A stretch of 64,000 nt of DNA from an uncultured Alphaproteobacteria bacterium. GTDB taxonomy: Bacteria > Pseudomonadota > Alphaproteobacteria > RF32 > CAG-239. The notes beneath the pieces are model-generated. The model was not told where the DNA came from. It saw nothing but the letters and a program-made list of their open reading frames with translations, and did not search any database. Both the position numbers and the translations under genes were made by a program. Below, piece by piece: positions 1 through 64,000 of the stretch. The stretch is taken from contig CALXTD010000002.1 of the NCBI GenBank assembly GCA_944391315.1, positions 24,573 to 88,572 of the forward strand, read 5' to 3'. Positions within the stretch are counted from its first letter, which is position 1. Every line of letters begins with the position of its first letter.

Positions 1-1730
1 AAGACATCTCTGGTTAAACGCGCTAAGCGCAAGCGTGATGAGGCAATTTCAGGACTTTCGGCATTCATAATCGAAGCGGCGTTATAGAAAGTGCTGAAAG
101 TTTGTGCCAAAGTATAAGCATAATCTGAAATAATGCTGGGTTCTTTATCATTATGCGTACGCCAGATGATGGTATTTAACTGTGCTAATTTTAAGGCTAA
201 GTCACGTTCTTCCTTGGTTGTGATAGTGATGGAGCCTTCTTTAATGTTAGCAGTAGCGGCTTTGCGCATGATAGAGTTAATACGTGCGATTGCGTATTGA
301 ATGTAAGGTCCTGTTTTGCCGTCAAATTTTGCAAAATCATCAACTTCGAAAATATAACCAGATGCGGTGTTGTTTTTCAAGTCTTGGAATTTTATGGCGG
401 CAATTGCAATCTCGTCAACCAGATTATCTATATAATTTTGCGCTTCTTCCACAGAGCCAAAGTCTTTTGCAACATCTTCGGCAGTCGGGACAGATTCTTT
501 TACCTTTTCTTTTGATAAGTCAATCAAGGCTTCAAGCTTCATGACACCGCCGTCACGGGTTTTGAAAGGTTTGCCGTCAGGGCCGTTTACCGTACCAAAA
601 CCGATGTGTTGTAATTTTACGTTTTTAACGAGGCCTAATTTTTCTGCGGCTTCAAAGACTTGTTCAAAGTGAAGGGCTTGGCGCTTGTCGGTGAAGTAAA
701 TGATTTCATCGGCGTGCAAATCGTCAACTCTCATTTTTATGGTGGCGATATCGGTAATGTGATAGGTGAAGCCGCCGTCGGTTTTTTGTAAAATGACCGG
801 CGGTTTGGGCTTGTTGCTTTCACCAAGGCGGATGATTACGGCGCCGTCATCTTTTTCCGAAACGCCTTTTTCTTGAGCTAAGTCCATAATCTTATAGCAA
901 GTTTCGTGCGCGTCGCTTTCTCCAAGCCATAAATCAAAATGGACATCAAGCGCGTCAAAGTTTTTCTTGACCGCATCAACTGAAATACGGCGCAAATGCT
1001 GCCACAAAGCGCGATATCCGGGGTGGCCGTCTTGGAATTTTGCGGTGATGATTCTTGCTTGTTGTCTGGCAGCTTCGTCTTCTTTGCAACGCGTGTTAGC
1101 TGCCTTATAAATTTCGGTCAAGTCTTCAACCTTATAGGGAATGCTGTCCGGAAAACCATCTTTCTTATTATCATCAAAAAACGGCCATTCGGGGTGTGCC
1201 AGCATGATTTCTGAAATTATCATACCCATCGGGGTGCCCCAGTCACCTAAGTGGGTGTCAGATATGACCTTATTACCGATAAAACGTTCTAATCTTTGGA
1301 TTGATTCTCCGATAACCGCCGAGCGCAAGTGGCCGACGTGCATATCCTTGGCAACATTCGGGGCGCCAAAGTCCAAAACAACGGTTTTCGGCGTATTTGT
1401 TTTTTCGCAACCGAGGCGTTCGTCTTGGCTCATGTCTTCCATGACGTCGCTTAAGAGTTTGTCGCTAACGCTGAGGTTTATAAAGCCTGGGCCGTCAACC
1501 GAGATTTTGCTGAAAGAAGAATCTTGTTCAAGTTCTGCCGCGATTTGAGAAGCAATTTCACGTGGATTTTTTCTTTCAGACTTGGCTAAAGCCAGAGCTC
1601 CGTTGCACTGAAAGTCGCTCAAGTCAGGGCGGTCAGATGTTTTTACGGTTGCATATTGAGGATTAAGACTTAGTTTTTCAAAAGTTTGTTCTAATTTTTT
1701 ATTTATTTTCTGTTCCAATGTTTGAGTCAT
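1..1730 (-). CDS. argS: arginine--tRNA ligase (open at window edge; only the extreme C-terminus appears to be cut off)
   Basis: It is absent from the ORF track because it runs off the window. Hand translation from the ATG (complement of 1730-1728) gives MTQTLEQKINKK..DLSDFQCNGALALAK..GPGFINLSV..VVLDFGAPNVAKDMHVGHLRSAVIGESI..GDWGTPMG. HVGH is the class I HIGH motif in an ArgRS context. The frame is still open at base 3 (..ASSRLRLARLTRDV). Only the first ~170 codons and the last ~14 were read by hand. Confidence 0.88.
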   Translation of the reverse strand, partial: MTQTLEQKINKKLEQTFEKLSLNPQYATVKTSDRPDLSDFQCNGALALAKSERKNPREIASQIAAELEQDSSFSKISVDGPGFINLSVSDKLLSDVMEDMSQDERLGCEKTNTPKTVVLDFGAPNVAKDMHVGHLRSAVIGESIQRLERFIGNKVISDTHLGDWGTPMGMIISEIMLAHPEWPFFDDNKKDGFPDSIPYKVEDLTEIYKAANTRCKEDEAARQQARIITAKFQDGHPGYRALWQHLRRISVDAVKKNFDALDVHFDLWLGESDAHETCYKIMDLAQEKGVSEKDDGAVIIRLGESNKPKPPVILQKTDGGFTYHITDIATIKMRVDDLHADEIIYFTDKRQALHFEQVFEAAEKLGLVKNVKLQHIGFGTVNGPDGKPFKTRDGGVMKLEALIDLSKEKVKESVPTAEDVAKDFGSVEEAQNYIDNLVDEIAIAAIKFQDLKNNTASGYIFEVDDFAKFDGKTGPYIQYAIARINSIMRKAATANIKEGSITITTKEERDLALKLAQLNTIIWRTHNDKEPSIISDYAYTLAQTFSTFYNAASIMNAESPEIASSRLRLARLTRDV

Positions 1731-2058
1731 CTTTATTCTCTGTTGTTGTTACACAAGTAAAAGTTTTTCGATTGGGGAGGAGGAGTTTACAACTGACGAT
1801 ATCCTCGCTCAAAAATTCGGCGTGATCTCCGGTTTTATACTTTTTGCATTCGTCGTCGGCCATCTGCTGAACGGTTTGCTCATCTGTTATCAGTCCGTTA
1901 TAGCAAATTGACGGATTGGTCGGGGAAGAGCGTCCGACATAAAGATATTGCGGAGGTGCGCCGGCGTTTCGTCGTCGGTCGACATAGGGCTCAAAAATGC
2001 TGCAGGCGCTGAGCCCAAGCATTATTATGGCGCTTATTGTTATTTTTACTCTTGCCAA
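1699..2058 (-). CDS. small lipoprotein, unknown function
   Basis: This is ORF 1699..2127. A lipobox LGLSAC is preceded by a basic/hydrophobic segment (ARVKITISAIIMLGLSAC). The start is placed at TTG 2058 by inference, because the upstream ATG adds a non-signal-like extension. The 3' end overlaps the argS start by 32 nt. Confidence 0.5.
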   Translation of the reverse strand: MARVKITISAIIMLGLSACSIFEPYVDRRRNAGAPPQYLYVGRSSPTNPSICYNGLITDEQTVQQMADDECKKYKTGDHAEFLSEDIVSCKLLLPNRKTFTCVTTTENKDDSNIGTENK

Positions 2059-2101
2059 TTTTAAAATCTCCGCTAAATTATATTCATCTGTTTCTTTATA
2101 T

Positions 2102-2722
2102 ATGAAGATTTTTAAAATGAAAAGCAAAAATGAATATATCGGTGATGATAATTTTGTAAAAATGTTACAGCATTATCATTGTGACTTGCCGCTAGAGGTT
2201 GTTAAAATGCGGTTTATCGGCTCGATTTGCTCGCCAAATTTGGAACTTAGGCCTTCTGATGTGATTTCATCTTTTTGGCCGAAAGGGCAGGCGCCGCGTC
2301 TTGAAACAAAAAATGAGGCAGAGTTGTTTTTTAAGTTTTTTATGGGCTTATGGGATGCTTTGTTTGAGCAGGTAGCTAAAAATCAGGTTAAGCTTAAGGC
2401 TCTAAATGCTGAAAATAAAGAAGAATTATGCTTGGCGTGCCGCTTGCGCTTTGATATGCTCGAATCGGGTTTTTTAGAAGGATTTTGGGGCGGTAAGGAG
2501 GATTTGAAGTTGGCTTCTTATCTCGCTGAGATTGTTGATTCTTTGAGCGATTTGGCCGGTGTTTATGCAAGTTTGTGCAAAAAGCTTGAAAGTGGAGACA
2601 GCATGGCGGCTATTTTGCCGGTTGTTCAGCATAGTGATAAAATGGTGGAAAAAGCGATTGCTTTTCTGATTGAAAACTCAGTATTGCCGCGCATTGATTC
2701 CCTTAAACGCGTTGTAAATTAA
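2102..2722 (+). CDS. hypothetical protein (weak resemblance to UPF0149/YecA-type helical proteins)
   Basis: This is ORF 1997..2722. Its first 35 codons overlap the divergent lipoprotein gene, so an internal ATG (2102 or 2117) is preferred. No diagnostic motif was recognised. Confidence 0.45.
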   Translation: MKIFKMKSKNEYIGDDNFVKMLQHYHCDLPLEVVKMRFIGSICSPNLELRPSDVISSFWPKGQAPRLETKNEAELFFKFFMGLWDALFEQVAKNQVKLKALNAENKEELCLACRLRFDMLESGFLEGFWGGKEDLKLASYLAEIVDSLSDLAGVYASLCKKLESGDSMAAILPVVQHSDKMVEKAIAFLIENSVLPRIDSLKRVVN

Positions 2723-2734
2723 AGGAGAAAAGTT

Positions 2735-3259
2735 ATGGAGCTTATGGAAGGTCTTTTGACCAGACGTTCGGTTCGGAAATTTCAGGATAAACCTATTCCA
2801 AAAGAATTGTTAGAAAAAGTTGTTGAGGCTGGCGAGTATGCTCCGTCGGCGCATAATACGCAGCCTTGGGAGTTTTTGATTATCCAAGATAAGGAAAAAT
2901 TAAAGCATTTTAGAGTTTTACAACGTTCGGCTTTGTTTGCTGAAAATGCGGCGGCGGTGGTTTTGGTTTGTTGCCATGAAGATGTGGCTTTTCACAGAGA
3001 GAAAGAAGGCTGGAGTTATATTGATATTGACGGATCTGCCGCTACAATGAATGTATTGCTTGCTGCTCATGCTTTGGGGCTTGGTGCTTGTTGGTGCGGT
3101 GCAGCGCCGATGGTAGGGCCGATTCATGCTATTAAAGAATATTTTGAATTGCCGGAAAATGTCAGACCTTTTTCAATCGTTGTTCTCGGTTATCCGGCAG
3201 AAGAGCCCAAGCAGCCCGAACGCCACAAAGAAGAACGCGTCCATTGGGAAAAATGGTAA
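2735..3259 (+). CDS. nitroreductase family protein
   Basis: The N-terminal signature TRRSVRKFQDKPIP..APSAHNTQPWEFLII is typical of the FMN nitroreductase fold. The size is 174 aa. Confidence 0.85.
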   Translation: MELMEGLLTRRSVRKFQDKPIPKELLEKVVEAGEYAPSAHNTQPWEFLIIQDKEKLKHFRVLQRSALFAENAAAVVLVCCHEDVAFHREKEGWSYIDIDGSAATMNVLLAAHALGLGACWCGAAPMVGPIHAIKEYFELPENVRPFSIVVLGYPAEEPKQPERHKEERVHWEKW

Positions 3260-3285
3260 GGTTTGCTTTTTTAGTGATACGCTAG

Positions 3286-3318
3286 GCCTTTAGCTTATAA
3301 GTTAAAGGCTTTTTTTTT
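3286..3318 (+). terminator. rho-independent terminator after the nitroreductase gene
   Basis: Hairpin GCCTTTA(3286-3292)/TAAAGGC(3303-3309) is followed by a run of 9 T. Confidence 0.7.
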
Positions 3319-3350
3319 CGAAATAATTCTGCTTTATTTTGAAAATCATC

Positions 3351-3379
3351 TTGAAAACTTGGTGAATTTATGCTATATT
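3351..3379 (+). promoter_or_regulatory. sigma70-type promoter with extended -10 for the Cys-rich protein gene
   Basis: TTGAAA (3351-3356), a 17-nt spacer ending in TGC, then TATATT (3374-3379). It is nearly identical to the promoter of the paralogue at 42092-42120. Confidence 0.6.
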
Positions 3380-3413
3380 AGATTCGTGAAGACAAGCTAA
3401 GAAAGGTGATATT

Positions 3414-4748
3414 ATGTTGAATTCGCGGGAATGTGCGGTTTTGACCGTAATGCTGTCGGCGGCAGGATTGTTGCCGATGAGCGCAATGGCAGATATTTCT
3501 TTTACCGAGGGTGGAGAACGACTTATCAACACACTTCACACACACCTCTATTCTCCGTCCTCGGGCTTGTCTTCTTCTGATGAGATTAAGCTTGCAGCGG
3601 TGTGTTTTATTAATGATACTTCGGCTTGTAGTGGTGAGACGTTTGGCAATACCGAAAACAGTGGTGGAAACAGTGATTCTGGTGGAGCGCCTGATTATGA
3701 TTTGAATGATGCCGAACGTTGCCGCAAAGAAGGTTATACTTTGACTTCTTGTGCAGCCGGAGAAACACCGGAAGGCTTTTGTATTTATAACAGCAATTAC
3801 TTCGCTCGTTGCGTATGCCCATCGGGTTATAAAACTTGTGAACCGCCTTATTACGGTGTCGGACAAGCTTGCGGCAATAAATATGCATCTTGCGAAGAAG
3901 ATACCGAACGTGCTTGTAAAGAACTTGATTCCGAATTCACTGACACTTGTCAAACAGGCTGGAAAGTCGATCCGAATAATGCTTGCGAATACGACCCAAC
4001 TTATGGAAAATGCTGTAACCTTTGCGAAGGTTATGATTATACAACTATTCCGGAAGGGTATATTGCTGACGGTGCCGCTTGTGCGGATTGCAACGGGATA
4101 AGCAAATATAAAATCAAAATTAACCCTTGCGATGGATTCCAAGACTGCGGCGTTATGGGTGGCGATACCGGCGCTAAAACTTGCATGTCCGGTTCGCAAA
4201 TAAAATACGATAACTGCAAACCTTGCCCGAATTTGGGAACTCTAAGTTCTTGTCCGAGCCCTTTTAAATGTACTTATGAAGCATGCTCAAATCGTTACTA
4301 CAAGTCTGGATGTCAGTCCGGTTATACATGGAATGCTTCTAATAAAACCTGCACGCAACAATGCAGTAGTTCCTATAAGTATACTTGTACAGGAAGCTAT
4401 CAAACCGGCGGAAGCGGCACGGCTTGTGGTGGAAAATATACTGCTTGTAAATGTTCAAGTGGATATAGCTGGAATGGTTCTAGTTGTGAGAGAGCAAGTT
4501 ATACAGAAGGGCTGCAAGTTTATTGTACTGAAGCAACTTTAGAACCTTCATATTTGGGACAGCATTTTTATTGTGAAGGTACCAGTGTAGGGTGTTGTTA
4601 TTGTAACGGACGTTATCTCACGCAATACACTGGTTCATCACTTTTTTATTCTAGCGTGTACGTAAATAAAGATTTTGTTTTTGAGCCAGGGTGGTATAGT
4701 GCTAGTAATGGTTATACATGTATTTGTTATTATGACGAATGTTACTAA
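3414..4748 (+). CDS. secreted cysteine-rich modular protein, unknown function (paralogue of 41248..42057)
   Basis: 444 aa with an N-terminal signal-like segment (AVLTVMLSAAGLLPMSAMA). Cys is very abundant, with recurring C-G-x-K-Y-x-x-C and CxC..GY.W motifs. About 65% of positions look identical to the 269-aa protein at 41248..42057 over the shared modules (LHTHLY..DEI.LAAVCF, GYDYTTIP.GYI.DG.AC.DC, NPCDGFQDCG, KYDNCKPCPNLGT). Confidence 0.8.
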   Translation: MLNSRECAVLTVMLSAAGLLPMSAMADISFTEGGERLINTLHTHLYSPSSGLSSSDEIKLAAVCFINDTSACSGETFGNTENSGGNSDSGGAPDYDLNDAERCRKEGYTLTSCAAGETPEGFCIYNSNYFARCVCPSGYKTCEPPYYGVGQACGNKYASCEEDTERACKELDSEFTDTCQTGWKVDPNNACEYDPTYGKCCNLCEGYDYTTIPEGYIADGAACADCNGISKYKIKINPCDGFQDCGVMGGDTGAKTCMSGSQIKYDNCKPCPNLGTLSSCPSPFKCTYEACSNRYYKSGCQSGYTWNASNKTCTQQCSSSYKYTCTGSYQTGGSGTACGGKYTACKCSSGYSWNGSSCERASYTEGLQVYCTEATLEPSYLGQHFYCEGTSVGCCYCNGRYLTQYTGSSLFYSSVYVNKDFVFEPGWYSASNGYTCICYYDECY

Positions 4749-4785
4749 TAAACATTTTTTATAAATTGTAATTTTTTCTATAAGT

Positions 4786-4820
4786 AAAACAACGGTATTG
4801 ATAATCAATGCCGTTGTTTT
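4786..4820. terminator. bidirectional terminator hairpin between convergent genes
   Basis: A 16-bp stem AAAACAACGGTATTGA/TCAATGCCGTTGTTTT (one G-U pair) with a 3-nt loop, flanked by A/T runs. Confidence 0.65.
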
Positions 4821-4840
4821 AGTGGTCTTATTTAAATATT

Positions 4841-5395
4841 TTATAATTCCCAGCTGCGGGAGAATTCTTCGTTCTTGAACAAGGCGGCTAAGCCGGTGAT
4901 TTGTTTTAAACGCAAAATTTCATCTGCGGACATGCCGATATTGCGGGCAATCCAAGCGTCGCTCTTTTCAAGTTCAAGCAGCTCCTTAACAATGTTGCTC
5001 ATCAAGTCAACATTGTGGCTACCGCGGGCGCGGTTGTGACGAATCGTTGAGGCAATTCTTTCGCCTAAGTCTTTATCTATCACAACAACTGGAATTTTGC
5101 CGTTCTCTCTGGCTCTGATGCGGTCCGATATCATCATGGTTGTATAGCGGTGGAATCCGTCAACGATAATGTATTCGTCTTTTTCTTTGTCATGATAGCA
5201 GACAATCGGCTGGGTAAAGCCATCTTCCCAGATGGATGTTTCAAGCAATTTCATCTCAGGTGGGGCTACTCTGTTCGGGTTGTAGTCATTGGCTTTTATT
5301 TTTTCAAGCGGGATGGCCTGAACATTATAAACCGGACTGATAAACTTTTTGCCGTTGTTTGATGCTTCGGCGGTGGTTGATTTTTTTTCTGTCAT
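4841..5395 (-). CDS. ParB/sulfiredoxin-like nuclease-domain protein (IbrB/DndB-like)
   Basis: Motifs IPLEKIKANDYNPNRV, IIVDGFHRY and RHNRARG are typical of ParB N-terminal-like domains. The start is set at ATG 5395, 10 nt after the stop of the upstream gene. The track ORF extends to 5497 but overlaps that gene. Confidence 0.8.
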   Translation of the reverse strand: MTEKKSTTAEASNNGKKFISPVYNVQAIPLEKIKANDYNPNRVAPPEMKLLETSIWEDGFTQPIVCYHDKEKDEYIIVDGFHRYTTMMISDRIRARENGKIPVVVIDKDLGERIASTIRHNRARGSHNVDLMSNIVKELLELEKSDAWIARNIGMSADEILRLKQITGLAALFKNEEFSRSWEL

Positions 5396-5405
5396 CTTGT
5401 TTGCC

Positions 5406-6707
5406 CTATAAGTTACGATATTTGTTGAGTAATTCTTTTTCTCTTTCAGACTGTTTTTTGGTCTGAGCAAAGCCCATGTGTTTGCACAAGTGGTCATTTT
5501 TCAGAATGCAGACTGCCATGCGTTTCCATGACGGAATGTCAATGGTCGACTTGATGTCGTCGGTGCTGTCCGGTGTGCCTAAAAAGCGAACTTGTTCTTT
5601 GACGCTGTGATAAGGGCTTGGGCCGTTGCGGCGAATGTTATAGTTGCAGGCTTCGAGCTCCTGAATCGCTTTTTCATCGACAACGCCGCCTTTGCGCCAC
5701 CAGAATTTGATTGAGGTTTTGAATTTCTCAATATAATTTTTTCTCATCTCATCCGGCAGGGTGGCCAGCAAAAATTTGACGTAAGACCGCCATGTGTGCC
5801 CTTTAGGCAAAGTGATGCGGCGGCTGCCGAGTAATTTTGTGTTGCCATACATGGCGCCGAAGTTTGCACCTTGTACACGGCCGACAACTCTGACCCAAGT
5901 GTCAGGTTCTAATACGCGGTATAGGTTTAAGCCTTCTTTGGCTGCCTCATGAAATGGGCTGGCAACGCGCATTTGGTGAATCGATAATCCTGCTTTATAG
6001 AACAAATCATAAATCTTGTTATAATCGAATCCGTATTTGCCGTTTGCAATCCAGACATCTTTGGTGGTCCAGTCATAAAGCGGGTAGGCGTTATACCAGT
6101 TTTTGCCCATCTTAGTGGTCCACTGCTTATTATCAATTAAGTCTTTGCGCGCATTGGCATAAGCACGGAATCGGTTGAGCGACTCGTCGGCTCTTATGCC
6201 CAGCAGGCAGATTGATTTGCCTTTATGTTGGCGAGAAAACCAGTCTGCAAAATCAGCATAAAGATCCTCTTGAACCATTTTGTATTTGTAAAAATCAAAC
6301 GGGTTGTTATTGAGGTTTATAATATAAGGCATGCTGGGCATTTCTCTGACCCATTTGTCTTTTTCATCCGGATCCCAAGTGTACCAATACATTTGATAGT
6401 TACTGACAGCACAACGTGAGCCCATCGGCAGACATACCCAGTAAGGATCTATACCTTCCAGATTGTTTTCAAACATGCGGGTGACAAACTCGGTGGTTTG
6501 TTTGTATTGTGCTTCAAAATCCTGATGAAAAACGCCTATCTTTCTTTTGATATTATTGCGGCGCTTATAGTCTAATACCAGATTTAGCAACAACCCGCTG
6601 TCTTTACCACCGGAAAAAGAAACATATATATTGTCGAAATTATCGAATATATATTTTATTCTTTCATTTGTTGCTTCATATACACTCTTATCGAGGTATT
6701 TTTTCAT
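5406..6707 (-). CDS. PP-loop ATP pyrophosphatase, PAPS-reductase-like (IbrA/DndC-like)
   Basis: PP-loop motif VSFSGGKDSG lies near the N-terminus, and the 433-aa length includes a long C-terminal extension as in IbrA-type proteins. Start ATG 6707 overlaps the upstream stop as ATGA. Confidence 0.85.
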   Translation of the reverse strand: MKKYLDKSVYEATNERIKYIFDNFDNIYVSFSGGKDSGLLLNLVLDYKRRNNIKRKIGVFHQDFEAQYKQTTEFVTRMFENNLEGIDPYWVCLPMGSRCAVSNYQMYWYTWDPDEKDKWVREMPSMPYIINLNNNPFDFYKYKMVQEDLYADFADWFSRQHKGKSICLLGIRADESLNRFRAYANARKDLIDNKQWTTKMGKNWYNAYPLYDWTTKDVWIANGKYGFDYNKIYDLFYKAGLSIHQMRVASPFHEAAKEGLNLYRVLEPDTWVRVVGRVQGANFGAMYGNTKLLGSRRITLPKGHTWRSYVKFLLATLPDEMRKNYIEKFKTSIKFWWRKGGVVDEKAIQELEACNYNIRRNGPSPYHSVKEQVRFLGTPDSTDDIKSTIDIPSWKRMAVCILKNDHLCKHMGFAQTKKQSEREKELLNKYRNL

Positions 6708-7951
6708 AATCTTAGTGCCTCCTCTTTGGAAATCATGCTGCAAAGGTTACTGACGACGTTTTCTTTCATCAAAAGACTTTGCCTCATCATTTCATCCAGT
6801 CCTGTTTTTACCCACAGATTATATATTTTTATCTCATGCTGCCGGTCATGCTGCGGAAGATTTTTCAAGGCTTGATGCTTGAACTTATAATCAAAGGTTT
6901 GGGAAAAGAATATCACATTATTACAATTCTGCATATTTAACCCTGAATTATCCACACCATATGTGCTAAATAATATATTAGTTTTTTTTTCGAACTCTTT
7001 CAAGGCGCGATTTTTATTTATTTTTCCGGCTAAAACTGAATATTCTCCCGGTTTGAACCAGCCACATTCTTCAAAAAAGTTTATTTCGTCTCTGAATTTT
7101 ACATAAATAACGACTTTTTCTTTTTTTAATTTAATGTCACTCACGAGCTCAAAAAGTTTTTCGACTTTGTTTTGGCAGATGGTGTACATATGTTGGAATC
7201 GGTGGATGATTTCAATAAACGGAGCCTTTGAACGGCGCTCAAGATATAAATTTTTTTCTTCTTGATAGCAGTGTTCTTCTTTTGGTGTGAGATCGCAGTA
7301 AATGTCATAATTTTTGAAATATTCGTGATATTCGGTTTCGTTTTCAAAAATGTAGGGTCTGATTTTTTCTATCAGAGAGACTTCTTGTTCGGGGTATGAC
7401 CATCTTTTGGCTTGCTGAAAAGCGCTTTTTAGCTTTTTTAGGTAGGCGTGATTAAACTGGATTTTGGTCATGTTTAAAATTTGGGGATTGATAAACTGTA
7501 GTTGGGCGTAAAAATCGACCAAACCGCCGGAAACCGGAAGTTCGGTTAAAATCAGTCGATATTTGAACAAAGGGCCGAGTTTTATTAGCTCTTTGGTTCT
7601 TTTGGATTTTGAATTTTTTATAATCAAGCAGTTGTCAACAACGCAGAAGGCTCTTTTATTGGCGACTAAGTCATGAATTTGCAAAAGTGTTAGCGTTGAA
7701 AAAGATGCGCATTCTATCGGAAAGACAAACAGTTTGCTGCGGAAGCCTTCGGAGTATTTGTCTAAGTATTCTTTATAGGTTTTTGAGTGAATAATATGTT
7801 CGCGGCTTATCCAGATGATGCAATCAATTTCTTCCAGTTTTGAATAGATTAAATCAAAGGCAAGTTGGATTCTGTCTTCTTGATTTTTACGATAAATGAT
7901 GCCGGATTTTAGTTTGTCAAGTCGCTCGTAAATAGACATTGGTATTTCCAT
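6704..7951 (-). CDS. SNF2-family-derived protein with degenerate ATPase motifs
   Basis: FCVVDNCLIIKNSKSKRTKELIKL..KYRLILTELPVSGGLVDFYAQLQFINPQIL parallels SNF2 motifs II/III (DEAH.IKN..S....L..L....RL.LTGTP..N...DL......F..P). The C-terminal half (KVVIYVKF..ILFSTYGVDNSGLNMQNCNNVIFF..HQALKNL) parallels Helicase_C. No GxGKT Walker A was found. An AAGGAG RBS precedes ATG 7951. Confidence 0.7.
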   Translation of the reverse strand: MEIPMSIYERLDKLKSGIIYRKNQEDRIQLAFDLIYSKLEEIDCIIWISREHIIHSKTYKEYLDKYSEGFRSKLFVFPIECASFSTLTLLQIHDLVANKRAFCVVDNCLIIKNSKSKRTKELIKLGPLFKYRLILTELPVSGGLVDFYAQLQFINPQILNMTKIQFNHAYLKKLKSAFQQAKRWSYPEQEVSLIEKIRPYIFENETEYHEYFKNYDIYCDLTPKEEHCYQEEKNLYLERRSKAPFIEIIHRFQHMYTICQNKVEKLFELVSDIKLKKEKVVIYVKFRDEINFFEECGWFKPGEYSVLAGKINKNRALKEFEKKTNILFSTYGVDNSGLNMQNCNNVIFFSQTFDYKFKHQALKNLPQHDRQHEIKIYNLWVKTGLDEMMRQSLLMKENVVSNLCSMISKEEALRL

Positions 7952-8116
7952 TTTTTTGCTCCTTTGCTGCGTTTAGCTTTATGTAATCTTTTATATTAGC
8001 AGTTCAAGAGATTAGCATTGTCTAAATTTTGATTTCTTTTTGGATGGCAAAACTTGTTTTTGCGTTGGAGAGAATTATATCTTGTTTGGTATTAATTTAA
8101 TTGATGGAGATGCCTT

Positions 8117-8506
8117 ATGAAAAAATATTTTTTGGCTCTGGCTTGTTTGGCGGCAGGGCTTTCTGCGGCTTCTGCTCAGGCAAAAAAGCATTATGGCGGT
8201 TTTGTCGGGCCGGAAACGCAATATTCGCCTACGACGGTTGCCAAAGTTAAAAATTTGTCGGATGATGCTCGCGTTATGCTGCAGGGAAATATTATCAGCA
8301 GCATGGGTGATGAAGACTATATGTTTAAAGATTCTACCGGAACAATAAAAGTCGAAATTGATAAAAAGAAATGGGACGGTATGACCGTTACGCCGCAAGA
8401 TATGGTTGATATCAGAGGAAAGGTCGATAAACATTGGTTCGGCGAGCCCGAAATTGATGTTAAAAGCATTTCTTTAGTTTCTCAGCCTATGTCTGCGACA
8501 AAATAG
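8117..8506 (+). CDS. YgiW/YdeI-type periplasmic OB-fold (BOF) stress protein
   Basis: It has a signal peptide (MKKYFLALACLAAGLSAASA) and the characteristic V.L.G.I......D.Y.F.D.TG.I.VEID...W pattern. The size is 129 aa. Confidence 0.8.
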   Translation: MKKYFLALACLAAGLSAASAQAKKHYGGFVGPETQYSPTTVAKVKNLSDDARVMLQGNIISSMGDEDYMFKDSTGTIKVEIDKKKWDGMTVTPQDMVDIRGKVDKHWFGEPEIDVKSISLVSQPMSATK

Positions 8507-8599
8507 TTCCTTTCATCCTTGCTTCACAAATCCCGCCGATTGCCTTCGACGGGATATTATTTTTGAAAGAGCAACGCTTTTTTGTCGGAAAGAGAGGCT

Positions 8600-9199
8600 T
8601 TAATCGGCCGTTTTGAAGCGCGAATCGAGGCTGACAAATGTTTTTTCATCGGCCGGTGATACAATTCGACCAAAGGGCATTTGGGCGTTGAGTTTCCAGC
8701 TTAAGGGAAGCTTGAATTCATCATAGATAAATTTTTCGACCAAAGGTGAATAGTGTTGCAAGCTGGCGCCAATCTTGTTGTCGGCAAACAAGCACCACAG
8801 CGCAAACTGGAGCATGCCGCTTGATTGAAGTGACCAGTCGGCGAATCGCTCTTTATAGGCCGGATATTGTTTTTCAAGCCCGTGGACAACGTCTTCGTCT
8901 TCAAAAAACAGAACCGTGCCGAATCCGGCGGCAAAGGAATTTATTTTGGCTTTTAGTTCAGCATGTTTGGCTGCCGGTGCGACTTTGGTTAGTTCTGCGT
9001 AAGTCAGATTCCAGAATTTTTGATTGCTATCGTTAAACAAAGCAAGGATTCGTCCGGACTGTGAATTAAAAGCTGTGGGGCAATATTTCAATGCTTGTTT
9101 GATTAAATCCTTAACTTCTTCCTCAGATTGAGAGATTTTGTTGTCGATTGCGTATATTGAACGTCTTTGTTCCATGAGGTTGTAAAAGCTTTTATCCAT
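8600..9199 (-). CDS. nitroreductase family protein
   Basis: The N-terminal segment QRRSIYAIDNKIS..KYCPTAFNSQSGRI is typical of a nitroreductase family subgroup. The size is 199 aa. Confidence 0.7.
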   Translation of the reverse strand: MDKSFYNLMEQRRSIYAIDNKISQSEEEVKDLIKQALKYCPTAFNSQSGRILALFNDSNQKFWNLTYAELTKVAPAAKHAELKAKINSFAAGFGTVLFFEDEDVVHGLEKQYPAYKERFADWSLQSSGMLQFALWCLFADNKIGASLQHYSPLVEKFIYDEFKLPLSWKLNAQMPFGRIVSPADEKTFVSLDSRFKTAD

Positions 9200-9531
9200 C
9201 GTTATAAATCCTTTCTTTTTAAGTCATTATCTATTATATATTCTCTTTTTTTTAATTTTTGAATAAAAGCATGAAAAAATTTTGTTTAGTATTTTCAATA
9301 ATTTATCGCGTCATCCTACAAAATTTTTGGTTTTTTTTGATTTTTTTACACATTGATTCTTCAATATTTACGGAGGGTTTGAGCGTTTTAATTTGTCGGG
9401 ACATTTTTGGAGAAGACAAAAATGCTTTTTTTTGTTATATCTTGTTATATGCTGGACGAAGTTGTGTTCGGCAGTCTTGTGGTAAATACCTTGCGGTGAT
9501 TTGTATTCCATATAATATTCATTACTGTTCC

Positions 9532-9564
9532 GGAGAGAAGTTTTTGCTTCTCTCCTTTTTCTTT
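9532..9564 (+). terminator. intrinsic terminator immediately upstream of terS
   Basis: GGAGAGAAG(9532-9540) TTTTTG CTTCTCTCC(9547-9555) followed by TTTTTCTTT. terS ATG is at 9581. Confidence 0.6.
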
Positions 9565-9580
9565 GAGGTTTGTTGGTGTT

Positions 9581-9958
9581 ATGTCTGATTTAACTTTTCG
9601 ACAATTACGATTTGTGGAGGAATTTATCAAGTGTGGTGTCGGTGCTCAAGCGGCTCGGCTTGCCGGTTATTCCTGTCCGCAAAAAGCTGCCGCCCGCCTT
9701 AAGAAAAATCCTAAGATAAAATTAAAGCTCGATAGTCTGCGACAAAAAGCCATGCAGCGGGCTCAACTCTCGTTGGAAAAGCTGCTGGAAGAACTGGAAG
9801 AGGCGCGGCAGGTGGCCATTGATAAAGAAATGGCTGCCGCGGCTGTCTCTGCTTCAATGGGGAAGGCCAAGCTTCTCGGTTTGGATAAGCCCCAAAAAGA
9901 ACATGAGGAAGAAAAAGAAAGTGATATTCCTCAGGTGTTGGTTAAATTTGTTGAATAA
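9581..9958 (+). CDS. terminase small subunit
   Basis: LTFRQLRFVEEFIKCGVGAQAARLAGYS..AAARLKKNPKI resembles the Terminase_2-type small subunit HTH. It lies directly upstream of terL. Confidence 0.8.
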   Translation: MSDLTFRQLRFVEEFIKCGVGAQAARLAGYSCPQKAAARLKKNPKIKLKLDSLRQKAMQRAQLSLEKLLEELEEARQVAIDKEMAAAAVSASMGKAKLLGLDKPQKEHEEEKESDIPQVLVKFVE

Positions 9959-9970
9959 AGCGGAGGTCTT

Positions 9971-11293
9971 GTGAAACAGGTTGAAGTTCAAATTCCTAAA
10001 ATTTTTGCGCCGCTTTTGACATCTGATTATCGTAACAAATTTTTTTATGGCGGGCGTGCCGGCGGAAAGTCTTATGCCTTTGCCGATAGTCTTCTTCTTT
10101 TGGGGCGGCAAAAAAGGCTGTTTATTGCTTGTCTGCGTGAGATTCAAAACAGCATGAAAGATTCGGTCTATAAGCTTTTATGTGACCGAATCTCTTTTTA
10201 TGGGCTTGATGATTATGAGATTTTGGATTCTAAAATCGAAAACAAAATAACCGGTTCGCGCTTTGTTTTTAAAGGTTTGCGGAATCAGGACAGTCAAAAA
10301 ATAAAATCACTTGAAGGCGTTGATATCGCTTGGATTGAAGAGGCTCAGGCCATTACCCGCAAAAGCTGGGAAATCTTGGAGCCGACTATTCGTAAAGATG
10401 GGTCGCAAATTTGGATTTCCATGAACAGAGAAGAGGAAAACGACCCTTTGTGGGTTTTGGTGGCGGCGAATCCTGATGCACGCACTTTGGTGGTGAAGGT
10501 TAATTATTACGATAATCCGTTTTGTCCTGAAGAAATAAGGCTGCAAGCCGAAAAATGCAAACAGTCTTCTCCCGAAGATTATGAGCATATTTGGCTCGGT
10601 GAGCCAAGGCGGCAGGGAAATACCAAGCTGATTTCGGCCACAGATGTGTGTCACGCTTTTCAACAACAGCTGCCGATGCCGTCTTCGCCTTTGATTATCG
10701 GGGTTGATGTAGCGCGCTTTGGTGATGACAAAACCGTGTTTTGTTTTCGGCGGGGGCGAAGTTGTTTTCGAATAGAAAGTTTTTCGGGGCTTGATGTGGT
10801 GGAAGTGGCTAATCAGGCCACTTTTTTTATCAGAGAAAATCAGCCCAAGCGGATGTTTGTGGATATTGGCGGCGTGGGAGCCGGTGTTTATGACATTCTT
10901 AAAGACAGAGGCTTAGGCGAGGTGGTGAAAGCCGTTAATTTTGGCGAACGCGCCTTGCTTTCCGAGCGTTATGCCAACCGGCGTGCCGAGATGTGGGACA
11001 ATCTGCATGATTGGCTTATCTCCGAGCCGCAGGTGGCTTTGTTTTATGATGAGGATTTGCTGACCGATCTTTGTTGCGTCAACAAAAAATATGACCGCCG
11101 CGGGCGCTTGCTGCTTGAAGAAAAAGATGAAATCAAAAAGAGGCTCGGGCGTTCGCCGGACAAGGCTGATGCGCTTGCTTTGACTTTTGCCGAGCGGTTT
11201 TTTGATAATCTGGCGCCGCAAATGTATCGCCCCAAGCAGCTCTTATGGGAAGATGTGTTTAACTCGTATAATCAAGGAGATGACAAATGGTAG
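9971..11293 (+). CDS. terminase large subunit (PBSX/Terminase_3-like)
   Basis: Walker A in FYGGRAGGKSYAFAD, 440 aa, GTG start. The position is canonical. Confidence 0.88.
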   Translation: MKQVEVQIPKIFAPLLTSDYRNKFFYGGRAGGKSYAFADSLLLLGRQKRLFIACLREIQNSMKDSVYKLLCDRISFYGLDDYEILDSKIENKITGSRFVFKGLRNQDSQKIKSLEGVDIAWIEEAQAITRKSWEILEPTIRKDGSQIWISMNREEENDPLWVLVAANPDARTLVVKVNYYDNPFCPEEIRLQAEKCKQSSPEDYEHIWLGEPRRQGNTKLISATDVCHAFQQQLPMPSSPLIIGVDVARFGDDKTVFCFRRGRSCFRIESFSGLDVVEVANQATFFIRENQPKRMFVDIGGVGAGVYDILKDRGLGEVVKAVNFGERALLSERYANRRAEMWDNLHDWLISEPQVALFYDEDLLTDLCCVNKKYDRRGRLLLEEKDEIKKRLGRSPDKADALALTFAERFFDNLAPQMYRPKQLLWEDVFNSYNQGDDKW

Positions 11294-11556
11294 AAGCTTG
11301 TCCGAACTTTGTGCCGGTGACCGATCGTTTGGTCTTAAAACTTGAACCAAAAAATTCGGAAACCGCCGGCGGACTTATCCTTGCCGATGATACTTATGCC
11401 GTGCGCAATGTGGCAACGGTTTTGGCAATCGGTCCCGAGGTTAAAGCCGATGTGGCCGTTGGGGACAGAGTGATGTTTCACTGTTTTGACGAGCTGCCGG
11501 TTTGGGACGGCGATATTGTTGTGATACGTGATAAAAGCTTGTTGTTTAAATTTTAG
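11287..11556 (+). CDS. GroES/Cpn10-like co-chaperonin encoded in the head module
   Basis: 89 aa. V.DR.VLKLEPKNSETAGGLILADD....R.ATVLAIGP..K....VGDRVMF matches the GroES pattern (mobile loop ..T.GG(I/L).(L/I)...). It overlaps the terL stop. Confidence 0.7.
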   Translation: MVEACPNFVPVTDRLVLKLEPKNSETAGGLILADDTYAVRNVATVLAIGPEVKADVAVGDRVMFHCFDELPVWDGDIVVIRDKSLLFKF

Positions 11557-11567
11557 GAGTTTTCTGA

Positions 11568-13466
11568 ATGTCAAAAAAAGTTTTTGAGTCAAAGCCGGCT
11601 CTTTGGGCAGAAAAAATCAGTGCGGCTGAGGCGGCTTATCAATCTTATTATAACTTAATAGATGAAACGCGCGAGAGCTATAAACTGGCCTCGTCAGGGC
11701 TGAGTTCGTCGCTTAAGGTCGGAAGTGCGTGCAGCATTTTTTGGTCGGGAATCGAGACGCAAAAGCCGTTTCTTTATTTCAAACAGCCAAAGCCCTGTGT
11801 CGATAGGATTAATAAAAATTATTCTCCGGCGGAGGCCTTGGCCTGTCGCCTGATGGAGCGATTATTGGCTTGGGATTTGTCGCGGTTTGATTTTGATTCG
11901 GTGGCAAAATATGCGCGAAATGATTTTTTAATTTCGGGTTGCGGAATTTTGTGGGAAAGCTATAAGCCAGAATTTACAACCGTGCTTGATGAGCAAAATC
12001 ATGAGGTTTTGGTTAAAACCGGTGAAAAAGTCGTGTCTGAATATGTGGATCCGAAAAACTTTTTGGCCGATACCGACCATGTCGGAATATGGGAAGATGT
12101 GACTTGGGTGGCTCGCAAGCATTTTCTCAGCGCCAAGGCTTTGCTTGAGGCTTTTGCTTCTTCTCCGGCGTTGTTGACGGTGCCGGTTGCCGATGATGAT
12201 TGTTATAAAGAATATTGTGTTTATGAAATTTGGGACAAAGAAGACAAGAAGGTTCGTTGGTGGTGCAAGGATTTTCCCGATGCCTTTTTGCGTGAGGTTG
12301 ATGATCCGCTCGGGTTGGAAAACTTTTTCCCTTGTCCGAAACCGGTGTTTGCGACACAATCCAATGATTCAATCATTCCGGTTCCGGATTTTTGTATGAT
12401 TAAAGCCGATTTGGAAGAGTTGTCCGGTGTTATTGATCGAATGAGTTTGACCATGAAGGCGCTCAAAGTGACCGGTGCTTATGACAGCTCTTTTCCTCAT
12501 TTGGCGGATATTTTGAACAAAGATGTTTCTCTCGTGGCGGTGCAAGATTTTGATAAGCTTAAGTCGGCCGGTGGGCTGAAAGGTATTGTCGACTTTATGC
12601 CGGTTGAGCAATATATTTCTGCTTTGCAGGCTTTGGCTTTGCGCCGTGATGATATTATTGAGAATATTTATCGTATTACCGGAATTTCGGACATTATGCG
12701 AGGGACTTCCTCTCAGTCCGAAACAGCAACCGCGGTTAAGCAAAAAACAAATTTCGGAACACTGCGCAACCAAGACCGCCAAAATGATATGCAGCGGTTT
12801 TTGTGTGACTTATATGCGTTAAAAGCCGAAATTATTTGTGAGCAGTTTGCGACTGAACATGTTCTTTCCTTTGTATCTCCTGAAGAAAAAAATGATGCTC
12901 CTCTGGTTCAGGCCGTGATTGCTTTGCTGAAAACCGATAAAATGCGCAACATGGTGCTTTCGATTGAGACCGATGCCGTGTTTGACCAAGAGTCCGAGGC
13001 TTCTCAGATTAGTGCGGCGGTTAAGTCGGTTTCTCAGCTTATTCAAGATGCTTTTCAGATTGTGTCGGTACAGCCGGCTTTGTTGCCGCTTTATCAACTT
13101 ATGGCTGAGGCTTTGACTGCTTCTATGCCGAAATCGCGCTCCTTTGAATCGGTGTTGTCAAAGGTGTTTGATGATGTTGCACGCGATTTGGCTCAACCGG
13201 AGGCGTCTTCTTCCAATTCATCCTCTCCGGTGTCAAAGCCTCAGGCAGCCTCTCCTCAACAGCCGAGTTTTTCCGATCAGCTAAAACTTATGGAGCTGCG
13301 CAATACTTATGAGCTTGAAAAAGAGCAAAATGCTCTTAAAGCCAGAGAACTTGCCCTTAAGGAAAAATCTGAGAATGTGAAGCTTATTTTGGCGGATAAA
13401 GATTTTCGTGCGGAGGCGCTTAAACTGCAAGCCGAAGCGCAAAAATCAGCTCCGTCCAAGGCATGA
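11568..13466 (+). CDS. portal protein (positional and size-based call)
   Basis: 632 aa, immediately after the terminase genes, with an acidic/coiled C-terminal tail. No motif-level confirmation. Confidence 0.6.
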   Translation: MSKKVFESKPALWAEKISAAEAAYQSYYNLIDETRESYKLASSGLSSSLKVGSACSIFWSGIETQKPFLYFKQPKPCVDRINKNYSPAEALACRLMERLLAWDLSRFDFDSVAKYARNDFLISGCGILWESYKPEFTTVLDEQNHEVLVKTGEKVVSEYVDPKNFLADTDHVGIWEDVTWVARKHFLSAKALLEAFASSPALLTVPVADDDCYKEYCVYEIWDKEDKKVRWWCKDFPDAFLREVDDPLGLENFFPCPKPVFATQSNDSIIPVPDFCMIKADLEELSGVIDRMSLTMKALKVTGAYDSSFPHLADILNKDVSLVAVQDFDKLKSAGGLKGIVDFMPVEQYISALQALALRRDDIIENIYRITGISDIMRGTSSQSETATAVKQKTNFGTLRNQDRQNDMQRFLCDLYALKAEIICEQFATEHVLSFVSPEEKNDAPLVQAVIALLKTDKMRNMVLSIETDAVFDQESEASQISAAVKSVSQLIQDAFQIVSVQPALLPLYQLMAEALTASMPKSRSFESVLSKVFDDVARDLAQPEASSSNSSSPVSKPQAASPQQPSFSDQLKLMELRNTYELEKEQNALKARELALKEKSENVKLILADKDFRAEALKLQAEAQKSAPSKA

Positions 13467-13481
13467 GCCTAAGGAGGAAAT

Positions 13482-13712
13482 ATGGCTCATTTTTCAAGAG
13501 AGTGGAGCGAAGATTTGTTATTGCCCGATGGGGCTTATGCGTCTTCGGTTCATGACATTGAACGCTACCTGCGCCGGAATAATTTGGCAATGGCCAGCGA
13601 TTATTCGGACGACTTTCGGAAGTCTGTCCGCTATCAACAAGAAAAAAAGCTGCGAGATGAAAATTTTGCAGCTTTTTTGCAACAGTATAAGAGGTTAATT
13701 TGGAATGAATAA
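13482..13712 (+). CDS. hypothetical phage protein
   Basis: A 76-aa ORF with an AGGAGG RBS, lying between the portal and scaffold genes. Confidence 0.5.
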   Translation: MAHFSREWSEDLLLPDGAYASSVHDIERYLRRNNLAMASDYSDDFRKSVRYQQEKKLRDENFAAFLQQYKRLIWNE

Positions 13713-14580
13713 AACTGAAACACGAAAAATTATTGAACAGGAGCTTGAAAAAGCTACTAGTCCTTCAAACAGCGACATTCAGCCCAACGAAGAAGCTCTG
13801 TTGGTTGTGCCGGCCGAAGAAGAAAAAACTTTTTCGGAGCCGCCGGTCGGCCTTGAGGCTGAGCTTGCTGAGGATTTTGTCCTGCTGCCCTTAAAGTGGC
13901 GCAAGTTTTTGTGCGAAAAAAATGCTGAAACCGAAGACAAAATTTCTGCTTTATCGGCTCAAGTCGAGCGATTGAAGTGGGTTGATGATTTTGTTCAGGC
14001 TCATGCCGAGCGCATTAACAAATATGGGCTTTCTTCTCCTCAGATGTGGTTGGAATATCTGGCTAAGGTTGAGGATTTGCTGGAAGAAAATCCGTCTCAA
14101 GGCGTGCGCTTTTTAGCAGAGGCTTATGGGGTGGCTTTTGCGCCGGCCTCTCAGCCGGTGGCTTCTTTACAGTCAAAAGTGGCTGCGCTTGAAGCTCAGT
14201 ATCAACAGCTGAAATCGCAGGTTGATGCTAAAGAACGTCAGATGTTTCGATCTTTGTTTGATCGCTTTATGGGTGAGAAAAACGAAGACGGTTCTCCCAA
14301 GCATAAATATTTTTATAAAGTGCGGCCGATTATGGCGGCGCTCCTGAGTCATAATCTCGCCGGAAATTATGAAGACGCTTATGCTCAGGCTTTGTGGCTT
14401 AGTCCCGAGGTTCGCCAAGAATTAATCGAGGCTCAGCTCAGTGATGCTCTCAAGAAAAAAGCCGCTGATGCTCAAAAGGCTCAGCAGGCCGCTTTTGAGG
14501 CAAAAGGTAGGGCGCTTCGTCCGGCTGAAGACCAGCTGACGACACGCCAAATCTTGGAACGTGTTATTAATGAAAACTAA
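13705..14580 (+). CDS. scaffolding protein (candidate)
   Basis: 291 aa, acidic, rich in A/E/Q/L and helical-looking. It lies directly upstream of the capsid gene. Confidence 0.55.
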   Translation: MNKTETRKIIEQELEKATSPSNSDIQPNEEALLVVPAEEEKTFSEPPVGLEAELAEDFVLLPLKWRKFLCEKNAETEDKISALSAQVERLKWVDDFVQAHAERINKYGLSSPQMWLEYLAKVEDLLEENPSQGVRFLAEAYGVAFAPASQPVASLQSKVAALEAQYQQLKSQVDAKERQMFRSLFDRFMGEKNEDGSPKHKYFYKVRPIMAALLSHNLAGNYEDAYAQALWLSPEVRQELIEAQLSDALKKKAADAQKAQQAAFEAKGRALRPAEDQLTTRQILERVINEN

Positions 14581-14598
14581 ACTTTCGTAAAGGATTTT

Positions 14599-15567
14599 AT
14601 GATGGCTAACTCTAATTATAATGACGCACTTACAACTTCTCTTGCTCATCGCAGTAAGCAACTTGCTGATAATGTCAGCAAAAATAATGCTTTGCTTAAA
14701 CGTTTGCAGGAAAAAGGAAATATTCGCGAAATCTCCGGCGGTTCTTCTATTTTGGAAGAGCTGGAATATGGCGAAGGCGATATGATTTGGTATAGTGGTT
14801 ATGATACCATTTCTTATACCAACAAGCAGCTCTTTACCGCAGCTGAATATGCTTTGAAACTTTGTGCCGTTCCGGTTGCTATTTCCGGTGAAGACTTGCT
14901 TAAAAACTCCGGCAAAGAAAAAATTGTCGATCTCTTTGAAAAAAGAGTTGAAAATGCCATGAAAACCATGAGCAACCAGATGTCTAAGGCAATTTACAGC
15001 GATGGTACAGGGTCTTCCGGTAAAGAAATCGGCGGATTGCGCTTCTTGGTAGCGGATTCTCCGGCTACCGGTACGGTCGGCGGTATTGATCGTGCGACTT
15101 CCGGCAATGAATTTTGGCGCAATAAAGCCACAACCGCCGAAGAAGCTTTGACTTCTGAAACCATCGGCAAAGCAATGCACAGTATGTATCATTCTTTGTG
15201 TCGTGGTACCGATAAGCCGGATTTAATCGTGACCGGTGATGATATGTATTCGCTTTATGAAGATTCTTTAACCCCGTTACAGCGTTATACCGATCCTAAA
15301 GCGGCTGACTGCGGTTTTGCTACATTGCGCTTCAAAGGTGCTGATGTGGTTTGTGATGGCGGACAAGGCGGCTTTTGTCCTGAAAAGCACATGTATTTTC
15401 TTAATACCGATTATCTCTATCTGCGTTCTCACAAAGACCGCAATATGAAAGTTATCGGTGGTGACAGAATGTCGGTCAACCAAGATGCTTTATACAAAAT
15501 CGTGGGTTGGGCCGGTAATCTGACCATGTCTAATGCTTCTTTACAGGGTGTTTTGATTAACGCATAG
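14599..15567 (+). CDS. major capsid protein (candidate)
   Basis: 322 aa, follows the scaffold gene, and is itself followed by a strong terminator, a typical high-expression arrangement. The call is positional. Confidence 0.65.
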   Translation: MMANSNYNDALTTSLAHRSKQLADNVSKNNALLKRLQEKGNIREISGGSSILEELEYGEGDMIWYSGYDTISYTNKQLFTAAEYALKLCAVPVAISGEDLLKNSGKEKIVDLFEKRVENAMKTMSNQMSKAIYSDGTGSSGKEIGGLRFLVADSPATGTVGGIDRATSGNEFWRNKATTAEEALTSETIGKAMHSMYHSLCRGTDKPDLIVTGDDMYSLYEDSLTPLQRYTDPKAADCGFATLRFKGADVVCDGGQGGFCPEKHMYFLNTDYLYLRSHKDRNMKVIGGDRMSVNQDALYKIVGWAGNLTMSNASLQGVLINA

Positions 15568-15576
15568 CGGCGTGGG

Positions 15577-15606
15577 GGCGGAGCGCTTTAATGCTCCGCC
15601 TTTTTT
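15577..15606 (+). terminator. terminator after the capsid gene
   Basis: GGCGGAGC(15577-15584)/GCTCCGCC(15593-15600) followed by TTTTTT. Confidence 0.75.
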
Positions 15607-15652
15607 GATGCCTTAGGAGTTCTTTTTATTTAATTTTTCGGGAGTTATTTCT

Positions 15653-16210
15653 ATGGATATGGATTTTGATATGTTTCAGCAGTTGTTGGACAGTGCTAAA
15701 AATAAGTCTGATAATACGGTGGCCGCGCGTTTTTATGATCGTTTGATAAAATCGGACAAGCTTGATGAAAACGGTTTGCCCGTGTTTGATACGGTTTGTT
15801 TTGTGGAAATCAGAATGCGCGATTGTCACGATGTGTTTGACCAGCCTGCCGATGCTGATAAAATTCAACGCTTTCCGACCGAATATAACCGCTATTTGCT
15901 GGCGAAAAAGCAAGTCGAAAAAGGAGCTCCTTTGGATCAATTTGCTTTTCTGACGGCCGCAGAAATCGAAACGCTTAAATTTCGTGGTATTTTTACGGTT
16001 GAGGCTTTGGCTGAGCTTGACGAGGAAAAAGCGCGGCTTATCGGTGTTTTATCCGAGCATAAGGCTGCAAAACTTTTTTTGCAGCAGGCAAAAGGGCACA
16101 AAGCTTTAATCGAAGCACAAAAACGCGAAGAGCGTTATCTGGCGGAAATTGATTTTCTTAAAAGCCAAATTGAAAAATTGCGCCGTTTGAATAATCGCGC
16201 AAAAAAATAA
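15653..16210 (+). CDS. hypothetical phage structural-module protein
   Basis: A 185-aa ORF with a coiled-coil C-terminus. Confidence 0.5.
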   Translation: MDMDFDMFQQLLDSAKNKSDNTVAARFYDRLIKSDKLDENGLPVFDTVCFVEIRMRDCHDVFDQPADADKIQRFPTEYNRYLLAKKQVEKGAPLDQFAFLTAAEIETLKFRGIFTVEALAELDEEKARLIGVLSEHKAAKLFLQQAKGHKALIEAQKREERYLAEIDFLKSQIEKLRRLNNRAKK

Positions 16211-16234
16211 CTTTTTTATTTTTTCGGAGGTGTT

Positions 16235-16957
16235 ATGGCGACTATTTTGCAGATTTGTCAGGAAGCGGCCAGTTTGTTGGCGACGCAAGCGCCGCAGGGG
16301 CTTTTTGATTCAAACTCTCAGCAAGAGGCTATTTTTTTGAGTATTGCAAAGTCTACGCTGAACAGTCTTCAGCGTTATGGCAACTGGCAAGAGCTGACCA
16401 AAGAAGGTGAGCTTAGAACACAGCCGTCCAGACTGGTTTATTATATTCAGGACTTTTGCCCTGATTTCTATTGTTTGCTGAACAATACGGTTTATGTGAA
16501 AGATCATTCGGAAAAAGTTATCGGTGCGCTTTCGCCCGAGCAATATATGCGTGAGCGTTATTTTTCTTTTTCTGATATCGGCATAAAGTTCAAAATTCAG
16601 CAGGGGCGTTTTGTGTTTTTAACTGAGCCGCCCGCTGGTCTTAAAATCGTGTTTAATTATCGTTCGGCAAATGTTTGTTATGATCCGGAGCTTGAGCTTT
16701 ATGGTAATCCGGAAAAAACAGAAATTACCAAAAATACCGATGTGCCGCTTTTTGATCCTTATTTGGTAAAGCTCGGCATTATTTGGCGCTGGTATAAACG
16801 CAACGGTATGCCTTATGAAGAAGAGTTTAACGAGTATCAAACCGAAGTGAAAAAAGCTTTTGCTTCAGGTTTGGCAACCAAGGATATTGCTTTGGCAGAA
16901 AATTGTCCGAAGGTGCTTAATGAGGGGGTGATTGTTTATGCAACGTCGAAAAGTTAA
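16235..16957 (+). CDS. hypothetical phage protein (head-tail adaptor position)
   Basis: A 240-aa ORF preceded by a GGAGG RBS. The call is positional only. Confidence 0.45.
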   Translation: MATILQICQEAASLLATQAPQGLFDSNSQQEAIFLSIAKSTLNSLQRYGNWQELTKEGELRTQPSRLVYYIQDFCPDFYCLLNNTVYVKDHSEKVIGALSPEQYMRERYFSFSDIGIKFKIQQGRFVFLTEPPAGLKIVFNYRSANVCYDPELELYGNPEKTEITKNTDVPLFDPYLVKLGIIWRWYKRNGMPYEEEFNEYQTEVKKAFASGLATKDIALAENCPKVLNEGVIVYATSKS

Positions 16958-18500
16958 TCGTCAAAATCGTTCCTTAAACTATACGCTGCCTTGTCCTATC
17001 GGTGGGTTAAATATGCGTGACAGCTTAGGCCAGATGAAGGAAAGCGACGCTATTGTTATGGATAATTATTTTCCGGGAGAGACCAAGGTTTCTTTGCGCA
17101 AAGGGTATGTGCGCTATGTGATTACCGGAAAGCCGGTTCATACCTTGGTAGAGCATAAGGCCGAAAGCGGATTAAACCGTTTTTTTGCTTTTTGCGATAA
17201 TGAGCTGTGGGATATTACTTCTAAATCTTCTCCTGAAAAATTAGCGGATAATTTTACTAATGACAAGTGGCAGACGGTGCAATTTAAAAATCGTTTGTTT
17301 GCCGTTAACGGTGCCGATGCGCCTCAAACTTATGTGATTGAGGAAAATGGCGAAGGCGTTTGGAAAAATGCTGAATTTACCGGTGACGGTCTTATTCCGG
17401 CGTCTTTGGTAAATGTCACTTCTTCCAAACAGCGTTTGTGGTTTGTGGAAAAAAACAGCATGAAAGCTTGGTATTCCGAAAATGCGGCGGAAGTGCAAGG
17501 AAAATTGCTGTGTTTTGATATGTCGACGATAGCGCGTGATGGCGGGGCTTTGGTGGCGATTGCTTCTTGGACCCAAGATGGCGGGATGGGCATAGATGAC
17601 TTGACCGTTTTTATTACCTCGGAAGGTGAGGCTTTGATTTACAGCGGGTCTAATCCTAATTCTGCCGAAGATTGGGAGCTGCGCGGGGTTTATCGGGTCG
17701 GGCGTCCAATTGGGTATCGTTGCATATTGCAATATCAGGGGGATGTGGTGCTGGTTTCGGTTGACGGTTATTTGCCGCTGTCAAAGGCTTTGCCGCTGAA
17801 CAGTGCCAATAACTCTCAGATTTCTTTTTCGGATAAAATAAGAGGGTTGGTTTTGGAGCGGACGGCTTTGTCTCAGGACAAATTCGGGTGGCAGCCGTTT
17901 ATTTATAATCGTGGCGGCTATGCTTTGTTTAATGTTCCGGTTAATCAGAGCTTTGAGCAGCATGTGGTTAATCTTAATACCGGTGCTTGGTGTCGCTTTA
18001 CAAATATTCCGGCGCTTTGTTGGGGGCTTTATCAGAATCGGGCTTATTTCGGAATGCATGACGGAATTATGCTGTTTGATGAAAGTTATGCTGATGAGCT
18101 TAATCCTATCGAGGGGCATATTGAGCAGGCTTATTCTTCTCTCGGTATAGCCGCTATGAAAAAGCTGCAACTGCTTAATCCGCGTACAAAGGCCTTTAAT
18201 CCCTTTGCTTTAACGCTTTATGCCAATGCTGATTTTGCTGATGATTCTCAGCCTTTTGTGGAGAATATCGGCAATGATTCAACAGATAGGACTTTTTGGA
18301 ACGAGGCCAAATGGAGTTCTTTGTCAGTGCCTTCGGGGACCAAATGGGCGGTGCTCAAAGGGGTTATTCGCAGTCAATGGATAGGGACTTCGGCAACGGG
18401 GCTGAAATTCAGTCTTGTATTCAAAACAAAGACCAAAGGAAATGCTATTGAGTGGTATGGAACAGACTGTCGTTTTGAACAAGGTTCCGGTTTTCTTTGA
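16932..18500 (+). CDS. large virion structural protein (tail hub/adaptor candidate)
   Basis: 522 aa, the largest post-capsid ORF. The call is positional only. Confidence 0.45.
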   Translation: MFMQRRKVNRQNRSLNYTLPCPIGGLNMRDSLGQMKESDAIVMDNYFPGETKVSLRKGYVRYVITGKPVHTLVEHKAESGLNRFFAFCDNELWDITSKSSPEKLADNFTNDKWQTVQFKNRLFAVNGADAPQTYVIEENGEGVWKNAEFTGDGLIPASLVNVTSSKQRLWFVEKNSMKAWYSENAAEVQGKLLCFDMSTIARDGGALVAIASWTQDGGMGIDDLTVFITSEGEALIYSGSNPNSAEDWELRGVYRVGRPIGYRCILQYQGDVVLVSVDGYLPLSKALPLNSANNSQISFSDKIRGLVLERTALSQDKFGWQPFIYNRGGYALFNVPVNQSFEQHVVNLNTGAWCRFTNIPALCWGLYQNRAYFGMHDGIMLFDESYADELNPIEGHIEQAYSSLGIAAMKKLQLLNPRTKAFNPFALTLYANADFADDSQPFVENIGNDSTDRTFWNEAKWSSLSVPSGTKWAVLKGVIRSQWIGTSATGLKFSLVFKTKTKGNAIEWYGTDCRFEQGSGFL

Positions 18501-18519
18501 TATTTTTGGGGAGGCATAT

Positions 18520-18933
18520 ATGGAAATTATTCAAGATTCCTGCGGGCTGATTGCCCATTGGGTTTGTGCTTCTTTGGGCGAAAGTGATGTTTGGGTCGGC
18601 GAAAATTATACCATTGGTTTTGTGGAAGGCGGAAAGCTTGTCGGCGGGCTTATTTTTAATAATTATCGCCCCAATCATGATGTTTGGTGGACAATCTATA
18701 CCAATGACAAGCGTTGGTGCTGTCGAAAAGTTTTACGCTTTATCTTTGATATGGCGTTTAATGTGTTGAAATGTCGAAGAATTAGCCTTTTGGTGAGCGT
18801 TTCAAACAAAGCCTGTCTGAATTTGGTAAAAAAGCTGGGCTTTAAAATTGAGGGGCGTCTTCGTGCTTTTCGTGAAAACGGCGAGGACGCTTTTGTTCTT
18901 TCTATCTTAAATTCTGAATCTTTATGGAGTTAA
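18520..18933 (+). CDS. GNAT-family N-acetyltransferase embedded in the tail module
   Basis: Start ATG 18520 is preceded by GGGGAGG. The C-terminal half (RRISLLVSVSNKACLNLVKKLGFKIEGRLR) resembles GNAT motifs A/B. Confidence 0.6.
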   Translation: MEIIQDSCGLIAHWVCASLGESDVWVGENYTIGFVEGGKLVGGLIFNNYRPNHDVWWTIYTNDKRWCCRKVLRFIFDMAFNVLKCRRISLLVSVSNKACLNLVKKLGFKIEGRLRAFRENGEDAFVLSILNSESLWS

Positions 18934-18937
18934 TGTT

Positions 18938-19621
18938 ATGAGTAAATCTATCGGAAAAATTTTGGGTGCAGGTGGGGCCAGTACTTCTTATAATCAAGCA
19001 GAAAATGATGCGCTTAATTATTTGAAAAATATTGATACTTCTCTGGCGGATAAAACTTATGATAATTTTGCGCAATATGGTTATGATCTTAGTCAGACGC
19101 TTAATAATCGTCCGGATTATATTTATTCGGTCGATGGATCTGATGAGGCGCGTCAGCGTATGGAAAATGCGGTTTATAATTCTTATGTTGACAAGCTGAC
19201 GCCGCAATTTGAACAGCAGACTTCGGATTTGCAAACACGTTTGGCCAACCAAGGATTGTCGGTTGGGTCAGAGGCTTATCAACGTGCGATGTCTGATTTG
19301 CAAGATTCTCAAAATTCGGCGCTGAATCAGGCTGCTTATACGTCTGTTAATGCAGGCCAAAACTCGTTTTCAAATTCTTTGCGCGATGCGATTTCTTCTG
19401 CCGGATTTACCAATTCTGCTCGTCAGCTGCCGATTAATGAAATTTATTCTTTGATGAAAAATTCGCCCAGTGCTTATGAGAATAATATGAATATTTATTC
19501 GATTCAAAATCAGGCCGAAAATCGTATTAACCAGAACAAGGCCTATAATTCTCAGGCGCAATTTAATGCCGGTAATCAGTTGTTGGGAAATGCTGCCGGT
19601 GTCTTGTTTGGTTTGTTTTAA
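18938..19621 (+). CDS. hypothetical virion protein (N/Q/S-rich)
   Basis: 227 aa, located in the tail module. Confidence 0.45.
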   Translation: MSKSIGKILGAGGASTSYNQAENDALNYLKNIDTSLADKTYDNFAQYGYDLSQTLNNRPDYIYSVDGSDEARQRMENAVYNSYVDKLTPQFEQQTSDLQTRLANQGLSVGSEAYQRAMSDLQDSQNSALNQAAYTSVNAGQNSFSNSLRDAISSAGFTNSARQLPINEIYSLMKNSPSAYENNMNIYSIQNQAENRINQNKAYNSQAQFNAGNQLLGNAAGVLFGLF

Positions 19622-19641
19622 TTCTTTTCGGGAGATGTATT

Positions 19642-20424
19642 ATGCCGTTTGACAGTCAAGGAATTTTTTCACGAATTCATAACTGGGAAGATGATCGTCA
19701 GAATAATATTGAAATCGTGACTGATCATCATGATGAGGAAGATGATAATTTTGCATCCGGTCTTTCGCAATGTTTGTTGCGTGATGGGCGCGCGGCGATG
19801 GAAGCTAATTTTAATGCCGGAAATTTTCAGATTAAAAATCTTAAGGCCGGTTCTATCAGCTCAGATGCGGTGAATTTGATCCAACTGAATGATCAGATTG
19901 CTTCTTTGAAAAAGACTTTGCTGGCCAGTATTAACCAAGGTTTTAAAATCGGTGATATTAAGGCTTCGGTTAAAAATGCTAATCATGACAACTGGTTTTT
20001 GTGCAATGGTCAGGCTATCAGTCGTGTAACTTATGCTGATTTGTTTGCCCTTATCGGAACTAAGTTTGGAACGGGTGACGGAACATCAACTTTTAATCTG
20101 CCGGATTATAGAGGCAAGTTCTTGCGTGGTTTGGGAGGAGATTCCGCCAGTGATATTTATAAAACCCAAGCCGAAGGTTTGCCTAATATTGCAGGGCGTA
20201 TTTGGACAGCAAGAAACAGTACTATTAATACATCGTTTGCTAATGGTGCTTTTTATATGGACACACAAAATGCTAATGGTAACGGAACGGGAGGTGATAT
20301 GCCAACAGCTTATACTGTTTATATGGATGCATCACGTAGTTCTAAAATTTATGGTGCATCATCTCACGTTACGCCGATAAACCAAGCGGTGAACTACTTT
20401 ATTAAAGTTAAAGAGGAGGCTTAA
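19642..20424 (+). CDS. tail fibre protein with phage tail-collar domain
   Basis: CNGQAISRVTYADLFALIGTKFGTGDGTSTFNLPDYRGKFLRG is the classic tail-collar motif. Confidence 0.8.
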   Translation: MPFDSQGIFSRIHNWEDDRQNNIEIVTDHHDEEDDNFASGLSQCLLRDGRAAMEANFNAGNFQIKNLKAGSISSDAVNLIQLNDQIASLKKTLLASINQGFKIGDIKASVKNANHDNWFLCNGQAISRVTYADLFALIGTKFGTGDGTSTFNLPDYRGKFLRGLGGDSASDIYKTQAEGLPNIAGRIWTARNSTINTSFANGAFYMDTQNANGNGTGGDMPTAYTVYMDASRSSKIYGASSHVTPINQAVNYFIKVKEEA

Positions 20425-20426
20425 AT

Positions 20427-20789
20427 ATGACAGGTCGTATTTTACCTTATGCAAATATTATTGAGGTTCGACAGGGCGATAGTTTTACAATCAAGCTTAA
20501 AATTCATAAAGGGGAGAAAGATTTTGATTTGACTGGTGCAAGAGTTAATATGCAAGTGCGCAATATAGAAGGCAATGATTTGAAATTTGATTTGTCGGCA
20601 GAGCCGATTGATACTCAAAAAGGAGAGTTTGCGCTTTTGCTTTCGCCTGTGGAAACAAGTATTGATGTTGGGTCTTATAAAACGGATATTCAACTTTCGA
20701 CCGCAGACGGGCAGATTAACACAATATTTCCTGCCGATGTTAATAAGGTGGCAATTTTTAGAATTACGGAGCAGGTGACTCATGAGTGA
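20427..20789 (+). CDS. hypothetical phage protein
   Basis: A 120-aa ORF between two fibre genes. Confidence 0.45.
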   Translation: MTGRILPYANIIEVRQGDSFTIKLKIHKGEKDFDLTGARVNMQVRNIEGNDLKFDLSAEPIDTQKGEFALLLSPVETSIDVGSYKTDIQLSTADGQINTIFPADVNKVAIFRITEQVTHE

Positions 20790-21909
20790 TGTTATTAATG
20801 TTAATATTTCTGATGCTGCGGTTGAAATTTGTTGTCAAGATGGGGCTGTTTTTGATGTTCTATGGCAAGATGAGGTTAATCTCAATCTGGACTTAAATTT
20901 GATGTATATAAAGTCGGGGCAGGCTGAGATACAATCTTATGTTAATAATGTTTCTAAGCCGGAGATTGATGCTTATCTTAATACACAGGCAGAGCCGATA
21001 GTTGCAGATGTTTCTTCACGGATTGTGACGCCGCTGATTGATAACTATGTAACGGAAACAAGCAAGCCTGAGCTTGATGCTTTTGTGGAAGCTAAAAAGC
21101 CGGAACTTCAGGCTTATGTCTCTTCTGCTCAGGAGCAAGCAAATTTGGCAACGGAACAAGCTGAAACAGCTGTTGCGGCAAAAAATGAGTCGGCTTCTTT
21201 GGCAGAGAATGCGCAGGCTTCAGCCTCGGCGGCGGAACAAAGCTCTTTATCTGCAGCTGCGGCACAAAATAATGCAGCTGCCAGTGCAGCTCAGGCTCAA
21301 GAATTTGCAGAGCAAGCATCAAGTGCTTCGGGCGGAAAGGCTAATGTTGATTTAGATAATTTATCTTCTGTTGGAATAGCTAAATTTAATGCTAAGCAAA
21401 ACACGATAACCGGTGCGGCAACAACGATTGCTTCTGCAAATTTGACAGCAAATAGGGCTCTGATTTCAAATGGCAGTGGAAAAGTTGCCGTTTCGGCTGT
21501 TACTAGCACTGAACTAGGTTATTTGGACGGTGTGACAAGTGCTATTCAAACACAGTTGAACTCAAAGCAGGCTGCCGGATCTTATGCAAACACTAGTTTG
21601 AGCAATATCTCTACGAGTGGATTATCCAGCAAATATTTTTATATTGGAAAATTGCTTGTTCAGTGGGGAATTGCAGGCAGAACTCAACAAGGCGGAACTG
21701 TGTGGGTGGGATTTCCGAAGCCATTTGCCAATACAGCTTATGGTGTCTCTCTGGTTGGAAAACCTGATGATTCAGAAAATTGGACCAATAGGGTAATGAC
21801 AGTTAATAAAACTTTATCAACAACCGGTTTTACTATCACTAATAATGGTTGGTCAGACGCTTATAATGGCATGACTGCATTGTGGATTGCCGTCGGACAA
21901 GGAGTTTAA
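20782..21909 (+). CDS. tail fibre protein (Ala/Gln-rich coiled stalk plus C-terminal globular domain)
   Basis: 375 aa with a long repetitive stretch AQ..A..SA.AA..S...A, typical of fibre shafts. Confidence 0.6.
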   Translation: MSDVINVNISDAAVEICCQDGAVFDVLWQDEVNLNLDLNLMYIKSGQAEIQSYVNNVSKPEIDAYLNTQAEPIVADVSSRIVTPLIDNYVTETSKPELDAFVEAKKPELQAYVSSAQEQANLATEQAETAVAAKNESASLAENAQASASAAEQSSLSAAAAQNNAAASAAQAQEFAEQASSASGGKANVDLDNLSSVGIAKFNAKQNTITGAATTIASANLTANRALISNGSGKVAVSAVTSTELGYLDGVTSAIQTQLNSKQAAGSYANTSLSNISTSGLSSKYFYIGKLLVQWGIAGRTQQGGTVWVGFPKPFANTAYGVSLVGKPDDSENWTNRVMTVNKTLSTTGFTITNNGWSDAYNGMTALWIAVGQGV

Positions 21910-21913
21910 CAAA

Positions 21914-22390
21914 ATGCAAATAAATGATATTTTTACAATAGAACAATACGATGAAGCTTATGCCTTTATTTGTAAAAATCAAGGAACTAAGATTGTTGAT
22001 CTTGGTAATGGACAATATAGTATTGTTGAAATACCTCAGCCAACACTAGATGAACTCAAAGCCTTAAAGCGAGCTGAAATAAATCAAGCTCGTGATAACG
22101 CTGAACAAGGCGGCTTTGAGTATCTTGGAAAAACTTTTGACAGCGACCAAGTGTCCTGTATAAGAATGTCCTCAGCAGCACAGGCGATGCAGTATGCTGA
22201 TGATACCGTCACGATAACTTGGACAACGCAGGACAACAGCACAATAGACTTGAACAAATCTCAGCTCATGGGACTTGTCGTGGCTTTGGCTCAATGGTCT
22301 AATACTTGCCATCAAAAGGCAACGGCTCTCAAAGCACAGATTGATGCCTGTGACAGCAAAGAAGCACTGGATAAAGTTAAGTGGGAGTAA
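21914..22390 (+). CDS. DUF4376-like tail fibre assembly/chaperone-type protein
   Basis: LKALKRAEINQARDNAEQGGFEYLGKTFDSDQVS..ALKAQIDAC resembles DUF4376 proteins found downstream of fibre genes. Confidence 0.55.
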   Translation: MQINDIFTIEQYDEAYAFICKNQGTKIVDLGNGQYSIVEIPQPTLDELKALKRAEINQARDNAEQGGFEYLGKTFDSDQVSCIRMSSAAQAMQYADDTVTITWTTQDNSTIDLNKSQLMGLVVALAQWSNTCHQKATALKAQIDACDSKEALDKVKWE

Positions 22391-22630
22391 ATGCTTATGG
22401 ATTGGGAAGCTGTCGGCATTATCTTATCCTTATGCGGTGTGTTGTTTAATTTTATCCGTTTTGGAAAATGGCAAGGCATTATTGAAACCAAAGTTGCAGC
22501 TTTGGAACGTGATTCTTCAATTACGCTCACAAAGTTTGATGTGCTTAATAAAGCTTTGCGTGAAAATAATGAGATTTTAACCGAACTAAAAGTCAAAATA
22601 GAGCTTATGCTCGAAAAAAAAGGAAGGTAA
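22391..22630 (+). CDS. small membrane protein (holin candidate)
   Basis: 79 aa with one N-terminal TM segment (AVGIILSLCGVLFNFI) and a coiled C-terminus. It is the first gene of the lysis block. Confidence 0.4.
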   Translation: MLMDWEAVGIILSLCGVLFNFIRFGKWQGIIETKVAALERDSSITLTKFDVLNKALRENNEILTELKVKIELMLEKKGR

Positions 22631-22633
22631 AAC

Positions 22634-23041
22634 ATGGTGGCACGTGGTATTCGAAATAATAACCCCGGAAACATAAGACATGGGGAAAAGTGGGAAGGGC
22701 TATCAGATAAGCAAACTGATAGCTCTTTTTGTATCTTTGTTTCTCCGGAATATGGAATCAGGGCGCTGGCAAAGGTGTTGCTGACTTATTATAAAAAATA
22801 TCAGCTGAATACGGTCAAAAAAATTATCAGCCGTTATGCGCCACCTAATGAAAATGAGACCGAATCTTATATTAAATCGGTGGCTAATCAACTTGGTGTT
22901 GCATCCGATGAGGTGATTGATCTGTCGTCTGTTGCGGTTCTTGCGGTTTTATTACGTGCCATTATTCGACATGAAAATGGTGAGCAGCCTTATTCTGATG
23001 AACAAATATTAAAAGGTATTCATTTGGCGGGAGTAAAATAA
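22634..23041 (+). CDS. putative cell-wall hydrolase/endolysin (RNNNPGNIR-motif family)
   Basis: GIRNNNPGNIRHGEKWEG is a motif I associate with a phage and proteobacterial family of unproven activity. The endolysin role is inferred from its position in the lysis cassette. Confidence 0.4.
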   Translation: MVARGIRNNNPGNIRHGEKWEGLSDKQTDSSFCIFVSPEYGIRALAKVLLTYYKKYQLNTVKKIISRYAPPNENETESYIKSVANQLGVASDEVIDLSSVAVLAVLLRAIIRHENGEQPYSDEQILKGIHLAGVK

Positions 23042-23632
23042 ATGATTTGGCAGATTGTATTTAGTATTTTAATTGTGGCGATAAGCTCTTTTTTGTGGCG
23101 TGTCCGTGGTGGACTCGATATTTGGAAAGGGGGCAATGTTCCGATGAATAAAATTTGGTATGCCGTGGCTTTCGCGATTTATGCCGGATTTTATTTTGGT
23201 TTTTCAGTTCAAAATATCCTTATAGCCTTTATTGCGTGTTATACGTCTTATCAGCTTTACGGCTGGGGAAAATATATCGGAGCTTTAACTTCCGGTAATC
23301 TTGATAAGCAAGAAAAGGAATGTGAGCTTATTGATGATTTGCTTGATAATTGCCACGTTACTTTCAAAGGTAAAGTTGTTTATTTGTGGGACTATCCAAA
23401 ACTATACGGATTTATCGGAACGTGCCTTACCGGATTTATTATCACTTTCTTGTGGGGATTATTCCTTGCCGATTTAATAGTTATGATTTCAGGTATTGGA
23501 ATGGGGTTGTGTTATTATTTGGGGGCTTTTTTAAGTCAATATAAAGATGACGGTAAATCCGGCTGGAACTGGGGAGAATGGATTTTTGGTGCTTATATCG
23601 GTGCGATTTTTGCAAGGAGTCTGTTATGGTAA
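23042..23632 (+). CDS. polytopic membrane protein, unknown function
   Basis: 196 aa with about 6 hydrophobic segments, located in the lysis block. Confidence 0.5.
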   Translation: MIWQIVFSILIVAISSFLWRVRGGLDIWKGGNVPMNKIWYAVAFAIYAGFYFGFSVQNILIAFIACYTSYQLYGWGKYIGALTSGNLDKQEKECELIDDLLDNCHVTFKGKVVYLWDYPKLYGFIGTCLTGFIITFLWGLFLADLIVMISGIGMGLCYYLGAFLSQYKDDGKSGWNWGEWIFGAYIGAIFARSLLW

Positions 23633-23763
23633 AAAAACTAACAAAGCACAAATGGAAGATTATTTGCTTGGCGGCAATCGTGGTGGCGATTGTCGCTTTT
23701 TTTAAGCCCGAATGTGCTGAAAATGTGGCTCGGGCTTTTTTGCTCATTATAGCGGGGGTGTGA
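23626..23763 (+). CDS. small single-TM protein (holin/antiholin candidate)
   Basis: MVKKLTKHKWKIICLAAIVVAIVAFF.., with an AAGGAG RBS at 23613-23618. Confidence 0.4.
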   Translation: MVKKLTKHKWKIICLAAIVVAIVAFFKPECAENVARAFLLIIAGV

Positions 23764-23966
23764 TGAAATATGCGTTGGTTGTTGTTCTTTTTATTTCTTC
23801 TTTGCTTGGAGCTTATTTTCTTGGTCGCAGTCATAGCGAGCTAAAAATTGTTAAAGAACAAGTCGAGGTGGTGAAATATGTGGAAAAGAAAAAAGCGGCA
23901 ATTTATTCTCAGCCTAATGCTTCTCGTGGTGAGCTGCTTGGCCTCATGCGCGATGGAATCTTGTAA
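23760..23966 (+). CDS. i-spanin-like protein (Rz-like)
   Basis: 68 aa with an N-terminal TM segment and a charged helical periplasmic part. It precedes and overlaps a lipoprotein ORF in another frame. Confidence 0.5.
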   Translation: MMKYALVVVLFISSLLGAYFLGRSHSELKIVKEQVEVVKYVEKKKAAIYSQPNASRGELLGLMRDGIL

Positions 23967-24102
23967 TCTCTCTACAGTTTATCCGGTGGGCGGAAAAGAG
24001 GTTGCAAAAGAGCTTGAGAATCTGCCTTATCAAGGTTATGAACATTTTTGGGAGTGGTTGGCGCGGATTAATAAACTGCGTCAGGAACTCTCATCTTTTT
24101 GA
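23878..24102 (+). CDS. o-spanin-like lipoprotein (Rz1-like), overlapping the i-spanin gene
   Basis: It has the lipobox LVVSC/LASC after a basic N-terminus (MWKRKKRQFILSLMLLVVSCLASC). Its start lies inside 23760..23966 in a different frame. Confidence 0.5.
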   Translation: MWKRKKRQFILSLMLLVVSCLASCAMESCNLSTVYPVGGKEVAKELENLPYQGYEHFWEWLARINKLRQELSSF

Positions 24103-24159
24103 TTTTTCGTTATATTTCAAAAAAATCAAAAATTAATGCAAAAATTATAAATTTTTTTC

Positions 24160-24187
24160 TTGACCTTAGCAAAAAAATTTGTATATA
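24160..24187 (+). promoter_or_regulatory. promoter of the tRNA-Cys/tRNA-Asn pair
   Basis: TTGACC (24160-24165), a 16-nt spacer, then TATATA (24182-24187). Confidence 0.5.
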
Positions 24188-24250
24188 TATTCCTTGTTGA
24201 GTGACCGTGAGGTGAAGTTATTAACGAGCTTCTTTGGGTCTAGATGGATT

Positions 24251-24324
24251 GGCCGGTTGGCAGAATGGTTATGCAGAGGACTGCAAATCCTTTGATATCG
24301 GTTCAATTCCGGTACCGGCCTCCA
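24251..24324 (+). tRNA. tRNA-Cys (GCA)
   Basis: Folded by hand. Acceptor GGCCGGT/ACCGGCC; anticodon stem GAGGA/TCCTT with loop CTGCAAA; T arm ATCGG-TTCAATT-CCGGT; discriminator U and an encoded CCA. Confidence 0.9.
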
Positions 24325-24332
24325 GTTATTAT

Positions 24333-24407
24333 TCCGACTTAGCTCAGCGGTAGAGCAATCGGCTGTTAACCGATTGGTCGTTGGTTCGATCCCAACAGTC
24401 GGAGCCA
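24333..24407 (+). tRNA. tRNA-Asn (GTT)
   Basis: Acceptor TCCGACT/AGTCGGA; D arm GCTC-AGCGGTA-GAGC; anticodon arm ATCGG-CTGTTAA-CCGAT; T arm GTTGG-TTCGATC-CCAAC; encoded CCA. Confidence 0.92.
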
Positions 24408-24410
24408 TAC

Positions 24411-24441
24411 AAAGACCTTTCTTCGGAAAGGTCTTTTTTTT
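24411..24441 (+). terminator. terminator after the tRNA pair
   Basis: AAAGACCTTTC TTCG GAAAGGTCTTT followed by a T-run. Confidence 0.8.
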
Positions 24442-24464
24442 GTTAGGGGGAAAAGGAGGAGCTT

Positions 24465-24920
24465 ATGAAGGTTGCTATCGGTGCCGATCACGGCGGTTTT
24501 GACGCCAAAGAAAAACTCGTTACTTATCTTAAAAATAAAGGCTATGCTGTTGCCGATATGGGAACAAATTCTTCCGAATCGGTTGATTATCCAGACTTTG
24601 CCGAGAAAGTTTGTCAGGAAATTTTGCAACAAAAAGCTGATTTCGGTGTTTTGATTTGCGGTACGGGAATCGGTATTTCTATTGCGGCTAATCGTCATGT
24701 CGGAATTCGTGCTGCGCTGCTTTATAATGATGAAACGGCAGCTTTGGCTCGTCAGCATAATAATGCCAATATTGCTGTCTTTGGCGGGCGGATGATGTCT
24801 GTTGAAGATATGGAAAAGCGCCTTGATATCTTTCTTAATACCGGATTTGAAGGCGGACGTCACCTTCGTCGAATCGAAAAAATTGATGTTTACGGAGGGT
24901 GTTCAAATGTTGGACTTTAA
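24465..24920 (+). CDS. rpiB: ribose-5-phosphate isomerase B
   Basis: [51 protein letters not shown] are RpiB/LacAB signatures. Confidence 0.9.
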
Positions 24921-26163
24921 TCAGAATCTGCAAAGTGAAGATCCCGAGATTGCTGCCGCCATTGCCGAAGAAGGCGAACGCGAGCGCTTGCAAATTGAGT
25001 TGATTGCTTCCGAAAATATTGTTTCTCCGGCCGTTATGGAAGCGCAAGGTTCTCTTCTGACCAATAAATATGCCGAAGGTTATCCTTCTAAACGCTATTA
25101 TGGCGGTTGTGAATTTGTGGATAAAGTCGAAACCTTAGCCATTGAACGAGCAAAGGCTTTGTTTAACGCACGTTTTGTTAATGTGCAGCCTCATTCCGGT
25201 TCACAGGCTAACACCGCGGTTTATCTTGCTTTGTTACAACCCAATGATGTGCTTATGGGAATGTCGCTTGATGCCGGCGGACATTTAACTCACGGAGCAA
25301 AAGTTTCGCTTTCCGGTAAGTGGTTTCAATCGGTACAGTATGGTGTTTGTGCCGACAGTGGTTTGATTGATTATGATCAAGTTGAAACTTTGGTCTTTGC
25401 TCATCGGCCAAAGCTAATTATTGCCGGTGGGTCAGCTTATCCGCGGCAGATTGATTTTGCGCGGTTTCGTGAGATTGCCGATAAAGTTGGGGCTTATTTG
25501 ATGGTCGATATGGCTCATTTTGCCGGATTGGTGGCCGGTGGGGTTCATCCGAATCCATTGCTTTGGGCTGATGTGGTTACCACAACGACGCACAAAACTT
25601 TGCGTGGGCCGCGCGGTGGTATGATTTTGACTAACCGTGATGATATTGCAAAAAAAATTGACTCTGCTATTTTCCCCGGAGCACAAGGTGGGCCGTTGAT
25701 GCATGTGATTGCGGCTAAAGCGGTTTGCTTCAAAGAAGCTCTGTCGCAAGAGTTTAAGGCTTATGCCGCGCAGGTGGTTAAAAATGCTCAAGTTTTAGCT
25801 GACACTTTAAAATCACGAGGAATAAATTTGGTTTCCAGCGGAACGGATACGCATTTGTTGTTGGTTGATTTGCGTTCCAAAGGTTTGACCGGTGATGTTG
25901 TGGCACAAACTTTGGAAGCTGCGCATATGACTTGTAATAAAAACGCTATTCCGAATGATCCGATGCCGCCGAAAGTCACGTCCGGAATTCGGCTCGGAAC
26001 ACCGGCTGCAACCACGCGAGGCTTTAAGGAAGCGGAGTTTAAAAAAGTCGGAAATTGGATTGCCGATGTTATTGAGGCTATGGCGCAGGGCAGGGGTGAT
26101 GAGGTTGTTCCCAAAGTTCGGGAACAGGTTGAAGCTCTGTGTAAGCAGTTTTGGTTCTATTAA
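24907..26163 (+). CDS. glyA: serine hydroxymethyltransferase
   Basis: [51 protein letters not shown]. Start set at ATG 24907 (MLDFNQNL..); the track ORF starts further upstream inside rpiB. Confidence 0.93.
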
Positions 26164-26170
26164 AAAGAAA

Positions 26171-26201
26171 AAGCGTTGTTCTTTCGAACAACGCTTTTTT
26201 T
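26171..26201 (+). terminator. terminator after glyA (member of a recurring palindrome family)
   Basis: AAGCGTTGTTC TTTC GAACAACGCTT followed by a T-run. Confidence 0.8.
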
Positions 26202-26361
26202 ATGCCTTTAGCCCCAGCAGTCGTCTTCATCAAAGTCATTATTTTTTAGCTTCAAGCCTTTGTTTCGTTGTTTGATGTATATGAATTTTCTTTCCTAGAA
26301 TATTTTTTTATATGAATCTTGTTACATTGTTAAACATTTTATTTCAGGTTATAGTTTGCTT

Positions 26362-26706
26362 ATGAAAGAAAATATTAAAAAATATTTGGGGCTGAAAGTG
26401 CGCTCTTTGCGCGAGAATGCTCATCTTACCCAAGAAGATTTAGCGGCGGTTTGTGAAGTGAGCTGGCGCACAATCTCTAATTTGGAGCGCGGTTTGGTGG
26501 TGCCGGATTTGATTATGCTTTGCCGGATTGCCGAATGTTTTGATGTGGGGCTTGATGACCTGCTGGATATTAAAATTTCGCGCCGAAAAACGCTTGCTCG
26601 TGTTGCCGAAGAAAACCTGTTGATTGAGCGTATTCGCTTGATTGATGATAAGCTTCTTGATTATATTTCCGAGCAGGTTGATGTGGCTGTGCGCCATTTT
26701 GGATAA
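26362..26706 (+). CDS. XRE-family HTH transcriptional regulator
   Basis: LRENAHLTQEDLAAVCEVSWRTISNLERG is an HTH_3-type motif. Confidence 0.8.
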   Translation: MKENIKKYLGLKVRSLRENAHLTQEDLAAVCEVSWRTISNLERGLVVPDLIMLCRIAECFDVGLDDLLDIKISRRKTLARVAEENLLIERIRLIDDKLLDYISEQVDVAVRHFG

Positions 26707-26820
26707 TTTTATTTCTTCTTTATTTTCTTGAATTTTTTACTATACAATTTTTATAATTTGTGTATTATATCTTTCATGTTTTGCAACTTATAGGAATTTT
26801 GTTTCATATACCGAGGCGGC

Positions 26821-27702
26821 ATGAGGATTGGGGATAAGCTTATTTTAATAAGACGGATTTTTTGCTTTTTGGAAACGGCGAAAGAAGGGGCCGTTTCAAA
26901 GGCTGCGCTTAAAAACGGTCTTAAACAATCTAATATGTCGGCGGCAATTCGCGAATTGGAAGAAAAAACGCAATGCCGTTTGTTAACTCGTACCTCTCGC
27001 GGAATGGTGATGACTGATGCCGGTAAAAAGGTTTATGAAATTGCTTGCAATATTGATAAAGCCGTTGCCGATGTCGATGAGTTTTCTTTAGCTAAAGCAA
27101 CGCTTTCAGGTTCAATTCGGTTGTGGACGAGCGATGCTTTAGCGGCGGCTTATCTTTCTTATTGTTTGCCGGGGTTTTATGATCTTTATCCCGATGTGCA
27201 TATTGATATTGTGACCTCTATTGAGGCGCCGAAAGTTTTGTATGAGGTAGATTTAGCCCTCGTGTTTGAAGAGCCGAGGCAGTCTTCGGCGGTTGTGTTA
27301 ATGAAGCATAATCTGAAATTTGGGTTATTTGCCTCGATGGATTATCTTTCGCGAAACGGTTATCCTAAAGACCTTAAAGATTTGCAAGAAAATCATAAGC
27401 TTTGTGTGCGAGATAATTTTTCTTCCGTTTGGGAAAAGTGGAAAAATCTGCAAGATGGCAGCAAGCATATCGTGGCTTCAACAAACTCTTCTTCCATGCT
27501 GATGCATTTGACGCGTGATGGTATTGGAATTGCGCTTCATCCGATGAGTATCGGGTTAAAAGAGCAAAACTTGGTGCATTTGGACAAGCTTAAATTTTCT
27601 CTTTCTCATCCGTTTTGGATTATTTCTCACGTTGATGCAAAAGATCAGCCAAAAATTAGAGCGCTGATTAATTATATTAAGGAAGCAACCGCGCAATTAT
27701 AA
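26821..27702 (+). CDS. LysR-family transcriptional regulator
   Basis: An N-terminal wHTH (FLETAKEGAVSKAALKNGLKQSNMSAAIRELEEKTQCRLLTRTSRGMVMTDAGK) plus a substrate-binding-sized C-terminal part. Confidence 0.8.
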   Translation: MRIGDKLILIRRIFCFLETAKEGAVSKAALKNGLKQSNMSAAIRELEEKTQCRLLTRTSRGMVMTDAGKKVYEIACNIDKAVADVDEFSLAKATLSGSIRLWTSDALAAAYLSYCLPGFYDLYPDVHIDIVTSIEAPKVLYEVDLALVFEEPRQSSAVVLMKHNLKFGLFASMDYLSRNGYPKDLKDLQENHKLCVRDNFSSVWEKWKNLQDGSKHIVASTNSSSMLMHLTRDGIGIALHPMSIGLKEQNLVHLDKLKFSLSHPFWIISHVDAKDQPKIRALINYIKEATAQL

Positions 27703-28225
27703 AATCAATGACTTTTAACGGCAGTTCTTCTTCGGTTTTGCTTAATAACCAGATTTTGCGCTTTAGTTCTCCCGAAAGTTCAATCTCAATAAAATTTGTT
27801 TCTCCGTGCGGGGCTTGACCGCTGATGATAATATCTGCTTGATTGCGGCGGGGAGACAAAATGATTTCGGCCTCATTAAACGCGGCAAAAAATTTTTCAA
27901 AGTCAGAAAATTCCAGCTCCGGCGCTAGGAAAATTTTTATTTGTTTGTGAGGTGTTTTTTCGGCTGTTTCTGCTTTTTCCAGTTCTTGTTCTATTTGTTC
28001 GGCCAGAGCGCAGACTTTGCTTCCTAAGGCGGTTGGGGTGACGCCTTTGGTGGTGCGGTTGAGCAATTTTCCTCCGATAATTTCTTCAAAGTCGGAAATC
28101 AGGCGGCTCAAGTTTGATGGCTTGATGCCGTTTTTTTCGGCAGCAGTATTAATGCTTCCGTGTTTAACCGTGCTGTTTAGTGCCAGCAGATATTTTATTA
28201 TGGCCAGTTGTTTTTTTAATGACAT
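27677..28225 (-). CDS. short LysR-type HTH protein (effector domain truncated or atypical)
   Basis: LysR-like HTH (VKHGSINTAAEKNGIKPSNLSRLISDFEEIIGGKLLNRTTKGVTPTALG) in a protein of only 182 aa. The 3' end overlaps the convergent LysR gene by 26 nt. Confidence 0.6.
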   Translation of the reverse strand: MSLKKQLAIIKYLLALNSTVKHGSINTAAEKNGIKPSNLSRLISDFEEIIGGKLLNRTTKGVTPTALGSKVCALAEQIEQELEKAETAEKTPHKQIKIFLAPELEFSDFEKFFAAFNEAEIILSPRRNQADIIISGQAPHGETNFIEIELSGELKRKIWLLSKTEEELPLKVIDFIIARLLP

Positions 28226-28321
28226 TTTTCAAAATCTCTTAAATTAGTGACTCAAAATATATATCACTATTATTAAAGTAGTATATTCTCTGCGCAGGCC
28301 TGTCAAGTGTATAATTTACTT

Positions 28322-28921
28322 ATGAGTAATGATAAATTTGACATAGCTTTGGTGCATAGTGAGGCGGATTTTGAGGCAATGAAAAAAATCCGGCGTGCCG
28401 TTTTTGTTGAAGAAGGGCATATTCCTGAAGAGATGGAATTTGACGGTAATGATTATTGCGCAGCTCATGTCTTGGCAAAGGTGAATGGTGAGCCGCAAGG
28501 TACGATGCGTATTCGCTTTTTTTCTGATTTTGTGAAGTTTGAGCGGATGGCGGTAATGCCCGAGTTTCGCAAGACAGATATGGCCGATAAAATCATGAAA
28601 TATGGTTTTGATTATGCTACCGCTAAAGGTTATGAACAAGTTTATGGTATTTGTAAAGAAGAGCTGTTACATCGCTGGGAGAAAAACGGTTATATCCGTA
28701 TTCCCAATGCACCGCTGATTGAACAAAACGGAATGACGCTTATTCCGATTATGCGGCAGCTGCCTAAAAACGAGTATTCTTTGTCTTTGCAATCAAATCT
28801 TTCTCTCCTTAATCTGCCCGAAGGGGAATGGCCGCAGATGGACGCTATTCGTCTGCGTGAGGAAAATGAAAAAGCTTATCTTAATTTTATTTTGCAAAAG
28901 TTCAAAAAAAAGCGCGATTAA
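28322..28921 (+). CDS. GNAT-family acetyltransferase
   Basis: IRRAVFVEEGHIP..HVLAKVNGEPQGTMRIRF..FERMAVMPEFRKTDMADKIM is a GNAT core pattern. Confidence 0.7.
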   Translation: MSNDKFDIALVHSEADFEAMKKIRRAVFVEEGHIPEEMEFDGNDYCAAHVLAKVNGEPQGTMRIRFFSDFVKFERMAVMPEFRKTDMADKIMKYGFDYATAKGYEQVYGICKEELLHRWEKNGYIRIPNAPLIEQNGMTLIPIMRQLPKNEYSLSLQSNLSLLNLPEGEWPQMDAIRLREENEKAYLNFILQKFKKKRD

Positions 28922-29020
28922 GGCCTTGTTGGGTATAGCTTGATTTCAGTCGTTGACGGACGCTTTCGAATAAGCTAAAAAGAAAGCGTTTTCTTTTTGT
29001 TTTTAATTTTGGATATGACT

Positions 29021-29986
29021 ATGGAAAAGCTAAAAGATTTATTTACAAATCATTATATTTTGCCTGAAAGTGTTTTGTGGGCGATTTTCGGCGTTGCCGT
29101 TATTGTCCTTTTGCTTTGGGACTTGTTGTTTTTTAATCGCAAAAATGAAGTTCCGAATTTTATGCATACCTTGATTTTGTGCATTGTTTACATTCTGGCT
29201 GCTTGTGTGTTCGGTGTGTTTGTGATGTATGAAGAAGGGTTTGATAAGGGCTTGCTGTTCTTTACCGGATTTTTGGTTGAGAAAAGTTTGTCTTTGGATA
29301 ATATTTTTATTATCTCGGTTGTCTTTACCAGCTTGAATGTTCCGAGAATGTATCAGCATCGTGTGTTGTTCTGGGGTATTCTCGGAGCGCTCGTGATGCG
29401 TGCGCTGCTCATCGGTTTGGGCGGAGCGTTGATTTCGCACTTCCACTGGGTGCTTTATATCTTTTCGGCGTTTCTTATCTATACCGGCGGAAAAATGCTT
29501 ATTTCAAAAGAGCATGAGCAGAAGCCATTTGAAGAAACACGTATGTTTAAGTTTATTAATAAATATTTTCATGTGACCAGCAAGCTGCATGGTGAGCATT
29601 TCTTTGTTAAGCAAAACGGCAAGCATTATATTACGCCGCTGTTTTTTGCCTTGTTGACAATTGAAACCATGGATGTGATTTTTGCTTTGGACAGTATTCC
29701 GGCCATCTTCTTAATCACTGATGATATTTTTATTGTTTATACAAGTAATATCTTTGCGATTTTGGGGTTGCGTGCGCTTTACTTTTTGCTCGAAGCTGCG
29801 GTCAACAAATTTACTTATCTTAAACCGGCATTATCAATTATCTTAATCTTTATCGGACTTAAGATATTTGCGCCTTATTTCGGCTTTAAGCTTGAGGCAT
29901 GGCATTCACTGAGTGTGACATTTACACTCTTGTTCAGTGCGATTGTTTTGTCTTTGGTTAAGCCGCAAGCCGCCGCTCAAAAGTAA
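29021..29986 (+). CDS. TerC-family integral membrane protein
   Basis: FFTGFLVEKSLSLDNIFIISVVF and a second DSIPAIF repeat are TerC hallmarks. The start could be 29015 or 29021. Confidence 0.85.
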   Translation: MEKLKDLFTNHYILPESVLWAIFGVAVIVLLLWDLLFFNRKNEVPNFMHTLILCIVYILAACVFGVFVMYEEGFDKGLLFFTGFLVEKSLSLDNIFIISVVFTSLNVPRMYQHRVLFWGILGALVMRALLIGLGGALISHFHWVLYIFSAFLIYTGGKMLISKEHEQKPFEETRMFKFINKYFHVTSKLHGEHFFVKQNGKHYITPLFFALLTIETMDVIFALDSIPAIFLITDDIFIVYTSNIFAILGLRALYFLLEAAVNKFTYLKPALSIILIFIGLKIFAPYFGFKLEAWHSLSVTFTLLFSAIVLSLVKPQAAAQK

Positions 29987-30002
29987 GCTTGTTTATGAAG
30001 AA

Positions 30003-30036
30003 AAATCCGCTTGGCGATTGCTGAGCGGATTTTTTT
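30003..30036. terminator. bidirectional terminator
   Basis: AAATCCGCT..AGCGGATTT, flanked by A- and T-runs and lying between convergent genes. Confidence 0.7.
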
Positions 30037-30041
30037 GTTTT

Positions 30042-31094
30042 TTAAAGAATAGGTTGGAAGTTAATTTTTATATTATTCGGTGCGGAAGAAAGTTTTTGTT
30101 GCCAGTTTGATATTTCTTCCGGTGTTTGGGATAATAACATTCCTTGTGGTGCATATATTGTGATTTGGTTTAAGCCATTTTCATCTTTATCAAGAAGGCC
30201 GAGCCAGAGGTTGTTATCTTGAAGATAAAAGCAAGTTTTTTCTTTCGTTTCTTCTTCCAAGGGGCTGTAAGTCAAAAATATTTTGTTTTTATCAGAATAA
30301 TCATTGCGGATGGCCATTTGCTTTTCCAGCATTTTGATTTGTTCTGCGGAGAGTTTGTTCTCTAATATATATCTTAACATATAGCTCTCAAGCGGGGCGG
30401 CATAGCCGGTTTGAGTTAATTGGTAATAATCTTGAAGAGTGGCGCCTTCACCGTACAACTCGTTTAGGAGGGCGTTGATATATTCCATATATTTTTGATT
30501 AAGGCATTGCTTGTCGGTTTTGCAGATGTTTCTTTGGCTTGTCCAGTCTTCGATAGTTTTTTTCGCTATTTTGCTGTTTGGTTGGAGCTTTTTAACTTCT
30601 AATTCGGCAAGGCTTAAGGTTTTGTCTTGGCAGATGGTGGCTTCGGCATAGGTGTTGCGTTCGTTGCGGCAATCAAAGCCGGTCGGATAGGCGAGGGGAA
30701 GTGCGGCATTTTCATATTTGCCATCAAAGCTCGCACCCTTTTGACATAAGGTTTCGCAGTTTTTGCTGGTTATGGTGATTTGCCCATTGCCGCTGTGGGT
30801 GATGTCAATTTGGCAGGCGCCGCGGCTGTTTATGGAATTTTCTCTTATGATTTGAGCTTTTTCGTTGGTGATGAGTTCCATTTTTCCGCTGAGGGCGCAG
30901 CTTTTGTTGCCCCAAATGGTTTGGAGGTCAACATTGCAAGAAGCATAGTTACAATTTTTTATTTGCAGTAGGCCGTCGTTTAGCGGATTATAGCGATCAA
31001 AATACCATGTGCCTTCAAAGCTAAAAGGTTCAGCGGCGATGGCTGATGAACTTAAGGCTAAGGCGATTATGGTTTTGATAGATGTTTTGCGCAT
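30042..31094 (-). CDS. secreted protein with a DUF1311/LprI-like segment
   Basis: Signal peptide (IIALALSSSAIAA). The internal segment FDCRNERNTYAEATICQDKTLSLAELEVKK resembles the lysozyme-inhibitor LprI N-terminal motif. The rest is unknown. Confidence 0.55.
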   Translation of the reverse strand: MRKTSIKTIIALALSSSAIAAEPFSFEGTWYFDRYNPLNDGLLQIKNCNYASCNVDLQTIWGNKSCALSGKMELITNEKAQIIRENSINSRGACQIDITHSGNGQITITSKNCETLCQKGASFDGKYENAALPLAYPTGFDCRNERNTYAEATICQDKTLSLAELEVKKLQPNSKIAKKTIEDWTSQRNICKTDKQCLNQKYMEYINALLNELYGEGATLQDYYQLTQTGYAAPLESYMLRYILENKLSAEQIKMLEKQMAIRNDYSDKNKIFLTYSPLEEETKEKTCFYLQDNNLWLGLLDKDENGLNQITIYAPQGMLLSQTPEEISNWQQKLSSAPNNIKINFQPIL

Positions 31095-31247
31095 TTGTTA
31101 TTCCTTATATGATATTTTAATATTATGCGCTTTTTTGCGGAATGCAATGTTCTTTTCATAGCTTGTTATTAAAAAAACTTGACAAAAGACAAAAAGTGAT
31201 TAAAGTGTGTTGTACAAAATTATTATTAACATTAAAATTATATCATT

Positions 31248-32108
31248 ATGGAAATGAAAATTATTATTATCTGCGGAATTTTGGTTCTTGCAGCAATTCT
31301 ACTTGGTTTGTTACGTTTTGGGTGGTTGAGGAAATGTTATGATAAAGCGCGAGCGGAAAAGAAAGATGTTCTTGAACGCGAACTGATGGCTCGTGCTGAT
31401 AATTTACTCAAAACTTATAGCAAAGCAAGGTCTGCAACATGGAAAATCATGGGTATTGCTGTTGCGGTGATTGCGATTTTAGGCACTGCCGTTTGGGGAT
31501 TTAATCGTATTGCCCAAGCCCCAAAAGCTGAAAAAGAACAGGCAAAGGTGGAAGAACAAGTTAAGCCTGAAACGGAAGTTTCTTTATCTTTGTTTGGTTG
31601 GTTTACCAGTCGTTTCAGCTATGATAAAGCGCTTGCGTATCATACCGAAAAGGTTTATTCGGCAAAGGAAAAGGCTCTTGCCAAATATAAAGAAGGTGAG
31701 AAGATATTGCAATCTGCGCAAGAGCAGGGTAATGCAAAGGCAGAATTTATTGCAATAACTAAGTTGGTTAAAACAAAGCTTGATCTTGATGAAGCCGAGA
31801 AAAATGTTAAAGAAATACCTATGTTTTATGCAAAATGGGAGAATAATTCTATTTTGAATTGTGTGAATATCATTTTGTTTTTATATGGAATTTTGGTGCT
31901 ATTTGCCATTAAATTTTCTGAGCATGAAGGGTTTCTAGTATTGGTTTGTGTTGTTGGTGCGCTCATGTATATCGGAGCTTTTATGATCTTATTGTTTTGC
32001 ATTGATTTGACTTTTCAAATCATTACATGGAGAACTTTTCTTCTGATACTTCTTTTGGTGACAGATATTTATTTGCAGCTAAAAGTTAAGTGGGAAAATC
32101 TTCTATAA
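31248..32108 (+). CDS. membrane protein, unknown function
   Basis: 286 aa with an N-terminal TM segment, a Lys/Glu-rich helical middle and C-terminal TM segments. Confidence 0.55.
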   Translation: MEMKIIIICGILVLAAILLGLLRFGWLRKCYDKARAEKKDVLERELMARADNLLKTYSKARSATWKIMGIAVAVIAILGTAVWGFNRIAQAPKAEKEQAKVEEQVKPETEVSLSLFGWFTSRFSYDKALAYHTEKVYSAKEKALAKYKEGEKILQSAQEQGNAKAEFIAITKLVKTKLDLDEAEKNVKEIPMFYAKWENNSILNCVNIILFLYGILVLFAIKFSEHEGFLVLVCVVGALMYIGAFMILLFCIDLTFQIITWRTFLLILLLVTDIYLQLKVKWENLL

Positions 32109-32113
32109 GAAAA

Positions 32114-32145
32114 AAGCGTTGTTCTTAACGAACAACGCTTTTTTT
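32114..32145. terminator. bidirectional terminator (same palindrome family as 26171)
   Basis: AAGCGTTGTTC TTAAC GAACAACGCTT, flanked by A- and T-runs. Confidence 0.8.
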
Positions 32146-32147
32146 GA

Positions 32148-32456
32148 TTAGGATATTGCAATCATGAGGCCAATGGCGACTACTGCGATTGCAAATAATT
32201 GCAGCAGAAACTTGACAAGGGTTTTGTCATGTTCGGCTTCCGATTCCGGTGTTTTCAGAAGTATCGGCATTTTGCTGTCTACGCCATACAACTGTATTGC
32301 CGTACCGGCAATCTTTTTTTCTTCATCACCTTCCACTTTGCGGATGACAATGCCTTTGCGGCGGTTTTTTTCAAGCTTTTTATCAAGCTGTTGCGCGCAT
32401 TTGTATATCAGATACAAAGCGGCGCTGATGATGATTAAGAAGAGTAGTGCTTTCAT
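32148..32456 (-). CDS. small two-TM membrane protein
   Basis: 102 aa with hydrophobic N- and C-terminal segments. Its ATG overlaps the stop of the upstream 372-aa gene. Confidence 0.5.
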   Translation of the reverse strand: MKALLFLIIISAALYLIYKCAQQLDKKLEKNRRKGIVIRKVEGDEEKKIAGTAIQLYGVDSKMPILLKTPESEAEHDKTLVKFLLQLFAIAVVAIGLMIAIS

Positions 32457-33571
32457 GCGCGGAATAATTTTATGAGATAAGACAATAAATTTTGAGACTT
32501 TTTCGTGGCCATTTGTTGGGTTATCATTCTTGACTGCTTTTTTGCCATGGCTTCATTTTCCGCCATATCGGGATTCCAATAGCGGAATTCGCGGTCGCGG
32601 GTGATAATCGCCAGTTCGTAAGGAGAAAAAGCTTGTCCCCAGTGGCGAAAGACATCTGGTGAAAAAACGAATGTTCCTGTCGGTGCGCCGACGGCCGGAT
32701 CATAAGAACTGTAATTGTTGCAATTTTCCATAGAAAAAACCTTTAACCCATAAGTTAGGTTAAGCGGTTCGCCATGGTCAAGGTACTCTTTTTGCAATTC
32801 TTTGATGTCTTTATTTGCCTCTTCTAACATGGCTTTGGCAATGTTGTAAGACAAATCTGTAAAGCCGGCAAATAAGGTGCAAGTTGAAATATTTTCACAA
32901 TTGCCTTGGTAGTAGAAATAGGCTTTAATTGGTTTTTCTTGCATCTTTTGGTCAAGTTCATCGCAGATTTTTGTGTCTTTTCCTTCAATGCCGACATTCA
33001 GCCACTGGGCGTATCCGTTAAAATAGCGTTGTAGATTGCCTAATGTTGCAAGACCAAGGCTTTCTTCAATATGGCAGTAGTTACCGGCCGCGTAAAGGCT
33101 ATTTTGTATCGGCATGGCAAGCTCATATTCGTTTGTTTCAAGATTGATAACAAAGCGCCCGTTTTCTTCTAAATAAGGGTATTTTTCAAGCAATTGTTGC
33201 AGATATTTATCATCGGGAAACATGGTTAACAGTTTATCCAATGAGGCCCAAGATATATTTTTTCCGTAACAATTATGTTTAGTACTCCATAAGTTTTTTC
33301 CAATTTGGAACATGATGATGTCTTTGGTCGGAACAACTTCTCGTCTACCGCTGGAATAATAACGGATGAGCGTGTCACTCATTACGGCGTCTGTGGGAAA
33401 ATCCTCAACTTTGAAAAAGTCATTTATTCCGTAGTGCTGTGGATCAAAAACAAAGTTTTCTCTTTGTTTAAGACCCCATACTCGTTCTTCAAATACTAAA
33501 TGCTCATCCTTTGTTTTGGCAACATCCTCAAAGGGATTTGCACTCAGTAGAGCAGGTAATAATTTTTCCAT
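32453..33571 (-). CDS. hypothetical protein
   Basis: A 372-aa ORF with no recognisable motif. Confidence 0.55.
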   Translation of the reverse strand: MEKLLPALLSANPFEDVAKTKDEHLVFEERVWGLKQRENFVFDPQHYGINDFFKVEDFPTDAVMSDTLIRYYSSGRREVVPTKDIIMFQIGKNLWSTKHNCYGKNISWASLDKLLTMFPDDKYLQQLLEKYPYLEENGRFVINLETNEYELAMPIQNSLYAAGNYCHIEESLGLATLGNLQRYFNGYAQWLNVGIEGKDTKICDELDQKMQEKPIKAYFYYQGNCENISTCTLFAGFTDLSYNIAKAMLEEANKDIKELQKEYLDHGEPLNLTYGLKVFSMENCNNYSSYDPAVGAPTGTFVFSPDVFRHWGQAFSPYELAIITRDREFRYWNPDMAENEAMAKKQSRMITQQMATKKSQNLLSYLIKLFRA

Positions 33572-33765
33572 AATACATGTATTTAGTTTATAATAATATT
33601 AATTGCGCGATGACGTTAGCACAAAAAGTTATTTTCGTCAATAGTGTTTTTTTGTGTCAAAAAAATATTTTTTTGTCTTGACAAATTTGCTGTAATGGTG
33701 TATTCGTCTTTTTGATTTTTGTATTATTTATTCATTTTATTATTAATTCAAAATTTTTTATTCTT

Positions 33766-34215
33766 ATGGAAATGGAAAGTTTATCTTTGAACGCAGGGAT
33801 TGCCATGGCAATTGCTGTCGGTGTTTTGTTTATTGCCGTTATTGTTTTGGCTGTCGTAGCTTTTCGGAATTGGAAAGCTTTGATGGAAACCGTTGGACAG
33901 GTATCTGAGAATATCAAAGAGCTTCAAGGTACAACGGCGGAAACCAATGATGCTTTGAAGAAAACCAACGAAGATTTGCAGGCGGTGACTGACGAAGTGC
34001 ATCAGAATGATGAACGTTGGCTTGAACATCAACGGAATATGATGTTTACTAGACACCAGGTCTTTTTATCTGAAATGGATGCTCGTCTTTCCGAAATGGT
34101 TGAGGAAACGAAAATCAACGGTGCGCGCGGCGTGCTTGATGAAAAAGATGTGGCCCGCGTTGAAAGCGGTTATAAGTCAGCCTTGGCAGTGATCCGAAAT
34201 TTGTTGAAAGCTTAA
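33766..34215 (+). CDS. single-TM coiled-coil protein
   Basis: MEMESLSLNAGIAMAIAVGVLFIAVIVLAVVAF followed by a helical charged region. Confidence 0.5.
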   Translation: MEMESLSLNAGIAMAIAVGVLFIAVIVLAVVAFRNWKALMETVGQVSENIKELQGTTAETNDALKKTNEDLQAVTDEVHQNDERWLEHQRNMMFTRHQVFLSEMDARLSEMVEETKINGARGVLDEKDVARVESGYKSALAVIRNLLKA

Positions 34216-34234
34216 CCCTTAAATTTTGTGCCTT

Positions 34235-34720
34235 ATGGATATGACAAAGAAAACATTGTTGGTAGCGGCAGTTGTTTTTATTGCAATTGTCTTGCTTTTC
34301 ACCTGTTGGCAAGTTTTGCTGGTTTTGGCCTTTATCGGTTTGGCTTGGCTTTTGGTTGACCTTGGCCCTGAGAAGTCTTTAGCTTGGCTGAAAGAAGCTT
34401 TTGTTGATGTTTTTACCTATGGTAAAACAAAAGTCAAAGAAGCGGCAAAAAATGATGTTCAGGAAGAGTTGGAAATTCATGATGCTGTGATTAAGCCGCT
34501 TGAGAACGGAACTTATGAGCTGAGCGTCTTTACCGAAAGAGGTAAGTTGACCCTTGAACCGCGTAAGTTCAATGTGATTCCCGAGGTTTTAAACAAAGGA
34601 AACAAAGTGATCTATCGTGAGGTTACAACCTGGGAAGATGCTCGTATTAAGAAACGTATTACGATTTCGGCTGTTGGCAAAGATGGAGAGGAACGTGTGT
34701 TCCGAATCGTTACAGATTAA
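34235..34720 (+). CDS. two-TM membrane protein with a soluble C-terminal domain
   Basis: MDMTKKTLLVAAVVFIAIVLLF..LLVLAFIGLAWLLV, followed by a beta-rich-looking domain. Confidence 0.5.
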   Translation: MDMTKKTLLVAAVVFIAIVLLFTCWQVLLVLAFIGLAWLLVDLGPEKSLAWLKEAFVDVFTYGKTKVKEAAKNDVQEELEIHDAVIKPLENGTYELSVFTERGKLTLEPRKFNVIPEVLNKGNKVIYREVTTWEDARIKKRITISAVGKDGEERVFRIVTD

Positions 34721-34733
34721 ACTTTATTAAACA

Positions 34734-34767
34734 AAAGCGTTGTTCGGAAAGAGCAACGCTTTTTTTG
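34734..34767. terminator. bidirectional terminator (palindrome family)
   Basis: AAAGCGTTGTTC GGAAA GAGCAACGCTTT followed by a T-run, upstream of the alaS 3' end. Confidence 0.8.
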
Positions 34768-34770
34768 TTT

Positions 34771-37404
34771 CTATATTGCTTCTTTGACGGCGTTATATGC
34801 GTCAGTGAGCTTATTGGCATTCGGTCCGCCTGCCTGAGCCATGTCTGGTCTGCCGCCGCCGCCGGCTCCGCCGACCGCTTGAGAGGCTAACTTAACCAAA
34901 TCAATCGCTGAATATTTGTTGGTTAAATCCGGTGTGACGCCGACAACAATTGAAGCCTTGCTGTCTTTATCTGTTCCCAAAACAACAATTCCCGAACCCA
35001 AGCTCTTATTAATCTCATCAATAAAGGCCTTTAATTCCTTCGGATGGACGTTCGGAATGGTTCTTGCAACAAATTTTATGCCATTAACCGTTTCAATCTT
35101 ATCTTGATTGTCCGTGGCTTTAGCATTGGCAAAAGCTTTTTTGAGGTTGAAGATATCGGCTTCAAGTTTTTTCTTGTCTTCAAGAAGCTGTTTGATCCTT
35201 TCTTCCAATGTGTTGGTGTCTGACTTCAAAATCTGTCCGACGGCGTGGAGTTTGTCTTCCATGTGTTGGACATACTCTTCTGCACCGCGGCCGGTGACGC
35301 ATTCAATACGTCTTACGCCTGCAGCAACTGCACTCTCGGACACAATGTTAAAGTATCCAATCTCTCCGGTGTTGCTGACGTGGGTACCACCGCAAAGCTC
35401 ACGAGAGAAGGTGCCGTTTTCATCGCCCATGGAGACGACGCGGACTTCATCACCATATTTTTCACCAAACAAAGCCATGGCGCCTGCTTTGATTGCTTCT
35501 TCCTGCGTCATCAAAACCGTGGTGACTTTATAATTTTTACGAATGGCCTGATTAACAATGTTTTCAACTTGTCTTAATTCTTCGGCCGTGATCTGTTTGT
35601 GGTGCGAAATATCAAAGCGCATTCTGTCCGGTGTAACCAATGAGCCTTTTTGAGTGACGTGTTCGCCCAAAACTTCTCTCAAAGCCTTATGTGCCAAGTG
35701 GGTGACTGAGTGGTTGGCGCAGATGTCTTTGCGGCGTTCTTCCTGAACTTGGAAAGTTAAGGTATCACCGACTTTAACCGAACCTTTTAATAATTTGCAG
35801 CAATGAACCGAAACACCGTCCAGCTTGTGTTTGGTATCTGTTACCTGAATGGTGGTGTCTTGATTTTGCAACAGACCGGTATCACCAACCTGACCACCCA
35901 TTTCGGCATAAAACGGTGTCTGATTGGCAACAAGGTAAAATTCGCCGCCGGAGACCATATTTATCATTTGATTGTCTTTGACCAAGGCGGTGACTTGAGC
36001 GTCGGCTTTCAATGTATTATAACCTAAAAATTCGGTAGCGCCGACTTTTTCTTGAACATCAAACCAAACCTTTTCCGTGCCGGCATCGCCTGAACCTGCC
36101 CAGTTCTTTCTTGCTTCCTCACGTTGTTTTTCCATGGCGGCGTCAAAGCCTTTGGTATCAACATTGATACCTTTGGTGCGCAAAGCGTCTTGGGTTAAGT
36201 CAAGCGGGAAACCGTAAGTGTCATAAAGCTTGAAAGCTGTTTCTCCGGCCAAGGTATCGCCTTCTTTTAATTCGGCAGAAGCCTCATCCAGCAAGCGAAT
36301 GCCTTTATCCAAGGTGCGTAAGAAACGGGTTTCTTCAGCCTTAATGGTTTCGGTAATCAGAGCTTCGGCACGGTATAATTCAGGATAAGCTTCGCCCATT
36401 TCTCTTTGCAGAGACGGAAGTAATTTATACATCATCGGTTCTTTAACGCCGAGCATATAAGCGTGTCTCATCGCTCTTCTCATAATGCGGCGCAAAACAT
36501 AGCCGCGGCCTTCATTCGAGGGCAGAACGCCGTCGGCAATCAAGAAAGCGGTTGAACGCAAGTGGTCGGCCAAGACATTAAATGATGCTTTGAACGGTCC
36601 TTCAGGGTCTTCCTTCGGAGCGAGTTTTGAAATGTCGTTAATCAAATTGCGGAACAAGTCAATTTCATAATTGGAGTGAACGCCTTGCAAAATGGCCGAA
36701 ATACGCTCCAAGCCCATGCCGGTATCAATGCATTTTTTCTTTAAGGGAATTCTGCTGCCGTCGGGCAAGTCTTCAAACTGGTCAAACACCAAGTTCCAAA
36801 TTTCTATCCAACGGTCGCCGTCTTCTTCCGGTGTTCCCGGTAAACCGCCCCAAACCTCGGGGCCGTGGTCATAGAAAATCTCAGAGCAGGGGCCGCAAGG
36901 ACCGGTATCGCCCATTTGCCAGAAATTGTCTTTGGTGGCAATGCGGATGATTCTGTCATCAGGCAAGCCTGAAACTTTTTTCCAGATATTCCACGCTTCA
37001 TCATCATTATGATATACGGTGACTGCTAAGCGATCTTTTGGTAAATCAAACTCTTTGGTAACCAATTCCCAAGCCCAATTAATGGCGTCATCTTTGAAGT
37101 AATCACCAAACGAAAAGTTGCCCAGCATTTCAAAAAATGTGTGGTGTCTGACGGTATATCCGACGTTGTCCAGATCGTTGTGCTTTCCTCCGGCTCGAAC
37201 CGATTTTTGGGAAGTGGCGGCTCGGGTGTAGTCACGTGTTTCGTTGCCGGTGAAAATGTTTTTGAACTGAACCATGCCTGAGTTGGTGAACATCAGGGTC
37301 GGGTCATTGTCCGGTACAAGTGATGATGACGGAATGATTTTGTGTCCGTGTTTTTCAAAGAAGTCCAGATAGGTTCTTCTTATGTCTTTTAATGTGACTG
37401 TCAT
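34771..37404 (-). CDS. alaS: alanine--tRNA ligase
   Basis: [42 protein letters not shown]...[19 protein letters not shown] are AlaRS signatures. The C-terminal part includes [13 protein letters not shown]. Start set at ATG 37404. Confidence 0.95.
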
Positions 37405-37483
37405 TGTTTTTTTACTTCCCAAAAATTTATTGTTATTAAACCTTTCATTTAATAAGCTAATTTTTATTTTGAGTCAATAAAAA

Positions 37484-37520
37484 AGAGAAGGTTTGGTGTT
37501 CTTTCCTTCTCTTTGTTTTA
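37484..37520 (-). terminator. terminator after the TspO-like gene
   Basis: Minus-strand AGAGAAGG..CCTTCTCT followed by TTTTTT. Confidence 0.6.
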
Positions 37521-37530
37521 AAAGATTTTT

Positions 37531-38043
37531 TTACATATAAACCGTGGCGGATAAGCCATGTTCGTTGACCAATGCCAAATTTACAAATGCCATGTAGAGA
37601 ATGAAGGCAAATGTGGCGTAATTAAGCTTGCCAGATGTGGGGTCTCCGGTTTTGTAGGTGAGAATGGTGCGGAAGGCTAAAATCGTGTAGGGCACGATAA
37701 TGACTAAGCCCCAGCCGAGAAGCTGCTGTTGAAAAACAGTATAACACCATAAAAACTGCAAAACCATGTGGCTGATGAACGGATAATTGTATTTGGGAAA
37801 TTCTAGTGAATCAAGCCGCAGAATGATTATGATAAAAGAAGCACCGAGCAAAATATCGTATATCATCCAAAATATTGGGAAAAAGGCAGCTCCGGGAACG
37901 ATAAACGGGTGGTAAACAAATTCAAACCAGTTATTGATGCCGTTCATGATAAACATTTTGGAATAAAAAAATACTAATCCGGTGAAGGAAAGAATATAGG
38001 CTATCATGATATATTTTTTTGTGTCGGTGATTTTTTTGACCAT
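37531..38043 (-). CDS. TspO/MBR-like tryptophan-rich membrane protein (tentative)
   Basis: About 170 aa with 5 hydrophobic segments and aromatic-rich patterns (PGAAFFPIFWMIYDILLGASF; FLWCYTVF). Family assignment is by eye only. Confidence 0.45.
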   Translation of the reverse strand: MVKKITDTKKYIMIAYILSFTGLVFFYSKMFIMNGINNWFEFVYHPFIVPGAAFFPIFWMIYDILLGASFIIIILRLDSLEFPKYNYPFISHMVLQFLWCYTVFQQQLLGWGLVIIVPYTILAFRTILTYKTGDPTSGKLNYATFAFILYMAFVNLALVNEHGLSATVYM

Positions 38044-38201
38044 GGCGAAATGTCCTTTATCATTGTTTCTGATATTTAAGATATTCTTCCTCACGCTAAA
38101 ATGCAATGCTTTTATTCTGACAAAAAATTTTAAGAAAATACTTGATTTTTGTCAAAATACATGTTTTAATCAGGCAAAATTTATATTTTAGGGGGGCTGA
38201 A

Positions 38202-40163
38202 ATGGCTAAAAAGAAGTTTGAAGCTGGCACAAAAATAGAGTTTATCGGCGGTGTGAATGATGATCGTATCGGTGGAAACTGCTCGGTTATTGAACATACG
38301 AACGAAAACGGCAAAGTGACGCGCGTTATGTATGATATGGGGGCAATGTTTGCGCCTTATGAATCAGGGTTTGAAGCCGCTTATCCTAATCTGGAAGATT
38401 ATTTTGACAGAGTTAATCCTGCAAACGGTGAAGTTACCAAAGCGAAAAAGCCAGTAGATGCTCTTTTTATTACGCATGCTCATGAAGATCATATCGGGGC
38501 TTTGGTCAGTTATGTTCGTATGGGTTATCAGCTTCCGCCAATTAAAACAAGCCGCTTTACCAAGAATCTTATCAATATCGTATTTACGCAAAATGGTCTT
38601 AAAGCTCCTGAAATGGAAAAGGTTAAACCAGGGGCAAATATTCGTGTCGCTGATGATGTGGTGGTTGAGCCTTTTGTGGTCAGTCATTCAATCTTGGAGC
38701 CCATCGGATTTCATACACTTACCTTTGTGAATGATAAGCCTCATGCCGGTATTATGAATTTTGGAGACTTCTTGACTGAAGAAAATATGCCGCTCGGGGC
38801 GTCTTATAACAAAAATGATATTGAAGATTTGCTTAAACGCAAGCTGACAACCACTTTTTTGATTGATTCAACCTCAATTTCACCAAAATCAAAGCAGCGA
38901 ATCGGTTTTGATAAGGCGGTGGAAAATACCGTTGGTGTGATTAATTGCAATCCGGATCGTCATACAATTATTTCTCCGGTGATTTCGCGCAGTTTTCAAA
39001 ATATTGCCATTGATATTGAGGCAGCACGCAAGCTCGGAACAAAAGTTTGTTTGGAAGGTGCTTGGCTGAACTTGGTTTATAAAGCAATGCAAATGAGCGG
39101 GTATGAAGATTTTGATGATGTTATTTACAAAGGTAAATTGAACAAATTTTTAGAAGATAAGAAAATTTCTAAAAAATATGTTGTTTGTACCGGTGCTTTT
39201 GCCCAAGGTTTGCAAGAATATCGTCAAAATCGTGAAACCGGCGGCCTGAACAATATTCCAATGGCGGCGGCAACTAAGATGGCGCTCGGTCTGCATAAAG
39301 ATTTGAAGATTAATTCAGATTGTTTGGTACCTGCGCGTCAGAGAATTATTGATGAAATTAATGGCAAAACAGGCCCTGAAATGTTACAACTCTTTGCCTC
39401 TCAAGGTGCAAAGGTTGTTGTGACGCCGAGCGGCAAAAAAATTGCTAATTTTGAAGAAGTCCAGATGCAAGATTCCGGTCACTTGAATGGTGATGCTTTT
39501 CGTGCAATGCTGACAGCAAACCAAAAGCTTGTGCCTGATGCTGTGTATATTCCTATTCATGGCAATCCAGAACAGTGCCAAAATACCGCAGACATTGTGC
39601 AAGAAGCCGGTGGTCAAGCCGTTATGGCGTTGAACTCGGATGTAATTGCCGTTGCAAAAGGAAAGGCTGAGCCGGTTGCTTCCGATAAGCCGCGGGATTA
39701 TAACTGGATTGCCGTAAAACGCGTGTTTTATAATCCGCTTAAACCCGAAAAATTTGTTCCGGCGGAAGGAAAACTTGAATTTTGGCTCGTCGATAAGCAT
39801 TATCAGCCCCTGCAAGATGAACCAATTTTAGACACAAGTCTGATTAAAAAATCTAACCCCGGAGATGATGACTATTATGCCAACCATGCTGAATTATTTG
39901 ACGACACTGCTGAGTTTGAACGAAAAGAAACTAATCGTGAACGCAAAGTCAAAATGTCTCGAAAAGAGAAAAAAGCATTTAGAGATGAGGAAAAAGCAGC
40001 TCGCCTTAAGAAAAAAGCAGGTATACATAAACGCAACAGCCGCAAAAGAGCTGAAATTATGAGCTATGTCGACGGCTTGGGTGCTGAACATGTTAAAACA
40101 ACAAAATCTGGCAAGCCGAGAAAGATTAATCCTTTGAAGAAAAATGGTTTTTCTCGCGATTAG
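38202..40163 (+). CDS. rnj: ribonuclease J with a Lys-rich C-terminal tail
   Basis: Metallo-beta-lactamase motif ALFITHAHEDHIGAL with beta-CASP-sized length. A GGGGGG RBS precedes ATG 38202. The C-terminal ~80 aa are K/R/E-rich. Confidence 0.85.
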   Translation: MAKKKFEAGTKIEFIGGVNDDRIGGNCSVIEHTNENGKVTRVMYDMGAMFAPYESGFEAAYPNLEDYFDRVNPANGEVTKAKKPVDALFITHAHEDHIGALVSYVRMGYQLPPIKTSRFTKNLINIVFTQNGLKAPEMEKVKPGANIRVADDVVVEPFVVSHSILEPIGFHTLTFVNDKPHAGIMNFGDFLTEENMPLGASYNKNDIEDLLKRKLTTTFLIDSTSISPKSKQRIGFDKAVENTVGVINCNPDRHTIISPVISRSFQNIAIDIEAARKLGTKVCLEGAWLNLVYKAMQMSGYEDFDDVIYKGKLNKFLEDKKISKKYVVCTGAFAQGLQEYRQNRETGGLNNIPMAAATKMALGLHKDLKINSDCLVPARQRIIDEINGKTGPEMLQLFASQGAKVVVTPSGKKIANFEEVQMQDSGHLNGDAFRAMLTANQKLVPDAVYIPIHGNPEQCQNTADIVQEAGGQAVMALNSDVIAVAKGKAEPVASDKPRDYNWIAVKRVFYNPLKPEKFVPAEGKLEFWLVDKHYQPLQDEPILDTSLIKKSNPGDDDYYANHAELFDDTAEFERKETNRERKVKMSRKEKKAFRDEEKAARLKKKAGIHKRNSRKRAEIMSYVDGLGAEHVKTTKSGKPRKINPLKKNGFSRD

Positions 40164-40277
40164 TCAATTAGACTTTTTCCCTATCTTGAAAAGTTTATGA
40201 CTTGCGGCTATATGTTTTTTATGCTATAATGCTAGAGAATGAGGTAGTGTGAAAGTGTGTGTAGGCCTCGATTAAAG

Positions 40278-40309
40278 AAAAATTCCTGCTTTGCGGCAGG
40301 AATTTTTTG
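40278..40309. terminator. bidirectional terminator
   Basis: AATTCCTGC(40281-40289)/GCAGGAATT(40296-40304), flanked by A- and T-runs. Confidence 0.75.
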
Positions 40310-40324
40310 TGTGGGGTGTGAGGA

Positions 40325-41227
40325 TTAAAATTCGAGTACGGGACGAACCTCGCGGCTGCTATCCTTATTGGTGTAGGTGTCCAAACCGTAGCTATAGCTA
40401 AAGTATGAGTGCCACGCGAGGCCGCCGTTCTCGGACGACGACCAAGCGTAGGTGCTGGTTGTGAATTGTGTCCCATTTGCTCGGCTGAATCCTGTGTTTA
40501 TCGCGTCTTGGTTATTATAATATGAGGTAAATATTCCTGCCGCCGGTAGGCACCAATCTCCAGCTTGGGTTCCTGCTGTTTTATACTCATGTGCCGCCCA
40601 GGCTGCCGGATACTCACTCTTATCTCCCGCCGCCATTATTTTTGCCGTATTTCCACAACTATCATAATCCTTAGATGCTGATGAAGCTGAACTATAGTCC
40701 GGTAATGTCGAAATATTTGTACCATACCCGCCCCACTTATAGTTGCCTATTGACTTTAATGCCATCGCCCATCTTTTGCCATCACTGCCTATATAGACCA
40801 CAACACCAATAGCCTTTTTTGTTCCTACATCATTATCATATCCTGATGATGAACAGGTCTTATCGCTATATAATATTGCCCCTAGTTTACATTCTGTTGA
40901 ACTTTCTACACAGCCTTGTCCATTTTTCCATTCAAATCCTGCATAGCATTCACATTTCACATATTTACCATTGCAATCAGCGCCAATTCCTCCACCATCA
41001 ACATATCCTCTACCCACGCACAAATACGGAAAGTCTGCACATTCTCCGCCGCTGTTGCTTGGGCAATACCAATAACTTCCAAACGGGCATTTTAAGCCGC
41101 CTTCGCAAGAGCTTGTACTGCTATAGCCCATATCATAACAGCTCGGTGTAGCGATACAGGCCGCATTTGCTTGCACAATGCCGCCACAAAGAACAAATGC
41201 TGTTGTTGTATAGAGTAATGTCTTCAT
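40325..41227 (-). CDS. secreted Cys-rich protein fused to a DUF1566 (Lcl C-terminal)-like domain
   Basis: Signal peptide MKTLLYTTTAFVLCGGIVQANA. The Cys-rich N-terminal half shares the CNGKYVKCEC.AGFEWKNG.GC module with 3414..4748. The C-terminal half (DWCLPAAG..YAWSSSE..REVRPVLEF) resembles DUF1566. An AGGAG RBS precedes ATG 41227. Confidence 0.7.
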   Translation of the reverse strand: MKTLLYTTTAFVLCGGIVQANAACIATPSCYDMGYSSTSSCEGGLKCPFGSYWYCPSNSGGECADFPYLCVGRGYVDGGGIGADCNGKYVKCECYAGFEWKNGQGCVESSTECKLGAILYSDKTCSSSGYDNDVGTKKAIGVVVYIGSDGKRWAMALKSIGNYKWGGYGTNISTLPDYSSASSASKDYDSCGNTAKIMAAGDKSEYPAAWAAHEYKTAGTQAGDWCLPAAGIFTSYYNNQDAINTGFSRANGTQFTTSTYAWSSSENGGLAWHSYFSYSYGLDTYTNKDSSREVRPVLEF

Positions 41228-41247
41228 CTTCTTTCTCCTTTGTTTTC

Positions 41248-42057
41248 TTACATTGCGCAATAGTCGCAATAATCGGTATAACCGCTTTTACATCCGGTTG
41301 CATACCACAAGCCGGAGCAGTCTTCATATTCGCAGACCGAGCCACTTGGGCAACTCGTATAAGTGCCTAGATTCGGACAAGGTTTGCAATTATCATATTT
41401 GATTGTATTGCCGGATTGGCAAGTTGCGGCACCGGATTCCCCGCCCATAGAGCCACAATCCTGAAAGCCGTCGCAGGGATTGACTTTAACTTTATATTTT
41501 GTTTGACCGTCACAATCGAGGCAGGCTTCGCCGTCTTGAATATAACCATTCGGAATTGTCGTATAGTCATATCCGGCACCGCAAGGGGTACAAGTACATG
41601 ACGCATATTTTCCGCCGCAAGCCTCCCCAACTCCGACATTCGGTTCTTCACAAGTCACATAATCACTCGGACAAGAAGCCACGCATTCGGAATAATACGG
41701 ACCGTATGGACATTTCTTGCCTCCGAGTTTATACCCATCAGGGCAAGAAGTTAAATTATAGCCTTCATTAAAGCAGCGGTCACGGGGATTAAAATCATAG
41801 TCCGGTGGATTGCTTGAGTTGCCAAAGATATTATCTTCGCATTCGGACATATCGGTTACAAAGCAGACGGCGGCTAATTGAATCTCATCAGGCGAAGGCA
41901 AACTCTGTGACGAAGCATAAAGGTGTGTGTGAAGTGTGTAGACAAGCTGCTCGTCACTGATGATAACAGAATTATCAGCTCTCGCGCCGGTCGGCGAAAT
42001 TCCTACCGCCAAACAAAGCGCCGCGGCCAGAACCGCCTTTTGTCGTGAGATAAACAT
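41248..42057 (-). CDS. secreted cysteine-rich protein, paralogue of 3414..4748
   Basis: Signal peptide (AVLAAALCLAVGISPTGARA). It shares the modules LHTHLYASS..DEIQLAAVCF, GYDYTTIPNGYIQDGEACLDC, NPCDGFQDCG and KYDNCKPCPNLGT. Confidence 0.8.
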   Translation of the reverse strand: MFISRQKAVLAAALCLAVGISPTGARADNSVIISDEQLVYTLHTHLYASSQSLPSPDEIQLAAVCFVTDMSECEDNIFGNSSNPPDYDFNPRDRCFNEGYNLTSCPDGYKLGGKKCPYGPYYSECVASCPSDYVTCEEPNVGVGEACGGKYASCTCTPCGAGYDYTTIPNGYIQDGEACLDCDGQTKYKVKVNPCDGFQDCGSMGGESGAATCQSGNTIKYDNCKPCPNLGTYTSCPSGSVCEYEDCSGLWYATGCKSGYTDYCDYCAM

Positions 42058-42091
42058 AATACTTCTCCTATCCGTTTGCCTTCACGACTCG

Positions 42092-42120
42092 ATTATAGCA
42101 TAAATTCGATTTACTTTCAA
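42092..42120 (-). promoter_or_regulatory. extended -10 promoter of the Cys-rich operon (duplicate of 3351-3379)
   Basis: The minus strand reads TTGAAA, a 17-nt spacer ending in TGC, then TATAAT. The 34-nt 5'UTR has the same length as that of the paralogue and is partly identical to it. Confidence 0.6.
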
Positions 42121-42206
42121 CATGTATTTTTAAGAAAAGTGAAAGTGTGGCGCAAAAAAATGGAGCGAGGGGTTAGCTCGCTCCATTGGTTGAGGGATAA
42201 AAAATA

Positions 42207-43169
42207 TTATTCCTTGTAAGAGGCGCGGCGGATGCGGTCGTTAATTGCTAAACCTAGACCGTTTTGCGGAATAGGGGAGAGGGCAATGCCTTTATATTCT
42301 GTGTGTTTTTCAGCCTCTCTTAAGGCGGCAAACAAATTGGCCGCGGCTTCGCACAAGTCACCTTTTTTGCTTAAATTTATGTTGGCTTGGCATTTTGTTT
42401 CGCCAAAAGCAATGAAGAATTCATCTTCTTTGACGTCTTCTTCTTCAACATTTATTCTAAGAGGTAATCTTGGGGCATAATGTTTCAGCAGTTGGCCCGG
42501 AGCCGCCGGGCGGCTCGAACTCGTGTCGTTTATCAAGACCTTTTCGCCTAAAAAGTCTTCTAAGTCTTCTTTAGTCAAGCCTCCGGCTCTTAAAATCGTG
42601 ATCTGCTTGCCGGTTAGGTCAATAATCGTTGTTTCAACGCCAATCTTGCAAGTGCCGCCGTCCAAAATCATATCAACTTTATCGCCCAAGCTGTCTTGAA
42701 CATGCTGAGCCGTAGTCGGGCTAACCGTCTTAAACTTATTGGCCGATGGTGCAACAATCGGAACACCACTTTGCTTAATTAAAGCTAAAGCAACCGGATG
42801 ATTGGGCATTCTGACAGCTAAAGAACCAAGCCCTGCACAGGCCAAATCAATAGATGGATTATTGTCTTTTCTCTTCAATACAAAAGTTAATGGTCCCGGC
42901 CAAAAATGACGTGCTAAATCCATAACGCGGCTGTCGGTCTCTGCGTATTCGGGCAGAAAATCAATCTCGGCAATATGCGATATCAAAGGGTCAAACAGCG
43001 GGCGCTCCTTTGCCTTGAAAATATTGGCAACGGCCTGCGCATTATAAACATTAGCGCCCAGACCATAAACCGTGTCGGTCGGAAAAGAAACCAGTTTTCC
43101 GCTTTTTATGGCTTCGGCAGCGCGCACTAAGTTTTCAGCCGTCGGCTGATAGATATTATTTATACTCAT
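42207..43169 (-). CDS. L-threonylcarbamoyladenylate synthase (Sua5/YwlC-type, TsaC plus Sua5 domain)
   Basis: FPTDTVYGLGANVYN..IFKAKERPLFDPLISHI, and at 320 aa the length implies the extra Sua5 domain. Confidence 0.85.
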   Translation of the reverse strand: MSINNIYQPTAENLVRAAEAIKSGKLVSFPTDTVYGLGANVYNAQAVANIFKAKERPLFDPLISHIAEIDFLPEYAETDSRVMDLARHFWPGPLTFVLKRKDNNPSIDLACAGLGSLAVRMPNHPVALALIKQSGVPIVAPSANKFKTVSPTTAQHVQDSLGDKVDMILDGGTCKIGVETTIIDLTGKQITILRAGGLTKEDLEDFLGEKVLINDTSSSRPAAPGQLLKHYAPRLPLRINVEEEDVKEDEFFIAFGETKCQANINLSKKGDLCEAAANLFAALREAEKHTEYKGIALSPIPQNGLGLAINDRIRRASYKE

Positions 43170-43173
43170 GGTC

Positions 43174-43581
43174 TTAAATCTTTATGATGTTTTCAAGTGC
43201 TTTTTCTAAAGTTTTGTATTCTTCTAGCACGTTAAAGTCTTGTTTGTCAATAATTTTATAAATTTGTTTCGTGGTGTCGTAAAGCAAAAAATCAAACGCG
43301 TTTTCGGCAATAAGAAGTTGATCTTTTGAAAATTTGTCTTGATAGAAAATATTGGCGTTTACAATATCCATTAAATTATTTGGTTCGGGATAAATTCCGA
43401 AAATGTGGCAGTCTTCTGCCTTGAAGCCGTTTTGAAGATGCAGAAAATCAGCCAGTTCTTGCGGAAGAGAGGCAAAGCCTAGTTTTTTTAAGGTTTTTTG
43501 CGCAAAGATGAGCATTTCGGCTTTGGTTGTGTTATGTGAAAAATCATTATTCTTTGCCAGATATGTCAGCAAGTTTTTCAT
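43174..43581 (-). CDS. SUKH/SMI1-KNR4-like protein (candidate immunity protein)
   Basis: 135 aa. LGFASLPQELADFLHLQNGFKAEDCHIFGIYP resembles the SUKH-1 core (LP..Y..FL...NG). Its ATG overlaps the upstream stop as TAATG. Confidence 0.45.
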   Translation of the reverse strand: MKNLLTYLAKNNDFSHNTTKAEMLIFAQKTLKKLGFASLPQELADFLHLQNGFKAEDCHIFGIYPEPNNLMDIVNANIFYQDKFSKDQLLIAENAFDFLLYDTTKQIYKIIDKQDFNVLEEYKTLEKALENIIKI

Positions 43582-45305
43582 TATTGTCTTGCCTTTTTAT
43601 TCAGAACCAGAAGAATGTGATTGATAATCTCTTCTTTTTGCTGAGTGTCTTTTTGCTTTTGTGCGGCCTCTTTCATAATGTTCATGAGGGCTAAGAGCGC
43701 TTCTTTTTTCTTTTTGGTAACTATGTTTTTTTGATATTTTTGCCGATTGTTTTGTATCTTTTTCTTTTTGTTTTCTATGGCTTTGGCAATGACATCTTTC
43801 ATGCAGACAGATTTTATGTTTTGGCTTTTTTCTTTTTTCTCATCTTTTGATGAAGTCGACAATGGTAAAGTCGGCAGTAATTTGTGCGGGTCTATAATTA
43901 ATGGTGCAACTGCCTTCTTTTCTTTTGGTGTTGAGGAAGCCGTGGAAATTGTTGCGGCAGCTGCTCTTTTTTGTCTTTGTTGTTGTTTTTGTTTTTGTTT
44001 TTGTTTGCGGCTTAATTTGCTGTTATCATGAGCATTGCTTAAGTTTAGATAATTTTCACTGTTGGGGAGCGGGTGATCCTTTTTCCATTCATTATGATTT
44101 TTCTTTTGACGTAAGGTGCGTTTGTCATGGCGGTAGTTATAGTGCATATGAAAGTTTGGATGAAAGCCGCCCCAGAAAATGATGTCTTTATCCATATAAA
44201 TTCGGCTGGTGTAGCTTTCGCGCCGGTCAATGGTTTGAGTGCTGTCAAGGCTGTGTAAAATGCGATGATAAGGATATTCAATCGTTAGGCACAGGTTTTC
44301 AAACTTGTTTACATCCAGCAAATCAGGGATTTCGGCGGCATCTTTAACTGCAACCTTATGATGAACGCTGAAGTCTGGTCCAGTCAGCGGTTTTCCGTCT
44401 TTTCCTAAGATTGCAATTTTTGTGTAGTCTCCGTGGTCGCGGATAAACTTAATTTGCTCTAAGGACAGTTTGGTACCAATTGTTTCATCTGCACCGATAA
44501 TGCCTTTTTCTTGATAAGTTTTTAAAAGAGTGGCTCCTTTTTCATGATCAATGACATAAACTCGCGATGTCTTGCCATATTTTTTCATATTGGAGATGAG
44601 TTCATCGCTGTAGCGGTCGTCAATGTCCAAGTGTTTTAGAAACTGCCGGAACTTTGTTTCGCTTTTGCGGATAAAGTCTTTGATGAAGCTGCGGCGGGCG
44701 CCTAAAAACATATAAGCTTTGGGGGCTGTTTGGGGGTCGTAATAGTGTTGATATAAAACATCTGAAAAGTCATAGGCGTTCATATGCGGCAGCATAGAGG
44801 CCGGAATGTTCATTTTTTGCAGCTGTTGTTTGAGCTTGCTTTCAATTTTGCGAAAGCGCGGAAACTGGCGATAGAGCGCCCATATCGGAGAAGTGCTTAA
44901 GTCGTAGTTTTGTGGCGGAAGTTCCGGCTTGTTGTTTGATGAAATATGTTTTAAGTATGAAATTGTGTGTCTAGTGTGTGCCTGAGTTTTATCCGTTTCG
45001 TTAATACTACCGTAAAAATCCATGCGGATAATGTGTTTTTCGTCTCGAGACAAGGCGTAGTGCGGTTTGTTTGTTTCAAAATGAAGGCCCCATTTGCGGA
45101 TTAGGTCTTTGATTTGTTCACGGGTGTTGTCTCTTTTTTTGCGGACACAGCTGGAGGAAAGTATTTCAAGATATTTTTGGGCAAGTTGCCGGCTTTCTTT
45201 TTCTATTTCTTGGGGAGATTGGGGCTCTGTTACTCCGTAAAAATCCTTCTGAAAATTTTCAGTTCCGTTTTCTGATAAATAGTCATAAGGATTTTTATAA
45301 TCCAT
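43581..45305 (-). CDS. large protein with an HNH/AHH-like nuclease motif and a K/Q-rich tail
   Basis: FSVHHKVAVKDAAEIPDLLDVNKFENLCLTIEYPYHRILHS fits the HH..N..H..H spacing of HNH/EndoVII-fold (AHH-like) nucleases. The C-terminal ~170 aa are low-complexity K/Q/E. No signal peptide. Confidence 0.4.
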   Translation of the reverse strand: MDYKNPYDYLSENGTENFQKDFYGVTEPQSPQEIEKESRQLAQKYLEILSSSCVRKKRDNTREQIKDLIRKWGLHFETNKPHYALSRDEKHIIRMDFYGSINETDKTQAHTRHTISYLKHISSNNKPELPPQNYDLSTSPIWALYRQFPRFRKIESKLKQQLQKMNIPASMLPHMNAYDFSDVLYQHYYDPQTAPKAYMFLGARRSFIKDFIRKSETKFRQFLKHLDIDDRYSDELISNMKKYGKTSRVYVIDHEKGATLLKTYQEKGIIGADETIGTKLSLEQIKFIRDHGDYTKIAILGKDGKPLTGPDFSVHHKVAVKDAAEIPDLLDVNKFENLCLTIEYPYHRILHSLDSTQTIDRRESYTSRIYMDKDIIFWGGFHPNFHMHYNYRHDKRTLRQKKNHNEWKKDHPLPNSENYLNLSNAHDNSKLSRKQKQKQKQQQRQKRAAAATISTASSTPKEKKAVAPLIIDPHKLLPTLPLSTSSKDEKKEKSQNIKSVCMKDVIAKAIENKKKKIQNNRQKYQKNIVTKKKKEALLALMNIMKEAAQKQKDTQQKEEIINHILLVLNKKARQ

Positions 45306-45448
45306 ATTCTTCCTTATTTTTACTTTTGTTAATCTTTTGTCGAATTGAATACAGCATATTTAGAAATTTGTCCAGCCTTTCGTTAGGTAAATTTTTATTT
45401 TTTTGGATTATAATTTAAAGTAATATACGAAAATATTGGAGAAACAAT

Positions 45449-46912
45449 ATGTTAGATTTTATTGTCAATGCTGAAAAAATAGAAAAACCTGAGGCAAAAG
45501 TCATTTTTATGAATGAAAAATCTTTTGGTTGGGAGAGAATCGGGAAATTTTGCTCTGAATCTGAAGTTAAAATGCTAAAGAAAGCGATTGAGAATCGTTC
45601 TTTTAAATTGGAAGCCGGAAAAAGCCTTAGATTAGATAATGGTGAGACGGTCTATTTATTAAGCGTGGTTAAAAATAAGGCATCTGCCTATGAGGTGCAA
45701 GTTGCGGCAGCAAAAGTGGCTTCTGCTTTGAAAAAGGTTAAAACCGCGGCTTTGTTCTTGCCCGAAGGGTGGAACAAGTTGGCTGGTGATATAGTTTTAG
45801 GTATGGAACTTGAACTATATAGTTTTGATAAATATTTTACGACCAAAAAAGAAGAAGATTTTTGTCAGCTTGAACAGGTGTTTTTATGCCCGGAAGAAGG
45901 CGAGATAAATAAAAAGCAAATGGCTGAGGCAGAGGCTTTGGCCAATGGGGTTCGCTATGGTCGCGATTTGTGCAATGAACCGGGGAATGTGTTGACTCCG
46001 ATGACTATGGCTGAAGATATTAAGCGACTTTCATATTTGGGAATCGAAGTGGAAATTATTCCGGCTGATAAGCTCGAAGAAAAAGGTTTTTCTTTGCTTT
46101 ATGCCGTTGGTAAAGGTTCAGTCAATCCGCCTTGTGTGGCGGTTATGAAGTGGAAAGGAAATCCAGCCTCTAAAGATTTAGATGTTGCGTTGGTTGGCAA
46201 GGGGATTACTTTTGATACCGGCGGAATTAATCTTAAGAGTGAAGGTAATCTTCTGGGAATGAAGCATGATATGACCGGTGCGGCAGTGGCAGCTTCGACG
46301 CTTAAGGTTTTGGCTTTGCAAAAACAAAAGATAAATGCAGCGGCAGTATTGGTGATGGCTGAGAATATGCCCGATGGAAAGGCTTATAAACCCGAAGATG
46401 TTTATACTTCAGCTTCCGGTTTAACCGTCGAGGTGATTAACACTGATGCTGAAGGGCGTTTGGGTTTGGCTGACGGGCTGTGGTATGCCTCAGCAAAACT
46501 CAAAGCAAAGCGCGTGATTGATATTGCTACTTTAACCGGTGCTGTGGTTATGGCTTTGGGGCATGAGTTTGCCGGATTGTTTTGTGATGATGATAAAATG
46601 GCTGATGATTTGCTGAAAGCCGGAAATGATAGCGGAGAACGTTTGTGGCGTTTGCCGATGTGTGAAGAATTTGGTAAGCTCTTAAAATCTGATGTGGCTG
46701 ATGTGAAGCATTTGGCCGCTCGTGGGCATGGAGCAGGTTCGGCTACAGCTGCGATGTTTTTGAAAAAATTTGTTAAAGGCAAAACACCTTGGGCTCACCT
46801 TGATATTGCCGGTCGTGATGATAGTTCTACACCTCGTCCTTTGGAGCCTAAAGGTGCGACAGCCTTTGGTATCAGATTTTTGGTAAGTTATCTAAAAAAC
46901 TTGAAGCTTTAA
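45449..46912 (+). CDS. pepA: leucyl aminopeptidase (M17)
   Basis: VGKGITFDTGGINLK and NTDAEGRLGLADGL are M17 signatures. Confidence 0.92.
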   Translation: MLDFIVNAEKIEKPEAKVIFMNEKSFGWERIGKFCSESEVKMLKKAIENRSFKLEAGKSLRLDNGETVYLLSVVKNKASAYEVQVAAAKVASALKKVKTAALFLPEGWNKLAGDIVLGMELELYSFDKYFTTKKEEDFCQLEQVFLCPEEGEINKKQMAEAEALANGVRYGRDLCNEPGNVLTPMTMAEDIKRLSYLGIEVEIIPADKLEEKGFSLLYAVGKGSVNPPCVAVMKWKGNPASKDLDVALVGKGITFDTGGINLKSEGNLLGMKHDMTGAAVAASTLKVLALQKQKINAAAVLVMAENMPDGKAYKPEDVYTSASGLTVEVINTDAEGRLGLADGLWYASAKLKAKRVIDIATLTGAVVMALGHEFAGLFCDDDKMADDLLKAGNDSGERLWRLPMCEEFGKLLKSDVADVKHLAARGHGAGSATAAMFLKKFVKGKTPWAHLDIAGRDDSSTPRPLEPKGATAFGIRFLVSYLKNLKL

Positions 46913-47021
46913 GCGAAAAATTTGGCGCCTGAGGTTATGCACATATATTTCTGCTTGGTTGCTTTTTAGCGGCAATGTCCTTATAACTAAAATAAGGCTA
47001 AGTAGAAAGGTTTTTTAGATT

Positions 47022-48266
47022 ATGTTTTCAAAATTTGAGCGGATGACCGCATGGCGCTATCTTAGAGCAAAGCGGAAAGAAGGTTTTATTTCCGTGATTA
47101 CCGGTTTTGCTTTTACCGGAATTGCGCTTGGTGTGGCGACTCTGATTATCGTGATGAGCGTGATGAATGGTTTTCGGAGCGAACTCCTATCACGTATTTT
47201 GGGCTTGAACGGACATATCGGCATTGTTTCCTCCGTCGGACTGCCGTTTAATAATTATAAAGAGGCGGTTGGTGAGATTGCGCAAATTGAGGGTGTTAAG
47301 CAAGTTATTCCGATGATTGAAAAGCAGTTGCTTATCAGCTCCGGTCGTCAAGCAGAAGGGGCTATGGTGCGCGCACTCAGTCCCGAAGATTTGGTCAAAA
47401 AGCCGTTGTTGGTTGATAGCATTGAAGGCGCTGATGTTTCGGCCTTTGAAGGTGATGTGGTGTTAGTCGGACGGCGCTTGGCTCAGAAAATGGGGTTGGT
47501 TCCGGGGAGCGAGCTGACGCTGATTTCCCCGAACGGAAAAGTTACGGCTTTCGGTACGGTTCCCCGTATGAAAAGCTATAAAGTTATCGGCACGTTTGAT
47601 GTCGGAATGTATGAGTATGACTCAAACTTTGTGTTTATGCCTTTATCGGCGGCGCAGAAATATTTTAGTCTTTCCGAGGCGGTGACACAAATTGATGTGT
47701 CTTTGCAAGATGAAAATCAGCTTAAAACCGTTCGAAAAGCAATAGAAGAGCGTATCGGCGGTGCGGCCTATGTCTATGACTGGCGGCAGACTAATGCAGC
47801 TTTCTTTAACGCCATAGATGTTGAGCGCAATGTGATGTTTTTGATTTTGACGCTGATTATCTTGGTGGCCGCGTTTAATATTATTACCGGTCTCATTATG
47901 TTGGTTAAAGACAAAGGGCGTGATATTGCCGTCTTGCGGACTATGGGTGCTACTAAGGGCATGATAATGCGAATCTTTTGCATGGACGGTGCTTTTATCG
48001 GCGTGGTCGGAACGGCTATCGGTTTGGCTCTCGGCTTGCTGTTTTGCAATAATATTGAGGCTATTCGCCAGTTTTTGCAAAAAATTTCGGGGCAGGAGCT
48101 GTTTTCGGCCGAAATTTATTTCTTATCTCAGTTGCCGGCCAAAGTTGACCCGACGGAAGTGTTCTTTGTGGTTATGATTTCTTTGGTCTTGGCGTTCTTG
48201 GCAACGTTGTATCCTGCTTATCGGGCGGCCAAGTTTGATCCGGTGGAGGCTTTGCGTTATGAGTAA
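47022..48266 (+). CDS. lipoprotein-releasing ABC transporter permease (LolC/E family)
   Basis: The N-terminus AWRYLRAKRKEGFISVITGFAFTGIALGVATLIIVMSVMNGF is typical of LolCE. It carries a FtsX-like C-terminal domain and is followed by lolD. Confidence 0.88.
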   Translation: MFSKFERMTAWRYLRAKRKEGFISVITGFAFTGIALGVATLIIVMSVMNGFRSELLSRILGLNGHIGIVSSVGLPFNNYKEAVGEIAQIEGVKQVIPMIEKQLLISSGRQAEGAMVRALSPEDLVKKPLLVDSIEGADVSAFEGDVVLVGRRLAQKMGLVPGSELTLISPNGKVTAFGTVPRMKSYKVIGTFDVGMYEYDSNFVFMPLSAAQKYFSLSEAVTQIDVSLQDENQLKTVRKAIEERIGGAAYVYDWRQTNAAFFNAIDVERNVMFLILTLIILVAAFNIITGLIMLVKDKGRDIAVLRTMGATKGMIMRIFCMDGAFIGVVGTAIGLALGLLFCNNIEAIRQFLQKISGQELFSAEIYFLSQLPAKVDPTEVFFVVMISLVLAFLATLYPAYRAAKFDPVEALRYE

Positions 48267-48999
48267 AATTATTCCGGCTATTGAACTGAAAAATGTGATA
48301 AAGAAGTTTAAACAAGGGTCGCAATCGCTTGAAGTTCTTAAGGGAATTAATTTAGCGGTTAACCCAGGAGAGGTTGTGGCCTTGGTTGGGCAGAGCGGGG
48401 CAGGGAAATCGACGCTTTTGCAAATTTCCGGTTTGTTGGAGCAGCCAAGCAGCGGAGAAATCTTTTTTGACGGCAAAAAATGCTCAAAGCTTAATGATGT
48501 GCAACGAACTGAATTGCGGCGCGATTATGTGGGATTTGTTTATCAATATCACAATCTTTTGCCTGATTTTAATGCCTTGGAAAATGTGATGTTGCCGCAG
48601 CTTATTGCCGGTGTTTCAACCAAATCAGCTGAGGAAAAAGCGCGTTGGCTACTCTCGAAAATGAAGCTTGATAAGCGCTTGAAACACCGTCCGAGCGAGC
48701 TTTCGGGCGGAGAGCAGCAGCGTGTGGCGATTGCGCGGGCGTTGGCGAATAGTCCAAAACTCCTTTTGGCTGATGAACCGACCGGAAACCTTGACCCTAA
48801 GACTTCGGAAATCGTGTTCTCGGAGCTGGTGTCTTTGGTTAAAGATACCGGTTTGTCGGCATTAATTGCAACGCATAATTTTGAATTAGCTGAGAAAATG
48901 GATCGTAAAGTGCGCTTACAAGACGGAAAAATCGTGGATTTGCAGAGCTTTTCTCGTTCCCAGAAGGTGCAGCTTGATATGACGAAGAATTTTTATTAA
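48259..48999 (+). CDS. lolD: lipoprotein-releasing ABC transporter ATP-binding protein
   Basis: Walker A GQSGAGKST, signature LSGGEQQRVAIARAL, Walker B LLLADEPTG. The start overlaps the permease stop. Confidence 0.9.
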   Translation: MSKIIPAIELKNVIKKFKQGSQSLEVLKGINLAVNPGEVVALVGQSGAGKSTLLQISGLLEQPSSGEIFFDGKKCSKLNDVQRTELRRDYVGFVYQYHNLLPDFNALENVMLPQLIAGVSTKSAEEKARWLLSKMKLDKRLKHRPSELSGGEQQRVAIARALANSPKLLLADEPTGNLDPKTSEIVFSELVSLVKDTGLSALIATHNFELAEKMDRKVRLQDGKIVDLQSFSRSQKVQLDMTKNFY

Positions 49000-49013
49000 T
49001 GTTAGGAGGGGCT

Positions 49014-49361
49014 ATGAAGTTTGTTTTTTGTTTTTTTGTGGCTTTGAGTGTTTTAAGCTCTGCCGTACAAGCAAAATATGTGGCTCCGGCCGATGTGAAA
49101 TCTCGCGGGACCAAGGTCAGTAATTATATGTTTTATAATCAAGACGCCGATAAAGACGGAAAGCTTACTCTTGAGGAATTTAAAAGCCAGCGTATGACCA
49201 AAGATGTGGAACAAAAGAATCGTCTGTTAAAAAAGAAAGGTCTTTATAAATCTCCAGAAGAGCAGTTTAAGCTTATGGATGAAGACGGTGATGGCAAAAT
49301 TTCTCCCGAGGATTTGGCCAAATATCTTGATGAACAGAACAGGGCTCTTAACTCAAAGTAA
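49014..49361 (+). CDS. secreted EF-hand calcium-binding protein
   Basis: Signal peptide MKFVFCFFVALSVLSSAVQA and two EF-hand loops, DADKDGKLTLEEF and DEDGDGKISPEDL. Confidence 0.75.
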   Translation: MKFVFCFFVALSVLSSAVQAKYVAPADVKSRGTKVSNYMFYNQDADKDGKLTLEEFKSQRMTKDVEQKNRLLKKKGLYKSPEEQFKLMDEDGDGKISPEDLAKYLDEQNRALNSK

Positions 49362-49389
49362 GGTATTTTTCTTTTTTTGAAAAAAATGC

Positions 49390-49506
49390 TTGCAATCTTT
49401 GTTTTATTGTATATAATCCGCTGTGATCATGGAGCGAGACTGTGCGAATGGCATGCCGGCTCGCTTACAATGCATCCGTTTGATAATCTTTGTGAAAGGA
49501 AGCAAA
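49390..49506 (+). promoter_or_regulatory. rpmI-rplT promoter plus a ~85-nt structured leader (possible L20 autoregulatory site)
   Basis: TTGCAA (49390-49395), a 16-nt spacer, then TATAAT (49412-49417). The leader contains the hairpin GAGCGAG..CTCGCTT. The regulatory role is inferred by analogy with L20 feedback in other bacteria. Confidence 0.4.
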
Positions 49507-49704
49507 ATGCCTAAATTAAAAACTAAAAGCGCTGCTAAAAAGCGTTTCAGCGTTACCGGTACAGGTAAGTTGAAGAGAAATTTTGCCAATAAGAGACACC
49601 TCCTCTTTAATAAAGGTACCAAAATGAAAAGACAGGCTCGCGGTACGACTTTGGTCAACGAAGCCGATGTTAGCTTGGTTAAAAAATATTTGCCCTATAT
49701 GTAA
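49507..49704 (+). CDS. rpmI: 50S ribosomal protein L35
   Basis: [27 protein letters not shown] is the classic L35 N-terminus. Confidence 0.95.
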
Positions 49705-49719
49705 TGAAGGAGTCCTACA

Positions 49720-50079
49720 ATGTCTCGTATTAAAAGAGGTTTGACAGCTCACGCTCGTCACAAAAAGATTTTATCTATGGCTAAGGGCTATAGAGGTCGT
49801 AATAAAAATGTTTTCCGCGTTGCCGTTGAAAAAGTTGAAAAAGCTCTTCAGTATGCTTATCGCGACAGAAAAGCTAAGAAAAGAAGTTTTCGCGCTTTGT
49901 GGATCCAACGTATTAACGCTGCTGCTCGTTTGAACGATATCACTTATTCTCGATTTATGAGCGGGCTTACCAAAGCCGGCATCGAACTCGACCGAAAAGT
50001 CCTTGCTGATATCGCTTTGAAAGAGCCTGCTAATTTTGCTTCTCTGGTTGAGAAGGCAAAAGCTGCTTTGAGCAAATAA
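49720..50079 (+). CDS. rplT: 50S ribosomal protein L20
   Basis: [48 protein letters not shown]. Confidence 0.95.
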
Positions 50080-50115
50080 TCTGTTTTTCTTTCGCCCAAG
50101 GGTGCAACGAGGAGG

Positions 50116-50340
50116 CTGGAAGGAACTGACATAGGTTGGGCCGGAAGGTGTGAACAAAAGTTGAGCCGGAAGGGACTGACGGAGGTTGGCCGGAAGGTGT
50201 TAACGGAAGTTGGACCGGAAGAGGTGAAAGAGGAGTAAGCCGGAAGGTGTGCAGAGCCAAAATTTGATTGGCTGAGGAGTATGACCGGAAGGTGAGAACG
50301 AAAGTTGTTTGGAAGGCACAAATGATGGTGCCGGAAGGGC
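50116..50340 (+). repeat. purine-rich array of CCGGAAGG motifs with ~25-nt period in the rplT 3' region
   Basis: Motif starts are at 50116 (CTGGAAGG), 50141, 50166, 50190, 50215 (CCGGAAGAGG), 50240, 50285, 50311 (GGAAGG only) and 50331. Unit consensus is approximately CCGGAAGGTGTGAACNGAAGTTGRN. Confidence 0.85.
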
Positions 50341-50376
50341 AGAAGAGATTATCTGTTATATCAGAGTTTGAAAAAA

Positions 50377-50411
50377 AGAGTTAACTGATGTTTTTCGGTT
50401 GACTCTTTTTT
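50377..50411 (+). terminator. terminator ending the rpmI-rplT transcript after the repeat array
   Basis: AGAGTTAAC..GGTTGACTCT followed by TTTTTT. Confidence 0.7.
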
Positions 50412-50474
50412 ATTTTAAATTTGAAGAAAAAATACTATTATTAATCTTGTGTTTTAATGTTCAGGTGTAAAACT

Positions 50475-51578
50475 ATGGAAAATCTTGAAAATTTGAAATC
50501 AGAATTGTTGGCTGAAATTGCCGGCGTTTCGGATCTTAAGGCTTGGGATGAGTGCCGTGTTGCCCTTATCGGTAAAAAAGGTAAAATTACCGAACAGCTG
50601 AAAGGCTTGTCGGCGCTTCCGTTAGAGCAAAAAATTGAGGCCGGAAAAAAACTCAATGTCTTGAAATCTGAAATTGAAGCGGCTTTGGCAGCTCGTAAAG
50701 ACGTGTTGGAAGTTGAAGAACTTAATAAAAAATTGATGAGTGAAACGGTTGATGTGACTTTGCCTATTCGTCCTGAAGCTCAGGGTCGGATTCATCCTGT
50801 TTCTAAAATCTATGAAGAAGTTGTTGCCATTTTTGGCGAAATGGGCTTTGAGGTTGCCGAAGGGCCGGATATTGAAGATCAATTCCATAACTTTAACGCT
50901 TTGAATATGCCGGCAAACCATCCGGCGCGTCAAATGCAAGATACGTTCTATATTCCTAACAAAAACAGCGATGATTTTGACGACAGCTATGTGGTTCGTA
51001 CGCATACGTCGCCGGTGCAAATTCGTACAATGGAAGCTAAGCGTCCGCCTATTCGTATTATTGCTCCGGGGCGTACTTATCGTTCAGACTATGATGCTAC
51101 ACACACGCCGATGTTTCATCAGGTCGAAGGTTTGGTTATTGATAAAAATATTACCATGGCTCATCTTAAAGGCTGCTTGTATGACTTTGTTAAGGCCTTT
51201 TTTGAGCTTGATGAAATTCCGGTACGTTATCGTCCATCGTATTTTCCGTTCACAGAGCCTTCGGCTGAAATGGATATCGGTTGCTTGAAGACCAAAACCG
51301 AGCTTAAAATCGGTGCCGGAACCGACTGGCTCGAAATCTTGGGCTGTGGAATGGTTCATCCCAGCGTTTTAAAGGCCGGTGGCATCGATCCTGATGAATA
51401 TCAGGGATTTGCCTTCGGGGTCGGAATTGACCGCTTGGCGATGCTTAAATACGGCATTCCTGACTTGAGAACATTTTTTGAATCCGATGTTCGTTGGTTG
51501 AAGCATTATGGCTTTACGCCATTGGATTTTTCTTCAATGACAGGTGGTTTGAGCAATAACGGAGGAAGCGCAAGATGA
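50475..51578 (+). CDS. pheS: phenylalanine--tRNA ligase alpha subunit
   Basis: HPARQMQDTFYI, RTHTSPVQIR and FPFTEPSAEMDI are class II motifs. Start at ATG 50475. Confidence 0.95.
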   Translation: MENLENLKSELLAEIAGVSDLKAWDECRVALIGKKGKITEQLKGLSALPLEQKIEAGKKLNVLKSEIEAALAARKDVLEVEELNKKLMSETVDVTLPIRPEAQGRIHPVSKIYEEVVAIFGEMGFEVAEGPDIEDQFHNFNALNMPANHPARQMQDTFYIPNKNSDDFDDSYVVRTHTSPVQIRTMEAKRPPIRIIAPGRTYRSDYDATHTPMFHQVEGLVIDKNITMAHLKGCLYDFVKAFFELDEIPVRYRPSYFPFTEPSAEMDIGCLKTKTELKIGAGTDWLEILGCGMVHPSVLKAGGIDPDEYQGFAFGVGIDRLAMLKYGIPDLRTFFESDVRWLKHYGFTPLDFSSMTGGLSNNGGSAR

Positions 51579-53959
51579 AATTCAGTATATCCTGGTTAAA
51601 AGAGCATTTGGATACAAATGCGACGGTTGATGAAATTGCGGAGACCTTGACACGCATTGGTCTGGAAGTCGAGGAAGTTTTCAATCCAATCAGTAAGTTA
51701 GACGGCTTTGTTACAGCAAAGGTTGAAGGTTTTGAAATACATCCAGATTCAGACCACTTGCATGTTTTGACCGTTAATGACGGAAAGCAAAAGCTGCAGG
51801 TCGTTTGCGGCGCTCCGAACTGCCGCTTGGGGATGGTTGGTGTTTTTGCACCGGTCGGAGCAGTTATTCCGCTGTATAACGAAGCCCTAAAAGTCGGCAA
51901 AATCCGCGGGGTAGAGAGCTTTGGCATGATGTGCTCGGAAAAAGAGCTGGGTGTCGGTGATGATCACAGCGGTATTATCGTTTTGCCTGATGATACGGAA
52001 ATCGGTCTGCCGGCTGCAAAAGTTTTGACGATTGATCCGGTGATTGAAATTTCAATAACACCGAACCGTGCCGAGTGTTTGGGGGTTCGCGGTATTGCTC
52101 GTGATTTGGCAGCTGCCGGATTGGGCAAACTCAAGCCTTTGAATATTTCTCATAAAAACAGTAATTTAAAATCTCCAATTAAAGTAAAGGTTGAAGATTA
52201 TAAAGCTTGTCCGGTTTATGTCGGGCGCTATATCAAAGGGGTAAACAACAAAGCCGAAACGCCGAAATGGATGAAAGATCGTTTGGCTGCTATCGGGTTG
52301 CGTCCGATTTCCCCTTTGGTTGATGTTACAAACTATATTAACTATGATTTGGCGCGTCCGCTTCATGTTTTTGATGCTGATAAGCTCAAAGGCGATATTT
52401 GCGTTCGTATGGCTAAAGAAGGCGAAAAGTTTGTTTCTTTAGAGGGCAAAGAATATACCTTGGATAATCAATCTCTCGGTATTTGTGATGATGAAGGAAT
52501 TCAGTGCCTTGGCGGTATTATGGGTGGGGCTGAAAAAGGATGTTCGCCGGAAACCGTCAATGTGTTTGTTGAATGTGCTTTGTTTGATCCGATTGTGATT
52601 GCTCGTACAGGTCGTAAATTCCAGATTGATTCTGATTCTCGTTATCGCTATGAGCGTTGGGTTGACCCGAAGTCTAACGTCTTGGGTTCTGACTATGCGG
52701 TTCAGCTGATTACCGAAATTTGCGGCGGTGAGGTCTATGAAATGGAAATTGCCGGCGAAGAAAATTATCAGCCGAAAGTTGCTTACATTCGTCCTGAAAG
52801 AATGAAGAGCTTTATTGGAATTGATGTTTCAAAAGAAAAAATTGTTGAGATTTTGAATCATCTTGGTTTTATAACCTCCGAAGAAAACGGAAAAATTAAG
52901 GCTGTTTCTCCGACCTGGCGCGGTGATATTGACGGTGAGCAAGATTTGATTGAAGAAGTTGTCCGCATGATTGGTTTGGACACTATTCCGGCCGAAACTT
53001 TGCCTCATGGAAAATTCCCGAAGCAGGTTTTAACGCCGGCACAACATCGTGCAATGCTGGTTAAGCATGAGTTGGCCTCGCGCGGAATGCTCGAAACCGT
53101 TACCTGGAGCTTTACCGATTCAAAGACAGCGGCAGCTTTTCGTCAGTCTGATGATGCGGTTTTGCTTTATAATCCGATTACGGCTGAGCTTGATGAAATG
53201 CGTCCGTCTGTTTTGCCGAATTTGCTGATTGCGGTAAAGAATAATATTGCCCGCGGCTATTCTGATTTAGCTCTGTTTGAGGTTGGACCTGCGTTTTATG
53301 GTCGTAACCCCGGAGAGCAAAATACGGTTGCCGGTGGTGTTCGTAGCGGAATGACATCAGCCAAAAGCTGGATTGGTGATGTTCGTCCTTATGATGTGTT
53401 TGATGCTAAGGCTGATGCTTTGGCTGCCATTGCTGCTGCAAACGGTCCGTGGGAAAATGCTCAGATTACGACTGATGCGCCGGCTTATTATCATCCCGGA
53501 CGCAGCGGAACTTTGCGCTTGGGCAAAAATGTGTTGGCTTATTTTGGCGAAATCCATCCGCAGATTTTGAAGAAATTTGATATCAAACAGCGGGTTGTAG
53601 CCTTTGAAGTGGTGTTGAATAATATTCCTCTTCCGCGTGAAAGCCATGATAAAGCTCGCAAAAAGCTTGAACTTTCTGCTTTTCAGCCGGTTGATAAGGA
53701 CTTGGCCTTTGTGGTTGACAAGTCTGTTCAAGCGGTGCAAATCATTGCAGCCGCCAAGAATGCCGACCGTGCGCATATTACCGATGTTCGTGTTTTTGAT
53801 GTTTATGAAGGGCCAAATCTTCCGGAAGGAAAGAAATCTATTGCTATTTCTTTGACCTTCCAACCGAAAGAAGCTACCTTCACCGATGTTGAAATCGAAT
53901 CTTTGATGAAGCGTGTTGAAGTGGAGGTGGGGAAAAAGACAGGGGCTATTCTTCGTTAA
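51575..53959 (+). CDS. pheT: phenylalanine--tRNA ligase beta subunit
   Basis: MKFSISWLKEHLD.., 794 aa, with tRNA-binding, B3/4, B5 and FDX-ACB-sized regions. It overlaps the pheS stop (ATGA). Confidence 0.95.
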   Translation: MKFSISWLKEHLDTNATVDEIAETLTRIGLEVEEVFNPISKLDGFVTAKVEGFEIHPDSDHLHVLTVNDGKQKLQVVCGAPNCRLGMVGVFAPVGAVIPLYNEALKVGKIRGVESFGMMCSEKELGVGDDHSGIIVLPDDTEIGLPAAKVLTIDPVIEISITPNRAECLGVRGIARDLAAAGLGKLKPLNISHKNSNLKSPIKVKVEDYKACPVYVGRYIKGVNNKAETPKWMKDRLAAIGLRPISPLVDVTNYINYDLARPLHVFDADKLKGDICVRMAKEGEKFVSLEGKEYTLDNQSLGICDDEGIQCLGGIMGGAEKGCSPETVNVFVECALFDPIVIARTGRKFQIDSDSRYRYERWVDPKSNVLGSDYAVQLITEICGGEVYEMEIAGEENYQPKVAYIRPERMKSFIGIDVSKEKIVEILNHLGFITSEENGKIKAVSPTWRGDIDGEQDLIEEVVRMIGLDTIPAETLPHGKFPKQVLTPAQHRAMLVKHELASRGMLETVTWSFTDSKTAAAFRQSDDAVLLYNPITAELDEMRPSVLPNLLIAVKNNIARGYSDLALFEVGPAFYGRNPGEQNTVAGGVRSGMTSAKSWIGDVRPYDVFDAKADALAAIAAANGPWENAQITTDAPAYYHPGRSGTLRLGKNVLAYFGEIHPQILKKFDIKQRVVAFEVVLNNIPLPRESHDKARKKLELSAFQPVDKDLAFVVDKSVQAVQIIAAAKNADRAHITDVRVFDVYEGPNLPEGKKSIAISLTFQPKEATFTDVEIESLMKRVEVEVGKKTGAILR

Positions 53960-53974
53960 AAAGTTAAAAAGCTC

Positions 53975-54226
53975 GTATAACGGGCAACTAATACAGATTT
54001 AGCGGGTCTCCTCCATCCTCACGTACTACTCTGTACGCTGCGGTGTCGTCGCCCTAAAATCTTATTATTTGCCGCGTTCTCCGAGCTTTTTGAAAGTTCG
54101 CTCTGAGGTCGATTAATACAGATTTTGCGGATAGGAAAAATGCTTATGTACTACTGTCTACACTGCGCTTTTTCCTTCCTTAAATCTTATTACTCGACTC
54201 ATTCTCCGAGCTTTTTGAAAAGTTCG
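53975..54226. repeat. two tandem ~124-nt imperfect repeats, each able to fold into a long hairpin
   Basis: TAATACAGATTT occurs at 53989 and 54113. TTCTCCGAGCTTTTTGAAA(A)GTTCG occurs at 54077 and 54202. Within each unit the 5' arm is the imperfect reverse complement of the 3' arm. Confidence 0.8.
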
Positions 54227-54232
54227 TGTTGA

Positions 54233-54270
54233 AAACAAAGAGATTGTTTTGCAATCTCTTTGTTTGTTTA
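54233..54270. terminator. hairpin terminator downstream of the XRE gene
   Basis: AAACAAAGAGATTG TTTTG CAATCTCTTTGTTT. Confidence 0.7.
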
Positions 54271-54510
54271 AGAAGCTTTGATGAGTTCAAATTTTAATTT
54301 ATAATTATAAATGGCGGCGATGACGGCGACGCGTCTTAATCCGAAAGATTTTCCTTGTTCAATGTTTTTAATTCGGTGGTGTGATAGTCCGCTGATTCTT
54401 GATATATCATCAATGCTTAATTGGTGTTCTTGCCGGAGTTCATACAACTTTTGTCCGACTTCGGCTCGATTATCTTCTAAATAAATGATTTGTTCTTTTT
54501 TTATTCCCAT
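54268..54510 (-). CDS. XRE-family HTH protein
   Basis: LYELRQEHQLSIDDISRISGLSHHRIKNIEQG is an HTH_3-type motif. Start at ATG 54510 is preceded by an AAAGGAG RBS. Confidence 0.75.
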   Translation of the reverse strand: MGIKKEQIIYLEDNRAEVGQKLYELRQEHQLSIDDISRISGLSHHRIKNIEQGKSFGLRRVAVIAAIYNYKLKFELIKAS

Positions 54511-54543
54511 TTTTTCAGCTCCTTTTGTTTTATTCAAAAACGT

Positions 54544-54699
54544 AAAAACAAAGCCTGCCAAGAAGGCAGGCGGAGCTAAACAACTGTCACTACACAGTCG
54601 CCGTTATTCGATATATTAGCGGCACTCCGCCCAATACAAGCGGAGGATTTATTTATAGTGAAGGTGTTGTTTAGGCACCGACGGTTACCTCTAACCGAC
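54544..54699 (-). ncRNA. ~155-nt structured leader/sRNA ending in an intrinsic terminator 34 nt upstream of the XRE start codon
   Basis: It is bounded by the promoter at 54706-54734 and the terminator GCCTGCC-UUCUU-GGCAGGC plus UUUGUUUUU (54544-54571). Internal hairpins are CGGUUA-GAGG-UAACCG, CUCCGC..GCGGAG, GCCG..CGGC and ACUGU-GUAGUG-ACAGU. The family was not recognised. Confidence 0.5.
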
Positions 54700-54705
54700 A
54701 ATGTG

Positions 54706-54734
54706 AGTATAAATGCCTTAGATAGAGATTGCAA
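54706..54734 (-). promoter_or_regulatory. sigma70-type promoter driving the structured leader
   Basis: The minus strand reads TTGCAA (54734-54729), a 17-nt spacer, then TATACT (54711-54706). Confidence 0.55.
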
Positions 54735-54768
54735 GGAAAAGTTTGTATAATGGGCAACTAATACAGAT

Positions 54769-54981
54769 TTAGCTTATTTGAGATTTTAGTTCGTTTAGGA
54801 TAAAAATGCGGATGGCACTTGAGAGGTTGGGGCAGGTGCGGGTTGAGTCAATCTCGGTTATCACCTCGTTGATACTTTTGTTTTTCTTTTTGCAGATTTC
54901 TTGCAATTCGGCGTAAAACTCGTCTTCAAGCGAGATGCTTGTTTGGTGGCGGTGGGCGATGATGACTGATCTTTTTATCAT
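54769..54981 (-). CDS. ribbon-helix-helix (RHH_4-type) protein
   Basis: RSVIIAHRHQTSISLEDEFYAELQEI..INEVITEIDSTRT.PNLSSAIRIFIL matches the alphaproteobacterial RHH_4 pattern (GH.TS..LE..FW...NLSSA.R.F.L). Confidence 0.75.
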   Translation of the reverse strand: MIKRSVIIAHRHQTSISLEDEFYAELQEICKKKNKSINEVITEIDSTRTCPNLSSAIRIFILNELKSQIS

Positions 54982-55457
54982 TTCTTTTGACGGAAGGCAT
55001 CAATCGAAACAACGGTTGCCGGTCCGTTGGAGGCCTTTTTCTCCGGTTCCGGTTCGGCCTCGAGTTCGATATCGTCTTCAACGGATTTTGCGCCTTCTAC
55101 ATTGAAACTTAAGCCAAACTTAGCATGAGGGTCAGCAAAGTAGGTGATTGCGGCAAAAGGTATGACAAGTGTTTGCGGAATGCCACCAAAGCTTAATTCT
55201 ATTGAAAAACTGTCGTGGTCGACTTTTAAGTCGGCGTATTGATGCTGAATGACGATGGTCATTTCATCAGGATATTGACTACGAAGATGGTCTGAAATTT
55301 TGACATGCGGATAATTGGTCTTGAACGTAATATAAAAATGATTTTCTCCCGGAAGACCTTGATATTCGGCAATCCTCAAAGCTTCAACAACCACGTTTTT
55401 TAGTGATTTTTCAATCAATCTGTCGTAGTTAATCTCGGTTAAAAATTCTTCGCTCAT
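54978..55457 (-). CDS. sspB: ClpXP adaptor SspB (alpha-type)
   Basis: INYDRLIEKSLKNVVVEALRIAEYQGLPGENHFYITFKTNYPHV..DEMTIVIQHQYADL.V is an SspB-like fold pattern. Start set at ATG 55457 (RBS AGGAAGAAG). An acidic tail ends ..IDAFRQKK. Confidence 0.75.
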   Translation of the reverse strand: MSEEFLTEINYDRLIEKSLKNVVVEALRIAEYQGLPGENHFYITFKTNYPHVKISDHLRSQYPDEMTIVIQHQYADLKVDHDSFSIELSFGGIPQTLVIPFAAITYFADPHAKFGLSFNVEGAKSVEDDIELEAEPEPEKKASNGPATVVSIDAFRQKK

Positions 55458-55483
55458 TTTTGTGTTCTTCTTCCTAATCAATC

Positions 55484-55793
55484 AAAAAAGCGGGCCTTCT
55501 GTTGCTAGGCGGCCCAAGCCCCACTTTCAACTAACCAAAGTTAAAAGAATTTTGAATTCGTTGCTGTCGCTTAAATTAAGCAGCTACGGCAACAGGTGCT
55601 ACGTTATTATCGTTAGCATTCATTTTAATTTGAACCGATAACGGTGGTATCTCACCGAGCACAGCTTGTATCTTTACTGTATCTTGTCAAACCTAACTCA
55701 CCCCCGCAGAAATGGTGGAGGTGCCGGGTTCTGCCCCCGGGTCCAATATACCTATTCTATACCGCCTCTGGTGCTACAGTCGGTTGCCCGACA
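55484..55793 (-). ncRNA. ssrA: two-piece (circularly permuted) tmRNA
   Basis: The minus strand reads GGAC-CCGGG-GGCAGAA-CCCGG-CACCTCC-ACCA (acceptor piece 3' end, 55712-55743), then a 7-nt linker, then GGGGGTG.. (coding piece 5' end). These give a 7-bp acceptor stem with a G3:U70 pair. The tag ORF GCT AAC GAT AAT AAC GTA GCA CCT GTT GCC GTA GCT GCT TAA encodes ANDNNVAPVAVAA* (55617-55576). A terminal hairpin and U-run lie at 55484-55520. The outer ends are approximate. Confidence 0.85.
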
Positions 55794-55799
55794 TTTTTC

Positions 55800-55827
55800 A
55801 ATATACATGATTTTATCTTTTTTTCAA
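55800..55827 (-). promoter_or_regulatory. ssrA promoter
   Basis: The minus strand reads TTGAAA (55827-55822), a 16-nt spacer, then TATATT (55805-55800). Confidence 0.5.
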
Positions 55828-55909
55828 GATATAAATTTGTTTGTAACTTGCGGCTTGGCGTTGTGAATTTTTGGGGTTGTGCTATTGTGCCAATATAAGG
55901 AGAAGTTTT

Positions 55910-56482
55910 ATGACGAAAATTGCTGTGTGGTGCCGTCACCAAAATGATAATGTTATCGGAATTGGGCCAAATATTCCGTGGCATATTTCTTCTGACTTCA
56001 AAAGATTTCGCCGCTTGACCGAGGGAAAGACCTTGATTGCGGGGCAGACAACTTATGAAAGTTTTCCGAATCGGACATTGCCGAATCGAAAGATTGTGGT
56101 TTTGACCTTTAATCCTGATTATGAGCTCTCTGATAAGCAAAATCATGCGGTTGTGACTGATATCAAGGCTTTCAAAGAAGCGGAAGGCGATTTTTATATT
56201 TCCGGTGGGGCTTCCGTTTATAAGGCCTTTATGACCGGCGGTGAGGGACTTATGCCTGATGTGATTGTTGATTCAATGTATTGCGGTGAGCTTAATCCTG
56301 AACTGACAGGAAAAAAAGTCGATATTACACCATGCATTGACATTATGATGAAAGACTATCGGCAGATTTCTCAAAATTATGAACGAGATAATGTTATTAC
56401 AACGGTTTGGATTCGTAAAAACACGTTTGTTGATCAAGCCGTGTTGAAACATATTTTATTAGCAATTGAGGCAGAGGATTAA
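55910..56482 (+). CDS. folA: dihydrofolate reductase
   Basis: [65 protein letters not shown] fits the DHFR pattern. Start at ATG 55910 is preceded by AAGGAG. Confidence 0.85.
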
Positions 56483-56486
56483 TCTT

Positions 56487-57272
56487 ATGAAACAATATTT
56501 GGATTTGTTGCGAGATGTGTTGGAAAACGGTGTGGATAAGCTTGACCGTACTGGTGTGGGAACGCGTTCTGTTTTTGGGCGGCAAATGCGCTTTGACCTT
56601 AACAAAGGTTTTCCGTTGATGACAACCAAGAAAATGCACCTTAAGAGCATTATTCATGAATTGTTGTGGTTTATTAAAGGTGACACCAATATCAAATATC
56701 TGCAAGATAATGGTGTGCGGATTTGGAATGAATGGGCCGATGAAAACGGCGACCTCGGGCCGATTTACGGCTCTCAATGGCGGAACTGGAATAACGATGG
56801 AATTGATCAGCTTGCCAATGTTATTGAAACCCTTAAACATAATCCCAATGACCGACGTATGATTGTTTCGGCGTGGAATGTATCCAAAATTCCTGATATG
56901 AAGTTGCCGCCGTGCCATATGTTGTTTCAATTTTATGTTGCTAACAACAAATTGTCTTGCATGCTGTATCAGCGCAGTTGTGATATGTTTCTCGGTGTTC
57001 CGTTTAACATTGCTTCTTATGCCTTGTTGACGATGATGATTGCGCAGGTTTGCGGGTTGGAGCTTGGGGAATTTGTTCATACGCTGGCGGATACGCATAT
57101 TTATCACAATCATTTTGAGCAGGTTAGAGAACAGCTTTCGCGTGAGCCGTTGCCTTTGCCGACGATGAAACTTAATCCGGCGGTTAAAAATATTAATGAC
57201 TTTACTTATGATGATTTTACGCTGGAAAATTATCAATCTTATGACAAGATAACGGCTAAAGTTGCGGTCTAA
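56487..57272 (+). CDS. thyA: thymidylate synthase (ThyA)
   Basis: [39 protein letters not shown]...[15 protein letters not shown], with the active site [12 protein letters not shown]. Confidence 0.95.
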
Positions 57273-57278
57273 AAAAAA

Positions 57279-57310
57279 TTCACCCGCGGTCGGAAGAGAC
57301 GGCGGGTGAA
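57279..57310. terminator. hairpin between thyA and the convergent small gene
   Basis: TTCACCCGC..GCGGGTGAA. A strong T-run is present only on the minus-strand reading. Confidence 0.6.
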
Positions 57311-57365
57311 AAGTGTTAGATTTAAGAGAGACAAGCGCTTCACAGCGCTTTTTTAAGGTTGGGGT

Positions 57366-57650
57366 TTATTTTTTGAGTTCATACCTCGGAACGCCGTTGA
57401 GCGTGTCCTTTTGGACGTAGCGATGTCCCTTGTAGTCGAACGTGCTTCCCAGCTCGTTGATTTTGACTACGGTTTGAGGCAGAATTTCCTTTTGTCCGGT
57501 CACCATGTTGAAAATGGCAACGTCACCGCTGATTGCTTCCTTGATAACGGCGGGGAAAGGCGCGTTGGCCGCCCATTTGTGTTTGGGGCTGGTGCTGTGC
57601 AACGTAATCATTGCGCCGCGGGCCGGACTGTCCTTCTTGACATTTGCCAT
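57366..57650 (-). CDS. hypothetical protein
   Basis: 94 aa counted from ATG 57650 (MANVKKDSPARGAM..). No motif was recognised. Confidence 0.45.
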   Translation of the reverse strand: MANVKKDSPARGAMITLHSTSPKHKWAANAPFPAVIKEAISGDVAIFNMVTGQKEILPQTVVKINELGSTFDYKGHRYVQKDTLNGVPRYELKK

Positions 57651-57896
57651 TGTGTTGAGTTTTTCATTTACTACTACTACGTTAAGACGGATTGACGGTA
57701 TTCTACACATAACTGTATTTTTTTATACATAGAGGGGCTACTTGAATTTGCCCATATGCTTGGATTAATAATATAAAATAAATAATTAATAAATGTTTCG
57801 TAACTATATAAACGCAAAATTTGTCAAATGTCAAGCGCTATTTTGAATATTTTGTCAAAAATTTTTACTTTTACAGTTATTTCAAGTGGTTATGGC

Positions 57897-58604
57897 TTAA
57901 TTTAGTAGAGTCAAAATAATCCCGATACTCAATGGAACCGATAAATTGTCGTCAATGTCAATCTTGTCCTCATACATTTCTGCAAAGGTGGCAACCAAAG
58001 CTGCAATGATTGAAGCGTAAGTTACCGGATAAAGCGGTGTGTATAACATCATTACAAACAAGGTGCAGAGGAAAAAGGCGGTTGTTCCTTCCAGTGACTT
58101 CTTTTTATAAAGCTTTCTGGTGCCAAAGGCTTTGCCAAACAGGGCGGCGCAGGCGTCTGATGTCAGCATGACCGTTAGTGCAATTGCGGCAACTGGGCGC
58201 GGAAACATCATGGCGCATAACACTGCCGCTGATAAGACATAAATTGAACCGGTCGGCTGAAAGCTTTTATGGGTTAGCTCCTTGCTCCTTAGGGTTTTGT
58301 GCAACATTACCCCAAATGTGCGGCGTGACCATTTCCAACGTTTGTAATTGCCGTATTCAAGCAAGCCGTCTATGGCTAATATGGTTGAGAAAAAGGCAAC
58401 CGATACCGTGGTCGGAAAATAATATATAAACAGCGGTATCCACAAAGAGCTTAAATGTATCAGCTTTCGTGATACTTCTTGCCGGAAAGATTTGCTCAAA
58501 CGGGATTTATAGCGCTCGTTTAGGCGCTCCATAATCTGTTTATATCTTTTGTTATATTTCTTTAGTTCTATATATCCTATTCGTCTCAGGTCTAGTCTTA
58601 GCAT
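57897..58604 (-). CDS. polytopic membrane protein, CTP-transferase/dolichol-phytol kinase-like (tentative)
   Basis: SRKLIHLSSLW and SDACAALFGKAFGTRK..KSLEGT resemble the CdsA/dolichol-kinase superfamily. The start is uncertain. Confidence 0.45.
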   Translation of the reverse strand: MLRLDLRRIGYIELKKYNKRYKQIMERLNERYKSRLSKSFRQEVSRKLIHLSSLWIPLFIYYFPTTVSVAFFSTILAIDGLLEYGNYKRWKWSRRTFGVMLHKTLRSKELTHKSFQPTGSIYVLSAAVLCAMMFPRPVAAIALTVMLTSDACAALFGKAFGTRKLYKKKSLEGTTAFFLCTLFVMMLYTPLYPVTYASIIAALVATFAEMYEDKIDIDDNLSVPLSIGIILTLLN

Positions 58605-58650
58605 AGAATGTTCCTCTTGTTGTCTTTCTTATATATTCAATCTTTTTCAT

Positions 58651-59268
58651 CTAAAAAGAGGCTATTGTATTTTTTATTAAGACGTATGTGTCTTCTCGGG
58701 CAATCATGTCGTTATTTTCATTAATTCCGGTTGAGATGTTTTGGTGACCGAGATTATGAAAAATCATCAAGCTGATGAGAATGTACATTGCACCTTGGAA
58801 AATGCGGTTTTTATATCGAGGAGCAGGGCGTGAGGTTGTGAGCTCGTCTTGAAACAATACACTAAGAATTGTTGAGCCGATGATGGCGACCGTTATAATG
58901 GGAAGTGTTAAGCTGATTTGCAGTTGAGAGAGATTAGAAAGCTCTTTGTTGGTGTTGATAACGCTTAATTCTTCAATGAAAATAGAGCAGCAGAACAGGC
59001 CAAATATCATGGTGGTTATCCATTTGTCGGCTTTTGTATTTTGGTAGCGAAACGGTAACAGCAAAATGTATATGACGTAAGGTATGGTTAAAATTAGAAA
59101 AGAGGCCGTCGTTGTCATTATGGTTATGCCTAATGATTTTATGGCTGCTTCAAAAGAGTAGTCCAAGGGAAATGGGCAGCTGTATATTTCATAAGCTGTA
59201 AAAAATGTTTCTAATAAAATATCGACGGCGTAGAATGGCAAAAGTCTGCGGATAAAATAGATATTCAT
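58651..59268 (-). CDS. membrane protein, unknown function
   Basis: Several hydrophobic segments. ATG 59268 is preferred over the track start at 59322. Confidence 0.45.
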   Translation of the reverse strand: MNIYFIRRLLPFYAVDILLETFFTAYEIYSCPFPLDYSFEAAIKSLGITIMTTTASFLILTIPYVIYILLLPFRYQNTKADKWITTMIFGLFCCSIFIEELSVINTNKELSNLSQLQISLTLPIITVAIIGSTILSVLFQDELTTSRPAPRYKNRIFQGAMYILISLMIFHNLGHQNISTGINENNDMIAREDTYVLIKNTIASF

Positions 59269-59398
59269 TTTTATGTCCTTGTTTTTTTCTTTGAGGGTAA
59301 TAATTTCTGTGTTTTTGTGCAACGGCTATTTCTTTTTTTCTCACAAAAAAAGCCTGTCTTTTTATTAAGGCAGGCTTAAAGATATTTATTTCTTATAT

Positions 59399-60043
59399 TT
59401 ATAAATCCGCAATAACGGCCATACTGATAATTTCATCAGGATTGCTGACTGCGCCGTTGGGGCCGTCTCCTTTTTTGATGTTATCGACATAGGTCATGCC
59501 GGAGGTGACTTCTCCCCATACCGTATATTGTCCGTTTAACCAATCGCAGTCACCAAAACAGATGAAAAATTGGCTGTCGGCAGAATCGGGCATCATGGAA
59601 CGAGCCATCGAAACCGTACCTCTTTTGTGCGGTCTTTTGTTAAACTCAGCTTTTAATTTTTTGCCGCTGCCGCCGGTTCCTGTTCCGTAAGGGCATCCGG
59701 TTTGAGCCATAAAGCCGTCAATAACGCGGTGAAATTTTAAACCATTATAGAATCCGGCGCGTACCAGCTCTTTTATGCGTGCAACGTGATTCGGAGCATC
59801 TTCCGGAAACATCTCAATCACAACATCGCCGTCTTTTAATTTCAGCAATATCGCATTTTCGGCATCTTTGACTTTATAGCCGTGTTTTATTTTTTTTGCA
59901 CGGCTGGGGCTGATGCCAAGCTGTTTCGTTTCAGCGTTTTTGATTGCTTTTGTTTCTGATTTGTTTAAGGCTTTTGTTTCGGTTTTGCCGAGCTTGACTG
60001 TTTCTGAATGTGTTTTTTCAGATGTTTTTTTTACGGCTTTCAT
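59399..60043 (-). CDS. cyclophilin-type peptidyl-prolyl cis-trans isomerase with a Lys/Thr/Glu-rich N-terminal extension
   Basis: FHRVIDGFMAQTGCPYGTGTGGSG..SMARS..PDSADSQFFICF is the cyclophilin core. The N-terminal ~60 aa carry repeated ETK motifs. Confidence 0.88.
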   Translation of the reverse strand: MKAVKKTSEKTHSETVKLGKTETKALNKSETKAIKNAETKQLGISPSRAKKIKHGYKVKDAENAILLKLKDGDVVIEMFPEDAPNHVARIKELVRAGFYNGLKFHRVIDGFMAQTGCPYGTGTGGSGKKLKAEFNKRPHKRGTVSMARSMMPDSADSQFFICFGDCDWLNGQYTVWGEVTSGMTYVDNIKKGDGPNGAVSNPDEIISMAVIADL

Positions 60044-60123
60044 TCTTATCTCCCTAAATTTTGTTTCTTCTTACTCTAATATAGGGTGCAGGATTTAAAA
60101 TTGCACTAATCTTGAAAAAATTT

Positions 60124-61077
60124 TTAATGCGTTAGCACATAAGCAACTCGTTCTTCGGGTGAAAGCCTTTTGGGGTAGTATTTATCAACCTTTTTTAAGA
60201 CTTTGCTTAATCCGATGCCGTTGGCAATTTGAACAGCCAGTCCTGGGCGGGCATTTAACTCTAACATCATCGGGCCTTTGTCGGCGTCTAAAACAATATC
60301 GGCGCCTAAATATCCTAATCCGGTCATTTCATAGGCCTTGGCCGCTATTAGCAAATGCTCTGTCCAAAAAGGAACTTCTATCTGGGTTAAATCAGCATTG
60401 GTATCCGGATGATGCGTTATTGGTTGATTTCTCATGACGGCTTTTAAAGTTTTTCCGTTTTTGATGTCTAAGCCGACTCCGACCGCTCCCTGATGCAGAT
60501 TGGCTCTGCCGCCCGAGGCTGCTGTGGCCAGTCGGGTCATGGCCATAACCGGATAGCCGCGGTAAATAATTATTCTGACATCAGGAATGCCTTGATAACT
60601 GTAATTATCAAAAATATGGCTGAAATTGACCATCTCTTCAATAACGGCTGTGTCGTATTGTCCGCCAAGACTGTACAAACCGCTTAAGGTATTTGAAATA
60701 TGTTGGTAAACTTCTTTATAGCTTAAGACACGTCCTGATGGTGTGGTAAAGGTATTTTCATCATGGCTCTTGATGACCAAAACGCCTTTTCCACCGCTTC
60801 CATGTGCCGGTTTTATAACAAAAGATTCCCAGTCTTTGACCATGTCTTTTAGGTTTTTAGCCTCATGTTGATATTCTATCGTGCCAATCAGCCGTGGGGT
60901 CGTAATCCCAAACTTTTGTGCCAGTTCTTTGGTCTGTACTTTATCGTCAACCAATGGATATAAATTACGCTTGTTATATTTGGCAATGAACTTGAAGTTG
61001 CGGCGGTTCATGCCTAATATTCCGGCCTCGCGCAATTGGCTTGGGGTGGCAAAATATTTTGATAACCACTTAAACAT
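60124..61077 (-). CDS. RimK-related ATP-grasp enzyme (alpha-L-glutamate ligase-like)
   Basis: GILGMNRRNFKFIAKYNKRNLYPLVDDKVQTKELA..FVIKPAHGSGGKGV..MLELNARPGL are ATP-grasp patterns of the RimK-related clade. Confidence 0.8.
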   Translation of the reverse strand: MFKWLSKYFATPSQLREAGILGMNRRNFKFIAKYNKRNLYPLVDDKVQTKELAQKFGITTPRLIGTIEYQHEAKNLKDMVKDWESFVIKPAHGSGGKGVLVIKSHDENTFTTPSGRVLSYKEVYQHISNTLSGLYSLGGQYDTAVIEEMVNFSHIFDNYSYQGIPDVRIIIYRGYPVMAMTRLATAASGGRANLHQGAVGVGLDIKNGKTLKAVMRNQPITHHPDTNADLTQIEVPFWTEHLLIAAKAYEMTGLGYLGADIVLDADKGPMMLELNARPGLAVQIANGIGLSKVLKKVDKYYPKRLSPEERVAYVLTH

Positions 61078-61087
61078 GTTTTTCCCC

Positions 61088-62620
61088 TTATTTTACCAAT
61101 GGGCGGAAGCGTTTTAACTCGGTTAGGCGATAGCCTGTGTATGTGCCGAGCATCATGATTAAAAACAGCAAGACAATGTTTAGTTCATTAAATGCAAACA
61201 TGATGTAGCGAATGGTTTCGTTGCAGATAATGACATAAGTGGCCAAAGCAGCAATCAGACTATAGATAATCTCGCGGCAGGCATTGAATGCGCCTTCTTC
61301 CTCCCAAGTGATCGAAGCGCGCTCAATTACCCAAGCCATGATGATTATTGGGAAAAAGGTTGAGGCTGTTCCGATGTCTGAATCGAAACGGTAGCTGAGT
61401 TCGGTCATGTATTGGATGATTAAGATAACGCAGACGACAACTGCCGAAATTCTGGGAACAAGCAATAAATTTAGTTTTGAGAACAATGCTCTTATTAATA
61501 ATCCTAAGCCCATAATGATTGCAAAGCAGAGCAAGCCTGCGCCTAATCCGGTTTTGACCAAGGCCATGGCAATCAGCATCGGGGTGAATGTTCCCATTGT
61601 TTTTAACCCGACAAAGTTGCGCACAACGGCAATAACTAAAATTGCCAACGGGAAAACCATCAACCATTTTATGGCACTTTGCTGATTGACCGGCAGGTTA
61701 TATATTGAGTGGTCATAAGCTTGTTGCTCGTTGGAAAGTTTTGCTCTTTTGCCGGCAAGGTTGAAGGTGTTGGTTACTGATCTTAGTACGGAAAATTTAA
61801 TGCTGGAATCTTCTCCGCCGGCGATGTCAAGCAGAGAAGTGCCTCCTCTTTGAATAATGATGAAGTCTTTGGGAAGGCCTATTTTTCCAGTAGTTAAATC
61901 GTATAATTTCCAGCGGCCGTTCATATAAGCTTCAAGCATAAGGTCCGGTGAAAAGGCTGTTTTTTCTTCCTCAAGTTTTATGCCTCTGGCTAAACGAGAG
62001 GCAATGCCTTTATAGGCCAAAAGCTTGCTTATGTTTTCTGCAACATTTTTGGTTGTTTTTTTCATTGGAAGAAAGGCCGTAACCGTTGGTTCGGGAGGAA
62101 CTTGGTTAAACAGGCGGATTAATTGTTGGGGTAGGTCTCCGTTTTGTTTTAATGCAAGAGAGAGAATTTCTTCTGCGATGGCTTTTTCTTGTTCGCTATA
62201 TATCGGTTTTTCAGGAACTTGCGGCGCTGGAGCTGCTGTTTTTCCTTTTGCATCTTGATTGTCAAACAAGAGAATTCTATAATAGACGTTTTGCTCTCCT
62301 TCTCGTGCAGCGCTGCTAAGGATTACACGATCTTTATCAATTTTTGTTTTATAGCCAGGGGCGACAATATCTTCATCTAAAATCTTGTATTCGTTTGAGC
62401 TTTGTGGTTTGGCCAAAGATATTTTAATCGGTTCTCCGTTTGCCGTGAAGTTGACATCTGCTTCGATGGTCCAGATATCTGTACGTTCATGTGGTGCAAA
62501 TGAAAAACCCCAATATTTTACTTTATAATAAATTTTATAGCCAGCAAAAAGGCAAGAAGCGATAAGGCACAAGGTTAATACGAATCTAATCGTAACGAAT
62601 GATTTTAGTCTTTCCAGCAT
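61088..62620 (-). CDS. inactive-transglutaminase-like N-domain fused to a 7-TM module
   Basis: 510 aa with one N-terminal TM segment, a ~300-aa extracytoplasmic domain and then 7 hydrophobic segments. This architecture is typically found next to RimK-related ligases. Confidence 0.6.
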   Translation of the reverse strand: MLERLKSFVTIRFVLTLCLIASCLFAGYKIYYKVKYWGFSFAPHERTDIWTIEADVNFTANGEPIKISLAKPQSSNEYKILDEDIVAPGYKTKIDKDRVILSSAAREGEQNVYYRILLFDNQDAKGKTAAPAPQVPEKPIYSEQEKAIAEEILSLALKQNGDLPQQLIRLFNQVPPEPTVTAFLPMKKTTKNVAENISKLLAYKGIASRLARGIKLEEEKTAFSPDLMLEAYMNGRWKLYDLTTGKIGLPKDFIIIQRGGTSLLDIAGGEDSSIKFSVLRSVTNTFNLAGKRAKLSNEQQAYDHSIYNLPVNQQSAIKWLMVFPLAILVIAVVRNFVGLKTMGTFTPMLIAMALVKTGLGAGLLCFAIIMGLGLLIRALFSKLNLLLVPRISAVVVCVILIIQYMTELSYRFDSDIGTASTFFPIIIMAWVIERASITWEEEGAFNACREIIYSLIAALATYVIICNETIRYIMFAFNELNIVLLFLIMMLGTYTGYRLTELKRFRPLVK

Positions 62621-62632
62621 GTTTTTCTTCTT

Positions 62633-63169
62633 TTAATTCAGTGTGTTTGATAAAGCGGTGTCAACGATGGCGCGTCCGGTTAAGATGTTACGTCCGATTA
62701 ATGCTTGATACTCAAATTTGTCGCGGTTGGCGAGGTTGAATTTGATGTTGGTTAAGACTTCTTTGCCGAGTTTGACGTCCATTCTGACGATATAACGTTT
62801 TTCATGGACGTGAAGTCTTTTAATGTCTGCCATGCCGACAACCTTTTTTTCAAAATGGTATTTTTCTCCATTGGTGCGGTTGATTATATCAAATGAAACC
62901 CATTTTTCTCCGTCTCTTTCAAAGGGAGTAATGTTATCAGCATCAATTGACGAAGTGGTGGCGCCGGTATCAATGCGGGCGGCTATCGGCGCTTTCATCG
63001 GAAGCATGTATACCGGTTCAACTGCGCCGATTGTTCCAAGCATATGTTGGGGGCTTTTTTTTACCTCAACAGCGGGGACAATTTCAGGAAGAGGAGGGGT
63101 ATTGTGGCTTTGGCAGCCGCTGAGTAAGATACCTGCTAAGAGTGTTGTTAATTTTCTTAAATTTTTCAT
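62633..63169 (-). CDS. lipoprotein with a retropepsin-like ('ATP-dependent zinc protease', DUF785-type) domain
   Basis: Lipobox LLSGC. ARIDTGATTSSIDA is an aspartic-protease-like D-T-G motif. It is the usual third partner of the two genes downstream of it. Confidence 0.6.
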   Translation of the reverse strand: MKNLRKLTTLLAGILLSGCQSHNTPPLPEIVPAVEVKKSPQHMLGTIGAVEPVYMLPMKAPIAARIDTGATTSSIDADNITPFERDGEKWVSFDIINRTNGEKYHFEKKVVGMADIKRLHVHEKRYIVRMDVKLGKEVLTNIKFNLANRDKFEYQALIGRNILTGRAIVDTALSNTLN

Positions 63170-63314
63170 CTTTTTCTCTCTCTTCTTAATTGTTTTTTAA
63201 TCTTGTTTGGTTTATCTACAATCAGACAATTTCTTTTAAATGTAAAGTTAATTTTTCTGTCGGTTGGATAATTTTGACCGGCAAAGTTTGTTTTGTTATC
63301 GGGAGTGTGATTTT

Positions 63315-64000
63315 ATGAGCGCAGAAATGAATCGAGAAAAAATTGCTCAGATTAAACGTTATAAAAAGTTCAAAAGAATTCAACGCTACCAGAGACAAAC
63401 TAAAATTAATATTTTGGCAGCAAAGTTTTTTACTTATGCTTCAATTCCTGCATTAACCGCTTGTCCTTCCGTTCATAGTGTTGCTCATAACGATATTAAC
63501 TCTTCTTTCGAAATATCTTCTGAGATGACAGGGAATAAGATTAATAATTTTGGTATTGATAATGCGGTTAAATATGTAGCTGATATTGACGGCGAGATTT
63601 TTTTGAATGAATTAAATCGTCAGCATGATGCTATTACCTCAAAGCCGGCAGGGCAGGCACGCGACTCTTATATTAGGTCATTATATGGAAATATTAATTA
63701 CTGCAATTTGGCGGTTATTACTGCCATGAAGCGCTCTGAGGCAGATTATTTGCAGCCGTTTTTATCTGATTTGGAGAATCCGGCTCGGTGCCAATCTTTT
63801 ATTGATTATGTAAAGAAAACTCATCCTGATTGTATTCGAGCTTTTGATAATGCCAAAACTGCGAATCTGAAACGCGGTGATATTGTTATTCTTAATGTTG
63901 CAAGGCGCGATGAAAATGCTGTTACTGCCAGTGGTAAGCATACCGTAACCTTTGATGGCAAAGAATTTATTAGTTTTAATTCTACCAAAAAATATGGTGT
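63315..64000 (+). CDS. hypothetical protein (5' part; continues beyond the window)
   Basis: An open frame from ATG 63315 to the window end (MSAEMNREKIAQIKRYKKF..). It is basic at the N-terminus and has one hydrophobic segment. The ..YCNLAV.. and ..GKHTVTFDG.. segments might indicate a papain-like fold, but I cannot support that. Confidence 0.4.
   Translation, partial: MSAEMNREKIAQIKRYKKFKRIQRYQRQTKINILAAKFFTYASIPALTACPSVHSVAHNDINSSFEISSEMTGNKINNFGIDNAVKYVADIDGEIFLNELNRQHDAITSKPAGQARDSYIRSLYGNINYCNLAVITAMKRSEADYLQPFLSDLENPARCQSFIDYVKKTHPDCIRAFDNAKTANLKRGDIVILNVARRDENAVTASGKHTVTFDGKEFISFNSTKKYG

Follow-up and report, generated by a model that had tools for sequence, protein, structure and literature searches.

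A lineage-restricted family of putatively exported, cysteine-rich and adhesin-like proteins in an uncultured gut alphaproteobacterium

The Lcl adhesin of Legionella pneumophila is secreted by the T2SS and held at the cell surface, and combines a short surface-holding N-terminal region, a long stalk with a variable number of repeats and a C-terminal, glycosaminoglycan-binding Lcl_C head (PMC11162425). The head is trimeric, and its basic surface binds sulphated glycosaminoglycans (PMC11162425). In Bacteroides ovatus, the fimbrial protein BACOVA_04982 (PDB entry 4eps) carries a structurally comparable domain on a pilin-type scaffold, which is polymerised into fimbriae. Strings of modules of approximately 30-45 aa, each with 4-6 Cys and folded as beta-hairpins, make up EGF-, TNFR- and furin-like arrays such as Pvs25/Pfs25 and R-spondin, while Msp2/P44 of Anaplasma and Opa of Neisseria are generally known as families with numerous paralogues in each genome, which are mosaics of exchanged segments and diverge far more than the genes around them. 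The cysteine-rich proteins analysed here resemble Lcl in overall layout, BACOVA_04982 in the fold of one domain, the EGF-type arrays in their modules, and Msp2/P44 and Opa in copy number, mosaicism and divergence.

All three open reading frames (ORFs) named in the original prediction (3414-4748, 41248-42057 and 40325-41227) are present in the window, the whole 64-kb stretch of DNA that was analysed. Gene A (3414..4748, forward strand) encodes a 444-aa cysteine-rich protein with 43 Cys (9.7%), 39 Tyr and 48 Gly, and every sequence block quoted for it was found: LHTHLYSPS..DEIKLAAVCF (aa 41-65), CGNKYASC (aa 153-160), GYDYTTIPEGYI (aa 206-217), NPCDGFQDCG (aa 237-246), KYDNCKPCPNLGT (aa 264-276), C..SGYTWN....C (aa 300-313), CGGKYTAC (aa 338-345) and CKCSSGYSWNGSSC (aa 345-358). 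The protein starts with a signal-peptide-like segment (aa 1-26; 3414..3491, forward) consisting of MLNSRE, a hydrophobic core and AMA|D, as judged by heuristic hydropathy and the -3/-1 rule. It is followed by the N block (aa 27-92; 3492..3689, forward), in which TLHTHLY...IKLAAVCFxxDxxxC precedes a Gly/Ser/Asn-rich linker; residues C64, F65, D68 and C72 are invariant in an alignment of 95 family members, and the block modelled alone is predicted to be disordered (pLDDT mostly <50, about 42-56 by 10-residue block).

The family-defining part of A is a predicted Cys-knotted core (aa 93-310; 3690..4343, forward; HMM E 4e-142), whose modules read C...GY....C....C.Y.S.Y...C and CG.KY..C, then GYDYTTIPEGY...NPCDGF.DCG...KYDNCKPC and CPSPF.C.YE.CS..Y...GC.SGY.WN....TC. 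After the core comes a single repeat of about 43 aa (aa 311-362; 4344..4499, forward) with the pattern C.SSY.YTC.G....GGSG..C.GKY..C.C..GY.W....C, which is found in 0-5 copies per homologue and has six invariant Cys in each copy. The model of A is locally confident over aa 95-362, with pLDDT values of 88-95 (aa 100-200), 64-81 (aa 201-270) and 84-91 (aa 271-310), and about 90 also at aa 270-360, at a pTM of only 0.36. Throughout this confident region the model consists of short strands and hairpins, suggestive of modules strung into an elongated chain. The C-terminal tip (aa 363-444; 4500..4745, forward) is an 80-aa Cys/Tyr-rich module with 8 Cys, is hypervariable between strains and is modelled with pLDDT <50. 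No candidate homologue of the tip emerged from a word-based search, and its Cys pattern is kept only in the positional orthologue.

Gene B (41248..42057, reverse strand) encodes a 269-aa short member that is limited to signal peptide, N block and core, ending in ..GYTDYCDYCAM directly after the core and leaving an odd number of Cys (25) in the mature chain. Described earlier as a second copy with roughly two-thirds identity, B is a true paralogue of A (BLASTP E 3e-85) at a lower identity, namely 50% when gap columns are counted (145/291) and 59% in a MAFFT alignment. A 38-aa Cys-rich insert of A (EEDTERACKEL...CCNLC) is missing from B, and the same indel occurs in other members. Gene C (40325..41227, reverse strand; 300 aa) begins with an ATG 20 nt past the stop codon of B, preceded by AAGGAG, and encodes a signal peptide, an N-terminal cysteine that is conserved (Cys24), a 4-Cys GY/CP module and a 43-aa repeat, each present once, and an Lcl_C-like domain. 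The unit that C was said to have in common with A is borne out (C.GKY..C.C..G..W....C; 18/47 identical, E 2e-5), and small Cys modules of C recur in B as well.

B and C are organised as a conserved operon of two genes, with a promoter-like site (42092..42120, reverse; TTGAAA-17-TATAAT with TG extension) just downstream of a terminator at 42159-42187. The 20-nt gap between the genes has a ribosome-binding site, and neither a promoter nor a terminator was found there. A B-type gene lies immediately upstream of a C-type gene in 5/5 evaluable loci, including the distant locus L015. We rejected the idea that B and C are one frameshifted gene, as C has a ribosome-binding site, an ATG and a signal peptide of its own and all five of those loci keep the pair. 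C, like B and unlike most other members, has an odd Cys count. Odd counts prevail in both types (B-type, 4/4 in one count and 8/9 in another; C-type, 61/75), and a single intermolecular disulfide probably links the two proteins. In that arrangement, B (stalk only) and C (head) may be the long form divided over two proteins.

The C-terminal part of C (aa 113-300; 40328..40891, reverse; ..GDWCLPAAG...VRPVLEF) is a divergent Lcl_C/DUF1566-like domain. The AlphaFold2 (AF2) model of C, with a pLDDT of 87.8 overall and 94-98 over aa 113-300, and the Foldseek matches point to the C-type-lectin-like fold of the Lcl C-terminal domain. The top structural match was 4eps (E 3.1e-4, 246 columns), together with the Legionella domain itself (8q4e_A; E 3.4e-4, probability 1.0, TM 0.60 on target). 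In the PDB sequence-profile search, 4eps was also the sole, weak match of the head (E 0.044), with its W-x-(L/V)-P aligned with WCLPAAG. C scores 15.9 bits against Pfam Lcl_C (PF07603; E 0.016), under the gathering score of 34.9, while the same family matches 31 of 82 close relatives (best E 1.2e-7), five relatives carry precomputed PF07603 annotations, and one member with the N block and core (P0345) reaches 35.6 bits. Overall, an Lcl_C/DUF1566-like head is found in 61 of the 120 closest family members and in about half of the long ones. Neither A nor B has one, judging from Pfam at E<=1 and from an Lcl-like HMM that misses both, and the tip of A is unrelated to Lcl_C; no binding domain could be recognised in A. 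The earlier failure to recognise any characterised domain in the modules holds for the A/B core and not for C, most of which is a partly characterised domain that had been overlooked.

The likeness to the described head proteins has clear limits. The Lcl stalk is a collagen triple helix, whereas that of the present family would be a monomer-type chain of predicted disulfide knots. Moreover, the Lcl C-terminal domain is without disulfides while the family domain has four conserved Cys, A and B are headless, and C falls under the Pfam cut-off. BACOVA_04982, likewise from a gut bacterium, shares the fold of the C head at 13% identity, but the domain sits on a polymerised pilin-type scaffold there and on or beside a Cys-knot stalk here.

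Database searches matched A to 609 proteins at E<=1e-3, all of them unnamed and with Pfam domains absent, and 28 Cys positions are invariant across the alignment of 95 members, which places the similarity within the A family far beyond chance. The family is narrow, with 377 representatives in 1.84 billion proteins, and its sources are uncultured alphaproteobacterial MAGs together with chicken, bird and other gut metagenomes. Its members share a conserved core, with variable repeat numbers and variable C-termini, and the invariant residues of the alignment are Cys, Gly, Pro and Tyr. The exact A sequence returned no record on look-up, and a literature search found no paper describing the family. 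The view that it looked novel stands for the A/B core, which is unmatched in Pfam (A and B, E<=1), NCBIfam (E<=1), the PDB profile search and Foldseek (best E 0.09 in PDB and 0.04 in BFVD, neither significant). Pfam searches with eight long and ten distant homologues gave nothing significant for A/B-type regions, and PADLOC had no match to the family.

EGF domains have six Cys, paired 1-3, 2-4 and 5-6, in a fold of two hairpins. The repeat end C-x-C-x2-G-Y-x-W-x4-C resembles the C-terminal half of an EGF domain, and the 43-aa repeat matches EGF-type Pfam families with E values of 0.002-0.02, at about 16 bits compared with cut-offs of 28-31 and over the last 15-20 residues only. In addition, cEGF matches 5 of 82 relatives (best E 2e-4), and the top Foldseek matches of A are EGF arrays, although non-significant (E>=0.09, TM<=0.21). 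A PDB profile search with the repeat found no EGF protein. As the Pfam matches (EGF_3, cEGF, Pvs28) are partial and sub-threshold, the repeat was not assigned as an EGF domain, and its resemblance to such arrays may be convergent.

The claim that the family has expanded by duplication was confirmed. At least 10 family loci are present in one related MAG and 5 in another, and in a chicken-gut DNA run the core reaches a depth of up to 344 compared with about 12 in unique flanks, i.e. up to about 25-30x. Between the A locus and the syntenic locus of another strain, nucleotide identity drops from 98-100% in the flanks to 80-91% in the core and 56-64% in the tip, and identity falls in the same way when the B-C locus is compared with its counterpart (L017). 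The core has a synonymous divergence (dS) of 0.89 and a dN/dS of 0.04, compared with a dS of 0.03-0.05 for flanking genes. At the protein level, the tip of A is 46% identical to that of the positional orthologue (dN 0.60), while core and repeat are 94-96% identical. The nearest relative of the A core is a paralogue at another locus (L016; 89.8%) and not the positional orthologue (86.5%), which is in turn the nearest relative of the A repeat (96.8%). The family genes are thus local hot-spots of divergence and paralogue mosaicism. Diversity-generating retroelements often target proteins with C-type-lectin folds. Such an element was discarded for this window, since the 3' ends of A, B and C have no second copy in the 64-kb window; no reverse transcriptase was seen among the approximately 30 window ORFs scanned.

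The copies share one strong predicted promoter and 5'UTR, which are conserved in 14 paralogous loci. Upstream of A, a terminator-like hairpin with a T-run (3284..3311, forward) ends the preceding nitroreductase gene and delimits the duplicated cassette on its 5' side; the position of the T-run is conserved upstream of all paralogues. It is followed by a promoter-like site (3351..3379, forward; TTGAAA-17-TATATT with TG extension), the conserved 5'UTR TCGTGAAGACAAGC and an AAGGTG ribosome-binding site. In contrast to Msp2/P44 and Opa, each copy of the family has an intact conserved promoter, ribosome-binding site and signal peptide, so that there is no single expression site that draws on silent cassettes. 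Neither phase-variable repeats nor invertible elements were seen. A 187-nt contig in a gut metatranscriptome is identical to 4082-4268; it is in line with expression, but could be contaminating DNA. Downstream neighbours of family genes are convergent housekeeping or ParB-like genes. A defence-like ParB/PAPS-reductase/SNF2 block adjoins A, and a phage-like structural cluster lies in the window at 9.2-23.6 kb, 4.5 kb from A.

Fast-evolving, recombining copies that often carry a lectin-like adhesin head most likely constitute a variable surface-binding family. At a probability of roughly 60%, we propose that an uncultured gut (bird or chicken) alphaproteobacterium has a multigene family, restricted to its lineage and including A, B and C, which encodes Sec-exported, fully disulfide-bonded, rod-like and adhesin-like modular proteins with variable binding tips. 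The analysis itself establishes the family with its modules, the signal-peptide-like N-termini, the head fold, copy number, Cys parity, the common promoter, and the local hyper-divergence and mosaicism. Within this reading we infer export beyond the inner membrane, the disulfides, surface anchoring, a binding function and its ligand, and the link between B and C.

Pressure from phages or immunity, or a relaxation of constraint, could also lie behind the elevated divergence in place of adaptation to a ligand. In particular, the proteins might be abundant surface structures that act as phage receptors, decoys or shields and diversify to escape adsorption, an explanation which accounts equally well for divergence hot-spots and paralogue mosaicism and to which the phage-like cluster and the defence-like block beside A lend some weight. 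We nonetheless consider it improbable, as the family has no matches in 2.9 million viral contigs or in PADLOC and no link to phage genes, and the Lcl_C-like head points to ligand binding. The same viral search, and the location of paralogues in other genomes among housekeeping genes, led us to reject a phage origin of the family.

Marginally less probable still is that the proteins stay in the cell as periplasmic or envelope-structural components or as redox or metal buffers. The high Cys content of A (9.7%), its CxC, CC and CxxC motifs and the HTH/HL histidines of its N block would suit such a role. No outer-membrane export route was found either, and a scan of approximately 30 of about 64 window ORFs turned up neither T2SS nor Dsb nor other export genes, which also counts against the surface-binding reading. 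Signal peptides were judged heuristically, from the maximum Kyte-Doolittle 10-residue mean (2.2-3.0) and the -3/-1 rule, and by this measure each of A, B and C has a basic n-region next to a hydrophobic core, together with a cleavage site of the AxA type (AMA|D, ARA|D and ANA|A, respectively), with no further TM-like segment in the hydropathy profiles. The mature Cys count is even in 46 of the 50 members with a well-aligned N-terminus (binomial P ~2e-10 against 50:50), which argues for pairwise disulfides and, in turn, against a buffering function. The original prediction of extracytoplasmic, disulfide-rich proteins fits both this parity and the signal-peptide-like N-termini (three of three), with export and disulfides still being predicted properties. 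Furthermore, the Tyr/Gly-rich composition and predicted beta-hairpin folds are unlike metallothioneins, and neither fusion to a lectin-like adhesin head nor strain-level hypervariability is expected of housekeeping periplasmic proteins. Of the roles suggested earlier, adhesion or host interaction is favoured by the Lcl_C/DUF1566-like head in C and other members, while metal binding is unsupported. Metallothioneins are small, cytosolic and poor in aromatic residues and bind metal through CxC/CxxC clusters; a protein of that type was set aside also on account of the 444-aa length of A, its signal-peptide-like N-terminus, its 39 Tyr and the Cys parity. Lipoprotein anchoring was likewise excluded: A (..SAMA|D), B (..GARA|D) and both candidate cysteines of C (FVLC14 and NAAC24) misfit the lipobox [LVI][ASTVI][GAS]C.

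A conserved N-terminal region followed by highly variable C-termini in many paralogues is also what secreted antagonistic effectors would look like, be they bacteriocin-like or polymorphic toxins with N-terminal delivery and C-terminal killing modules. This is a distant prospect here, given that searches of Pfam, NCBIfam and PADLOC brought up neither a toxin nor an enzyme domain, that A is followed by a convergent neighbour and no small immunity-like gene, that the invariant Cys, Gly, Pro and Tyr are structural and not catalytic, and that the commonest C-terminal module is the lectin-like head. That the ORFs lack a function, being pseudogenes in decay or chimeric assemblies of a repeat family, is hardly credible: assemblies do break within the conserved core and an in-frame stop splits the gene at one related locus (L008), but the frames are intact, the 28 Cys and the promoters and ribosome-binding sites are conserved, the architecture and synteny of A recur in an independent sample, and purifying selection on the core largely refutes the idea.

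If the surface-binding reading is correct, a near-consensus promoter of its own would drive transcription of each copy, and the signal peptide would direct the protein into the periplasm. There, every cysteine would find a partner, giving small beta-hairpin knots that recall EGF, TNFR or furin repeats only in general type. The knots would build a stiff stalk of about 270 aa, to which 0-5 copies of the 43-aa repeat add length. By analogy with the N-terminal region of Legionella Lcl, the conserved N-terminal peptide and flexible linker may serve surface retention or secretion routing. The distal C-terminal end would present an interchangeable binding tip, which would be the lectin-like head in about half of members and the hypervariable 80-aa module in A, and reshuffling of segments by recombination among paralogues would diversify the exposed surfaces. 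A more far-reaching and rather unlikely extension is that the family represents an undescribed form of combinatorial surface variation, with a new disulfide-knot stalk domain of eukaryote-like style, at least 10 co-expressed, promoter-bearing and gene-converting paralogues, fused and split forms, and one post-export disulfide that would link the C-terminus of B (..CDYC) head-to-tail with the N-terminus of C (AAC..), allowing stalks and heads to be combined post-translationally.

Birds and other animals commonly carry uncultured gut Alphaproteobacteria, whose attachment to and interaction with the host are almost wholly undescribed. As the most obviously expanded and fastest-evolving set of putatively exported proteins in these bacteria, the family makes a good candidate for the interface at which they colonise the host. 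Domain catalogues would gain a new cysteine-knot stalk domain, of a kind rare in bacteria, and the poorly understood DUF1566/Lcl_C head would gain a new scaffold. The operon of split stalk and head, with one spare Cys per partner, offers a testable model of disulfide-mediated adhesin assembly. Finally, the family accounts for the assembly breaks at these loci.

The three cysteine-rich proteins of the original prediction are real, with intact reading frames at 3414-4748 (A; plus strand, 444 aa, 43 Cys, 9.7%), 41248-42057 (B; minus strand, 269 aa) and 40325-41227 (C; minus strand, 300 aa). Every motif quoted for A is present in it, and B, described as its second copy, is a clear paralogue (BLASTP E 3e-85), though the identity of two-thirds estimated by eye was too high (145/291 identities by BLASTP, 59% in the multiple alignment). 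A 38-aa Cys-rich insert of A is missing from B, and an equivalent indel recurs among other members. The C.GKY..C.C..G..W....C unit common to C and A was recovered as well (E 2e-5), and by eye the 4-Cys module opening the core of A and B, C...GY....C....CP(Y/F).S.(Y/W)..C, is also found in C. On heuristic grounds, all three N-termini are signal-peptide-like, as had been proposed for A, with no second hydrophobic segment beyond them.

The domain family is real and previously undescribed. Members begin with a signal peptide and a short conserved peptide (..THxHL..LAAVCFxxDxxxC), which a low-complexity linker connects to a core of roughly 220-270 aa; zero to five copies of a 43-aa six-Cys repeat and a variable C-terminus complete the architecture. 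The alignment of 95 members holds 28 invariant Cys positions, the remaining invariants being mostly Gly, Pro and Tyr, and no catalytic-looking set of conserved residues. In the AF2 model of A, residues 95-362 are locally confident and form short strands and hairpins (pLDDT about 90 at 100-200 and 270-360, 64-81 at 200-270), while the conserved N-terminal block and the last 80 residues were left unmodelled; the pTM of just 0.36 suggests that small modules are strung into an elongated chain. Foldseek searches with this model returned no significant match in the PDB or BFVD, the top non-significant ones being EGF arrays (Pvs25/Pfs25), TNFR cysteine-rich domains, furin-like repeats and viral fibres. 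Since the EGF-type Pfam matches of the 43-aa repeat were partial and sub-threshold, the stalk (core plus repeats) is EGF-like in style, but its kinship with EGF arrays is not demonstrable. In P0241, a distant member of 1067 aa found by exhaustive search, the second half of the core, a block of ~140 aa (GYxYT..P.GY...KYKIK..PC.GF.DC...Y..CK.CP...C..Y...GC), is repeated six or seven times, which makes it a repeatable module in its own right.

The modules of C had been reported as unrecognised, which overlooked an Lcl_C-like domain at residues 113-300. This head was modelled at pLDDT 94-98 and matched a fimbrial protein of Bacteroides ovatus (4eps, E 3.1e-4) and the C-terminal domain of Legionella Lcl (8q4e, E 3.4e-4), both with a Foldseek probability of 1.0. 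The Pfam Lcl_C/DUF1566 score is sub-threshold in C itself; the model matches 31 of 82 relatives (best E 1.2e-7), and its cut-off is passed by one N-core member. Of the 120 relatives closest to A, 61 carry such a domain at or near the C-terminal end. Lcl is a secreted adhesin held at the surface, whose N-terminal region binds the bacterium and whose C-terminal head binds host glycosaminoglycans (PMC11162425). It is mainly the Lcl-like head and this known role that lead us to read the family as adhesins, although A carries a different tip. The style of the family, a modular exported adhesin-like protein, is known, and we infer its function and localisation; what is unusual is a Cys content extreme for a bacterium, a conserved operon in which stalk and head are split and carry spare cysteines, and mosaicism among paralogues.

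The divergence of these genes is sharply localised. Compared with its positional orthologue in a syntenic locus (P0001, L021), A shows nucleotide identities of 98-100% in the flanks, 80-91% in the core and 56-64% in the tip (the C-terminal 80 aa), returning to 99% right after the stop. By Nei-Gojobori estimates, dS rises from 0.03-0.05 in the two upstream genes to 0.89 in the core (dN/dS 0.04), and dN reaches 0.60 in the tip. The core of A is nearest to a paralogue at a different locus (L016, 89.8%; orthologue 86.5%), and its repeat to the positional orthologue (96.8%). Similarly, the B-C locus and the syntenic L017 share 90-97% in the flanks, 54-84% in B and 64-85% in C. Taken together, the local dips in identity and the segment-specific nearest relatives point to mosaic evolution through exchange between paralogues, with the stalk strongly constrained and the tip fast-changing. 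That phages drive such variation in a surface structure seems improbable to us.

The stalk would be held together by disulfides. Among 50 non-B-type members with well-aligned N-termini, 46 have an even number of cysteines after the signal peptide (binomial P about 2e-10 by our own arithmetic), which would be difficult to account for without pairing of the cysteines and speaks against metal-thiolate clusters. A periplasmic or metal-binding role is thus argued against by this parity, and also by the aromatic content and the head fusions. Short stalk-only proteins like B have odd counts (4/4 in one set, 8/9 in another), as do 61 of 75 head proteins like C; the spare residues appear to be in the B C-terminus (..YCDYCAM) and the conserved Cys24 of C, two residues into the mature chain. 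The B stop and the C ATG are separated by 20 nt, with AAGGAG ahead of the ATG and neither promoter nor terminator found in the gap, and in each of the five loci that could be evaluated, the distantly related L015 among them, a C-type gene immediately follows a B-type gene whose product ends in DYCD(Y/F)C... Because of this tight gap and consistent pairing, B and C appear to represent a conserved arrangement in which the fused long form is split in two, and their two spare cysteines may form a single intermolecular disulfide. Two further C-type genes begin no more than about 100 nt from the end of a contig, which would be expected with a repeated core upstream. In L008 (5977-7026 and 7030-7821), one in-frame stop separates core and downstream repeats, which could reflect a pseudogene, a sequencing error or an alternative way of splitting the protein. 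Toxins are disfavoured, with no toxin domain matched in Pfam, NCBIfam or PADLOC and no immunity gene after A; pseudogenes are largely refuted by the dN/dS of 0.04, a DGR is rejected for this window by the lack of a template repeat in its 64 kb, and phage carriage of the family by the lack of matches among 2.9 million viral contigs.

A search with A gave 609 proteins at E<=1e-3, of which none bears a name or a Pfam domain. The family is nevertheless narrow, since exhaustive HMM searching based on the alignment of short forms found just 377 representatives in 1.84 billion. Close relatives in species-representative genomes are found in two MAGs labelled 'uncultured Alphaproteobacteria' (10 and 5 loci), and DNA of the window is present in chicken-gut, bird and gut metagenomes. 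A permuted, two-piece tmRNA gene (55485-55805, minus strand; tag ANDNNVAPVAVAA) is consistent with an alphaproteobacterial host. In a chicken-gut run, depth was ~12 over unique flanks versus up to 344 over the conserved core, where contigs end, as expected of a multi-copy family.

Near-consensus promoters of the extended -10 type (TTGAAA-17-TATAtT with TG) precede A and B, and each directly follows the terminator of the gene upstream. Promoter, 5'UTR (TCGTGAAGrCAA) and RBS are common to 14 loci, so the copies are not silent cassettes. Some 70 nt of promoter and 5'UTR are shared by all the paralogues of the family (3264-3413, 42058-42207 and upstream of L001-L010, L016 and L021), with an invariant TCGTGAAG(A/G)CAA between -10 box and RBS. 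Several have the upstream terminator hairpin in common as well (GGAGCGAG...CTCGCTCC), which suggests a terminator-promoter-gene cassette as the duplicated unit and possibly a regulatory site common to the copies. A 187-nt gut metatranscriptome contig identical to 4082-4268 is weak evidence of expression, as DNA carry-over is possible.

Convergent to gene A, a three-gene block (4841-7951, minus strand) encodes a 218-aa ParB_N protein, a 445-aa PAPS-reductase/DUF3440 protein weakly similar to DndC/BrxP and a 415-aa helicase of SNF2 type (ZorD-like, E 2e-12); the block resembles an IbrB/IbrA-type pair plus helicase and is possibly a defence or mobile island. A phage-like structural cluster (~9259-23632, plus strand), which ends beside tRNA-Cys and tRNA-Asn at 24251-24407, may be a prophage remnant or GTA-like element. 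Its genes specify a large terminase (Terminase_3, E 3e-34), a capsid protein resembling that of SU10, a tail-collar protein containing a YadA-stalk segment, and a tail fibre similar to Gp53. At 43174-45305 (minus strand), upstream of a Sua5-like gene, lie two uncharacterised proteins, one of 574 aa with a very Lys/Gln-rich C-terminus and one of 135 aa. Pfam and PADLOC gave no match for either, and the pair is syntenic in L017 at 72-93% nucleotide identity, evolving faster than its neighbours. At 60124-62620 (minus strand), an ATP-grasp gene (ATPgrasp_ST) adjoins an inactive transglutaminase-7-TM fusion gene, a conserved, poorly understood pair. Across the whole window, which appears to lie within one replichore, GC content is about 0.37-0.46 and 31 of 32 2-kb bins have positive GC skew.

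Follow-up and report, generated by a model that had tools for sequence, protein, structure and literature searches.

The window (the whole stretch of 64,000 nucleotides analyzed here, from an uncultured gut alphaproteobacterium) contains a minus-strand operon of three translationally coupled genes, which encode an SNF2-fold protein, an IbrA/YbdN-type PP-loop enzyme and an IbrB/YbdM-type ParB-like protein (Table 1). The ATG of gene 2 (6707) overlaps the TGA of gene 1 as ATGA (6707-6704), and the ATG of gene 3 (5395) lies 10 nt past the TAG of gene 2 (5408-5406). Longer starts appear in the mechanical list of open reading frames (445 aa for gene 2 and 218 aa for gene 3); the shorter ones are favoured by the lengths of the homologues (433 aa and 168-185 aa, respectively) and by the invariant M1-K2 of IbrA.

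Table 1. Genes and candidate expression signals of the three-gene operon (positions in the window)
Feature	Position	Strand	Description or basis
Gene 1, SNF2-fold protein	6704..7951	(-)	415 aa; minimal two-lobe SNF2-family core, ATPase-dead as judged from its motifs
Gene 2, IbrA/YbdN-type PP-loop ATP pyrophosphatase (PAPS_reduct + DUF3440)	5406..6707	(-)	433 aa
Gene 3, IbrB/YbdM-type ParB-N (ParB/Srx) protein with C-terminal HTH-like region	4841..5395	(-)	184 aa
Promoter-like block 5' of gene 1	7980..8010	(-)	TTGAAC at 8007-8002 plus ~25 nt; alignment of five species
Shine-Dalgarno AAGGAG	7961..7966	(-)	7 nt before the ATG at 7951; read from the sequence
Terminator-like hairpin at the operon end	4785..4821	(-)	RNA fold energy and shuffles

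When five related species were aligned, the promoter-like block was the sole well-conserved stretch of the 165-bp intergenic region, and it was considered a putative promoter of the operon; the promoter scan detected no strong sigma-70 consensus in it. In the Shine-Dalgarno sequence of gene 1, AAAGG is invariant in all five species and AAAGGA is kept in four of them. The hairpin has a predicted folding energy of -17.9 kcal/mol (z = -6.7), which none of 200 shuffled sequences reached. An earlier note, made from the sequence alone, had described a coupled operon with an AAGGAG ribosome-binding site, no internal promoters and a strong closing hairpin. The coordinates, the ATGA overlap, the 10-nt gap and the ribosome-binding site were all reproduced, and internal promoter-like matches occurred only at the level of chance (14 versus 9.7 +/- 3.2 expected). 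The strength of the hairpin was also borne out; it lacks a canonical or clear U-tract and was not called by a simple terminator scan.

Gene 2 has the domain order of the IbrA/YbdN family, in which PAPS_reduct (PF01507, 42.3 bits, cut-off 22.5) is followed by DUF3440 (PF11922, 259.2 bits, cut-off 25), the latter matched over profile positions 1-181 of 182. It also matches the phage family phrog_2302 (2.6e-115) and shares 33% identity with E. coli YbdN across 424 aligned positions (E = 5e-75). Its PP-loop (SGGxDS) is intact, and among 87 IbrA sequences SFSGGKDS is invariant, as is a G170-x-R-xx-E-S-xx-R179 motif; Cys92 is near-invariant, and the alignment contains no invariant multi-cysteine cluster. 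A moderately confident AlphaFold2 model (pLDDT 73.8) resembles APS/PAPS reductase, CysD, FAD synthetase and LarE in its N-terminal half, and the DUF3440 half found no PDB match in the structure search.

Gene 3, the neighbour of ibrA, carries a ParB_N domain (PF02195, 29.8 bits, cut-off 26.3), matches phrog_2159 (3.3e-78) and is 49% identical to E. coli YbdM (E = 2e-53). It aligns with residues 25-165 of Noc (7ol9) and Spo0J (1vz0), which cover the CTP-binding N-domain and the HTH, and shows weak matches to the small-molecule kinases SerK and SbnI of the ParB/Srx fold. The motifs NDYNPN, DGFHR and RHNRARG are nearly invariant in the family alignment. An identity as a partition ParB was considered and rejected (TIGR00180, 27.9 bits versus a cut-off of 58.45; no adjacent ParA). 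The domain assignments proposed earlier for the three proteins, gene 1 included, thus passed their gathering thresholds, the proposed motifs (SFSGGKDSG in gene 2; DYNPNRV, VDGFHRY and RHNRARG in gene 3) are among the best-conserved positions of their families, and the suggested kinship with IbrA/IbrB is supported both by the E. coli proteins and by phage proteins annotated as IbrA and IbrB, which are 45-47% and ~60% identical to genes 2 and 3.

The E. coli pairs IbrA/IbrB and YbdN/YbdM, the latter being core paralogues, have the same organization, with a PAPS_reduct + DUF3440 gene followed by a ParB-N/HTH gene in one operon. Unlike the window, ybdNM is not accompanied by an SNF2 gene; it is located after the LysR-type gene citR, which encodes its repressor, and a citR mutant showed derepression of ybdNM along with genes of the cys regulon. 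Since this core gene pair works without an SNF2 partner, the SNF2 subunit is dispensable for basic IbrAB activity. In E. coli (ECOR-9), IbrA and IbrB reportedly co-activate the expression of prophage eib genes, as described in 2002 by Sandt et al. To our knowledge, no biochemistry of IbrAB/YbdNM is available more than 20 years after their discovery.

Gene 1 matches SNF2-rel_dom (31.9 bits) and Helicase_C (27.9 bits), as well as phrog_62 (5e-35). Its AlphaFold2 model (pLDDT 80.6) contains a complete SNF2 core with two RecA-like lobes and the SNF2-specific inserts, and its best Foldseek matches were ISW1, SsoRad54, INO80 and Rad26/CSB (E ~1e-17). The catalytic motifs of the family, i.e., I (GxGKT), II (DExx), III and VI (QxxxRxxRxGQ), are nevertheless missing: where GTGKT, DES, NGTP and QAxxRIxRxGQ would be expected, gene 1 reads NQEDR, DNC, TELP and QALKNLPQHDR, respectively. 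Judged from these residues, gene 1 has the SNF2 fold but does not qualify as an active helicase or translocase, and models that require a translocase do not apply to the window. The loss of these motifs is a feature that the earlier note was not in a position to notice.

This loss characterizes a whole lineage of gut Alphaproteobacteria, in which the SNF2 protein is devoid of motif III as well as of Walker A and motif VI; the latter two were absent from all 79 alphaproteobacterial SNF2 sequences. The live motifs GxGK[ST], DES, NG[TQ]P and R..R.GQ were present in 14/14 sequences compared, which came from GenBank phages, Opitutales, Arcobacteraceae, Holosporaceae and L010/L011, and Walker A was kept in 79 of 80 IMG/VR loci. 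Measured against IbrA, the dead SNF2 evolves at about 2.3 times the rate of the live SNF2 (the gene 1:gene 2 divergence ratio is 2.34 in the dead clade versus 1.11 in the live clade). In comparison with its closest relatives, gene 1 is under purifying selection (dN/dS 0.03-0.04 at dS 0.2-0.35); together with its conserved length and its linkage in 80/80 loci, this indicates that the gene is not decaying.

These observations bear on the idea that IbrA and IbrB form a pair for metabolism or RNA modification (sulfur or nucleotide metabolism, or tRNA thiolation or amination) unrelated to DNA, with the SNF2-like protein as a decaying passenger. The ParB/Srx fold includes small-molecule kinases, and the closest folds of the PP-loop half, as well as the SNF2-free core pair of E. 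coli and its derepression with the cys regulon, would fit such a role. However, a passenger would not be expected to show the selection seen on gene 1, SNF2 proteins track along double-stranded DNA, IbrB retains the ParB-type HTH region, and in phages a live SNF2 is retained in strict linkage with IbrAB. We therefore regard a purely metabolic or RNA-directed function as improbable.

A broader view of the distribution of the trio reveals that it is common in phages, where it is already present but unnamed in annotated genomes. The same trio (phrog_62, phrog_2302 and phrog_2159) was detected in ~120 GenBank phages, including those of Streptococcus (D4276, CHPC877 and Pika), Lactobacillus (CR28) and Flavobacterium (the FCL-2/V183 group), and in 149 IMG/VR contigs; 72 of 80 viral loci contained all three genes. 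The order is that of the window and the genes overlap in most cases, whereas some phages have a permuted order (SNF2-IbrB-IbrA). The phage versions differ from the window in that their SNF2 ATPase is intact, and gene 1 is just 25-28% identical to the phage SNF2 proteins. On chromosomes, relatives were found in 199 species-level genomes. In the best 80 of these, IbrA follows the SNF2 gene in every case and IbrB is present in 78, both exceptions being cut by contig ends, so that the gene order was held when synteny in relatives was checked. The chromosomal trios lie among housekeeping genes, in synteny groups of 19, 19, 13, 11, 5 and 3 loci, and IbrA is 73-99% identical across the gut alphaproteobacterial lineage. 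The cassette resembles genes that have resided in their genomes for long and are inherited mostly vertically, rather than a defence-island element. A literature search found no paper describing an SNF2-IbrA-IbrB trio. The earlier proposal of an undescribed composition therefore holds as far as the lack of a name is concerned, but not with respect to rarity.

The placement of the trio in some phages suggests counter-defence, in which the module would modify or remodel phage DNA against restriction or CRISPR and the chromosomal copy would be what remains of it after domestication and reuse by the host. In virulent S. thermophilus phages the trio occupies the lysogeny-replacement region, and in phage D4276 it lies two genes downstream of an annotated AcrIIA5 in a string of genes on the same strand; the live motor retained by phage copies would also be in line with such a function. 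On the other hand, this evidence is one of association and the placement varies, the trio being located between terminase and portal genes in Flavobacterium phages and in the DNA-metabolism region of Mycobacterium phage Gaia. The AcrIIA6 paper does not mention the trio genes, and counter-defence says little about the dead-motor chromosomal version. It was thus considered a possible but rather unlikely explanation.

Several known systems share parts of this composition. DndB/DndC (as well as the SspD and BrxP writers) combine a PP-loop enzyme of the PAPS-reductase fold with a ParB-superfamily protein that has a DGQHR/DGFHR-type motif, and both DndB/DndC and the pair in the window are predicted to act on DNA; however, DndA, DndD, DndE and a restriction module are missing near the trio, and IbrA has DUF3440. 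In Dpd (DpdA TGT, DpdB ParB-like ATPase and DpdE SNF2 helicase), a ParB-like NTPase likewise assists a DNA-modifying enzyme together with an SNF2 protein, whereas the window has no TGT (DpdA), DpdC or further Dpd gene, its putative writer is a PP-loop enzyme and its SNF2 is a minimal dead core. Candidate identities were rejected accordingly: Dnd phosphorothioation (DndC equivalog TIGR03183, 21.9 bits versus a cut-off of 290.4; no dnd partner genes), BREX type 4 or Ssp (BrxP, 20.6 bits over residues 15-44 only; no PglZ, BrxC or SspABC in the window flanks), and DISARM, Zorya and Dpd (partial SNF2-core matches only, i.e., ZorD at 43.9 bits and 2e-12, DpdE at 20.5 bits and 2.4e-5, and DrmD at 15.1 bits versus a cut-off of 610; no DrmA/B/C, ZorA/B or DpdA nearby). 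PADLOC returned no system-level match; its weak partial matches were limited to SNF2 cores, DndC and BrxP, and gene 3 matched nothing. The operon is adjoined by genes for a BOF OB-fold protein, two nitroreductases and a Cys-rich secreted protein, and no desulfurase, DndD/E, methyltransferase or nuclease gene was found near it. The earlier statements that no named system has this composition and that such partners are missing nearby were both upheld.

Anti-phage defence, in which IbrA and IbrB would write a DNA mark to tell self from foreign and the SNF2 protein would act as sensor or effector, could be proposed by analogy with the writers of Dnd, Ssp and BrxP and with the SNF2 helicases of DISARM, Zorya and Dpd, to which the weak partial matches above would correspond. 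Yet the operon has no nuclease or other effector in or beside it, PADLOC did not recognize a system, and the DndC equivalog score is far below its cut-off. The chromosomal loci have housekeeping neighbours in stable synteny, and the high identity of IbrA across the whole lineage is unlike fast-turnover defence genes. In addition, virulent phages carry the module, and its SNF2 motor is dead in the window. A defence function would therefore have a low probability.

A phage structural cluster (9563-23632, with terS starting at 9563) lies 1.6 kb from the trio in divergent orientation, and contains no repressor, integrase or replication genes; the distance and the lack of own regulators are as described in the earlier note, which had also suggested prophage control by the trio. 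By analogy with the reported effect of IbrAB on eib in E. coli, the trio might switch on this neighbouring cluster (9.5-23.6 kb). The two are neighbours in five species-level genomes, purifying selection acts on the cluster genes (dN/dS 0.02-0.11), and the position of the Flavobacterium phage trio between terminase and portal genes might also be read in this way. However, the cluster adjoins the trio in only 5/81 loci, all of them close relatives, and general prophage control is therefore unsupported. In the other 76 of 81 loci, no homologous phage packaging genes were found within 6 kb of the trio, and the other synteny groups have housekeeping neighbours. Moreover, two host genes (BOF and nitroreductase) intervene between trio and cluster, the adjacency is younger than the trio and occurs far less widely, and transcription factor is not a role that a PP-loop enzyme would obviously fill. 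Regulation of the phage-derived genes thus seems quite unlikely as the function of the trio, whereas a prophage-control role specific to this lineage would be conceivable.

The interpretation that we prefer, with about an even chance of being correct, is that the trio is a domesticated phage-derived complex acting on DNA via ATP-dependent adenylation chemistry; complex formation, DNA as substrate, the chemistry and the biological output are all predictions. The operon would encode a three-protein machine, descended from a tailed-phage module and most likely working on DNA. IbrB may bind or clamp DNA, possibly in an NTP-dependent manner like ParB, Noc and DpdB, and position IbrA, which, with its intact PP-loop, would use ATP to adenylate a target group that a nucleophile (sulfur or nitrogen) then replaces. 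Adenylation followed by replacement is the generic chemistry of the PP-loop fold, as in DndC, SspD, TilS and LarE. The SNF2 subunit is predicted to engage duplex DNA. The version of phages and of a few bacteria may be a live translocase that gives processive access to DNA, whereas an old event probably removed Walker A, motif III and motif VI from the protein of the gut alphaproteobacterial lineage; there the dead protein may persist without motor function, as a scaffold or a DNA-binding part. On the other hand, PP-loop enzymes mostly act on tRNA or metabolites and the ParB/Srx fold includes small-molecule kinases; the substrate could also be RNA, protein or a small molecule. The output might be a mark on DNA, or a change in how accessible the DNA is or how it is expressed; the E. 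coli IbrAB phenotype gives a hint in this direction.

A more far-reaching version is that the trio is an undescribed, widespread phage system which writes a new DNA modification or otherwise neutralizes host immunity. With the help of a ParB-like loader and an SNF2 motor, the PP-loop enzyme would travel along the genome, and the system would have been captured long ago by gut Alphaproteobacteria and turned into a motor-less, site-bound epigenetic or chromatin-like regulator. We offer this only tentatively, as a scenario that is probably not correct; if true, it would represent the first domesticated phage DNA-modification machine with a pseudo-ATPase subunit.

IbrAB/YbdNM-type pairs are very common (thousands of protein clusters, core in E. 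coli and frequent in phages), and a large subset of them is found strictly as part of a three-gene unit that includes a minimal SNF2 motor, a linkage pointing to action on duplex DNA. Should the module write a DNA modification or counter defence in phages, it would provide a new enzyme class for those fields; if neither, a well-delimited gene family of unknown function remains. The phages of S. thermophilus, Lactobacillus and Flavobacterium are tractable models for the function of the trio. The alphaproteobacterial lineage is a clean example of a conserved bacterial SNF2 pseudo-enzyme, and as its motor has long been dead yet under selection, ATP-driven translocation appears to be separable from the core function.

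The three genes of the trio, encoding an SNF2-fold protein (gene 1), an IbrA/YbdN-type PP-loop enzyme (gene 2) and an IbrB/YbdM-type ParB-N/HTH protein (gene 3), were found as a minus-strand operon whose reading frames and junctions are exactly those described in the earlier note: the start of gene 2 overlaps the stop of gene 1 within an ATGA, and the ATG of gene 3 lies 10 nt past the TAG of gene 2. The starts adopted here (see the table) were preferred over longer alternatives of 445 aa and 218 aa in a purely mechanical ORF list, because homologue lengths and conserved N-termini favour them. An AAGGAG site stands 7 nt 5' of the ATG at 7951; across five related species its AAAGG is invariant (AAAGGA in four of the five) and a promoter-like block around TTGAAC is likewise conserved, the remainder of the 165-bp intergenic region upstream of gene 1 being unconserved. 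Promoter-like matches inside the operon occurred at chance level only, in agreement with the claimed absence of internal promoters, and an Rfam search returned nothing within or beside the operon. The hairpin said to close the unit is indeed a strong fold 3' of gene 3 (-17.9 kcal/mol, z = -6.7), although it has no canonical U-tract and a simple terminator scan made no call there.

Features of the window, with positions, strands and profile matches
Feature	Position	Strand	Description	Profile match
444-aa protein gene	3414-4748	+	Cysteine-rich, signal-peptide-like N-terminus	No Pfam match
Hairpin	~4785-4821		3' of gene 3	
Gene 3	ATG 5395 to 4841	-	ORF, 184 aa	ParB_N 29.8 bits (curated threshold passed); phrog_2159 (ParB-like) 3.3e-78
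Gene 2 stop	5408-5406	-	TAG	
Gene 2	ATG 6707 to 5406	-	ORF, 433 aa	PAPS_reduct 42.3 bits, DUF3440 259.2 bits (curated thresholds passed); phrog_2302 (PAPS reductase) 2.6e-115
Gene 2/gene 1 overlap	6707-6704	-	ATGA	
Gene 1	6704-7951	-	ORF, 415 aa	SNF2-rel_dom 31.9 bits, Helicase_C 27.9 bits (curated thresholds passed); phrog_62 (DNA helicase) 5e-35
Hexamer of the promoter-like block	8007-8002	-	TTGAAC	
Phage cluster	9563 to ~23632		~14 kb, structural/packaging/lysis-type genes only	
GroES-like co-chaperonin gene	11287-11556	+	Between terminase large subunit and portal genes	phrog_3188 8.8e-14
tRNA-Cys and tRNA-Asn	24251-24407		End of the phage block	
LysR-type regulator gene	26821-27702	+	Full length, downstream of glyA	
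LysR-HTH-only ORF	27677-28225	-	Convergent and overlapping with the LysR-type regulator gene	
tmRNA	55487-55831	-	Two-piece (permuted), alphaproteobacterial	Rfam RF01849, 201 bits

Profile-HMM searches placed every domain call of the earlier note above curated thresholds, and E. coli YbdN and YbdM are 33% and 49% identical to genes 2 and 3, respectively. The claim that no named system fits was also upheld: NCBIfam and PADLOC gave only weak, partial matches to DndC, BrxP, ZorD, DpdE and DrmD, all far below the family cut-offs, and PADLOC gave zero matches with gene 3, so that membership of Dnd, BREX-4/Ssp, Dpd, DISARM or Zorya was rejected. In IbrA, the PP-loop SFSGGKDS, D63/E65 and G170-x-R-xx-E-S-xx-R179 are invariant. 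Unlike DndC, which has an Fe-S cluster, IbrA has no invariant multi-cysteine motif, Cys92 alone being near-invariant, and a DndC-like cluster was rejected. A PDB sequence search with IbrA gave no significant match; the N-terminal half of its structural model resembles APS/PAPS reductase, CysD, FAD synthetase and LarE, and the DUF3440 half of the model had no structural match. This model is only moderate, since the alignment behind it (the best 120 homologue matches) is dominated by relatives at 73-89% identity rather than being deep or diverse. IbrB aligns to Noc and Spo0J over the CTP-binding N-domain and the HTH region, with NDYNPN, DGFHR and RHNRARG as near-invariant motifs. The exact sequences of two IbrA clusters (P0114 and P0109, 79% identical to gene 2) occur on at least 1000 and on 673 contigs, respectively, some of them of ~2 Mb, which makes the IbrA family extremely abundant among sequenced gut communities.

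Among the species-representative genomes scanned, 199 had a relative, and the best 80 of these were nearly all MAGs of uncultured gut Alphaproteobacteria, with some Opitutales. The synteny of the trio in related genomes proved to be strict: among these best 80, IbrA comes after gene 1 in every locus (80/80), and IbrB does so in all but two (78/80), both of which are contigs cut short. Across these genomes, identity ranges over 73-99% for gene 2 and 74-95% for gene 3 and falls to 33-53% for gene 1, which is 98% identical at the protein level between the window and contig CALXTE010000002. On the chromosomes, the trio lies among housekeeping genes (flagellar genes, CTP synthase, TIM and polysaccharide genes), and clustering of the flanking genes yielded synteny groups of 19, 19, 13, 11, 5 and 3 loci, plus singletons. 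Because of these housekeeping neighbours and few synteny groups, the setting fits a long, mostly vertical residence and not a mobile defence island. In several related MAGs, fast-diverging relatives (28-49% identity) of the 444-aa cysteine-rich protein also lie close to the trio.

The trio is in addition a common phage module. Gene 2 matched 223 phage records by tblastn, near full length in 118, and in IMG/VR a gene 1 relative was present on 149 contigs, with all three genes in 72 of the best 80. The Streptococcus and Lactobacillus phages inspected keep this gene order, the ends of the SNF2-like gene (~390-410 aa), IbrA and IbrB overlapping, and carry the three genes between those for lysis and the cro-like early genes. 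Streptococcus phage D4276 (2484-6265) carries an SNF2-IbrA-IbrB set with intact SNF2 motifs (D4276_030 to 032) and, on the same strand and within one string of genes, an annotated AcrIIA5 (D4276_028) two genes upstream, which gives the phage form of the module an anti-defence neighbourhood. Both the gene 1 and gene 2 queries matched 90 Flavobacterium phage records; in the one examined, F. columnare phage V183 (3243-6107), the trio is flanked by the terminase and portal genes and has the permuted order SNF2-IbrB-IbrA, with a shorter IbrA of 377 aa that lacks the C-terminal portion of DUF3440. Mycobacterium phage Gaia encodes IbrA and a ParB fusion protein; IbrA is preceded there by an unrelated 298-aa protein (gp102), which had no detectable relation to gene 1 at BLASTP 1e-8. 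A fragment labelled as Salmonella phage was found to be the Salmonella ybdNM locus.

The SNF2 protein differs between these settings. Motifs I, II, III and VI read GTGKT, DES, NGTP and QAxxRIxRxGQ in phage SNF2 proteins, where the window protein has NQEDR, DNC, TELP and QALKNLPQHDR. When gene 1 relatives were compared as 75 protein clusters, Walker A and motif VI were absent from all of P0001-P0063 (33-100% identical to gene 1; P0001 is the cluster of the window protein), and the SNF2 motifs were intact in P0064-P0071. Copies without the catalytic motifs amount to 79 of 93 across genome and phage loci, every one from gut Alphaproteobacteria; the 14 intact copies come from phages, Opitutales, one Arcobacteraceae MAG, one Holosporaceae MAG and the loci L010 and L011. 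The best 80 of the 149 IMG/VR contigs likewise carry live copies: Walker A was found in 79, the lone exception being broken by a contig end. The motif losses thus mark the window SNF2 protein as a predicted dead ATPase, with the dead state conserved. Pseudogene decay was rejected on a dN/dS of 0.03-0.04 (at dS 0.21-0.35, against relatives with 98% identical proteins), on conserved length and on the 80/80 linkage in the best 80 of 199 genomes; against more distant relatives dN/dS was 0.09. Constraint on the dead gene is nevertheless relaxed, since its divergence relative to gene 2 exceeds that of the live clade (ratio 2.34 vs 1.11); for pairs with 70-80% identity in gene 2, identity in gene 1 is 46% in the dead clade and 67% in the live one. 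The AlphaFold2 model of gene 1 has a complete two-lobe SNF2 core (pLDDT 80.6), with ISW1, SsoRad54, INO80 and Rad26/CSB as the closest structural matches (E ~1e-17).

Taken from sequence and models, the PP-loop, ParB-like and SNF2 features jointly favour a complex acting on duplex DNA, in which IbrB would load onto DNA, IbrA would use ATP for adenylation and substitution chemistry, and DNA handling would fall to the SNF2 subunit, translocating in phages and static in the window lineage. We assign an even chance to the reading that the trio forms an IbrAB complex of phage origin, domesticated and directed at DNA, whose SNF2 subunit is not a motor. Among named systems, E. coli IbrAB and YbdNM are the closest relatives; the latter is core in 5421/5426 E. 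coli genomes, is repressed by CitR and, unlike the trio, has no SNF2 gene. A divergent E. coli match was a plasmid pseudogene fragment. In the collection of papers searched, none gave an account of an SNF2-IbrA-IbrB trio or of any mechanism. What is new over IbrAB is the strict linkage to a minimal SNF2 protein, the broad phage distribution and the conserved pseudo-ATPase form in gut Alphaproteobacteria.

The phage cluster beside the trio comprises terS, terL, a GroES-like protein, portal, major head and tail proteins, an amidase, an acetyltransferase, tail fibres and a transglycosylase. Genes for an integrase, a repressor or replication are absent from it, in line with the claim that it lacks regulators of its own. 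Four other species-level MAGs share the cluster in synteny at this site, and its terS, terL and portal genes are under purifying selection (dN/dS 0.02-0.11). It therefore looks like a retained element, and may be domesticated or GTA-like instead of a prophage in decay. The proposed prophage control by the trio was not supported as a general role, since the two adjoin in only 5/81 loci, all in the window's own synteny group and with two host genes intervening; a lineage-specific role on the cluster may exist. Of the earlier interpretation, the reality of the trio, its domains and its lack of a named system therefore stand, whereas general prophage control is unsupported and the SNF2 protein is predicted to be dead. 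Elsewhere in the window, the LysR-HTH-only ORF is possibly a truncated paralogue, or else was called spuriously. The permuted tmRNA, with the tag peptide ANDNNVAPVAVAA, is consistent with an alphaproteobacterial source of the window.

Follow-up and report, generated by a model that had tools for sequence, protein, structure and literature searches.

A predicted SNF2-fold protein lacking ATPase motifs is kept by selection beside IbrA- and IbrB-like partners in gut Alphaproteobacteria

The closest described relatives of the locus studied here are three-gene cassettes of phages and bacteria. Listeria monocytogenes lmo1309-1311 is an example of an SNF2-IbrA-IbrB triad (PMC5736727), and further triads are found in Lactobacillus phage CR28 (WFF43741-43), Streptococcus phage Pika (CDS0027-29) and the Flavobacterium phages FCL-2 and FPSV-F7. 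Two of the three components have also been described as a pair, YbdN/YbdM, in which a PAPS_reduct plus DUF3440 protein accompanies a ParB-like protein (PMC9068703). The same pairing is formed by the IbrA-like and IbrB-like proteins of the window, as we call the whole 64,000-nucleotide stretch of DNA that we analysed. In E. coli K-12, the pair is not known to have an SNF2 partner. Our literature search for the mechanism of the SNF2-IbrA-IbrB trio, or for a bacterial pseudo-SNF2 protein, returned annotation-level mentions only. The cassette itself is already known and uncharacterised; its motor-dead SNF2 component is the new variant that we describe.

The phage and bacterial triads share three protein families with the window, together with an SNF2 core of about 400 aa that carries no accessory domains. 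Their genes are tightly packed and overlapping, as in the window, and the genome loci share their gene order with CR28 and Pika. Homology between the phage triads and the window is direct, as reflected in the shared families phrog_62, phrog_2302 and phrog_2159. The systems differ in two respects. The SNF2 proteins of the phage and bacterial triads have intact GTGKT, DES, NGTP and R..R.GQ motifs, whereas the window protein has none of the four, and those triads lie on mobile elements, whereas the window copy is chromosomal.

Inactive relatives of SNF2 proteins and other helicases offer a further comparison. At the N-terminus of DndH, from the Dnd defence system, lies an inactive SWI2/SNF2 C-terminal lobe without ATP-binding signatures or arginine fingers, which has been proposed to be a DNA-binding module (PMC10853773). 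Like DndH, the window protein is prokaryotic, SNF2-derived and stripped of its ATP signatures, in DndH's case within a DNA-handling system. However, in DndH the second lobe alone survives, as one fused part of a large multidomain protein, whereas the window protein has both lobes and is free-standing, and the partner enzymes differ. In the spliceosomal helicase Brr2, the C-terminal cassette is inactive and, as in pseudokinases, the fold is kept by selection as an interaction or regulatory platform. The dead cassette of this eukaryotic protein, whose family is unrelated to the SNF2-like protein, controls a live cassette of the same polypeptide; the window genome, in contrast, encodes no live SNF2 protein.

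The first gene of the window's triad (6704..7951, minus strand) encodes a 415-aa SNF2-fold pseudo-ATPase, P0001, defined from its open reading frame and translation. An initial annotation, made from the sequence, had noted a resemblance of this reading frame to SNF2 proteins, and the resemblance proved significant in profile, sequence and structure searches. Pfam SNF2-rel_dom scores 31.9 bits (cut-off 24.9) and Helicase_C 27.9 bits (cut-off 23.5), phmmer against PDB sequences recovers Ino80 (E = 2e-12) and SsoRad54 (E = 1e-7), and phrog_62, annotated 'DNA helicase', matches with E = 5e-35. An AF2 model of medium confidence (pLDDT 78.5, pTM 0.55) matches SsoRad54, CSB, ISW1 and Ino80. In a Foldseek search of the PDB with this model, the top 50 matches are all SWI2/SNF2 cores, with a best E of 2.6e-18 and a TM-score of at most 0.74. 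The modelled protein is thus a two-lobe member of the SWI2/SNF2 family at the level of fold, and the prediction that the fold is retained was borne out.

Within that family, the protein belongs to a minimal subfamily. It is made up of the core only, without accessory domains, and its length fits the subfamily range of about 390-480 aa. The subfamily signature [VI][IV][FY][FY][SD][QN][TGD][FW][DSN][YF] is present as VIFFSQTFDY (residues 346-355), and in our tree the protein nests inside the IbrA/IbrB-associated minimal SNF2 subfamily of phrog_62 type. The dead group and the intact group alike have a pI of about 9. In the source genome, which is 97.9% complete, this gene is the sole PF00176 match. 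It is surrounded by chromosomal housekeeping-type genes, and the genome measures 1.5 Mb. Assignment to defence systems was tried and rejected. The NCBIfam model for the DISARM SNF2 helicase DrmD gives 15 bits against a cut-off of 610, PADLOC matches to ZorD (Zorya), DpdE (Dpd) and DrmD are partial and cover only the core, and matches to DndC and BrxP are weak, partial and far under their cut-offs. No Zor, Drm or Dpd partner genes were found in the triad's neighbourhood.

We then located each motif of the ATP site. HMMER alignment to Ino80 places VVDNCLIIKN on ILDEAQAIKS, LILTELPVSGGL on LLLTGTPIQNNM and QALKNLPQHDRQ on QAMDRAHRLGQ, in agreement with the placement made by the initial annotation, both of whose quoted strings occur in the 415-aa translation. 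Motif I (Walker A) had been reported as missing its GxGKT without being located. Family alignments now put it at residues 17-29 (7865..7903, minus strand), where the window protein has GIIYRKNQEDRIQ and intact homologues have GALFMxMGTGKTK, GTGKT having become Q24 E25 D26 R27 I28. The motif II (Walker B) remnant, identified in the Ino80 alignment at residues 105-108 (7628..7639, minus strand), reads VDNC against VDES; the catalytic Glu has become Asn and D106 is retained. With both Walker sites located by family alignments and both replaced, neither had been left intact and misplaced. The motif III remnant (residues 133-144; 7520..7555, minus strand) is LILTELPVSGGL against LILNGTPxxxxx, and the motif VI remnant (residues 360-370; 6842..6874, minus strand) is QALKNLPQHDR against QxExRxxRxGQ, with both arginine fingers replaced (N364 and Q367). 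The Q-motif has been replaced as well. One change listed by the initial annotation, QN to SG, needs correcting, because the subfamily's intact members have DES and NGTP and also lack QN, making this a subfamily trait that does not signal decay. From these substitutions, we infer that the protein has lost ATP hydrolysis, and ATP binding has probably been lost too.

Surveying homologues revealed how widely the loss is shared. Distant homologues of the cassette protein in phages, Clostridia, Opitutales and Planctomycetes have all motifs intact, whereas the sampled copies from gut Alphaproteobacteria (about 58 species) have lost them. The latter form one clade (SH-aLRT 99), which points to one loss. 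A second, independent dead lineage, also in a triad, is represented by P0178 at locus L091. In the residue table of the dead clade, 2/61 rows retain the second Gly of Walker A and 2/61 its Thr, and position 27 is K or R in every row. D106 is present in 61/61 rows and the catalytic Glu in only 39/61, with at least five losses of this Glu inside the clade according to the tree; K112/N113 are retained in 60/61. Of the motif VI arginines, 2/61 rows have the first and 6/61 the second, compared with both in 18/18 intact homologues. GSGKI and DES are still found in some dead-clade members, for instance at locus L004, and these members might bind nucleotide. Across the order, 56/151 genomes carry the cassette. 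Its absence from the other 95/151 indicates that it is dispensable for the lineage.

Loss of the motifs has not been followed by loss of the gene. Computed for the 16 dead-clade pairs whose dS was usable, dN/dS is 0.03-0.11 across the whole length of the SNF2-like gene, and 54/56 carrier genomes have no internal stop, the exceptions being a copy full of stops (G052) and one with a single stop (G037). The open frame and the low dN/dS both speak against a pseudogene. Protein length is held at 415-420 aa across about 58 species whose mutual identity is only 35-50%, and the blocks FSQTFDY, IKN..RT, FQ..YT and WS.P..E are conserved specifically in the dead clade. Purifying selection of this strength implies that the SNF2-like protein still does something. 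We also sought an N-terminal P-loop fragment 5' of the gene and found none. An in-frame stop lies 7 codons ahead of the ATG and the upstream neighbour is divergent and unrelated, ruling out a split gene.

The downstream partners are intact. The IbrA-like gene (5406..6707, minus strand) encodes a PAPS-reductase-type PP-loop domain with an unaltered SGGKDS, followed by DUF3440 (Pfam DUF3440 E = 2.6e-77, PAPS_reduct 1.1e-10, phrog_2302 1.8e-115). The IbrB-like gene (4841..5395, minus strand) encodes a ParB/Srx-fold protein matching Pfam ParB_N and phrog_2159 (7.4e-79), in which the DGFHRY and ASTIRHNRARGSH motifs are intact. Judged from the sequence, its translation probably begins with the ATG at 5393-5395, 10 nt past the IbrA stop; a longer reading frame starting at 5497 is an alternative. 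Family-conserved columns are retained at 47/50 positions in IbrA and 46/47 in IbrB of the dead-SNF2 clade, compared with 18/51 in the SNF2-like protein, where losses centre on motifs I, II, III, V and VI. Median pairwise identity is likewise 0.49 for the SNF2-like protein versus 0.77 and 0.80 for its partners.

The SNF2-like gene lies directly upstream of the IbrA-like and IbrB-like genes on the same strand. A putative translational coupling signal (6704..6724, minus strand), read from the sequence, combines a Shine-Dalgarno GAGGAGG (6718-6724) within the 3' end of the SNF2-like gene with an ATGA overlap of the IbrA ATG (6705-6707) and the SNF2-like TGA (6704-6706). Scanning the operon gave no convincing sigma-70 site upstream of 7951 and no clear terminator after 4841. 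The triad recurs at 78 genome loci and in temperate phages, and was seen at every locus that reaches far enough.

We consider it likely that this SNF2-fold protein, devoid of an ATPase site and kept by selection, serves a three-protein IbrA/IbrB module as a non-catalytic subunit. Purifying selection and untouched partner enzymes fit a non-motor role beside the PP-loop/ParB pair. Such a subunit would bind DNA or its partners, and the more specific role put forward by the initial annotation, that of a scaffold or DNA clamp, is a form this binding may take. The ancestral module, very common among temperate phages and also present in scattered bacteria, would have consisted of an SNF2 motor of minimal size (about 410 aa) produced together with IbrA, a PP-loop ATP-pyrophosphatase-type enzyme with DUF3440, and IbrB, a ParB/Srx-fold protein. 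In the ancestor of one family of gut Alphaproteobacteria with small genomes, the motor would then have shed both arginine fingers along with its Q-motif, P-loop and motif III, and the catalytic Glu that remained would have decayed repeatedly afterwards. Throughout, the protein would have preserved its fold and basic charge as well as the SNF2 signature blocks that lie away from the ATP site, and it would have stayed coupled to IbrA/IbrB. The likeliest action is static, whereby DNA and/or IbrA-IbrB would be bound, positioned or assembled with no translocation.

Other readings account for part of these observations. The pattern of residual conservation raises the prospect that the protein is still an NTPase, or a nucleotide-dependent switch, acting through a remodelled non-canonical site. 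Position 27 is always K/R, D106 is invariant and K112/N113 are nearly so, some clade members keep GxGK plus DES, and the constrained residues beside the old ATP site could reflect residual ligand binding rather than fold stabilisation. Nevertheless, the P-loop glycines of the window protein have turned into Q and D with an adjacent E, and the Walker A Thr, Walker B Glu, both arginine fingers and the Q-motif are gone. Conservation at these sites reveals no substitute motif, and at least five separate Glu losses are what relaxed constraint on catalysis predicts, making this reading improbable in our judgement. The coupling signal is one argument for a different reading, a decaying relic whose frame is held open only by translational coupling to downstream IbrA. 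The ATGA overlap and the IbrA Shine-Dalgarno within the gene's 3' end agree with this, as do the stop-bearing copies in two genomes and an evolutionary rate 2-4 times that of IbrA. An open frame would suffice for coupling, however, without any need for sequence conservation, whereas the low dN/dS extends over the full length, protein length is constant and clade-specific blocks are maintained; we regard a relic as very improbable.

The genomic setting prompts two more proposals. The dead protein may be a negative regulator, a brake or decoy that keeps IbrA/IbrB inactive or off DNA. Motor loss goes together with a chromosomal location in genomes that are small and streamlined, where unchecked activity on the cell's DNA might carry a cost, and dominant-negative dead paralogues are a known theme, as with the inactive DAM domain proposed for DndH (PMC10853773). 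Yet the genome contains no live SNF2 competitor, and fixed gene order with coupling implies co-production with IbrA/IbrB as a subunit, which leaves a brake unlikely. Alternatively, the cassette with its dead SNF2-like protein might be the missing regulator of the neighbouring cluster at 9.5-24 kb, which resembles a domesticated phage particle (GTA-like). About 1.6 kb separates the cassette from terS/terL, an adjacency preserved at loci L006, L007, L008, L017 and L018 even where SNF2-like identity falls to 48%, and Flavobacterium phage FCL-2 carries its triad between terL and portal. However, adjacency is confined to these 5 closely related loci of about 60 in Alphaproteobacteria. Among the 151 genomes of the order, 32 have both cassette and terL, 24 the cassette only, 67 terL only and 28 neither, giving an odds ratio of about 0.56 and no positive association. 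With synteny so restricted and no co-occurrence, we rejected a link to the phage-particle cluster as a general explanation and give the regulator reading very little credence.

Returning to a non-catalytic subunit of the IbrA/IbrB module, we offer a bolder version only tentatively. The SNF2-like protein may perform an essential, ATP-independent structural job, namely loading or holding IbrA-IbrB on DNA, with the motor being an add-on for the phage-borne setting only. If true, the two independent motor-dead lineages would record the change from a phage machine acting on DNA to a static, chromosomal one, and would supply a ready-made separation-of-function allele for dissecting the IbrA/IbrB pair. 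More broadly, two dead lineages with intact partners and continued selection suggest a role for the SNF2 component beyond translocation, and these natural motor-dead lineages narrow the possible mechanisms. The protein would also be a free-standing, two-lobe prokaryotic addition to the short list of pseudo-helicases. The clade further provides a natural mutant series, running from members with GSGKI and DES but no arginine fingers to the fully erased site in the window.

Homology and predicted structure place the 415-residue protein encoded at 6704-7951 on the minus strand (P0001; ORF and translation) in the SNF2 family, a similarity that the initial annotation had proposed from sequence and that proved significant by Pfam, phmmer, phrog_62 and Foldseek. 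Both Pfam models (SNF2-rel_dom and Helicase_C) score over their curated cut-offs, phmmer against PDB sequences retrieved Ino80 at 2e-12 and SsoRad54 at 1e-7, and phrog_62 matched at 5e-35. An AF2 model built with 70 homologues (pLDDT 78.5) has two alpha/beta lobes. When the model was compared with the PDB by Foldseek, the 50 top matches were without exception SWI2/SNF2 ATPase cores (SsoRad54, CSB, Rad26, ISW1, Ino80, DDM1 and Mot1), and TM-scores reached 0.74.

Directly after the SNF2-like gene on the minus strand lies an IbrA-like gene with PAPS_reduct and DUF3440 domains (Pfam; DUF3440 E = 2.6e-77), followed on the same strand by an IbrB-like gene with a ParB_N domain. The stop codon of the SNF2-like gene overlaps the IbrA start in ATGA at 6704-6707, a Shine-Dalgarno GAGGAGG lies 10 nt 5' of the IbrA start, and 10 nt separate the IbrA stop from the likely IbrB start, which together indicate a translationally coupled operon. 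At the other end, an in-frame stop sits 7 codons 5' of the P0001 ATG, and the next upstream gene, at 8117-8506 on the plus strand, runs divergently; its product is a small, secreted-looking protein of 129 residues with a signal-peptide-like N-terminus. This stop and the divergent neighbour exclude a split-off N-terminal fragment of the SNF2-like gene.

The canonical ATPase motifs of P0001 are replaced. HMMER alignment to Ino80 sets DEAQ opposite DNCL, TGTP opposite TELP and QAMDRAHRLGQ opposite QALKNLPQHDRQ, bearing out the earlier placement of motifs II, III and VI. The initial annotation had also found no canonical Walker A; family alignments agree and now locate the site that it missed at residues 17-29, where GIIYRKNQEDRIQ stands, ungapped, against GALFMxMGTGKTK of intact relatives. 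The QN to SG change that it listed does not count as evidence of decay: intact members of the subfamily carry DES and NGTP and also lack QN, making this a subfamily trait.

Homologues were collected as a set of 75 by word-indexed search and as 78 loci by a scan of species-representative genomes. In every locus reaching far enough, IbrA-like and IbrB-like genes follow the SNF2-like gene. Temperate phages of Lactobacillus and Streptococcus carry this triad too, as do Flavobacterium phages, and Listeria lmo1309-1311 is annotated as an SNF2-IbrA-IbrB triad (PMC5736727). In Flavobacterium phage FCL-2 (L089, NC_027125.1) the triad occupies 3471-6335, flanked by the genes for large terminase and portal, an unusual site for non-structural genes, and its last two members are swapped (SNF2-like, ParB-like, PAPS reductase).

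Motif tables split the family cleanly in two. GTGKT, DES, NGTP and R..R.GQ are kept in phages, Clostridia, Opitutales, Planctomycetes, Melioribacteraceae and a Holosporaceae MAG; they are missing from every copy sampled in uncultured gut Alphaproteobacteria (with record titles such as 'Candidatus Scatocola' and 'uncultured Azospirillum'). These copies, here called the dead clade, all share the loss first noted in one protein. Among its 61 rows, the second P-loop Gly, Walker A Thr, first Arg finger and Q-motif Gln are each kept in 2, and the second Arg finger in 6. The old Walker A Lys position (27) is K in 42 of the 61 and R in 19, never anything else; the Walker B Asp, D106, is kept in 61/61 and the K112-N113 pair in 60/61 (in P0001, residues 27, 106, 112 and 113 map to about 7613-7873). 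A Lys/Arg-Asp salt bridge stabilising an empty site is one possible explanation for this persistence.

Maximum-likelihood analysis, using quick-search trees with SH-aLRT as the sole support measure and the motif columns included (a few of about 425), placed the 51 dead alphaproteobacterial rows together in one clade with SH-aLRT 99, which nests within intact relatives and for which a single state change suffices. Within it, the remaining Walker B Glu disappeared on at least 5 separate occasions, and erosion has gone furthest in the window's subclade (Walker A Lys to Arg, motif Ia Pro to Arg, catalytic Glu to Asn). Such a pattern is expected once selection on catalysis ends. Exhaustive HMMER searching across 1.84 billion representatives revealed another dead lineage, made up of P0178, P0179 and P0214, with ESPARTR, EGEQRMQ or GTGRIR at Walker A and the arginine pair absent. 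It falls within the Clostridia-type branch, and with the well-supported branches taken into account the change must have happened twice independently. At the P0178 locus the triad is again present, with IbrA 44% and IbrB 70% identical to the proteins of the window. This locus (L091, 3355-6592 of a Logan SRR18652140 contig) has a chromosomal-looking context, adjoining Na/H exchanger and GFO_IDH genes.

Nei-Gojobori dN/dS was 0.03-0.11 for the SNF2-like gene (16 dead-clade pairs with usable dS) and mostly 0.01-0.06 for IbrA and IbrB; dS was saturated for many pairs, and the ratios are approximate for the more distant ones. The gene is single-copy in 56 of 151 genomes of the order, with 54 of the 56 free of internal stops, and occurs in 9/9 sampled genomes of the window's genus. 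The low dN/dS and the 54 uninterrupted copies rule out a pseudogene. Stop-bearing copies at G052:C5:43658-44882 (5 TGA, 6 TAA) and G037:C3:195510-196736 (a single TAA), each in a different surveyed genome, indicate that some lineages of the family are losing the cassette.

The SNF2-like protein changes more quickly than its partners, with a median pairwise identity of 0.49 versus 0.77 for IbrA and 0.80 for IbrB. Of the columns conserved across intact homologues, the dead clade retains 18/51 in the SNF2-like protein, 47/50 in IbrA and 46/47 in IbrB, and the SNF2-like losses are located in motifs I, II, III, V and VI. The partners keep the IbrA PP-loop SGGKDS and the IbrB ParB-fold DGxHR and RHNRARG. 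Outside the ATP site, the blocks IKN..RT (after motif II), YRLIL, FSQTFDY and W..T.L are conserved, and pI is about 9 in dead and intact groups alike. Between the window and locus L008, dS is 2.07 for the SNF2-like gene (73% amino-acid identity) and 0.34 for IbrA (97%); the L027/L032 pair is reversed (0.47 versus 1.05). Such discordance between neighbours suggests recombination breakpoints between the two genes.

We consider P0001 probably an ATPase-dead but functional subunit. Nucleotide-site erasure, intact partners, obligate co-translation and recurrent loss point to a function within the IbrA/IbrB module independent of ATP turnover, and no other PF00176 match was found in the 97.9%-complete, 1.5-Mb genome, leaving no live SNF2 motor as its partner. 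The most economical prediction is static binding, in which the SNF2-fold protein would bind DNA through its retained SNF2 surface, IbrA-IbrB, or both, and would thereby position IbrA-IbrB without translocating. Between a DNA-binding adaptor and a purely protein-binding or regulatory role we see little to choose. The closest described analogy is in DndH, whose inactive SNF2 C-lobe has a proposed DNA-binding role (PMC10853773); like P0001 it is SNF2-derived and lacks the ATP-site signatures. For the chemistry of IbrA/IbrB, literature searches yielded annotation-level mentions only.

The invariant D106 and the unbroken Lys or Arg at position 27 would also suit a remodelled nucleotide site, but the P-loop is acidic and the Glu has been lost repeatedly, making this reading unlikely. 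Less likely still is a relic held open for coupling, which low dN/dS across the whole length contradicts.

The cassette is widespread and already known by annotation. New here are a clade-wide, single-origin, selected motif loss in a chromosomal setting, IbrA/IbrB partners shown to be untouched, a genome without any other SNF2 gene, and a second independent loss. This clean comparative result sharpens experiments on an unexplained module, whose function it does not itself reveal.

About 1.6 kb separate the cassette from a phage-like terS/terL/portal cluster (the cluster and the two intervening genes cover window 8117-24102). These two, a nitroreductase-family gene (8600-9199, minus strand; Pfam E = 2.6e-14) and the 8117-8506 gene, are syntenic in close relatives. 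Five loci (L006, L007, L008, L017 and L018) share the order cassette, small secreted protein, nitroreductase, terL, portal, which is missing from the other ~55. A link between cassette and cluster was not supported, given adjacency in these five close loci only and no positive association over 151 genomes (2x2 table: 32, 24, 67, 28). On the other flank, a cysteine-rich exported protein is encoded at 3414-4748 (plus strand); copies of its family flank the cassette in related genomes (L006, L009, L011, L017 and L018), with position and strand varying.
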